The translations under genes were made by a program, and so were the position numbers. 20,000 bases of DNA. It comes from an uncultured virus (IMG/VR IMGVR_UViG_3300026551_000002) (lineage: Duplodnaviria; Heunggongvirae; Uroviricota; Caudoviricetes). The notes under the pieces were generated by a model. It was not told the origin of the DNA. It searched no databases and saw only the letters and a program-made list of their open reading frames with translations. Positions 1 to 20,000 of this stretch are shown here, piece after piece (position 1 is the first letter of the stretch; the number at the start of each line of letters is the position of its first letter). The DNA is taken from the IMG/VR virus record IMGVR_UViG_3300026551_000002; one strand, 5' to 3'.

Positions 1-63
1 TTCAATCCCTGATGTCTGGGCAATTGTCCGTTTACTGGCAAGAAAATCTTGATAGTCTAACAC
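1..63 (-). CDS. N-terminus of a gene running off the window (MLDYQDFLASKRTIAQTSGIE...), resembling starts of phage SNF2/DEAD helicase or methylase-associated proteins
   Basis: RBS AGAAAGGA, GTG at 63, open to window edge. Product is a guess from only 21 residues. Confidence 0.45.
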   Translation of the reverse strand, partial: MLDYQDFLASKRTIAQTSGIE

Positions 64-107
64 TAATTAAATCCTTTCTAAAAATCTATGTCCAACAAAA
101 TCCACTA

Positions 108-830
108 TCACACACATCGAACAAGCCCCCCCCCCTCTGTACTTTTTGCTGTAAATTGCACTTCAGGTAATGGCTTGCCACTTTTGTGCAATCTCACTTG
201 ATGACTAGCATAAATTTGCTCATCAATTTTGATGGCCTCTTTCCATTCATCGGGCTCATTTTGAACTTCAATCCATTCATTGTCCGACTGATGAGGACAC
301 ATCTTGCATCGAGACTTAATTGGTTCAGGCAGTCCATAATCTTTTACTAATTGAGCACACTCCCCACGAGTCATCTTCACATCAAAGCAAAGAGGCCAAT
401 AGTTCTCTATCCACTGAACACTTGAGTGCTTAAGACGCTGAATTTCATCTATGGACATACCCATCCACATAACACATTCCCTGACTCCAACTGACCGAAG
501 ATACCGACGAACCACCAACATTTTCCACTCTGAAGAGCAAAAAGTTGGAAGCTTTGCATTCTGAGTAAATGCAGGAATGAGCACTTCTCCCTTGTGAGAG
601 TACAAATCTACTTTTGACAAAGAATGAGGCGCTACCTCAATCTCCAATCCAATTTCAGCTAACATGGGCGAAACATACTGCTCTGTATATTCCCATGTCC
701 GCTTGAATTCCCATCCAGTATCAGCAGTAACAATTCTGTCTGGTTTAGGCAATCGCCCTTGACGAACAAGAACAGCTATAGCAGTTGATTGCACTCCAAG
801 TCCATTAGACCAGACAATCGGCTTGCTCAT
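108..830 (-). CDS. PAPS-reductase-like (adenine nucleotide alpha-hydrolase) protein, probably frameshifted near the 3' end (full end at 86)
   Basis: SNGLGVQST PP-loop-like motif, ADTGWE, CSSEWK, GMSIDE, KSRCKMCPH. ATG at 830 overlaps the rusA stop (ATGA). G10 tract at 126-135. Confidence 0.75.
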   Translation of the reverse strand: MSKPIVWSNGLGVQSTAIAVLVRQGRLPKPDRIVTADTGWEFKRTWEYTEQYVSPMLAEIGLEIEVAPHSLSKVDLYSHKGEVLIPAFTQNAKLPTFCSSEWKMLVVRRYLRSVGVRECVMWMGMSIDEIQRLKHSSVQWIENYWPLCFDVKMTRGECAQLVKDYGLPEPIKSRCKMCPHQSDNEWIEVQNEPDEWKEAIKIDEQIYASHQVRLHKSGKPLPEVQFTAKSTEGGGLVRCV

Positions 831-1294
831 TCCCCAATCCTTTCTGTACACACTCTCACGCTAATTTCACAGCGCGGATTATCTCTATCTGCCCATTTCT
901 CAATAGGCAACCGTACAACTAAATTGTCATTCAAATCTAAATACTTAAATACCACATCTTGCACTGCTTTTATACCTCCATCAATATCTCTCTTCCATAA
1001 TGTCTTAAAGTAAAAATCAATACTAAAATCCAATGGAATATGCTGTTTACTTATTCTAATAGCATCAACAACATTCCAATTCTTCACTACTGCTTTATCA
1101 GTAGAATATGCTAAAACCATTAATGCATCTTGTTTGAATTGCTTCAATTCCACTGAGGAAAAGAATTGTGCTCCATGATTTGTGTTATAAGAACCATTAA
1201 TCCCTGGAGGAAGTGGCAACGTTGCCACTAGGAACGGCTCTATAGGCCAATTCACCCCTTGCAAGGGGGATTTGGGTTTAGCTCGTGTGGGCAT
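827..1294 (-). CDS. rusA: RusA-family Holliday junction resolvase
   Basis: LPLPPGING N-terminal motif, RDIDGGIKAVQD and NDNLV acidic motifs, C-terminal NPRCEI. Confidence 0.8.
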   Translation of the reverse strand: MPTRAKPKSPLQGVNWPIEPFLVATLPLPPGINGSYNTNHGAQFFSSVELKQFKQDALMVLAYSTDKAVVKNWNVVDAIRISKQHIPLDFSIDFYFKTLWKRDIDGGIKAVQDVVFKYLDLNDNLVVRLPIEKWADRDNPRCEISVRVCTERIGE

Positions 1295-1649
1295 GGGTTA
1301 CTCCCTCTGTTACATCTGCAAATAGATCAGTAAAACGTTTCAACAATTCAACTGATGTTGGTCCTGCAGGTTGTTCTTTATCTGGAATCCACGTCACAAT
1401 AGGAAAAGAGCTATATCCTACTTCAATATGCTTTGTAGTAAAATGACCTATTGGCATAGGATTATATGCTCTATATATTTCAAGCATACAATTGTACAGA
1501 ATACAAAAATCATTAGACCACTCCATCAAATGTCTTGTAAAAAGATCATGCGCATTGTACATATTATCATGCACAATAGAGTCATCTTTGTCTAAATTGG
1601 TTATAGCGTTACGCATATAACCAATAATTTTGTTTTCGAGCTGTTTCAT
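1278..1649 (-). CDS. hypothetical protein
   Basis: 123-aa ORF coupled to both neighbours in the operon. Confidence 0.6.
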   Translation of the reverse strand: MKQLENKIIGYMRNAITNLDKDDSIVHDNMYNAHDLFTRHLMEWSNDFCILYNCMLEIYRAYNPMPIGHFTTKHIEVGYSSFPIVTWIPDKEQPAGPTSVELLKRFTDLFADVTEGVTHAHTS

Positions 1650-1855
1650 TATTTTGACTCCTCTATTAACTCGGTGGTCAATAGACTAAAGGGAACATCA
1701 AATTCCACAACTGCTTCATAAATTGCACGAACAGTACTAAATGTTTCATATGTGCTTAACCACCTGGGATTAGCAAGTTTCCGCCCTTCATGCATGTCAT
1801 CTAAATTCCTATAAATCTGTAAAACTTTGTATTTTCTCTTTTTAGTCATGGCCAT
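1649..1855 (-). CDS. hypothetical protein, paralog of 5600-5785
   Basis: RBS AAGGAG; shares KYKVxQxY...DxH...KLxN pattern with 5600-5785. Confidence 0.7.
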   Translation of the reverse strand: MAMTKKRKYKVLQIYRNLDDMHEGRKLANPRWLSTYETFSTVRAIYEAVVEFDVPFSLLTTELIEESK

Positions 1856-1937
1856 GCTCCTTCTTCAAATGGCGGTTGTGTGACTCTGGAAAACATCAAG
1901 GAGTTGAAAAAACCTAATCACACAACCTGTTACAAAC

Positions 1938-1966
1938 AGTATAGACTAGTTTGGTATAATTGTCAA
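1938..1966 (-). promoter_or_regulatory. sigma70-type promoter (leftward)
   Basis: TTGACA-17 bp-TATACT on minus strand. Confidence 0.8.
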
Positions 1967-2001
1967 TAGTATTGTGTTGTATAGGTTGGTTATCAATAGT
2001 A

Positions 2002-2030
2002 TTGACTAGTATTTAGCGGTATGATATAAT
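2002..2030 (+). promoter_or_regulatory. sigma70-type promoter with extended -10 (rightward)
   Basis: TTGACT-17 bp-TATAAT with TGn. Confidence 0.85.
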
Positions 2031-2070
2031 TCAAGGCAGTTTAGAAAGTATATGCAAAGGAGATTTTACT

Positions 2071-2463
2071 GTGAAGTGGAAACTAAGGCGGATAGTAGAT
2101 AAAGCTGCTCTCATCCTCGTAAGTGTTAAGCCTATTCGATGGTTCTTTGATCAACTCATCAAGTTTGGAAATTGGGCAAGTAAAAACCCATTCCTGTCTA
2201 CAATCTGGAAATGGTATATCAAGATAGAAAGACCAGCTTGGATTAGTTACCTTACGTATTCTCTAGTTGCTGATGCTTGGTATCACAACATATGGTGCAT
2301 ACTCATTGATATTGCTTGTCTTCTTGTCATGATTTTCTTACCTAATATCGACAATCATGACAATGATGAAGACAATGAGCCAGATGAACCTGATCCAACA
2401 CCTAACGGAGATGCAGTTGATTTATGGATTCGAGAACAACAAAAATTGACTTTACCCAAATGA
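2071..2463 (+). CDS. membrane protein with acidic C-terminal tail (moron-like)
   Basis: RBS AAAGGAG, GTG start, hydrophobic segment IWCILIDIACLLVMIFLP, tail DNDEDNEPDEPDP; own promoter and terminator. Confidence 0.7.
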   Translation: MKWKLRRIVDKAALILVSVKPIRWFFDQLIKFGNWASKNPFLSTIWKWYIKIERPAWISYLTYSLVADAWYHNIWCILIDIACLLVMIFLPNIDNHDNDEDNEPDEPDPTPNGDAVDLWIREQQKLTLPK

Positions 2464-2511
2464 CAAGGTAGACTTGAAACTACTACCTCAAATGTCATTG
2501 GGAAACTGCAC

Positions 2512-2549
2512 AAAAAAACACCTTGGTGCTCACATCACCAAGGTGTTTT
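2512..2549. terminator. bidirectional intrinsic terminator
   Basis: AAAACACCTTGGTG / CACCAAGGTGTTTT stem between convergent genes. Confidence 0.8.
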
Positions 2550-2564
2550 GATATTTTAACATCT

Positions 2565-2798
2565 CTACAATACTGCTTTCTCCATTGCACCAACCACTAG
2601 TTGAGCAGTCTCCTCCTCACCCACAAGCTCTTTAAGAGCACTTCCAATCTGTCCCATACGTTCCATACGAGCCGTGATGAATTGATGCTGAGTAGTTCCC
2701 TGAGCCAAGCCTGTGAGTGCCCACTGAGCGGCCTGTGTCTCGGCGTCAAACTGAGCCATGAGAAAAGCAACTTCAGATTGATTGGACTGATTCGACAT
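2565..2798 (-). CDS. small conserved-looking hypothetical protein
   Basis: RBS AGGAGG; SEVAFL...HQFITARMERMG pattern. Confidence 0.7.
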   Translation of the reverse strand: MSNQSNQSEVAFLMAQFDAETQAAQWALTGLAQGTTQHQFITARMERMGQIGSALKELVGEEETAQLVVGAMEKAVL

Positions 2799-2811
2799 TA
2801 TGCCCTCCTGC

Positions 2812-3024
2812 CTACAACTCTTCGGATAGAAAAGATATAGGTTTTAGTGCGTCGCTAATAATCTGCTTCCGTTGCTCTGTAAATGGCAATAATGTATAAA
2901 AGAAAAATGCATTGCCATCAAATGACACATCATCATCTTTTATGCCATCAACATTATCACGTATCCAGCGTTTAGCCCTAGAACATTTACCTGGACCAGA
3001 AAAGAACAATGAATGCTTGAACAT
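2812..3024 (-). CDS. hypothetical protein
   Basis: Start revised to ATG 3024 (RBS GGGAG) to avoid overlap with the transglycosylase gene. Confidence 0.6.
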   Translation of the reverse strand: MFKHSLFFSGPGKCSRAKRWIRDNVDGIKDDDVSFDGNAFFFYTLLPFTEQRKQIISDALKPISFLSEEL

Positions 3025-3025
3025 A

Positions 3026-3517
3026 TCATTCTCCCATAATGATAGCGATATACGCCCGTGTTTCACTTGGAATATGGCCTTTCCAATTAACACCATATTC
3101 ATCTATCACACTATTTGTACGTTCATAACCATAATTATACGCACTAAGAGCCTTGGCATAGTCTCCATACTTTTGATAATACCGAGACATCAATTGGGAT
3201 GCACCTGCCAAAGATTGTACTGGATTCCAGGGATCGATGCCAAGTCCCGAAGCCGTATCGGGCATTATTTGCGCAATACCAATAGCTCCTGCATGTGACT
3301 CTGCATTTGGATTAAATCCTGACTCCTCATTAATCTGAGCTACAAAGTAGTCAGGAGGGATGCCAGCATTCACAGCATCTTGCCTTGCCATACTACGGTA
3401 GTCAGTATCACTTTGTTGAGCAGAGGCAAATGGATTGCCACCCTGAGCTTCGATATACGCACAAGCAAGTGCAAGACCGATGAGGCACATAACGAAAAAA
3501 GTTGCTGCTTCCTTCAT
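3026..3517 (-). CDS. lytic transglycosylase (SLT domain) with N-terminal signal/anchor
   Basis: EESGFNPNAES catalytic motif, GAIGIAQIMP, AYNYG, ETRAY. ATG 3517 overlaps the upstream stop; hydrophobic N-terminus. Confidence 0.9.
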   Translation of the reverse strand: MKEAATFFVMCLIGLALACAYIEAQGGNPFASAQQSDTDYRSMARQDAVNAGIPPDYFVAQINEESGFNPNAESHAGAIGIAQIMPDTASGLGIDPWNPVQSLAGASQLMSRYYQKYGDYAKALSAYNYGYERTNSVIDEYGVNWKGHIPSETRAYIAIIMGE

Positions 3518-3702
3518 GGCTTCACCACCGCTACATGAGCACCTGCCCACATAAACCACAGCACGACGCCGACGATGATAAACACAACGAGGTGGAGCAG
3601 ATCTTTTCGCACTGAGCCAGGGCCACGACTGCTACCCCACTGGGTGCCGAAATAGCCAAAGGCCACGATAATAATGATGAGGATTATTGTCCCTGTAGAC
3701 AT
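3514..3702 (-). CDS. small two-TM membrane protein
   Basis: RBS TAAGGAG, two hydrophobic segments, coupled to SLT. Confidence 0.75.
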   Translation of the reverse strand: MSTGTIILIIIIVAFGYFGTQWGSSRGPGSVRKDLLHLVVFIIVGVVLWFMWAGAHVAVVKP

Positions 3703-3844
3703 AGGTATCTCCTTAGTGCAAAGGAGTCCTAGTCAACTCTGATAAAATGGAGACAGCTAGGACTCCGGTTTTAGTGATGGGCTAGTGGCAGAAGTTTTGG
3801 TCGGCCTATGCCACTAGCGAGCACGATGATATGGCGTATCCTTT

Positions 3845-3916
3845 CTACGCAAGAAAGCGAATAGCTACTATGCAGAGCACAATTGCAAGAGCTACGAATA
3901 GAAATCCTTCAAGCAT
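3845..3916 (-). CDS. 23-aa single-TM peptide MLEGFLFVALAIVLCIVAIRFLA
   Basis: RBS AAAGGAG; manual translation, below ORF-track cutoff. Confidence 0.6.
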   Translation of the reverse strand: MLEGFLFVALAIVLCIVAIRFLA

Positions 3917-3937
3917 GTGCTATCTCCTTTCTAGCGA

Positions 3938-4090
3938 CTACGACTTATCAAATACTGTTACAATTGTTGCCAGCACACCTATAGTAAGTGTTACTATCGC
4001 GCAAATGCCTATAGTAGGTCCTACCAGATGATAGTAGGCCAATACTATGAAAAACATTGATAGTATCATGCCTATTATGCCTATTTTCAC
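3938..4090 (-). CDS. 50-aa two-TM peptide MKIGIIGMILSMFFIVLAYYHLVGPTIGICAIVTLTIGVLATIVTVFDKS
   Basis: RBS AAAGGAG, GTG start; manual translation. Confidence 0.65.
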   Translation of the reverse strand: MKIGIIGMILSMFFIVLAYYHLVGPTIGICAIVTLTIGVLATIVTVFDKS

Positions 4091-4102
4091 ACTATCTCCT
4101 TT

Positions 4103-4269
4103 TTAACTCTTGAATATGAGTAGTACCACACTAAGCAGGAATACTACAATAGCAACTGCATGGTATACCTACAAACATGTATTTTTCCTTTCAGCGAACA
4201 AGTAAATTGTATGGCACAAACAAGAATAGCGCTGTATATAATGATAAGAAAGATTGTCCCTATAGACAT
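4103..4269 (-). pseudogene. frameshifted paralog of 3514-3702 (two-TM peptide)
   Basis: Same RBS/start (MSIGTIFLIII). Frame stops at 4144, but another frame encodes VYHAVAIVVFLLSVVLLIFKS* ending at 4103. Confidence 0.5.
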
Positions 4270-4286
4270 AGGTATCTCCTTAGTGC

Positions 4287-4320
4287 AAAAAATGCCTACA
4301 GATGTAAAAACCTGTAGGCA
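4287..4320 (-). terminator. intrinsic terminator/attenuator after the HTH gene
   Basis: TGCCTACAG/CTGTAGGCA stem followed by T6 on minus strand. Confidence 0.65.
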
Positions 4321-4344
4321 CACTAATCTAAATACGATACTACA

Positions 4345-4533
4345 TCACACTAACACAGCAGTAGATACTAAAAGCGCATCCAGTGTCTCATGCCGAATCC
4401 GATAAGCTTGACGCTTTCCTACATGAGGAAGAGCCATCGCTTCTAATACTCCATTCTTGATCCATCTGCGCACAGTCGTATCATCAACTCGAAGCTGTTT
4501 GGCAACCTCACGAACAGTCAAAAGCTCACTCAT
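4345..4533 (-). CDS. excisionase-like (HTH_17/MerR-like) DNA-binding protein
   Basis: LLTVREVAKQLRVDDTTVRRWIKNGVL; RBS GAAAGGAG before ATG 4533. Confidence 0.85.
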   Translation of the reverse strand: MSELLTVREVAKQLRVDDTTVRRWIKNGVLEAMALPHVGKRQAYRIRHETLDALLVSTAVLV

Positions 4534-4628
4534 AGAAACTACTCCTTTCAAACTATCTGAAACTACAATAACATTTACGAATACTACCACAAATGCATGC
4601 AACTGCACAATACTACATTGACAAAGTA

Positions 4629-4838
4629 CTAAAAGCCATTCCATCTACGACGCTTTGTGCTTCCCTTTTGAGCACGTGTCTCTCTCATTTGTTCGTTAAT
4701 TCTTTCATGATACGCACTGTTAGGGATATTCAATTCAGGTGGTGAATCTTTACTTAAACAACTGGCACAAGCAATATAATCACCACCTTTTGCTAGCCCA
4801 ACACCTACAGGCTTACCACATACTCTACATCTAATCAT
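4629..4838 (-). CDS. small Zn-ribbon protein
   Basis: CRVC...CASC; start revised to ATG 4838 (GGAG RBS). Confidence 0.6.
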   Translation of the reverse strand: MIRCRVCGKPVGVGLAKGGDYIACASCLSKDSPPELNIPNSAYHERINEQMRETRAQKGSTKRRRWNGF

Positions 4839-4855
4839 AATGCAGCTCCAAAGTA

Positions 4856-5143
4856 CTACTGAGTACAAGAATGTCTCTGAAAGTCAGAAACCATTCTCTC
4901 ACAATCAGGACACTTGACATCAGTAATGTCACAAATCCCCAAGATAGCCATTGTCTGTGGATCATTCAGATGTTCTCGCAACTGCCTAGCCTCATCTGGA
5001 GAAAGTGTGATCTCCTTGTGAGCACCAAAGCCAGTATTTAAAGCAATGGTCAATTCTCCATGCCTAAAAGCACACACATCAATTGTGTTTGTATCTTGGC
5101 TAATTGAAGCTGAGTACTCAAAATCGTTGGATGTGATCTGCAT
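4856..5143 (-). CDS. hypothetical protein with C-terminal CPDC...HSC
   Basis: RBS TAAGGAG before ATG 5143. Confidence 0.65.
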   Translation of the reverse strand: MQITSNDFEYSASISQDTNTIDVCAFRHGELTIALNTGFGAHKEITLSPDEARQLREHLNDPQTMAILGICDITDVKCPDCERMVSDFQRHSCTQ

Positions 5144-5147
5144 GATA

Positions 5148-5324
5148 TTACTCCTTATTAAATCTAGAAGGGACACGAATTTGTGTAGCAGGTTTGATGT
5201 TTGTCATCTTTCCTGCACACTTTACACAAAAGTACAATTTTTGATATGTTGAGAGCAGAATGTATTGACGTGTGTCATGTCTGGTTTGTTTGCATCCAGA
5301 ACAATAATAACGTTGTGCTGACAT
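5148..5324 (-). CDS. 58-aa Zn-ribbon protein (MSAQRYYCSGC...FCVKC...)
   Basis: RBS AAAGGA; manual translation; fills the operon gap exactly. Confidence 0.65.
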   Translation of the reverse strand: MSAQRYYCSGCKQTRHDTRQYILLSTYQKLYFCVKCAGKMTNIKPATQIRVPSRFNKE

Positions 5325-5327
5325 CTA

Positions 5328-5603
5328 TTATCCTTTCATACACTCAGGACAACTACAAAAACGAGAATTAGGATTGTGCTCTATTGGCTTAGAAGGATTC
5401 CAAACATCATTCCATCCTTTGATGAAAAGCTTTTGTACTTGGATAGAACGCGTCTCACTTTGAGCTTTTATTCTTCCTTGACGTTCATACTCCTCTCTTG
5501 GAAGGAAATACAAACCTTTCATAAGATCATGCAAACCCCTTTGCATGCGCTGATACGCTTGCCCTTCAGCACGGCCTTTAGCCTCTGCATTCTTCTGATT
5601 CAC
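5328..5603 (-). CDS. hypothetical protein with C-terminal H..CSCPEC
   Basis: RBS AGGAGGTG, ATGA overlap with upstream gene. Confidence 0.7.
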   Translation of the reverse strand: MNQKNAEAKGRAEGQAYQRMQRGLHDLMKGLYFLPREEYERQGRIKAQSETRSIQVQKLFIKGWNDVWNPSKPIEHNPNSRFCSCPECMKG

Positions 5604-5785
5604 TCACTCACCTCCTGAGCCATTAAACAAATCTCAGACACATCTGTTTGATAGGATACAATTCGAATAGCTGAAAGTGCATCTTTCGCTTGAATGATGC
5701 CATGAACTATCTTGTTCTCAAGTTTCTTGTTCAAATGCACATCTCTCACCGTTGCATACATCTGTGTAACTTTGTACTTTTTCAT
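5600..5785 (-). CDS. hypothetical protein, paralog of 1649-1855
   Basis: Start revised to ATG 5785 (MKKYKVTQMY). Confidence 0.65.
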   Translation of the reverse strand: MKKYKVTQMYATVRDVHLNKKLENKIVHGIIQAKDALSAIRIVSYQTDVSEICLMAQEVSE

Positions 5786-6028
5786 GATAAATACTTCTTT
5801 ATCTTCTTGCAATCTGAGATTGCATGTACTCTACTGACAACTCTTTACCTGTTTCACTATCAATGATTTTTGATCCTGCCTGAGACTCTTTAATTAAATC
5901 ATCCCAGAAAAGCATTCCATAACCTAACCCGTAATTATCCACATCATAGATATCCCCACTATTCCACCAACCAACACGAATAACCTTTTTCTTGTATTCA
6001 TGATAAATACTCCTTTCAGAGTCGCTGA

Positions 6029-6496
6029 CTAGGCGACTCTTCTACTTGGCAAGTTACTAAGAAAGCTTGCCGTGTACGCACTACGATAGTCTAATTTTAT
6101 AATCTTAGGAGCAACAATTTGAGGAGCAGATGTTTTACTTTCAAAGTGTCTGACGCTTTCAGTAGTACTAATCTGCTCCGCAATTGCAACCTCTCCGGTA
6201 GAGAGCACTTCTTCAGCTTCAAGAATAGCTTGCTTGACTTGCTTTTCCTGAGCTTTAACGATGTTGGTTTTATAAATACGAGCATAAAATGCATTTACAA
6301 TTTCCGTATGAGCACATGTCCCTTTGTGCTGATGGTGAGAACAGCGACAATGTGTCGCAACAGGAACTATACCTGACTCATCGACACGAACACGAAACCA
6401 ATCGCTTGCATATCCAGGAACATCCACATACAAACCTTTGCTATCTTCTGAAATTTCAAGAAAGTTCATTGCGTACATTGCATAAGTTACTGCCAT
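6029..6496 (-). CDS. SWIM zinc-finger protein
   Basis: CRC...CAH motif; RBS AAAGGAG; first gene of the leftward operon. Confidence 0.75.
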   Translation of the reverse strand: MAVTYAMYAMNFLEISEDSKGLYVDVPGYASDWFRVRVDESGIVPVATHCRCSHHQHKGTCAHTEIVNAFYARIYKTNIVKAQEKQVKQAILEAEEVLSTGEVAIAEQISTTESVRHFESKTSAPQIVAPKIIKLDYRSAYTASFLSNLPSRRVA

Positions 6497-6690
6497 GGTA
6501 TTTTCTCCTTTTGTGTTTTTGAACTACTTTAAATATGTTTTTTTGCAACTTCCTTTGCCCTAAGCATCTCCGCGTCTCGTACGTTTTTCATCGGGACATG
6601 TCTACCGAAGTAACCAGTGTGTCGAAATCTAGAGTGAAAGTTCGCTATTCTCGATGCCCCTCGTCTCTGTATCCTCAACCTCACATACAC

Positions 6691-6719
6691 ATTATGCCAT
6701 ACATCATGCACTTTGTCAA
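6691..6719 (-). promoter_or_regulatory. leftward early promoter
   Basis: TTGACA-17 bp-CATAAT with TGn. Confidence 0.75.
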
Positions 6720-6777
6720 GGGGTTTGCCAAGCAGTTTATCACGAATATAACATAGAAATAAAAACTGATAAAAACC

Positions 6778-6806
6778 TTGACTTCTAGCCTGATAGGAAG
6801 TACACT
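6778..6806 (+). promoter_or_regulatory. rightward promoter for the XRE gene
   Basis: TTGACT-17 bp-TACACT. Confidence 0.7.
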
Positions 6807-6842
6807 TAGAATTAAGTTTCTAAGAAAGGAGAAACAAGGCTC

Positions 6843-7106
6843 ATGCCCACACTGAGAAGTCTACGAGAAGAAAATTACATCAGCAGAAAAAAACTAGCTT
6901 TACTGTCTGGTGTATCTGACTCTACTATCGTCCGAATAGAAGAGGGCAAAACCCATACCAATGAGGAAACTGCAATAAAAGTAGTAGAAGCCCTTGGTAA
7001 GGCAATAGGGCAAAATCTCACCATAGAAAATATTGAAGGATTGAAGCTCTATAACGCTATGAGGGATCGTAAACAAAAACCCAAAGAAGATAATCCGGCA
7101 GCATAG
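6843..7106 (+). CDS. XRE/Cro-family HTH regulator
   Basis: LRSLREENYISRKKLALLSGVSDSTIVRIEEG; RBS AGAAAGGAG. Confidence 0.9.
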   Translation: MPTLRSLREENYISRKKLALLSGVSDSTIVRIEEGKTHTNEETAIKVVEALGKAIGQNLTIENIEGLKLYNAMRDRKQKPKEDNPAA

Positions 7107-7306
7107 CCCTGGCTGGCGATGCCAACAAGAAAAACTGCATACACATCGCCAGCCATAGCCTTGCCCAATATTCTACCAGAATACATGCTCCAAAACTAGT
7201 CCCTAATCTTTCCCCATGCAAGGGGTTATGGAGGGGCATTTTGTTTGGGCAAAGTTGGTGGATAGTTGTGGGCAATCACCAAATTGTGTTAATAGTACTG
7301 GTTAGT

Positions 7307-7335
7307 TTGCAACTTGACTCATACTGTGTTATAAT
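7307..7335 (+). promoter_or_regulatory. promoter for the arc-dinD unit
   Basis: TTGCAA-17 bp-TATAAT with TGn. Confidence 0.75.
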
Positions 7336-7353
7336 AATGTCAGGAGGTTAAAA

Positions 7354-7548
7354 ATGGATCAAAGCAAAATCCTTCGCCGATCCTCTATTAATTTTCCAAG
7401 TGACATAGAGGAAGTTCTCAAAGAGAGAGCTGAAGTTAATAGACGCTCTCTCACAAAAGAAGTTGTATGGATTGTTGAACAGTTCCTTAAACAGGAACAA
7501 CAAAAAGAAGCTGTTGCAACAGCTTCTTTGAAAGGTGAAAATGTCTAA
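7354..7548 (+). CDS. Arc-family ribbon-helix-helix regulator
   Basis: SINFPSDIEEVLKERAEVNRRSLTKEVVWIVE; RBS AGGAGG. Confidence 0.85.
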   Translation: MDQSKILRRSSINFPSDIEEVLKERAEVNRRSLTKEVVWIVEQFLKQEQQKEAVATASLKGENV

Positions 7549-8338
7549 CAACTACAGTCAGCATCAGTCTACCACAGCCCTAGCAGTTTTCCAAGCATTG
7601 CCCTTTGATGCTATCCGTCTCTTTGATGAGCAAGGCAATGAATACTGGTCAGCTCGTGACCTTCAGGAATTGCTTGGATACCTAACATGGGAAAGATTTG
7701 AAGACGCTCTCGAACGAGCATCAATAGCCTGTAACAATAGCGGAGAAGAGCCTTCAGGTCATTTCGTCAACGCCGCGAAGCCAATAATTTCAGGAAAAGG
7801 AAGAGAGCAAGATATTAAAGACTACCATCTTACTCGTTATGCCTGTTACCTTACAGCACTAAACGGCGATCCTCGTAAACCAGAAATATCGGCTGCTCAA
7901 ACTTACTTTGTAATGAGAACAAGAGAGGCAGAGCAGAAACAACTCACACTGCAAAGGAGTACATTCATCCGTGCTTTGTGTGATCCGCAAGAATTGCGTC
8001 AAGCAATCGTATCTCATGAAGGAAAGATACAAGGACTAAAAGGCGACGTTCAAATCTTGGAGAAAGAGGCAACCTTGCTCCAAATGAATGAAGAATTTCT
8101 CTATCCTGAGCAAGCTACACCAAGAAAAATGAGTAGTGATCCAATTGAGCAAGCAATTTATGAGTACCTTTCAACTAAGAAAGTACAACTTATGGCTAGC
8201 CAACTACGATCATGTTACACCATTAAGGACATGCCTACTGTGTACATAGCCCGAATTTGTATGCATATGGTAAAGAATGGACTCTTGCAAAAGATAGATC
8301 CTATCCATCCACAAACCGCTTGTAGATTTTTCGTGTAG
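7541..8338 (+). CDS. DinD/Bro-N-domain protein (antirepressor-like)
   Basis: YWSARDLQELLGY, DYHLTRYACYL, NGDPRKPEISAAQTYF; C-terminus unrecognised. Confidence 0.8.
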   Translation: MSNNYSQHQSTTALAVFQALPFDAIRLFDEQGNEYWSARDLQELLGYLTWERFEDALERASIACNNSGEEPSGHFVNAAKPIISGKGREQDIKDYHLTRYACYLTALNGDPRKPEISAAQTYFVMRTREAEQKQLTLQRSTFIRALCDPQELRQAIVSHEGKIQGLKGDVQILEKEATLLQMNEEFLYPEQATPRKMSSDPIEQAIYEYLSTKKVQLMASQLRSCYTIKDMPTVYIARICMHMVKNGLLQKIDPIHPQTACRFFV

Positions 8339-8365
8339 TTTACCGGAGCCAATAAAACATCAGTC

Positions 8366-8396
8366 AAGGGACCTGGAAGGAGACGGGTCCCTTTTT
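8366..8396 (+). terminator. intrinsic terminator
   Basis: AAGGGACC/GGTCCCTT stem plus T-tract. Confidence 0.7.
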
Positions 8397-8459
8397 GTTG
8401 CCATCAAAGTTACACAAGGTATTCCCCTCGCAAGGTGGTATGCAAACTATCCTATACCG

Positions 8460-8488
8460 TTGACAACTGAACAATAATATTCTAAAAT
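8460..8488 (+). promoter_or_regulatory. promoter for HNH-1
   Basis: TTGACA-17 bp-TAAAAT. Confidence 0.75.
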
Positions 8489-8531
8489 GTTCGATACTAT
8501 TTACAGCTTCCAACGAACAAGGGATAGAGCC

Positions 8532-9398
8532 ATGACTGAAGACATTCCAATGAAGAAATGCACAGGACCATGTGGGCAAGAGTATCCTGCTACTTCTGAG
8601 TACTTCAACTCTGATAAAAACGGAAAATATAAACTAAAAGCTAGATGTAGAGAATGTTTAAGTACTTACAGCAAAGAACGTAACAAACGTCCAGAAATAA
8701 AACTAAGAGCACAAGAACGTGAAAAAATACGCACAAGACAATATAAAAGCAATTTAGAGCGCAGATCAAAACAAGCTGCACGTAAAAAAGAACGTTACCA
8801 TAACGATACAGAATATCGAACACGAAAACTTGCCATAGATAAAGCTTATCATAATCGTCCTGAAGTGAAAGAACGAAAACATGCTTATAATCAAGAATAT
8901 GGCAAAGAATACCGCAAACGCCCAGAAGCACGAGAAAAACGTCGAACTAGAGACAATGCAAGAAACCATCGTCCAGATATACGCGCAAAAAGATTAATCA
9001 AATTTCAAGAATACCGTAACCGTCCAGAAATACAAGAACGCAGACGTGCCTACAAAAAATATTACAACAAACGCCCAGAAGTACAATTAATGAGCCGTAC
9101 TTATAATCATACCAAACGTGCCCTTAACAGATCAGTCAAAGGTACCCATACCCATGAACAAATCCAAGAAAAGCTTAAAAAGCAAAAGCACAAGTGCTAC
9201 TACTGCAAAGCTCGACTTAGAAAAATCAAAGGTAGATACATTTACCACATTGAACACACCTTCCCACTCAGCCGCGTAGTAGGGACCGATATACCAGCCA
9301 ATAGCATTGACTACCTCGTGCTCTCATGCCCTACTTGCAACCTCAGTAAAGGCGATAAGTTCCCTTGGGAATGGGCAGAAGGTGGAAGACTCTTATAA
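8532..9398 (+). CDS. free-standing HNH endonuclease 1 (Zn ribbon + 17-aa repeats + HNH)
   Basis: CTGPC..CREC; CYYC, HIEHTFPLSR, CPTCNLSKG. Start revised to 8532 from paralog alignment and promoter position. Confidence 0.9.
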   Translation: MTEDIPMKKCTGPCGQEYPATSEYFNSDKNGKYKLKARCRECLSTYSKERNKRPEIKLRAQEREKIRTRQYKSNLERRSKQAARKKERYHNDTEYRTRKLAIDKAYHNRPEVKERKHAYNQEYGKEYRKRPEAREKRRTRDNARNHRPDIRAKRLIKFQEYRNRPEIQERRRAYKKYYNKRPEVQLMSRTYNHTKRALNRSVKGTHTHEQIQEKLKKQKHKCYYCKARLRKIKGRYIYHIEHTFPLSRVVGTDIPANSIDYLVLSCPTCNLSKGDKFPWEWAEGGRLL

Positions 9399-9522
9399 AT
9401 ATTAAGCCAAGTTACACAAGACATCATTGCCCAATGGTTGTGCTTTTCCCTATTGACGTGCGAGTTACAATAAATGCATTAAAACGTGTAGTTTTTATAC
9501 AAGATTTGAAAGGATTTCAAGC

Positions 9523-10053
9523 ATGAAACAACAATTTATGCTCCTCTTTGGATTGATCATTCTTACAGGAACAATTCTGGCTTGCGGAGAGAGTAACACA
9601 GGCACAACTGCTAACAATACTGGTAGCAGCACTACAACAAACGCTAGTAACAAACCAACTCAGCACTTCAAGATAGGTGATACTGTCAACGTCGGCTCTA
9701 TCTGGCAAATTGTCGTAAGCAACGTCCGAACAGTACCACCGGGCCAATTTGACACACTCAAGTCTGGAGATGCCTACACAGGCATTGATGTCACCTTTAA
9801 GAACATCTCCAACAAAGAAGAGAGCCTTTATGGAGATGCTGATTGGACTCTGAAGGATACATCAGGACAAAAATACAATAATGCCTATGTCTCTGATTTC
9901 CCCAATGCTCCAGAGGGCAAAGTAGAACCTGGTGATCCTGCCAAGGGATCACTCATTTTTGAAGTACCGAGCACTACTAAACAATTTACGCTGGCATTTG
10001 AAAATAACTCTTTCACTTCAGGCCAAACCATATGGGATTTATCTACATCTTGA
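9523..10053 (+). CDS. DUF4352-like lipoprotein
   Basis: Signal peptide with lipobox ILAC, T/N/S-rich linker, FKIGDTV, LKDTSGQKY, GKVEPGDPAKGSLIFEVP. Confidence 0.8.
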   Translation: MKQQFMLLFGLIILTGTILACGESNTGTTANNTGSSTTTNASNKPTQHFKIGDTVNVGSIWQIVVSNVRTVPPGQFDTLKSGDAYTGIDVTFKNISNKEESLYGDADWTLKDTSGQKYNNAYVSDFPNAPEGKVEPGDPAKGSLIFEVPSTTKQFTLAFENNSFTSGQTIWDLSTS

Positions 10054-10102
10054 CATCTCTGCTATACTGGAAACCGCATGATGGTACCGACTCAAGAGGA
10101 AA

Positions 10103-10144
10103 CAAAAAAGAGCCCTTACTGGCAAGAACGGGGGCTCTTTTTTG
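10103..10144. terminator. bidirectional terminator hairpin
   Basis: CAAAAAAGAGCCC/GGGCTCTTTTTTG. Confidence 0.75.
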
Positions 10145-10223
10145 TGGGAACTTTCATTCAATTCATGGGAATATTTGCCCAATTTGTGAGAAATGAAAGC
10201 TCTATTTGGGAACATGCCCAATG

Positions 10224-10266
10224 AAAAAAGAGCAACTGGACTCTGGCAAACAGTTGCTCTTTTTTT
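10224..10266. terminator. bidirectional terminator hairpin
   Basis: AAAAAAGAGCAACTG/CAGTTGCTCTTTTTT. Confidence 0.75.
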
Positions 10267-10318
10267 GCTTCTCAAGAAAGGAGACAATAGCCATGAGCAG
10301 TATAGCACACTTTCAAAA

Positions 10319-10381
10319 CTAATCTTGATACTTCTTTGCCTGTTGACTCCACAAATAAGGCCAATACTTCTTTGATGCCTT
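10319..10381 (-). pseudogene. orphan 3'-end remnant of the 11558-11857 gene
   Basis: Encodes KASKKYWPYLWSQQAKKYQD* versus EASKRYWPYLWSQQVKRYRD. Confidence 0.85.
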
Positions 10382-10382
10382 G

Positions 10383-10553
10383 CTACTCTTTTGCTGACAA
10401 TGCCTTTACGCGATCTTCTTCAGTGTAATATCTACGATTAGAAGCTTTCCGCTTAGCTTTAAGTATGCCCAACCTATCCCAACGCTGCAAAGTCTTTACT
10501 GAAACCCCCACAAGCTTAGCAAACTCAGTTGCATTGTATATTTTTTCTTCCAT
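10383..10553 (-). CDS. 56-aa MerR-like HTH (IS607 TnpA N-terminal-like), probably leaderless
   Basis: MEEKIYNATEFAKLVGVSVKTLQRWDRLGILKAKRKASNRRYYTEED; TAGACA-17-TAGTAT promoter ends 6 nt before the ATG. Confidence 0.8.
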   Translation of the reverse strand: MEEKIYNATEFAKLVGVSVKTLQRWDRLGILKAKRKASNRRYYTEEDRVKALSAKE

Positions 10554-10643
10554 ACACACATACTAACACCCTTGCACACTTCTGTCTAGATGTGCTATAA
10601 TCACTTATGAACACTTATACACACAAATAAAAGGACAAAAATC

Positions 10644-11537
10644 ATGAGTGATATTCCAATAAAGAAATGCACCGGCGCGTGTGGACAAGAGTATCCTGCT
10701 ACTATTGAATACTGGCATCGCAAAAATGGAGGTAAATATGGATTTTGTGCCAAGTGTAAAGCATGCGTAAACGAAGAAAAAGCAAATCAATATAGCGATC
10801 CAGAAAAACGCAATAAAGTACTAAAAATCAATAAAAATAGCTACCATAAACCTGATGTACATGAACGTATTCTTGCTCAAAAGAAAGAATACAGTAGTCA
10901 ACCAGAAGTGAAAACACATAGAGAAACTTATAACAAAGAATACTACACAAACAACAAAGAATATATTCAAAATCAACATAAAGGATATTATAATCTTCCT
11001 GAAATAAAAGAACACAGAAAAAACCAAAGTAAAAAATATCTAAATAGACCAGATATACGTGAGCATAAACAAAATTACCGCAAAACATATATGAATCGAC
11101 CAGGAATGAAAGCACATAGAAAAGCTTACATTGAAAAATACTATAATCGGCCAGGAATGAAAGAACGCAAGAAAGCTTATATGCAAAAATATCTTAAAGA
11201 ATACATGCTTAGACCTGGAATACGTGAACGTATGTATGCTATTGGACACGCCTACCGTGCTCGTAAAAAATCTATTAAAGGCACGCATACCCCACAACAA
11301 ATTCAAGATCAACTAAAACGACAAAAGCATAAATGCTACTATTGTCAGAAAAAATTCAATAAAATTAAAGGTCAATCACAATATCATATTGAACATACAT
11401 TCCCTATTTCTCGTGTTGCTGGTACTGACATCCCTGCCAATAGTATTGAATATCTAGTATTAGCATGCCCTACATGCAACACAAGTAAAGGAAACAAATT
11501 TCCTTGGGAATGGCCTCAAGGCGGAAGATTATTGTAA
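10644..11537 (+). CDS. free-standing HNH endonuclease 2 (paralog of HNH-1)
   Basis: Same N-terminal Zn ribbon and near-identical C-terminal HNH domain; promoter TTGCAC-18-TATAAT at 10572-10601. Confidence 0.9.
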   Translation: MSDIPIKKCTGACGQEYPATIEYWHRKNGGKYGFCAKCKACVNEEKANQYSDPEKRNKVLKINKNSYHKPDVHERILAQKKEYSSQPEVKTHRETYNKEYYTNNKEYIQNQHKGYYNLPEIKEHRKNQSKKYLNRPDIREHKQNYRKTYMNRPGMKAHRKAYIEKYYNRPGMKERKKAYMQKYLKEYMLRPGIRERMYAIGHAYRARKKSIKGTHTPQQIQDQLKRQKHKCYYCQKKFNKIKGQSQYHIEHTFPISRVAGTDIPANSIEYLVLACPTCNTSKGNKFPWEWPQGGRLL

Positions 11538-11557
11538 TCAACCTTAAAACATGACTT

Positions 11558-11857
11558 CTAAAACTGAGAGTCCCTATATCTTTTTACTTGTTGTGACCAC
11601 AGATAAGGCCAATATCGCTTACTGGCTTCCGTGAGATACACAGAATTAACCTCCATATCTTCGATACTCTGTGGAAATACCCTCCAGTGTGATTTCTTGG
11701 CACCTTTGGTTACAGGTTCTGGCATATGAGCTTGTACCCAACCATTTTTAATCCAATGCCTCACAGTCTTCATGCTCACATGATAAATCTCACTTACCTG
11801 ACGTACCGTGTAATAATCCTTTTGTACACGGATGTTATTTAACGTGATGTGTTGCAT
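11558..11857 (-). CDS. excisionase-like HTH protein with C-terminal extension
   Basis: YYTVRQVSEIYHVSMKTVRHWIKNGWV; RBS AGAAAGGA. Confidence 0.8.
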   Translation of the reverse strand: MQHITLNNIRVQKDYYTVRQVSEIYHVSMKTVRHWIKNGWVQAHMPEPVTKGAKKSHWRVFPQSIEDMEVNSVYLTEASKRYWPYLWSQQVKRYRDSQF

Positions 11858-12139
11858 ACATATGAATGTCCTTTCTGTAAAATATGATGGCTCCCTGGTG
11901 GTAGTGAGAGTGTCAAATTAACCAGGAAGCCAAACTAAGGAGACTAATCCTTTGCAAAGGTATGAATAGTATAGCATGGGTTGCAAACTACTCTATATCG
12001 CAATGAGAAGGTCAACAGATAGCTTTGCCCTATCATAACACCCCAAAGAAAAGCACATCTCCCAGGCCAATAAAAGAGATGTGCTTTACCATCCGTACCC
12101 TACTTGCAAAGATTATAGCATCCCCATGCAAACCTAACA

Positions 12140-12604
12140 CTACTCTACATAATCCGCAAGTGCTCTGATAAGATCAGGATTTTCTTTCATATTCCCCAAT
12201 GCAGTGTTACAAGTTTTGCACAAAAGACCTCTTACCATTCCTGTACTATGGCAATGGTCAACTGCCAATGCTCGTATTTTACCTTTTTGTTTTGCGGTTT
12301 CTGGTTGTTTGCATACTGCGCATAATCCATTTTGTTTCGCAAACATACAATCATATTGCTCAATAGTAATTCCATACTTTTTACGCAACTTTTGTTTACG
12401 TCTTTGTTTTGAATTATCTTTTTTACTATAATTTTCTCTACGAAAATCATTTACGCACTTCTTGCATTTATAATATAAACCATCTTTAGTAATACCACTA
12501 TGGTAAAAATAATCAAAAGTAGCATCAAGCATACGCCCACAAGGACCTGTACATTTCTTCAAAATGGGATTGCTGTCTTGAGAGGAAAATGATAAAGTAT
12601 TCAC
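12140..12604 (-). CDS. endonuclease VII-family (T4 gp49-like) free-standing nuclease
   Basis: KYGITIEQY..M...Q.G.CAVC, LAVDHCH, VRGLLCKTCNTALG; RBS AGGAG before GTG 12604. Confidence 0.9.
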   Translation of the reverse strand: MNTLSFSSQDSNPILKKCTGPCGRMLDATFDYFYHSGITKDGLYYKCKKCVNDFRRENYSKKDNSKQRRKQKLRKKYGITIEQYDCMFAKQNGLCAVCKQPETAKQKGKIRALAVDHCHSTGMVRGLLCKTCNTALGNMKENPDLIRALADYVE

Positions 12605-12681
12605 GATACATCTCCTAAGCTGATGTGTCCACGCCTCCGGTTGTTTCAGCAACGCGGGGGCAAAACCATATTTATGAGATT

Positions 12682-12710
12682 ATTATACCACACTATAGAG
12701 CAGTTTGCAA
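12682..12710 (-). promoter_or_regulatory. promoter for the EndoVII gene
   Basis: TTGCAA-17 bp-TATAAT with TGn on minus strand. Confidence 0.7.
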
Positions 12711-12744
12711 CAATATCATTCATACTAAAACCTTCTCAATACTA

Positions 12745-12773
12745 TTGACAACTGACCATAACTAATCTATACT
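12745..12773 (+). promoter_or_regulatory. promoter of the replication operon
   Basis: TTGACA-17 bp-TATACT. Confidence 0.8.
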
Positions 12774-12812
12774 ACAAATAACAGTTATAACAGTTCATAG
12801 AAAGGATGGCCA

Positions 12813-12983
12813 ATGAACACTCAAATCTCAAAACCGGAACCTCCAGTTGTGCAGTCAATCCGGTTCCCTCGTGACCTTTGGAATGAACTTCAAAAAAAAG
12901 CAGGTGAAGGATCATTCAATAAAATTGTTATTCGTGTACTCCAAGCCCAAATTGAACAAGAGAAAAAGGAAAAAGCATCATGA
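12813..12983 (+). CDS. 56-aa ribbon-helix-helix protein
   Basis: MNTQISKPEPPVVQSIRFPRDLWNELQKKAGEGSFNKIVIRVL; RBS AGAAAGGA; ATGA overlap with next gene. Confidence 0.75.
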   Translation: MNTQISKPEPPVVQSIRFPRDLWNELQKKAGEGSFNKIVIRVLQAQIEQEKKEKAS

Positions 12984-13297
12984 CGAAACAGTGGGGAGAT
13001 CTCACTCTTCTAGAGCAAAGAAAGCGTGAACTTTTAGCCAGTGAAGGAATTGTTTGTGGACAATGCGGTAAATCTGTCTCTTCGATAGTCTACTGGTGTG
13101 ATGATTGCCAGAAACAACACGAGCAAGAATGTGAAACTGATATCCATGAAAATCGTTCTTATGACGAAAATGGAGAAGAACACATTCAACTCATCAAAAA
13201 TGATACAGGTGAACTTCTAGACGAATTCACAACCGTATCACTCCACGATGATCCTACATCAGAACAATTACAAGCAATGCTTGATTGGGCAAATTAA
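12980..13297 (+). CDS. acidic Zn-ribbon protein
   Basis: CGQC...CDDC, acidic C-terminus. Confidence 0.65.
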   Translation: MTKQWGDLTLLEQRKRELLASEGIVCGQCGKSVSSIVYWCDDCQKQHEQECETDIHENRSYDENGEEHIQLIKNDTGELLDEFTTVSLHDDPTSEQLQAMLDWAN

Positions 13298-13317
13298 ACA
13301 AAAGAAAGAGGTAGATA

Positions 13318-14928
13318 ATGCTCAAAACAGTTTTTCAACCATCCACATATCAAAGGGCAATCTTCCAAGCTGTAAAAGATGGAGAAAAATCCCTAGTAAT
13401 CACCGCTTGCCCTGGCAGTGGCAAAACAACTACCATTCAACAGATCATACGTTACATTCCTGCCAATGCAACTGTACTCATGGTAGCATTTAATGTCGAA
13501 GCATCTAGGCAACTTCAATCAAAAGTTGATGATATCTCAAGAGCAATGCATGATGAAAACATGGCTACACCTCTGGTGAATTGCTCAACTATCCACAGCC
13601 TTGGCAACCAAACAATTAGCTCTGCTGGCATTCGCGGACAAGCCAAAGGTTATAAGTATTCAAAAATTGCTAAAGAATACCTTCAATCGCAAGGTGTCTT
13701 TGACAAGAATACTCCCCAAGATCTTACAGATTTATGCGACAAAGTACGCTTGACACTTTCCTCATTTCAAAAGCCAGATGGAGAAATCGATGAAGCTGTT
13801 CTGCAAAACCTTTGTGATCGATTTGAAATTGAGTTTGACGAGAAATACAAACAAATTTGCTTCAATGCGGTTCCAAAGATCTTGAAAGTCGGTATTGATC
13901 AAGCCCGCATAGGAAACATCGACTTCACAGATATGATTTGGCTTCCTGCAATTTTAGAATTGCAACCACGCCGATATGACCATGTTCTAGTAGACGAGGC
14001 ACAAGATCTAAATCCTGCACAACTTGCACTGGTATTAAAAGCCAGAAAACCAAATGGAAGATTTATAGCAGTGGGAGATGTCAATCAAGCCATATATGGC
14101 TTTGCAGGAGCATCTCTTGAAAGCATTCAAGAAATTATTGAAGCAACAGATGCCAATACACTGCCTCTCTCAATCTGCTATCGTTGCCCAACATCGGCTA
14201 TCCAGAAGGCAGCATCAATCTATTCAGGGATTGAAGCCGCGCCCAATATGCCCAAAGGGGAAATCAGAACAATTTTAGACAAAGACATAACAGATTTAGC
14301 ACGGCCAGGTGACTTGATCCTTAGTCGCTGCACAGCACCACTAGTAAGCCTTTGTCTTGAACTTCTTCGAGATGGCAAACGTGCCACGATACGTGGGCGT
14401 GATTTGGGCAAGTCTCTCGGCAAAGCAATTGATCAAATCAAAAAATATTGGCAACAAGTCCAATACGGTCAACTTAGTATTGATGATTTGCCAATAGCAA
14501 CAGGGATGTTTCTTAGTGCCCAACTAGACTCCCTGCAAGGGGATGGTCATGAAATGAAGCGTGCAAACTTGCAAGATAAGATTGACACGCTCTTATGTCT
14601 TCTAAGTCACTACACAGCTAACCATACCCACAAAAGCCTTGAAGGGTTCCAAGAATACATCATCAATTTTTTTGAAGAGGATAAAAATGCCCAGATCATC
14701 CTTGCAACTGGACATAGAGCCAAAGGGCTAGAATATCCTCGCGTATTCATTGTTAGCTCTAACAAGCAACCTCATCCTCTTGCAAAAACATCTGAAGCAA
14801 TCACACAAGAGTATAACCTAATGTACGTCATGTACACCAGGGTACTCTATCAAGCACACACCAATGGAAGCGGCACACTATTCCTAGGAATTGACGAAAA
14901 CTTCCAAAGAATAGAAGAATCATACTAA
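13318..14928 (+). CDS. UvrD/Rep-like superfamily 1 helicase
   Basis: ACPGSGKTT, VDEAQD, GDVNQAIYGFAGA, YRCP, TGHRAKGLEY, YVMYTR. Confidence 0.92.
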   Translation: MLKTVFQPSTYQRAIFQAVKDGEKSLVITACPGSGKTTTIQQIIRYIPANATVLMVAFNVEASRQLQSKVDDISRAMHDENMATPLVNCSTIHSLGNQTISSAGIRGQAKGYKYSKIAKEYLQSQGVFDKNTPQDLTDLCDKVRLTLSSFQKPDGEIDEAVLQNLCDRFEIEFDEKYKQICFNAVPKILKVGIDQARIGNIDFTDMIWLPAILELQPRRYDHVLVDEAQDLNPAQLALVLKARKPNGRFIAVGDVNQAIYGFAGASLESIQEIIEATDANTLPLSICYRCPTSAIQKAASIYSGIEAAPNMPKGEIRTILDKDITDLARPGDLILSRCTAPLVSLCLELLRDGKRATIRGRDLGKSLGKAIDQIKKYWQQVQYGQLSIDDLPIATGMFLSAQLDSLQGDGHEMKRANLQDKIDTLLCLLSHYTANHTHKSLEGFQEYIINFFEEDKNAQIILATGHRAKGLEYPRVFIVSSNKQPHPLAKTSEAITQEYNLMYVMYTRVLYQAHTNGSGTLFLGIDENFQRIEESY

Positions 14929-14932
14929 AAAT

Positions 14933-14976
14933 AGAGGCTAGCGTTAATCCTAGTAAAATTGTTGCTAGCCTCTTTT
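14933..14976 (+). terminator. intrinsic terminator
   Basis: AGAGGCTAGC/GCTAGCCTCT stem plus T-tract, long loop. Confidence 0.6.
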
Positions 14977-15041
14977 GTCACCACAACTTACACGTAGTAT
15001 ATCACATTAGTGCTAAAACTATCAACACATAGGAAATGTAG

Positions 15042-16766
15042 ATGAAACCCATGGCAGAAGAAGATAATTTGGTAGATTACAGCATATTAGCACATGATTA
15101 TATTTACGAATACCTCTTCAAAGCAAAAGTTATGGAGAATGGGCATCGACCTCCAACATTTGGAGAGTACGAATCTGCCATTAAACAATACGAAGGACAC
15201 ATAACAGAAAAACATGCTCCCGCTAAAAGAATGATTGAAAACATTAAAGCTGACATACGATTGGCTGACCTCATAGACGATGAAGATGAAAAGCCTGAAA
15301 CATGTCCTGAACTGCCAGAACATATTCGCATACCACAACACATTAAAGATGCATTTGCTCAAAGTGATACCTATCGCCTTATGCTATCCTATATCGATTT
15401 TAGTCGTAAAAGTTCACCACGCGGCTATAAAGATTATCATCCATTTTGCTTTCTCTGGTTACTCTCAACAATTGCAGCACGCCGTATCTATTTTCAGTTT
15501 GGACGCAAGAAAGTTTACACCAACTTACGTATAGCACTCTGCGGAGGATCAACCGGAGTCAAAAAATCGTTTACTGCTGAAGTTGCTATCTCACTCCTGC
15601 GAGAAGAACTAGGACTCTCCTATTTACTTATTGAAACAGAAGACATGACCCCTGAAGCTCTTATTATGAAAATGGTTGGTAAACGTGCAATTCCAGATGA
15701 TTATAAAGGATCATCAGATGAGCGAACAGATAAAATAAAAGAGCGTCTTGCATGGTCTGCTCAAAAATCCATGTATTGGGACGAGTTTGGTATGTTCTTA
15801 CGTAAAATATCAAAGGAAACAGGTTCATACACAGGATGGATAGATATCCTGCTCAAAGTAGAGGAATGTAAACCGATTACTAAAAGTACTGCTGGAAGGG
15901 GTGATGAAATTGTTGAGAAACCTTACTTACCATTCCTGGGAAATATAGTAGCTGCTTCAGTTGCCAAGATCACAAAGAAAGAAAGTGACTTACAAGTCAA
16001 TGGACTCATGCCAAGACAAATAACTATCTGCACGCCAGATGGTGAAAAGAGCGATGATCGAACAAAAGTAGCATACTTTCCAGGGCCTCCAGAACTTGTT
16101 GCATCACTTCTCCAGTGGCATGATACATTAGGTCAACCAATAGCTGATATCATTGACGAAAATGAAAACACTCAATCACCTGACTCAAAAAAACCATACA
16201 TATCTAATTGGACTGGAGTACTTATAGAAGAGTTACCAGAACATCAATGTAAATGGACTGAGCAAGCCGAGACAAGGTGGTATGAATACGGCTATGCTCT
16301 GGAAGAACTAGCAAGCATCAAAGGCTTCCCAGAGGACCTAGCAACACAGTACAGTGGACGACTAACCACCATCACACTCCGAATAGCTATGCTCTTTGCC
16401 AGCATCGATAATCGATATGGGAGACCAGAAGACACGATTATCACTGACCTCCATATGGCAATAGCACAAGAGCTTACTGAGATAGCACGTCAAGGCTCTC
16501 ACCGCTTCTATGAACAAGTTAATGGATTTAAGACACTCCAGTCAAAAATGGAAAGTGAAATAGTCGCACTTCTCAAAACAGTTGCATCAAAAGCAAAAAC
16601 AGAAGCAAAGGCATGGATAACCGTTGCTCAAATACGTAGTCGCTTAAACGAAAAGTACGGAACAGATGAAATCAAGAAAGCTCTCAAGCCACTGGAGGGA
16701 ACTGTAGTTGATTATCAAACAATCAATCGACCTAAATCAAAGGGAGCATACCGGATAAGAACATAA
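15042..16766 (+). CDS. DUF3987/YfjI-like P-loop ATPase (putative replicative helicase/origin-binding protein)
   Basis: NLRIALCGGSTGVKKS Walker A-like, MTPEAL, YWDEF Walker B, NGLMPR, LRIAMLF; probable C-terminal winged helix. Confidence 0.75.
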   Translation: MKPMAEEDNLVDYSILAHDYIYEYLFKAKVMENGHRPPTFGEYESAIKQYEGHITEKHAPAKRMIENIKADIRLADLIDDEDEKPETCPELPEHIRIPQHIKDAFAQSDTYRLMLSYIDFSRKSSPRGYKDYHPFCFLWLLSTIAARRIYFQFGRKKVYTNLRIALCGGSTGVKKSFTAEVAISLLREELGLSYLLIETEDMTPEALIMKMVGKRAIPDDYKGSSDERTDKIKERLAWSAQKSMYWDEFGMFLRKISKETGSYTGWIDILLKVEECKPITKSTAGRGDEIVEKPYLPFLGNIVAASVAKITKKESDLQVNGLMPRQITICTPDGEKSDDRTKVAYFPGPPELVASLLQWHDTLGQPIADIIDENENTQSPDSKKPYISNWTGVLIEELPEHQCKWTEQAETRWYEYGYALEELASIKGFPEDLATQYSGRLTTITLRIAMLFASIDNRYGRPEDTIITDLHMAIAQELTEIARQGSHRFYEQVNGFKTLQSKMESEIVALLKTVASKAKTEAKAWITVAQIRSRLNEKYGTDEIKKALKPLEGTVVDYQTINRPKSKGAYRIRT

Positions 16767-16783
16767 GTAAAAAGCATTCAACC

Positions 16784-16812
16784 AAGGGGAGGAAACGTTT
16801 CCTCCCCTTTTT
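16784..16812 (+). terminator. intrinsic terminator
   Basis: Perfect palindrome AAGGGGAGGAAAC|GTTTCCTCCCCTT followed by Ts. Confidence 0.75.
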
Positions 16813-16823
16813 ATTTACTTATG

Positions 16824-17301
16824 ATAAGTAGCATGCATCGGCTTGTCAAGCCACTTTAGACATAACCATAAGTAGAATAAGTAAAGTACTTATGCTTCCA
16901 CTTACAGCATGAAACGGCTCACAGAGCCAATCTATAGACAAACATAAGTAGATAAGTAAGATTCCTAACAAAGACAGAAAAATATTTGAAAAGAATTCCC
17001 CATGCAAGGGGTTAGGTTATCTAGACAACATTATTATTTATGGAATTATAATATACTATATATAGTATATTATATAAATAGTAGAATTAAAAGATGGTGA
17101 ATCGTACGCGCGAGTCTTGTCCTGACAAGTTATATTATTCTGAATTTGTATTTTTGTTACGAATCCTACTTATCTACTTATGTTATGCCTTAGATTGGCT
17201 TTTGAAGCGGGTTTGAGGCATAAGTGATACCATAAGTAGTTTACTTACTTTACTTACGGTATGTTGTGAAGTGGCTCTGCAAGCCGTCTTATGTTACTTA
17301 T
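16824..17301. other. putative bidirectional replication origin (long imperfect inverted repeat with iterons)
   Basis: Symmetric arms centred ~17062, 14 TAAGTA/TACTTA hexamers in 16764-17300, perfect 28-bp AT palindrome at 17047-17074, apparent strand-skew switch. Confidence 0.75.
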
Positions 17302-17389
17302 GATACTACCCTACCATCTTGCATGGGGAGAGAGCAGTTTCAAAACTGCTCTATACTGTTCTATCACTTGCAACGCATGTTTTGAATGT

Positions 17390-17438
17390 GTTATCGTAGC
17401 TCAGTGGGTAGAGCATTGGTCTCCGGAACCGTGGGCGC
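17390..17438 (+). pseudogene. 5' part of tRNA-Arg(CCG), degenerate and lacking a T-arm
   Basis: GTTATCG TA GCTC AGTGGGTA GAGC A TTGGT CTCCGGA ACCG: D-arm and anticodon loop present. Confidence 0.8.
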
Positions 17439-17520
17439 AACCTACTAAATTGGTGCTACACAACCAAATGGTAGAGTCAGGCAACCGGATGTCTAAGATT
17501 TCAGGACTATTTTGAGCTTA

Positions 17521-17563
17521 GTGTTCCCGACTGGAATCGAACCAGCGCACCCGGTTCCGGAGA
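17521..17563 (-). mobile_element. attP-like site: 3' half of tRNA-Arg(CCG)
   Basis: Minus strand reads TCTCCGGA ACCGG GTGC GCTGG TTCGATT CCAGT CGGGAAC AC; directly upstream of the integrase; flanked by TTGAGCTTAGT direct repeats. Confidence 0.8.
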
Positions 17564-17646
17564 TGTTGAGCTTAGTAAACCCTCTTCACAAGCCACTCTA
17601 TCCCCCTTGCAAGGTGATATGCAATCAAATAAACGTAGGGATGTAA

Positions 17647-18678
17647 ATGAAGATTAAAAAGCGTAGTGAGTCAGAAGATGTATTTGTTCAGGAAGTTACA
17701 CAAGAATATCTCTCATCTCCTCATGTCAGAAAGTTAAGTCCTCGTACTCAGGAGGAATATCAGCAGGAGCTTGGAGTCTTTTCAGATTGGTGCTCATGCC
17801 GTCAAATTTGCAATGAGAAGGGCAAGAGAGAGGTTATAGCTGGTGAAGGTCTTATGCTTCATCAAATTGATCAGCATGCCGTTCAGTTCTTTCTTGAGCA
17901 TCTACAGGTTACCCACAAGCCGACAAAGAAAAGTGAGCTTTCAACTTATACACTGGCAGGCTATGTTCGTGTGATTAAATCCTTTCTGAATTGGTGCCTG
18001 CAGGATGAGCAGTATGGATGTTGCACAAGCTCTGTTGTTATCCAGCGAATTGAAAATCCTAAAGTGATAGAGGTTATCATTGAAACTTTCTCTCCTGAGC
18101 AGATCCAAGCATTGTTTAAAGCGTGTGACAAAGAAGAAAGTGAACATCTCCAGATGAGAGATAAAGCTATCCTGGCTGTACTCCTGGATTGTGGACTCCG
18201 AGCAACAGAACTTATCACTCTTACCATAGGCAATATTTCATTAGATACAAAAGATGCATATGTGAGAGTGTTAGGCAAGGGAAACAAATGGGGAGAAGTT
18301 GGATTAGGTGAGCAGTCTAGACGGTATGTGCATAAGTATGTGAGAATGTTTAGAATATCAACTATAGGCAAACAAATACCACTACAGGATGCATTAGTAT
18401 TTGTCAATAGGTATGGTGAACAACTTACAAAATCAGGATTGTGGAGGATAGTTGATCGTCTTGGAGATTGGGCAAAGATAGAAGGTGTACGTTGCTCTCC
18501 ACATACATTTCGTCACACTTACGCGCGTATGTTTATGCAGAATGGAGGTGACATTTATAAGCTGAGTAAACTTCTTCGACACTCATCAGTGTCGGTTACT
18601 GAACAGTATCTAAAATCTCTTCAGCAATCGGAAGCGCGTAAAGGTGCCAAGTCTGTATTGGACAATTTAGGGCAATGA
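17647..18678 (+). CDS. int: tyrosine recombinase/integrase (XerC/D-like)
   Basis: GLRATEL (R), GKGNK (K), HTFRH (HxxR), LRHS (H), TEQY (Y); N-terminal core-binding domain. Confidence 0.95.
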   Translation: MKIKKRSESEDVFVQEVTQEYLSSPHVRKLSPRTQEEYQQELGVFSDWCSCRQICNEKGKREVIAGEGLMLHQIDQHAVQFFLEHLQVTHKPTKKSELSTYTLAGYVRVIKSFLNWCLQDEQYGCCTSSVVIQRIENPKVIEVIIETFSPEQIQALFKACDKEESEHLQMRDKAILAVLLDCGLRATELITLTIGNISLDTKDAYVRVLGKGNKWGEVGLGEQSRRYVHKYVRMFRISTIGKQIPLQDALVFVNRYGEQLTKSGLWRIVDRLGDWAKIEGVRCSPHTFRHTYARMFMQNGGDIYKLSKLLRHSSVSVTEQYLKSLQQSEARKGAKSVLDNLGQ

Positions 18679-18696
18679 TGAGAACTATATGGCAGT

Positions 18697-18725
18697 TTGC
18701 AAAGTGATGGCACATGTGCTATACT
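18697..18725 (+). promoter_or_regulatory. promoter
   Basis: TTGCAA-17 bp-TATACT with TGn. Confidence 0.7.
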
Positions 18726-18756
18726 GATGGAAGATTTTTAGAGAGGGTCTGCTTGA

Positions 18757-18927
18757 ATGTCAGAGAATCCGGCGAATAAGAAAGTAACCATTCGTGTTCC
18801 AATCTCTTTGTATGTAGGAGTGCGAGGAGTGTGCAAAAAAGAGCATATGTCTTTTAGCAAAAAGGTGAAATTGCTTTTAGAGCGTGAAATGATGCAAAAG
18901 GAACATGAGAAAGGTTGGTTGTTGTAA
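18757..18927 (+). CDS. 56-aa ribbon-helix-helix protein
   Basis: KKVTIRVPISLYVGVRGVCKKEHMSFSKKVKLLLERE; manual translation. Confidence 0.7.
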   Translation: MSENPANKKVTIRVPISLYVGVRGVCKKEHMSFSKKVKLLLEREMMQKEHEKGWLL

Positions 18928-19072
18928 GTGTGTCCCTCTGCTCTCCCTTTGCAGAGGGACAAAACCAGACACATGATTGGAGCATGTGCTAGGTTAGCCT
19001 TTATATTAGCATACAAGTGCTTTTATGGCCTATCCTGGCACGATGAAAAGTGAAAGGAATAGGTTTTTTGTT

Positions 19073-20000
19073 ATGAACCGTATCGGTGGAAAGATCATTT
19101 TATGGTTGTTGATTTTATCGTTGATTGTGTTTACAGCCATCAGAACTTTGCATTTCTTGGAGCTAACATTTCCTCCTGATCTTGGATATGTTGCCTATCT
19201 GGGATTGGCAGCATTCGATATTGGCATTCTGGGATGGTTCTACTTTGCTACCCAATCAGCAGAGGGTGCTGGTCAAAGAGCGATAGCATACGGGATGATT
19301 TTTGTTTGCATGACTGGTGTCGTGATTACTACAGTTGCAGATATGGTTATTGTCTCAAGTCAGAATGGGCTTACAAAGTTACCTCCTCAGTGGGGCACTA
19401 TCGGCTTGTGGGGAGTGATCATTGTTATTGTTTTGAATGTGGTGGCAGGCATTGTTGTTCATTTAGCTGCTCCTGAGCATGCTAGGCATTTGGCAATGGA
19501 GAATGCCAGAGATCGTATTCATTCGACAGTTCTTGCTCACATTTCAGCACAGGCTGATACTATTGCGCCGCAAATTGCAGCGCATACCGCGCAACATTGG
19601 GCTAATCAAGTTATTCATGAAATGACTGGAAGTATTCCAGGATCTTACAATGCTCCTGTTTTATCAACTCCTAAAGTAGTTGATGCTGATCCTCCAAAGA
19701 ATGTTCCTGCCATTTCTCATAATCCAGTAGTCAAGGCTGCTTCTCCTGAAGCTGTAGTTGATCCTCACAAAGTGAAACCTCGTGTAGATGCTGAAGCAAA
19801 ATCTCTTGAGAAACCAAAGTCGTTTGGGCAAATGCTCGGAAACGTCCATGCCGGCATCCACAATGCCATTGACAAGCGACTTGATGGCAGTAAATCTGTT
19901 CCAATTGAACGTACTGAGGATGAGTACTCCCCTGAGTTTGAGCAAGCACTTGATAATGAGATTGAAAAACCTGCTCAAGGCAAGAAGACTACGGTTTTTG
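19073..20000 (+). CDS. four-TM membrane protein with Pro/Ala-rich cytoplasmic tail (partial)
   Basis: ATG 19073, open to window end (MNRIGGKIILWLLILSLIVFTAIRTLHFL...AAFDIGILGW...); missed by the ORF track because it has no stop. Confidence 0.8.
   Translation, partial: MNRIGGKIILWLLILSLIVFTAIRTLHFLELTFPPDLGYVAYLGLAAFDIGILGWFYFATQSAEGAGQRAIAYGMIFVCMTGVVITTVADMVIVSSQNGLTKLPPQWGTIGLWGVIIVIVLNVVAGIVVHLAAPEHARHLAMENARDRIHSTVLAHISAQADTIAPQIAAHTAQHWANQVIHEMTGSIPGSYNAPVLSTPKVVDADPPKNVPAISHNPVVKAASPEAVVDPHKVKPRVDAEAKSLEKPKSFGQMLGNVHAGIHNAIDKRLDGSKSVPIERTEDEYSPEFEQALDNEIEKPAQGKKTTVF

Follow-up and report, generated by a model that had tools for sequence, protein, structure and literature searches.

A candidate homing-type cassette with a replacement gene end and a small HTH gene in an uncultured tailed phage

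How does a small phage gene come to have two ends, one on each side of an endonuclease gene? Free-standing phage homing endonucleases sit between genes, and their own genome is protected by point differences in the target. In the 20,000-nucleotide stretch of DNA from an uncultured member of the Caudoviricetes analyzed here (the window), it is the gene end itself that is present twice. A preliminary description of the locus proposed that a cassette with an HNH endonuclease gene had inserted into a gene and supplied a new 3' end. We examine what the duplicated end is, which copy is likely to be the older one, and which explanations fit the arrangement. The features that the argument needs are the following.

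11558..11857, minus strand: HTH99, a Xis/MerR-like DNA-binding protein of 99 aa, with a winged helix and a helical tail at its C-terminus (ORF, Pfam, HMMER, AlphaFold2)
11558..11632, minus strand: the tail in use, codons T75-F99 plus stop, in frame with HTH99
10644..11537, plus strand: HNH-2, a 297-aa free-standing HNH endonuclease (Pfam HNH, PHROG 1035)
10560..10643, both strands: divergent control region of HNH-2 and MerR58, with overlapping promoter-like sites
10383..10559, minus strand: MerR58, a complete stand-alone 58-aa MerR-type HTH (Pfam MerR, lengths of relatives)
10319..10381, minus strand: the orphan tail, an untranslated relic of the family C-terminus (frame without start codon)
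10299..10307, minus strand: TGCTATACT, an extended -10-like motif just past the orphan tail (four exact copies in the window)
10224..10265, unstranded: a terminator-like hairpin behind the orphan tail (inverted repeat I5 and fold; 15-bp perfect stem, A/T-run flanks)

A gene end duplicated across an endonuclease gene

HTH99 (minus strand, 11857-11558) terminates in ...TEASKRYWPYLWSQQVKRYRDSQF*, three codons beyond the end quoted in the preliminary description, and the orphan tail (minus strand, 10381-10319) translates as KASKKYWPYLWSQQAKKYQD*. In a codon-by-codon comparison, 15 of 20 residues and 38 of 60 bases (63%) are identical between the two tails, their likeness as proteins being far above that of their DNA. 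When the two 2.5-kb flanks of HNH-2 were compared with each other by tblastx, the duplication was recovered with an E-value of 3.9e-9. The orphan tail was also used as a tblastn query against the window and a 1.58-Mb genome, one contig of which (C10) spans the whole region; it matched two places only, itself (E 2.7e-16) and the tail of HTH99 (E 1.5e-8), and no third copy was found there (next match, E 0.21). The match between the two tails is not due to chance. The duplication of a gene end across HNH-2 is thus borne out by tblastx, tblastn and the codon comparison alike; ORF and Pfam analysis likewise confirms that only the HNH-2 and MerR58 genes separate the two copies. The result is a replacement-gene-end layout, in which the end of the target gene is found on both sides of an endonuclease gene and the proximal copy completes HTH99 in frame.

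The DNA of this end was initially described as recoded around a conserved protein. Conservation of the protein holds, and both serine swaps (AGT/TCA and TCA/AGT) are seen between the tails, but "recoded" overstates a pair of sequences whose synonymous sites are merely saturated. Where the two tails encode the same residue, they use the same codon in 8 of 15 cases; by visual count, they are identical over at most 12 consecutive bases, and the synonymous distance between the tails is saturated. A long separation of two functional alleles would account for tail DNA this diverged, and on the evidence of the codons the divergence is ordinary saturation, with no evidence of design. The cassette has a higher AT content than the DNA around it (GC 0.352, versus 0.401 for the window), which counts in favor of a homing-type cassette. 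The two tails are too short for their GC content to be informative.

The tail is the C-terminus of a Xis/MerR-like family

HTH99 matches the Pfam HTH_17 model with 29.8 bits (cut-off 27), and HMMER detects a family of relatives about 100 aa in length. In an alignment of the HTH99 query with 12 homologues (alignment A1), most of the homologues carry an ..AS.RYW.. motif at the position of the tail, and W83 is nearly invariant. The AlphaFold2 model (mean pLDDT 79.8) has a winged HTH followed by helices 62-70, 72-80, and 83-98, and the tail makes up the end of helix 72-80 together with helix 83-98. The motif and the near-invariant W83 in homologues, together with the helical tail in the model, indicate that HTH99 needs its tail. 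Alignment and predicted structure together show the tail to be the native, structured C-terminus of the family, and comparison of the sequences supports the orphan tail as a true relic of that C-terminus. The closest fold match of the model is weak (Xis of phage Pukovnik, E 5.5e-3), and a Foldseek search of the PDB returned nothing at E <= 0.001.

The DNA downstream of the two tails suggests which one is older. The tail in use lacks a terminator; 20 bases past its stop comes that of the convergent HNH-2 gene, and the terminator-like hairpin stands behind the orphan. In L097, a cassette-free viral locus, an intact homologue of HTH99 is directly followed by a hairpin terminator; because the order of orphan and terminator in the window matches that of gene and terminator in L097, the orphan tail can be read as the old native end. 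The orphan would then be the displaced native end, possibly acting as a homology arm, and the tail in use would be the copy imported with the cassette, which would set the direction of import. In its frame, which is +1 relative to MerR58, the orphan has no start codon downstream of the preceding stop. The TGCTATACT motif past the orphan recurs at 11968-11976, upstream of HTH99, and also precedes the homologue in L104, a second cassette-free locus. An Rfam search over 9000-13000 gave no match.

A second locus with the same junction

The HNH gene, the HTH gene, and the orphan tail occur together a second time, with the same junction, on a single metagenome contig, L004. Its orphan tail stands directly behind the stop of the HTH gene, in frame after TAA TAA and with no start codon; the orphan in the window lies, unlike that in L004, in the +1 frame behind the TAG of MerR58. 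HNH-2 and its L004 counterpart share 74.4% amino acid identity (dN/dS 0.21), and the two MerR58 proteins share 87.5% (dN/dS 0.12). These ratios indicate that both cassette genes have been kept functional and, as far as two loci can tell, show that purifying selection acts on both. The best-conserved segment between the loci is the control region at 10560..10643 (79 of 84 bases identical). On the other side, the TGCTATACT motif is the last stretch that is conserved, and likeness collapses beyond about 10298. The L004 contig stops 9 bases past the HNH stop codon and so does not show a full gene with a replacement tail.

The orphan tails of the window and L004 differ in 4 of 17 codons (three synonymous differences, one serine class switch), and neither is translatable. 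Synonymous differences between orphans are what the model proposed for the yeast WHO elements (discussed below) expects if each orphan is the former functional end of its recipient (PMC7282813), although a ratio of three synonymous to one non-synonymous difference is marginal evidence (p ~0.05, binomial estimate). Since the two loci share one junction, they may stem from a single insertion.

Cassette-free alleles and the integrity of the assembly

Close relatives of HTH99 were not found: none exceeded about 50% identity among 5.8 billion clusters, the sole candidate from a word-based protein search was HTH99 itself, a search for shorter proteins returned no cassette-free allele of HTH99, and no match to HTH99 was present in 100 related genomes. 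At the DNA level, a degenerate pattern for the tail matched no viral contig, no genome contig, and one metagenome contig (L004), and blastn with 10200-12700 gave no match among GenBank phages. A search with a 4-sequence alignment yielded four loci: L097, the one analyzed further, and L098-L100, which match the HTH part only. The cassette-free homologues in L097 and L104 are 40-45% identical to HTH99 and match neither version of the tail. L097 lies in a complete 109-kb phage that has a single homologue plus a weak HTH-only match elsewhere; the L104 homologue, also single copy, is followed by a GmrSD_N gene.

Logan contigs from four soil runs are identical to the window over 9500-11315 and 11363-12008, and they break within HNH-2, where its paralogues share sequence. 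No joint that skips the cassette was found in the contigs of these four runs, which come from three studies (possibly the source samples), although contigs cannot prove its absence.

A small HTH protein and a shared control region

MerR58 is recognized by both Pfam MerR models (PF00376, 46 bits, cut-off 28.2; PF13411, 42.7 bits, cut-off 21.6), and it covers only positions 1-42 of the 69 in the MerR_1 profile. Its eight closest relatives, the protein of the window included, are 56-71 aa long and have the same end point, and none extends into the tail; by this comparison the gene is complete. The same comparison disposes of the idea that the orphan tail is the C-terminus of MerR58 shifted out of frame by one extra A in a run: the eight closest relatives stop at this point, and L004 has TAA TAA there. 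Regulators of the MerR family have a C-terminal dimerization helix and an effector-binding domain. MerR58 (58 aa; close relatives 56-71 aa) lacks both, and, as judged from its length and domain content, it is an HTH-only protein for which the label "MerR regulator" overstates the evidence.

More distant relatives of MerR58 are the N-terminal domains of proteins that combine a MerR-type HTH with a resolvase. Frames of at least 200 codons occur in 65 of the 80 viral loci with MerR58 relatives, and all four longer viral relatives tested contain PF00239. In an IS607-type serine-recombinase transposase, the MerR-type HTH is followed by a resolvase catalytic domain (PF00239), which MerR58 lacks. A degenerate pattern for the N-terminus of MerR58 had no matches in viral contigs, and its single match in genome contigs was dismissed as chance, since it falls within an unrelated 611-aa gene.

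Given its position, MerR58 may regulate the cassette. The control region that it shares with HNH-2 contains overlapping promoter-like sites at 10573-10601 (plus strand, TGCACA-17-TATAAT) and 10588-10560 (minus strand, TAGACA-17-TAGTAT); these are consensus matches only, and in a promoter scan the control region had fewer sites than shuffled sequences.

Comparison with known elements

Elements that rebuild the end of the gene they enter are known. The e14 element and phage 21, at icd of E. coli, bring a diverged replacement 3' end that completes the target gene; elements of this type integrate by way of a site-specific recombinase at a core site of identical sequence. The locus in the window is similar in having a duplicated, diverged 3' end of which the element's copy completes the gene. 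It differs in that no recombinase lies between the copies, MerR58 having no resolvase domain, and the longest identical run is only 12 bases.

The closest parallels come from eukaryotes. WHO elements, found at the yeast aldolase gene FBA1, combine an endonuclease gene with an upstream sequence that gives the target a new 3' end (Coughlan et al. 2020, PMC7282813). The 3' end that they displace is retained on the downstream side as a fragment that need not remain open and has been proposed as a homology arm for repair, and the replaced end is strongly unlike that of sensitive alleles (PMC7282813). The cassette in the window resembles them in its endonuclease gene, replacement 3' end, and displaced end downstream. 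On the other hand, WHO elements reside in a eukaryotic nucleus and home at meiosis, instead of an HNH protein they encode a LAGLIDADG-zinc-finger nuclease derived from an intein, they are described without a separate HTH gene such as MerR58, and FBA1 has clusters of successive relics where the window has one. Allele-specific cleavage has been demonstrated for WHO, whereas the phage cassette is known from its sequence.

Mobile endonuclease ORFs ("mORFs") of fungal mitochondria make gene hybrids in atp6 of Allomyces macrogynus and in atp6, atp9, cox2, and nad3 of Glomus sp. (Beaudet et al. 2013, PMC3630166), and C-terminal duplications of cob and atp6 have been described in Endoconidiophora (PMC6279837). 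Their order, a foreign C-terminus, the endonuclease ORF, and the native C-terminus about 1 kb downstream, is the one proposed for the window. Even the divergence of the duplicated ends is of a similar kind (63.5% of bases and 91% of residues for Glomus atp6, PMC3630166; 63% and 75% in the window). In contrast to the phage HNH gene, mORFs are found in organellar genomes and encode LAGLIDADG or GIY-YIG nucleases; they are usually on the same strand as the gene and often in phase with it, whereas HNH-2 is convergent. Their native ends were proven with close cassette-free relatives, of which none was found for the window.

Among phages, Seg and Mob of T4 (PMC2988022; mobE, PMC2790892) and F-CphI (PMC6083498) are free-standing endonucleases that perform "intronless homing". 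They share with the window a free-standing nuclease gene beside or within a phage gene, and they spread by double-strand-break repair with co-conversion of flanking DNA. A look-up in the T4 review (PMC2988022) turned up no mention of duplication, nor was a phage with a duplicated replacement gene end described in the literature searched. The mechanism put forward in the preliminary description agrees with published designs, namely WHO (PMC7282813) and the mitochondrial endonuclease ORFs (PMC3630166). By analogy, the layout is one known from yeast and fungal mitochondria, and the phage setting and the accompanying HTH gene would make it a new variant.

A proposed homing-type cassette and its alternatives

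We consider it somewhat better than an even bet (probability about 0.55) that the locus is a homing-type cassette built like the yeast WHO elements and the fungal mitochondrial endonuclease ORFs. The unit would consist of a replacement 3' end of HTH99, the convergent HNH gene, and the small MerR-type HTH gene, inserted inside the last 24 codons of the Xis/MerR-like gene. The replacement tail would keep HTH99 whole, and the old tail and its terminator would stay downstream as an untranslated relic. HNH-2 is predicted to cut cassette-free alleles near the insertion point; during co-infection, repair off the cassette-bearing genome would copy the cassette, with the 5' part of HTH99 and the orphan tail as homology arms. 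Insertion and the diverged tail would destroy the target site of HNH-2, and MerR58 would limit its expression at the shared promoter region. The proposal of an inserted cassette that supplied a replacement end has gained a relic of the family tail, a complete HTH gene, the L004 junction, and the orphan-terminator layout, and has lost the notion of recoding.

A bolder version, which we put forward tentatively and would not expect to hold in full, sees a "home-and-rescue" unit of phages of soil bacteria: an HNH gene and an HTH repressor on a shared divergent promoter, together with a resistant gene end. It would home repeatedly into diverged Xis-like alleles, the stranded end of each recipient becoming the next homology arm, as a counterpart of WHO with a dedicated regulator. 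If the homing reading as such holds, a design of the yeast nucleus and fungal mitochondria also works in bacteriophages, with a selfish nuclease that breaks a gene and brings along a resistant spare part for it. This would account for orphan gene ends that annotators ignore or miscall and for the differing histories of the two halves of one small phage gene. A nuclease accompanied by a small DNA-binding protein and by a control region under strong conservation could also show how such an element limits its own toxicity.

The divergence of the tails is open to another interpretation, which we regard as unlikely though by no means negligible. The locus may be an ordinary phage mosaic joint, at which DNA of a related phage comprising HNH-2, MerR58, and all or part of HTH99 took the place of most of a resident homologue through two crossovers, one homologous and the other illegitimate, leaving the resident's last 21 codons stranded; HNH-2 would be a passenger, with no repairing or immunizing design. 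Anciently diverged functional alleles (63% of bases, saturated) indicate a horizontal origin, whatever its cause. The SAKE/SAKK and ASKK codons at the end of MerR58 and the start of the tail offer a possible microhomology, a promoter-like repeat in three copies bounds local modules, and two loci with one junction common to both show no sign of repeated mobility. However, a mosaic joint does not readily explain why HTH99 was kept exactly in frame at a mid-helix position, why the block holds precisely an endonuclease gene, why published homing elements show the same layout, or why the differences between the orphan tails are mostly synonymous. Alternatively, the orphan could be what remains of a second, tandem paralogue of HTH99, with its first three quarters lost to deletion or overwriting on the arrival of HNH-2 and MerR58. 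The divergence of the copies would suit old paralogues, and MerR58 and the orphan are collinear with HTH99 (HTH first, tail last), BLAST linking both pieces; yet the gene is single copy at this site in both L097 and L104, and no further tail copy occurs in the genome, which makes a lost paralogue improbable.

It is very improbable that the orphan is retained as a functional element, either through recoded translation from MerR58 or at the DNA level, as an operator or a site of recombination. The window and L004 agree exactly in its ASKKYWPYLWSQQ core, and a degenerate look-alike lies directly past the stop of the L097 homologue, with a local score of 28 that 1 of 5,000 shuffles and 0 of 7,148 background windows reach. 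Yet this look-alike has indels, and elsewhere in the L097 locus, at an unrelated position, a control query reaches 31; taken alone, the score is within chance, and a relic in L097 is unproven. Recoded translation is contradicted by the frame relative to MerR58, which is +1 after TAG in the window and in frame after TAA TAA in L004, with no start codon in either. A role as a homology arm, as in the WHO model, would belong to the homing reading.

HNH-2 and its relatives

HNH-2 carries a Cys-rich module in its N-terminal part and the HNH domain in its C-terminal part, and it also has 17-aa basic repeats; its gene holds internal 51-nt repeats. Pfam HNH (PF01844) is matched over its full length (positions 1-47 of 47, residues 231-285) with 31.0 bits (cut-off 21.4), and PHROG 1035, "endonuclease VII", with an E-value of 3.8e-14. 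There was no match among PDB sequences, and no close characterized homing endonuclease was found among GenBank phages (39% identity or less across the catalytic domain).

The genome has exactly three genes of the HNH-2 type, each with its own flanks: HNH-2, HNH-1 (46% identity; 22.2 bits for PF01844), and a third copy on contig C120. The three paralogues and an EndoVII gene have one N-terminal module in common and stand in unrelated contexts, which we count in favor of the homing reading. One paralogue sits between the terminase and portal genes, a position typical for packaging-associated HNH proteins (PMC12724721). With a paralogue at a packaging-type position, the family is not necessarily a homing family. 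In 11 viral loci with HNH relatives, the neighbors differ from those of HNH-2, a further point in favor of homing. Flank-against-flank tblastx found no protein-level duplication around HNH-1 or around the relatives in 10 of these 11 loci, L009 having been left out for its short flank. One locus, L005, has a DNA repeat rather than a protein-level duplication.

The tail of HTH99 is present twice

The locus reads as follows, in minus-strand order.

11857-11558, minus strand: HTH99, the target gene, 99 aa
20 bases: spacer from the HTH99 stop to the HNH-2 stop
10644-11537, plus strand: HNH-2, a 297-aa HNH endonuclease, convergent with HTH99, its stop codon facing the HTH99 end
84 bases: divergent control region between HNH-2 and MerR58
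10559-10383, minus strand: MerR58, a 58-aa MerR-type HTH gene
10381-10319, minus strand: orphan tail, 21 codons (KASKKYWPYLWSQQAKKYQD, then a stop), directly behind the MerR58 TAG in the +1 frame

The preliminary description held that an HNH-2 cassette had apparently inserted into a gene and supplied a "recoded" replacement 3' end. The duplicated gene end is borne out: tblastx of one flank of HNH-2 against the other recovers it at E 3.9e-9, and tblastn of the window and the genome finds the second tail copy at E 1.5e-8 and no third (next match, E 0.21). By these scores, the similarity of the two tails is far beyond chance. HTH99 ends in ...EASKRYWPYLWSQQVKRYRDSQF; the sequence originally quoted for this end is there, but the real end is three codons longer. 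Over 20 aligned codons, the tail in use and the orphan tail are identical at 15 of 20 residues and 38 of 60 bases, and both serine codon-class swaps described between them are present on the codon alignment. "Recoded", however, is better read as "long diverged": synonymous sites of the two tails are saturated, so no selection for difference is required. GC content of the cassette (replacement tail, HNH-2 and MerR58) is 0.352, versus 0.401 for the window.

Searching 1.84 billion representatives with HTH99 in HMMER returned 42 proteins at E <= 0.001, eight of them at E <= 1e-10. We aligned the query with 12 single-stretch homologues of ~100 aa, excluding 29 multi-domain, multi-stretch or HTH-only matches. 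Most of the 12 carry a motif like ASMRYWPMLLAKMRS or ESKRYWMRLYVKLGMKKR at the tail position, and W83 is nearly invariant in the alignment; thus, the tail is the native C-terminus of the family, and both copies fit it. The AlphaFold2 model from this 13-row alignment (mean pLDDT 79.8) has a winged HTH and, C-terminal to it, helices 62-70, 72-80 and 83-98. The duplicated segment begins within the second-last helix and takes in the last, and HTH99 without its tail would be predicted to lose structured parts. Fold matches of the model are weak, the best being phage Pukovnik Xis (E 5.5e-3), followed by a P2 DNA-binding protein, BldC, RacA and MerR proteins; we therefore describe HTH99 as an Xis/MerR-like small DNA-binding protein and claim nothing beyond that.

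A second locus carries both cassette genes and an orphan tail

A degenerate DNA pattern for YWPYLWSQQ had no match among viral contigs or genome contigs and a single match among metagenome contigs, the 1403-base L004. Its HNH protein (297 aa) is 74.4% identical to HNH-2 (dN/dS 0.21) and its MerR58 homologue 87.5% identical (dN/dS 0.12); both cassette genes are under purifying selection. The L004 orphan tail, ASKKYWPYLWSQQMKKYP and a stop, lies directly behind the TAA TAA of the MerR58 homologue and in frame with it, versus +1 in the window. The junction is conserved between the two loci. Only 9 bases of the contig lie beyond the HNH stop, and the upstream gene is therefore not visible.

Window versus L004, base identity per segment
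HNH-2: 78-82%
Control region: 94%
MerR58: 85%
Orphan tail, 9-base indel counted in: 75%
Next 23 bases, with the TGCTATACT motif: 83%
Following 96 bases: 48%
Beyond those 96 bases: 25%

Of 17 codons, 4 differ between the orphan tails of the two loci: three of the changes are synonymous, one of these being a serine class switch, and the fourth is non-synonymous. This bias is marginal (~0.05, binomial estimate) and would be expected if each orphan had still been the working end of a gene when the cassette came in. Neither orphan is translatable: no start codon is present in either, and the reading frame of the orphan relative to MerR58 is not the same at the two loci.

Cassette-free relatives and the older gene end

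No close cassette-free relative of the HTH99 locus was found in the protein collections or 100 related genomes. Two distant ones were, L097 and L104. L097 belongs to a complete 109-kb phage record with terminal repeats, which also has an HNH-2 relative and no MerR58. Its HTH99 homologue (96 aa, 43-45% identity, ending in SRRYWMRLYVKMKK) is followed after 22 bases by a hairpin terminator and then by convergent genes. The L104 homologue (99 aa) has TGCTATACT upstream of its start and a GmrSD_N gene behind it. The L097 and L104 homologues match neither of the window's two tail versions.

In the window, the orphan tail is followed after ~50 bases by a 15-bp perfect hairpin at 10224-10265, the same order of gene end and terminator as at L097; the tail in use abuts HNH-2 and has no terminator. 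This shared layout indirectly supports the orphan as the older gene end. Directly behind the L097 homologue stop (4268-4290) lies a degenerate look-alike of orphan-tail DNA (score 28, reached by 1 of 5000 shuffles), which we do not count as evidence because a control query reached 31 elsewhere in L097, at an unrelated position. Upstream of the L097 homologue, a 563-aa protein is encoded that has a Cas12f1-like TNB domain (TnpB-like; L097 1637-3328).

A proposed homing cassette and its alternatives

Given the established anatomy of the locus, with its family-typical tail and complete MerR58, we favor a homing cassette (probability about 0.55), because the layout is shared with WHO elements and with fungal mitochondrial "gene hybrids". 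At yeast FBA1, a WHO element consists of an endonuclease gene and, upstream of it, a resistant version of the target's 3' end; the end that the recipient had before stays downstream, is proposed to act as a homology arm in later homing and need not stay open (PMC7282813). The gene hybrids of fungal mitochondria are laid out in the same way (PMC3630166; PMC6279837); in Glomus atp6 (PMC3630166), the duplicated ends are identical at 63.5% of bases and 91% of residues, with the native end ~1 kb downstream. By analogy, HNH-2 would cleave cassette-free alleles, repair would copy the cassette, and the resident allele would be immune; one of the two tails would have been imported with the cassette, and we infer that it was the one in use. 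The HNH-2 family is dispersed through unrelated contexts. We found no phage report of a duplicated replacement gene end next to a homing endonuclease in open-access papers and bioRxiv, and a word search of a T4 mobile-element review gave no mention of duplication.

The main competitor, less likely but plausible because just one junction is known, is that ordinary mosaic recombination made the joint and HNH-2 came along as a passenger. That the orphan is a remnant of a tandem paralogue is improbable, the gene being single-copy at both L097 and L104, and a still functional orphan is more improbable yet, as its frame relative to MerR58 differs between the window and L004.

MerR58 and the control region

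MerR58 and the orphan would fuse with one A fewer in a run, which raised the suspicion that the orphan is a frameshifted MerR58 C-terminus. This was ruled out. The eight closest relatives (74-100% identity, the window's own protein included) are 56-71 aa long; they either end at a common stop position (..ALSAKK, ..ALSNKK, ..ALSNEK) or have short extensions of unrelated sequence, and none of them continues into a YWP tail. MerR58 is therefore an entire HTH protein in its own right. Distant relatives are mostly N-terminal domains of MerR-HTH plus resolvase proteins: frames of at least 200 codons occur at 65 of 80 viral loci with MerR58 relatives, PF00239 was present in all four longer relatives tested, and none of the 80 loci has an HNH-2-type gene or tail nearby. 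MerR58 has neither the effector half of true MerR regulators nor the catalytic half of IS607-type transposases. A regulatory role in the cassette is hinted at by where MerR58 lies and by the control region, which is 94% conserved and has two overlapping promoter-like sites; a scan found fewer such sites in this region than in shuffled sequence, and it is their placement alone that is suggestive.

Genomic setting, repeats and HNH paralogues

The window, from a phage or a prophage-like region, encodes RusA, a lytic transglycosylase, a Bro-N protein, a UvrD-type helicase, a DUF3987 protein and a tyrosine integrase, besides two paralogous HNH endonucleases and one endonuclease VII. The region is present in four soil-metagenome runs. 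In the source assembly (1.58 Mb, 156 contigs), contig C10 begins with window 1-12008 and C120 carries it from ~12072 onward. C120 also has genes that, judging from context, are probably terminase-like and portal-like, with a third HNH paralogue sandwiched between them. Listed relatives of the same family have genomes of 0.5-0.9 Mb, versus 1.58 Mb here, so both phage contigs may have been binned wrongly and come from another organism.

Where the EndoVII gene meets HTH99 (11979-12130), the population appears to be heterogeneous. A 123-base contig bridging 11979-12101 has depth 27.8 versus 44-49 for its neighbors in run X1, and 11.5 versus 35-41 in X3; contigs from X3 and X4 diverge from the window after 12130. 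The source-assembly contigs also break at this EndoVII-HTH99 junction. The EndoVII gene could be another variable insertion.

Three diverged ~30-base units lie on the minus strand, at 12112-12146 (from the EndoVII stop codon), 11968-12003 (upstream of HTH99) and 10299-10329 (from the orphan-tail stop codon). Each comprises TAG, a T-rich stretch, TTGCA/TTGAA and TGCTATA(A/C)T, and they may be phage promoters doubling as module boundaries. Convergent TGCTATACT motifs at 10060-10068 (plus) and 10299-10307 (minus) each point toward a perfect hairpin that has a U-run (10102-10145 and 10224-10265), an arrangement that may reflect a pair of small convergent transcripts. One hairpin is crossed by a 48-aa ORF (10078-10224, plus) that encodes a hydrophobic stretch; Rfam has no match across 9000-13000. 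L004 has the same two-motif/hairpin architecture with different hairpin sequences.

The HNH paralogues (42-46% identity) and the endonuclease VII gene are located as follows.

Window 8487-9398: HNH paralogue
Window 10644-11537: HNH-2
C120 ~14118-15164: HNH paralogue
Window 12140-12652: endonuclease VII

All four share an N-terminal Cys-rich module (..KKCTGPCG..). In the HNH paralogues, several 17-aa basic repeats (51-base period) separate it from the catalytic domain and may form a modular region for reading DNA. In L005, a complete 109-kb viral record, an HNH-2 relative (44% identity) and a 93-aa ORF without a Pfam match are bracketed by an intergenic 66-base direct DNA repeat (3542-3607 and 4808-4873), which suggests a cassette that duplicated regulatory DNA instead of the end of a gene.

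What the first reader, a model, noticed from the sequence alone, without database searches (positions are those of the whole stretch)
17390..17576. Split tRNA-Arg(CCG) with halves in inverted orientation beside the integrase: possible invertible att/tRNA switch
Seen: a 5' tRNA half on + (17390-17438) and a 3' half on - (17521-17563). They share a perfect 12-bp inverted repeat spanning the anticodon loop (TCTCCGGAACCG, 17420-17431 vs 17552-17563; 17/19 when extended). Inverting the ~120 bp between the cores would assemble a full cloverleaf, with one acceptor mismatch (A4:G69) and several G-U pairs. Known: tyrosine integrases often cross over in tRNA anticodon loops and attP normally carries only the 3' part. 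Inference: the element carries its own attB mimic, so Int could flip the segment, toggling attP competence and/or creating a tRNA. Alternatively the 5' half is a relic of an old integration, or acts as a cis-antisense trailer to the restored host tRNA.
Basis: partly seen in the sequence, partly recalled or inferred. Interest (0 to 1): 0.88.

Follow-up and report, generated by a model that had tools for sequence, protein, structure and literature searches.

The report
Phage attachment site with mirrored tRNA-half
This is the docking site that a virus of soil Ktedonobacteria uses to insert into an arginine tRNA gene; it and its relatives also keep a backwards copy of the gene's front half, whose job is still unknown.

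Summary
A tRNA-Arg(CCG) 5' part lies on + (17390-17438). The 3' part lies on - (17562-17522). They share a 12/12 (17/19) inverted repeat, and an in-silico flip gives an ARAGORN tRNA.

The window is a non-integrated phage-like element. Its 3' half is identical to tRNA-Arg(CCG) of Dictyobacter and other Ktedonobacteria, not to the bin's own tRNA.

The 3' half next to the tyrosine integrase is an ordinary attP identity block. Two complete lysogens (D. kobayashii, unnamed G133) show an intact tRNA at attL and integrase plus a displaced 3' half at attR.

The inverted 5' half is neither a local relic nor chance. It is present in 14 of 14 evaluable free-form relatives (integrase 49-91% identical). 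It always matches that relative's target (Arg CCG, TCT, TCG or GCG), and it sits inside the element in three lysogens.

All 15 free-form copies are in the split state. The crossover loop of the 5' copy is altered in 9 of 15 free copies and in 3 of 3 lysogen copies. A flip switch is therefore not the family's function, though this window keeps an identical loop.

Best reading (about 50%): an accessory attB-left mimic in the P' arm that binds integrase, perhaps with a promoter.

I found no description of this layout in print.

The parts
17368..17389 (+). Conserved block upstream of the 5' half (TTGCAA, 18 nt, then TATCGT, which overlaps the acceptor). It is promoter-like and reads towards the 5' half and int.
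   Evidence: 8 of 12 matches to the sigma-70 consensus, not better than shuffles (62 of 200). A similar block ACTTGCAAC(G/A)CAT..TTGATGTG precedes the 5' half in L023, L025, L026, L031, L033 and L034. Other relatives carry TTGACT-18-TAGGAT or host-like tRNA promoters.
17390..17420 (+). Inverted copy of the 5' part of tRNA-Arg(CCG): acceptor 5' strand, D-arm and 5' anticodon stem. This is the 'B' (left) half of attB.
   Evidence: It matches the Dictyobacter tRNA at 26 of 31 positions (differences CC>AT in the acceptor, A>G in the D-loop, CC>TT in the stem).
17421..17438 (+). Pseudo-core O1: anticodon loop CTCCGGA followed by a degenerate right half-site ACCGTGGGCGC.
   Evidence: I4 (17/19 inverted repeat with 17545-17563). 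The loop is identical to the real crossover loop in this window. It is altered in 9 of 15 family members.
17433..17521 (+). Spacer, read as the P' arm, with weak half-site-like repeats (GCGCAACC at 17435, ACACAACC at 17457, GGCAACCGG at 17479) about 22 bp apart.
   Evidence: motif chosen after seeing the data. At the stricter threshold the window itself has 0 hits. The family total is 12 observed against 0.82 expected.
17522..17562 (-). attP identity block: the 3' part of tRNA-Arg(CCG) from the anticodon loop (O2, + strand 17556-17562) to the acceptor end plus A73. This is the site that actually recombines with the host tRNA gene.
   Evidence: It matches exactly the tRNA-Arg(CCG) genes of Dictyobacter and other Ktedonobacteria.
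17563..17576 (+). Integrase-side half-site region (C). It is one copy of the 14-nt direct repeat that brackets the 3' half; the other copy is at 17509-17522.
   Evidence: D8. TTGTTGAGCTTA is conserved at this place in L023, L025 and L056.
17603..17616 (.). CCCCTTGCAAGGTG, a near-palindromic motif conserved between attP and int in the relatives. Candidate operator or -35 element of int.
   Evidence: 9 matches in the window against 0.05 expected; present before int in the related loci.
17647..18678 (+). Tyrosine integrase of 343 aa. It has a SAM-like N-terminal domain and a catalytic domain, and no detectable separate arm-binding domain.
   Evidence: PF00589 at 3e-30 (residues 148-326) and PF13495 (residues 24-121).

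Best explanation
The region 17368-17646 is the attP of a temperate phage-like element of Ktedonobacteria (Chloroflexota) that integrates into tRNA-Arg genes.

Shown: the - strand 3' half (O2) is the recombining site. Crossover in the anticodon loop joins the host 5' half to the phage 3' half. This restores the tRNA at attL and leaves the integrase next to the displaced host 3' half at attR.

Shown: the + strand 5' half is an element-borne, inverted copy of the left half of attB. It is carried at the far end of the P' arm by the whole integrase clade, and it always matches the tRNA-Arg isoacceptor that the element targets.

Inferred: the integrase has no separate arm-binding domain, and the spacer holds repeats that resemble core half-sites in the same orientation. 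The 5' half therefore most likely serves as an accessory, non-recombining integrase-binding site (an attB-left mimic) that helps build or regulate the recombination complex. A promoter-like block in front of it may also read across attP into int only while the element is not integrated.

Inferred: its match to the target is kept up to date by gene conversion against the host copy, with which it forms a close inverted repeat in lysogens.

It is not, as a family trait, a flip switch that assembles a tRNA.
For: Phage context on both sides: RusA, SLT, HNH, EndoVII, UvrD-like helicase, DUF3987 and Int. The ORF right of int is shared with viral contigs.

Host: the 3' half pattern hits 12 places in genome contigs, 11 titled Ktedonobacterales, Ktedonobacteraceae or Dictyobacter and one 'uncultured Chloroflexia bacterium' (L014). 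Seven are intact tRNA-Arg(CCG) genes and 5 are displaced fragments.

Lysogens. In D. kobayashii the intact tRNA is followed by three AACCGGGTGYG repeats and the reverse complement of a 5' half. An Int 56-60% identical and a displaced 3' half with the native trailer lie about 39 kb away. In G133 the layout is the same over about 51 kb. G158 shows the attL-type arrangement for tRNA-Arg(GCG). Empty sites (L011, L014-L016, L019, L021) have no inverted 5' half in the 100-260 nt shown downstream of the tRNA (only 100 nt for L016, whose contig ends there).

Conservation: 14 of 14 free-form relatives have the split inverted layout. Targets among the 15 loci including the window are CCG (9), TCT (4), TCG (1) and GCG (1). 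The Int tree puts them in one clade (98/95) with CCG and TCT targets intermixed, so the 5' half changed together with the target several times.

Against flipping: 0 of 15 are in the intact state. The loop is altered in 9 of 15 free copies and 3 of 3 lysogen copies.

Half-site-like repeats in the spacers: 12 observed against 0.82 expected, all in the orientation of B and of the O2 half-site. G133 has three B-like direct repeats next to its 5' half.

Refreshment: the G133 inverted repeat is perfect over about 55 nt, including 24 nt of host promoter and leader. L029 has an intact loop although it is nested among loop-deleted L027, L028 and L058.

No arm-binding domain was found in Int.
Against: No binding, transcription or recombination data exist. 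The function is inferred from anatomy only.

In the window itself no spacer site passed the threshold. The roughly 22-bp phased motif was defined after the fact.

A half-site needs about 10-15 bp, yet the copy runs to tRNA position 1 and, in some elements, into the host promoter. The binding-site idea does not explain that.

The promoter-like score of the window is not better than shuffles. It reaches 9 of 12 or more in only 6 of 18 phage copies.

Conservation of the 5' half relative to its flanks is mixed: 75-97% identity between close pairs, lower than the flanks for win-L025 and higher for win-L023, L027-L058 and L033-L034.

L039 (Int 48% identical, placed inside the clade without resolution) shows no halves in 800 nt upstream.

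The window, L026, L029, L031, L033 and L034 keep an identical 7-nt loop in both copies, so Int-mediated inversion remains chemically possible there.
Confidence: 0.5

Rival explanations
1. Invertible switch. Int, perhaps with an excisionase, inverts the segment between the two loops. That toggles the phage between the observed form (split tRNA, tRNA-restoring attP) and a form with an intact, promoter-driven phage tRNA-Arg plus a short-core attP.
For: In the window the two loops and 12 flanking bases are identical, and the flip gives a recognisable tRNA. Six of 15 loci keep identical loops. The TCCGGA centre of the CCG loop is palindromic. The 5' half has a promoter-like block or a host-type tRNA promoter. 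The flipped form would equal the layout of tRNA-dependent lysogeny (PMC10865867; abstract and discussion read). Two HTH_17 excisionase-like genes lie in the window.
Against: Zero of 15 assemblies are in the flipped state, and the intact CCG-type tRNA string was not found in IMG/VR. Nine of 15 free copies and 3 of 3 lysogen copies have loops that cannot pair with the real one. D-stem (GCTC to GCAA or GCGA in L025, L028, L032) and acceptor mismatches would cripple the assembled tRNA. The D. kobayashii and G133 elements integrated through O2 although their O1 is dead.
Confidence: 0.12
2. Self-perpetuating by-product with no function. An arm site that resembled the B half-site seeded an inverted repeat with the host tRNA in lysogens. 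Gene conversion or template switching across that repeat then copies the host 5' half, and sometimes its promoter, into the element again and again.
For: The lysogen inverted repeats are perfect or nearly perfect and run into host leader and promoter (55 nt in G133; 47 nt with 1 mismatch in G158). The intact loop of L029 is nested among deleted relatives. There is lineage-specific decay in the acceptor, D-stem and loop. The 5' half diverges faster than its flanks between the window and L025.
Against: It is retained in 14 of 14 free-form relatives down to 49% Int identity and through several target switches, in genomes that otherwise share little non-coding sequence. It always has the same orientation and place relative to int. 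In 4 of 7 close pairs it is more conserved than the 60 nt upstream.
Confidence: 0.2
3. RNA-level role. The promoter in front of the 5' half drives a transcript across attP. In the free element this expresses int, and integration cuts int off from that promoter. In the lysogen the transcript runs antisense into the restored tRNA and can fold back on itself.
For: A promoter-like block or a host-type tRNA promoter always points from the 5' half towards int. No terminator-like site was found on + between 17390 and 17647. Promoters that read across the att junction only in circular forms are known for ICEs and IS circles (recalled, not checked here).
Against: The window's promoter score is not significant. 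int has its own conserved TTGCAAGG motif downstream of O2. No RNA run holds this sequence (0 rows on record as RNA). This idea explains the promoter but not why the tRNA part is kept and tracks the target.
Confidence: 0.13

Closest known systems
Canonical tRNA-targeting tyrosine-integrase attP with anticodon-loop crossover (Williams 2002 sublocation classes; Islander-type islands). Recalled; only reference-list and search-listing entries were seen.
   Same: int lies next to att. The identity block runs from the anticodon loop to the tRNA 3' end. Integration restores the tRNA and leaves a displaced 3' fragment as a direct repeat.
   Different: Known attP sites carry only the 3' part. Here the element also carries an inverted copy of the 5' part, with pseudo-core and promoter-like sequence, 109-208 bp (5' half start to tRNA 3' end) from the real site.
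tRNA-dependent lysogeny of actinobacteriophages (Guerrero-Bustamante and Hatfull 2024, PMC10865867; abstract and discussion read).
   Same: The phage carries sequence of the same tRNA isotype as its attB. The in-silico flipped form would be an intact phage tRNA beside a short-core attP.
   Different: In those phages the phage tRNA is intact and needed because integration destroys the host tRNA, and their integrases have arm-binding domains. Here the tRNA is split in all 15 copies and integration restores the host gene.
Accessory sites that are copies of core half-sites: TnpI with the IRS of Tn4430 (DR1, DR2), and IntI with attI (DR1, DR2). Recalled, not checked in papers here.
   Same: The recombinase lacks an arm-binding domain, and extra same-motif sites lie beside the core in a fixed orientation.
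   Different: Binding was not tested here. The distal site is embedded in a full copy of the target's left half and faces the array as part of a pseudo-core.
CTX-phi attP, in which two inverted dif-like sites about 90 nt apart fold in ssDNA. Recalled.
   Same: Two inverted copies of the crossover region are separated by about 100 nt.
   Different: Only the loop and one half-site would pair. The inverted identity is 6-14 nt and is not conserved. The element has dsDNA-phage replication genes.
Site-specific inversion switches (FimB/FimE fimS, Hin/Gin, Rci shufflon). Recalled.
   Same: Inverted repeats lie beside a recombinase gene.
   Different: Both orientations are never seen, and the crossover sequence is not conserved between the two repeats in most members.
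CPR serine-integrase islands with a spare inverted attP
   Same: tRNA-targeting elements that keep an inverted extra copy of att sequence of unknown purpose.
   Different: Those use large serine recombinases and the spare is a whole attP. Here it is a tyrosine integrase and a copy of the host-side (attB-left) half.

Membership tests
tRNA-gene-integrating tyrosine-integrase element (attP with 3' tRNA block) | Tyrosine recombinase catalytic domain encoded next to the site | tested here: met
   PF00589 at 3e-30 in 17647-18678.
tRNA-gene-integrating tyrosine-integrase element (attP with 3' tRNA block) | attP block identical to the 3' part of a host tRNA gene | tested here: met
   Exact match of the 38-nt pattern to tRNA-Arg(CCG) of Dictyobacter and other Ktedonobacteria.
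tRNA-gene-integrating tyrosine-integrase element (attP with 3' tRNA block) | Integrated copies show an intact tRNA at one end and a displaced 3' fragment plus int at the other | tested here: met
   D. kobayashii, about 39 kb. G133, about 51 kb. These are relatives (Int 56-60% identical), not this exact phage.
Site-specific DNA inversion switch | Both orientations occur in populations | tested here: not met
   Zero of 15 free-form assemblies are flipped, and there are 0 hits for the intact CCG-type tRNA string in IMG/VR.
Site-specific DNA inversion switch | Identical crossover sequence in the two inverted sites | tested here: inconclusive
   Met in the window and 5 relatives. Not met in 9 of 15 free copies and 3 of 3 lysogen copies.
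tRNA-dependent lysogeny | Intact phage-encoded tRNA of the target's isotype | tested here: not met
   ARAGORN finds 0 tRNAs in the window and in all 15 loci.
tRNA-dependent lysogeny | Integration fails to rebuild the host tRNA | tested here: not met
   The attL tRNA is intact in the lysogens.
Split tRNA genes expressed in halves (Nanoarchaeum type) | Halves whose assembled cloverleaf is conserved, with complementary leader and trailer for joining | tested here: not met
   There is an acceptor mismatch in the window, and D-stem-breaking changes in L025, L028 and L032. The 3' half is explained by attP. Leader-trailer pairing was not examined beyond the inverted repeat.
Folded single-strand attP (CTX-phi type) | Conserved inverted repeat that rebuilds a complete core with both half-sites | tested here: not met
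   The inverted identity is 6-14 nt, varies, and covers the loop plus one side only.

The most novel reading that the evidence does not exclude
The family is a living link between the two ways phages use tRNA genes. An Int (plus excisionase) reaction between the phage's own tRNA-Arg gene, acting as an attB mimic, and a short-core attP interconverts two forms. One is a 'tRNA-dependent lysogeny' form with an intact, expressed phage tRNA. The other is the observed 'canonical' form, whose attP carries the 3' half and restores the host gene. In phages such as this window, whose two loops are still identical, the flip may still operate. It would decide whether the phage makes a tRNA-Arg and which att chemistry it uses.
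Probability: 0.12. Interest if true: 0.85.

Novelty: new variant of a known kind. Interest (0 to 1): 0.6.

Why it matters
tRNA genes are the commonest landing sites for phages and genomic islands. The accepted picture is that an element carries only the 3' part needed to repair the gene. Here a whole integrase clade in Ktedonobacteria phages and defence-gene islands also carries the other half of the target, inverted and matched to each new target.

If it is an integrase-binding attB mimic, it shows how a simple integrase without an arm-binding domain can build a directional attP.

If it is the footprint, or a working part, of inversion between attP and a phage tRNA gene, it bears on a question the tRNA-dependent-lysogeny paper leaves open (PMC10865867, discussion): how that mode and canonical tRNA-restoring integration are related.

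It is also a practical marker. An intact tRNA followed within about 250 bp by the reverse complement of its own 5' half flags these elements.

Tried and rejected
There is therefore no read evidence either way.

2. The phage collection (INPHARED) by blastn gave no match to 16700-18700.

3. Host among the bin's own tRNAs. The tRNA-Arg(CCG) of G000 on C156 is unrelated to the halves. Zero of 20 relatives of G000 have the attB sequence. The bin is not the host.

4. A relic of a local integration: rejected, because both flanks are phage DNA.

5. An intrinsic terminator made by the antisense 5' half: no T-run follows it. G133 has its own terminator right after the tRNA.

6. A degenerate T-arm continuing the 5' half on the + strand: read by eye, no convincing stem. 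ARAGORN at relaxed score finds nothing.

7. The D-arm pattern over 151 Ktedonobacteria genomes was too unspecific to pair copies. It was replaced by gapped patterns, which cover only gaps of 125-186 nt. One of the three genomes hit was a chance match (G084).

8. Proteins of the window against the lysogen islands gave only a distant integrase hit. The integrated relatives share the att-int module, not the cargo.

9. Literature. Searches (terms listed there) and passages of PMC9897764 gave no description of an inverted 5' tRNA half in an attP.

Full report
**What is in the window**

The + strand from 17390 reads as the 5' part of a tRNA-Arg(CCG). It gives acceptor GTTATCG, D-arm, anticodon stem TTGGT, loop CTCCGGA at 17421-17427, then ACCGTGGGCGC.

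The reverse complement of 17523-17562 reads as the same loop followed by a clean 3' anticodon stem, variable loop, T-arm and acceptor strand CGGGAAC, with A73 at 17522.

The two parts overlap as an inverted repeat, 12/12 at 17420-17431 / 17552-17563 and 17/19 when extended. ARAGORN sees no tRNA natively. After inverting 17432-17551 in silico it calls tRNA-Arg(ccg), with the A4.G69 mismatch and several G-U pairs. Rfam gives only a sub-threshold partial hit on the 5' part.

**Context**

The window is phage-like on both sides. To the left are RusA, an SLT lysozyme, HNH and EndoVII nucleases, a UvrD-type helicase and a DUF3987 protein, followed by a terminator at 16784-16809. To the right are a 343-aa tyrosine integrase (17647-18678) and an ORF shared with viral contigs. 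This is therefore a free-form attP region, not a prophage-host junction.

In the held assembly the window spans two contigs (C10 and C120). The bin is not the host. Its own tRNA-Arg(CCG) is unrelated. Its 20 nearest relatives are 0.7-1.0 Mb genomes, and none has the target sequence.

**Host and integrated forms**

The 3' half pattern hits 12 places in the species-representative genomes. Eleven are titled Ktedonobacterales, Ktedonobacteraceae or Dictyobacter, and one is titled 'uncultured Chloroflexia bacterium' (L014). Seven are intact tRNA-Arg(CCG) genes and five are displaced 3' fragments.

In Dictyobacter kobayashii the intact tRNA keeps the host upstream region but has a new trailer.
- The trailer holds three AACCGGGTGYG repeats.
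- About 150 nt downstream lies the reverse complement of a tRNA 5' half.
- In that copy the anticodon stem is kept but the loop is replaced (AGAGGAA).
- About 39 kb away lies an integrase 56-60% identical to the window's. Next to it is a displaced 3' half that carries the native trailer seen at the empty site of D. aurantiacus.

- attL holds the intact tRNA, a terminator, three direct repeats resembling the D-arm/anticodon-stem half-site, then the inverted 5' half.
- The far end holds an integrase 56% identical and a displaced 3' half.

G158 has the attL-type arrangement at tRNA-Arg(GCG).

Integration therefore uses the 3' half in the ordinary way. The 5' half is cargo of the element, placed just inside its int-distal end. 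The integrated relatives carry defence genes (TIR-NB-ARC-TPR, type I R-M) and share no cargo with the window.

**The inverted 5' half is a family trait**

Integrase searches in IMG/VR and JGI metagenomes gave 8, 31 and 12 loci, with several contigs found twice.

I cut each upstream region at many points, flipped the right part and ran ARAGORN with introns allowed. This recovered a tRNA in the window and in 14 relatives: L023, L025-L034, L056, L058 and L062, with Int 49-91% identical.

- The same test also produced one call in L035 ('tRNA-Glu' at a single cut position). I read that call as spurious, because L035 has a GC-rich host flank upstream of a tRNA-Arg(TCT) 3' half and is an attR-type junction.
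- It gave nothing in 12 other loci: L020 (an attR), L036 (partial int), L039, L040, L042-L048 and L063.
- L037, L061, L038 and L041 end too close to int to judge.
- L039 (48% identical) is the one possible clade member with 800 nt of upstream sequence and no halves.

All 15 are tRNA-Arg, but the isoacceptor differs. CCG occurs in 9, TCT in 4 (L056, L030, L033, L034), TCG in L031 and GCG in L062. In each, the acceptor strand of the 5' part pairs with that of its own 3' part, for example GCGCCCA with TGGGCGC and GTTGCTG with CAGCAAC.

On the integrase tree these loci form one clade (98/95). CCG and TCT users are intermixed there: L032 groups with L035 at 100/99, and L056 sits inside a CCG group at 99/95. 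The target changed several times, and the 5' half changed with it.

**Against a flip switch**

All 15 free-form loci are in the split state, with 0 intact tRNAs. The intact CCG-type tRNA string is absent from IMG/VR.

The loop of the 5' copy equals the real crossover loop in only 6 of 15 loci: the window, L026, L029, L031, L033 and L034. The others differ.
- L023 has a 1-nt insertion.
- L027, L028 and L058 have a 3-nt deletion.
- L025, L030, L032, L056 and L062 have substitutions.
- All three lysogen copies diverge at or right after the loop boundary.

The sequence right of the loop is degenerate everywhere. D-stem-breaking changes (GCTC to GCAA or GCGA) arose in L025, L028 and L032, and acceptor mismatches are common. 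The assembled cloverleaf is therefore not under selection.

Reads could not be examined. Rare flipping in this particular phage stays open.

**What the 5' half may do**

The integrase has a SAM-like N-terminal domain starting near residue 24, and no arm-binding domain was detected. Accessory sites, if any, should then look like core half-sites.

Across the 15 spacers, matches to each locus's own half-sites number 12 against 0.82 expected from shuffles. All are in the orientation shared by the 5' half's left half-site and the half-site at the real core. The G133 and D. kobayashii spacers carry three clear direct repeats.

In the window itself no site passes that threshold. Weaker GC(A/G)CAACC-like sites lie about 22 bp apart, but I chose that motif after seeing the data.

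My best reading is that the 5' half is the distal, highest-fidelity member of this array. It would be an attB-left mimic that binds integrase without recombining.

A promoter-like block always precedes it and points towards int.
- Host tRNA promoters are clear: TTGAGA-17-TATAGT in 5 of the 8 host copies, and 9-11 of 12 consensus matches in all 8.
- Phage copies reach 9 of 12 or more in 6 of 18.
- The window scores 8 of 12, which is not significant.

Transcription across attP into int only in the free form is a second, compatible idea.

**How the match to the target is kept**

In lysogens the element's copy and the host's 5' half form a close inverted repeat. It is perfect over about 55 nt in G133, including 24 nt of host promoter and leader. 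It is 47 nt with one mismatch in G158.

L029 has an intact loop although it is nested among three loop-deleted relatives.

Both points suggest gene conversion against the host copy. This also feeds the rival view that the 5' half is a self-renewing passenger. Its conservation relative to flanks is mixed.

**Comparison with what is known**

The 3' half and lysogen structure meet every tested criterion of a canonical tRNA-targeting tyrosine-integrase attP.

The extra inverted 5' half is not part of that picture. I found no description of it in four full-text searches or in passages of a paper on tRNA gene fragments (PMC9897764).

The nearest concept is tRNA-dependent lysogeny (PMC10865867; abstract and discussion read). 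The flipped form of this locus would equal that layout. The discussion of that paper says the evolutionary relation between the two modes is unclear.

Earlier AI notes of this scan report serine-integrase islands of CPR bacteria with a spare inverted attP. That is a parallel in a different recombinase family, and I did not test it.

**Verdict**

It is a conserved and, as far as I could search, undescribed variant of a known kind of site. The switch interpretation is unlikely as the general function, and the true role of the mirrored half is unresolved.

Noticed in passing
window 1255-1268, 7212-7225, 8424-8437, 16998-17011, 17603-17616: The palindromic motif CCCCTTGCAAGGGG and near variants is strongly over-represented: 9 strand matches against 0.05 expected. 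It sits before int in the related loci as well. Candidate phage operator or promoter element.
   Followed up: partly
window 16810-17310: The non-coding region between the replication genes and attP holds a 161-nt imperfect inverted repeat (16820-16980 / 17145-17305), many ATAAGTA(G) repeats and perfect AT-rich palindromes (17047-17074). Candidate replication origin or binding array for an accessory protein.
   Followed up: no
window 17509-17522 and 17563-17576: A 14-nt direct repeat AT(T/G)TTGAGCTTAGT brackets the 3' tRNA half exactly. TTTTGAGCT and TTGTTGAGCTTA recur at the corresponding places in several relatives. Possibly further protein-binding sites of attP.
   Followed up: partly
window 1-12008 vs 12072-20000; genome G000: The window spans two contigs of the held assembly, and 63 nt (12009-12071) are absent from it. 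The bin (1.58 Mb) has relatives of 0.7-1.0 Mb, and its tRNAs encode CCA, unlike the phage's target. The phage contigs look mis-binned.
   Followed up: partly
window 8487-9398 and 10644-11537: Two paralogous HNH proteins of about 300 aa have long lysine/arginine-rich repeats (RPE/RPD-type) before the nuclease domain. An 85%-identical 274-nt stretch also occurs further along contig C120.
   Followed up: no
L012, L018, L020 (D. kobayashii, about 1.384-1.433 Mb): Three copies of the tRNA-Arg(CCG) 3' part lie within 49 kb, indicating tandem elements at one tRNA gene. A second, 38-42% identical integrase lies downstream of the native site, also in D. aurantiacus. The cargo includes a TIR-NB-ARC-TPR protein and a type I R-M system.
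   Followed up: partly
L025, L028, L032 (5' halves): Three separate lineages changed the D-stem 5' strand GCTC to GCAA, GCAA and GCGA (with an extra A in two). This is a recurrent change that random decay does not obviously explain.
   Followed up: no
L017, L022 (genome contigs): Displaced tRNA-Arg(CCG) 3' fragments with no relative of this integrase in the fetched flank. Other element families appear to use the same site.
   Followed up: no
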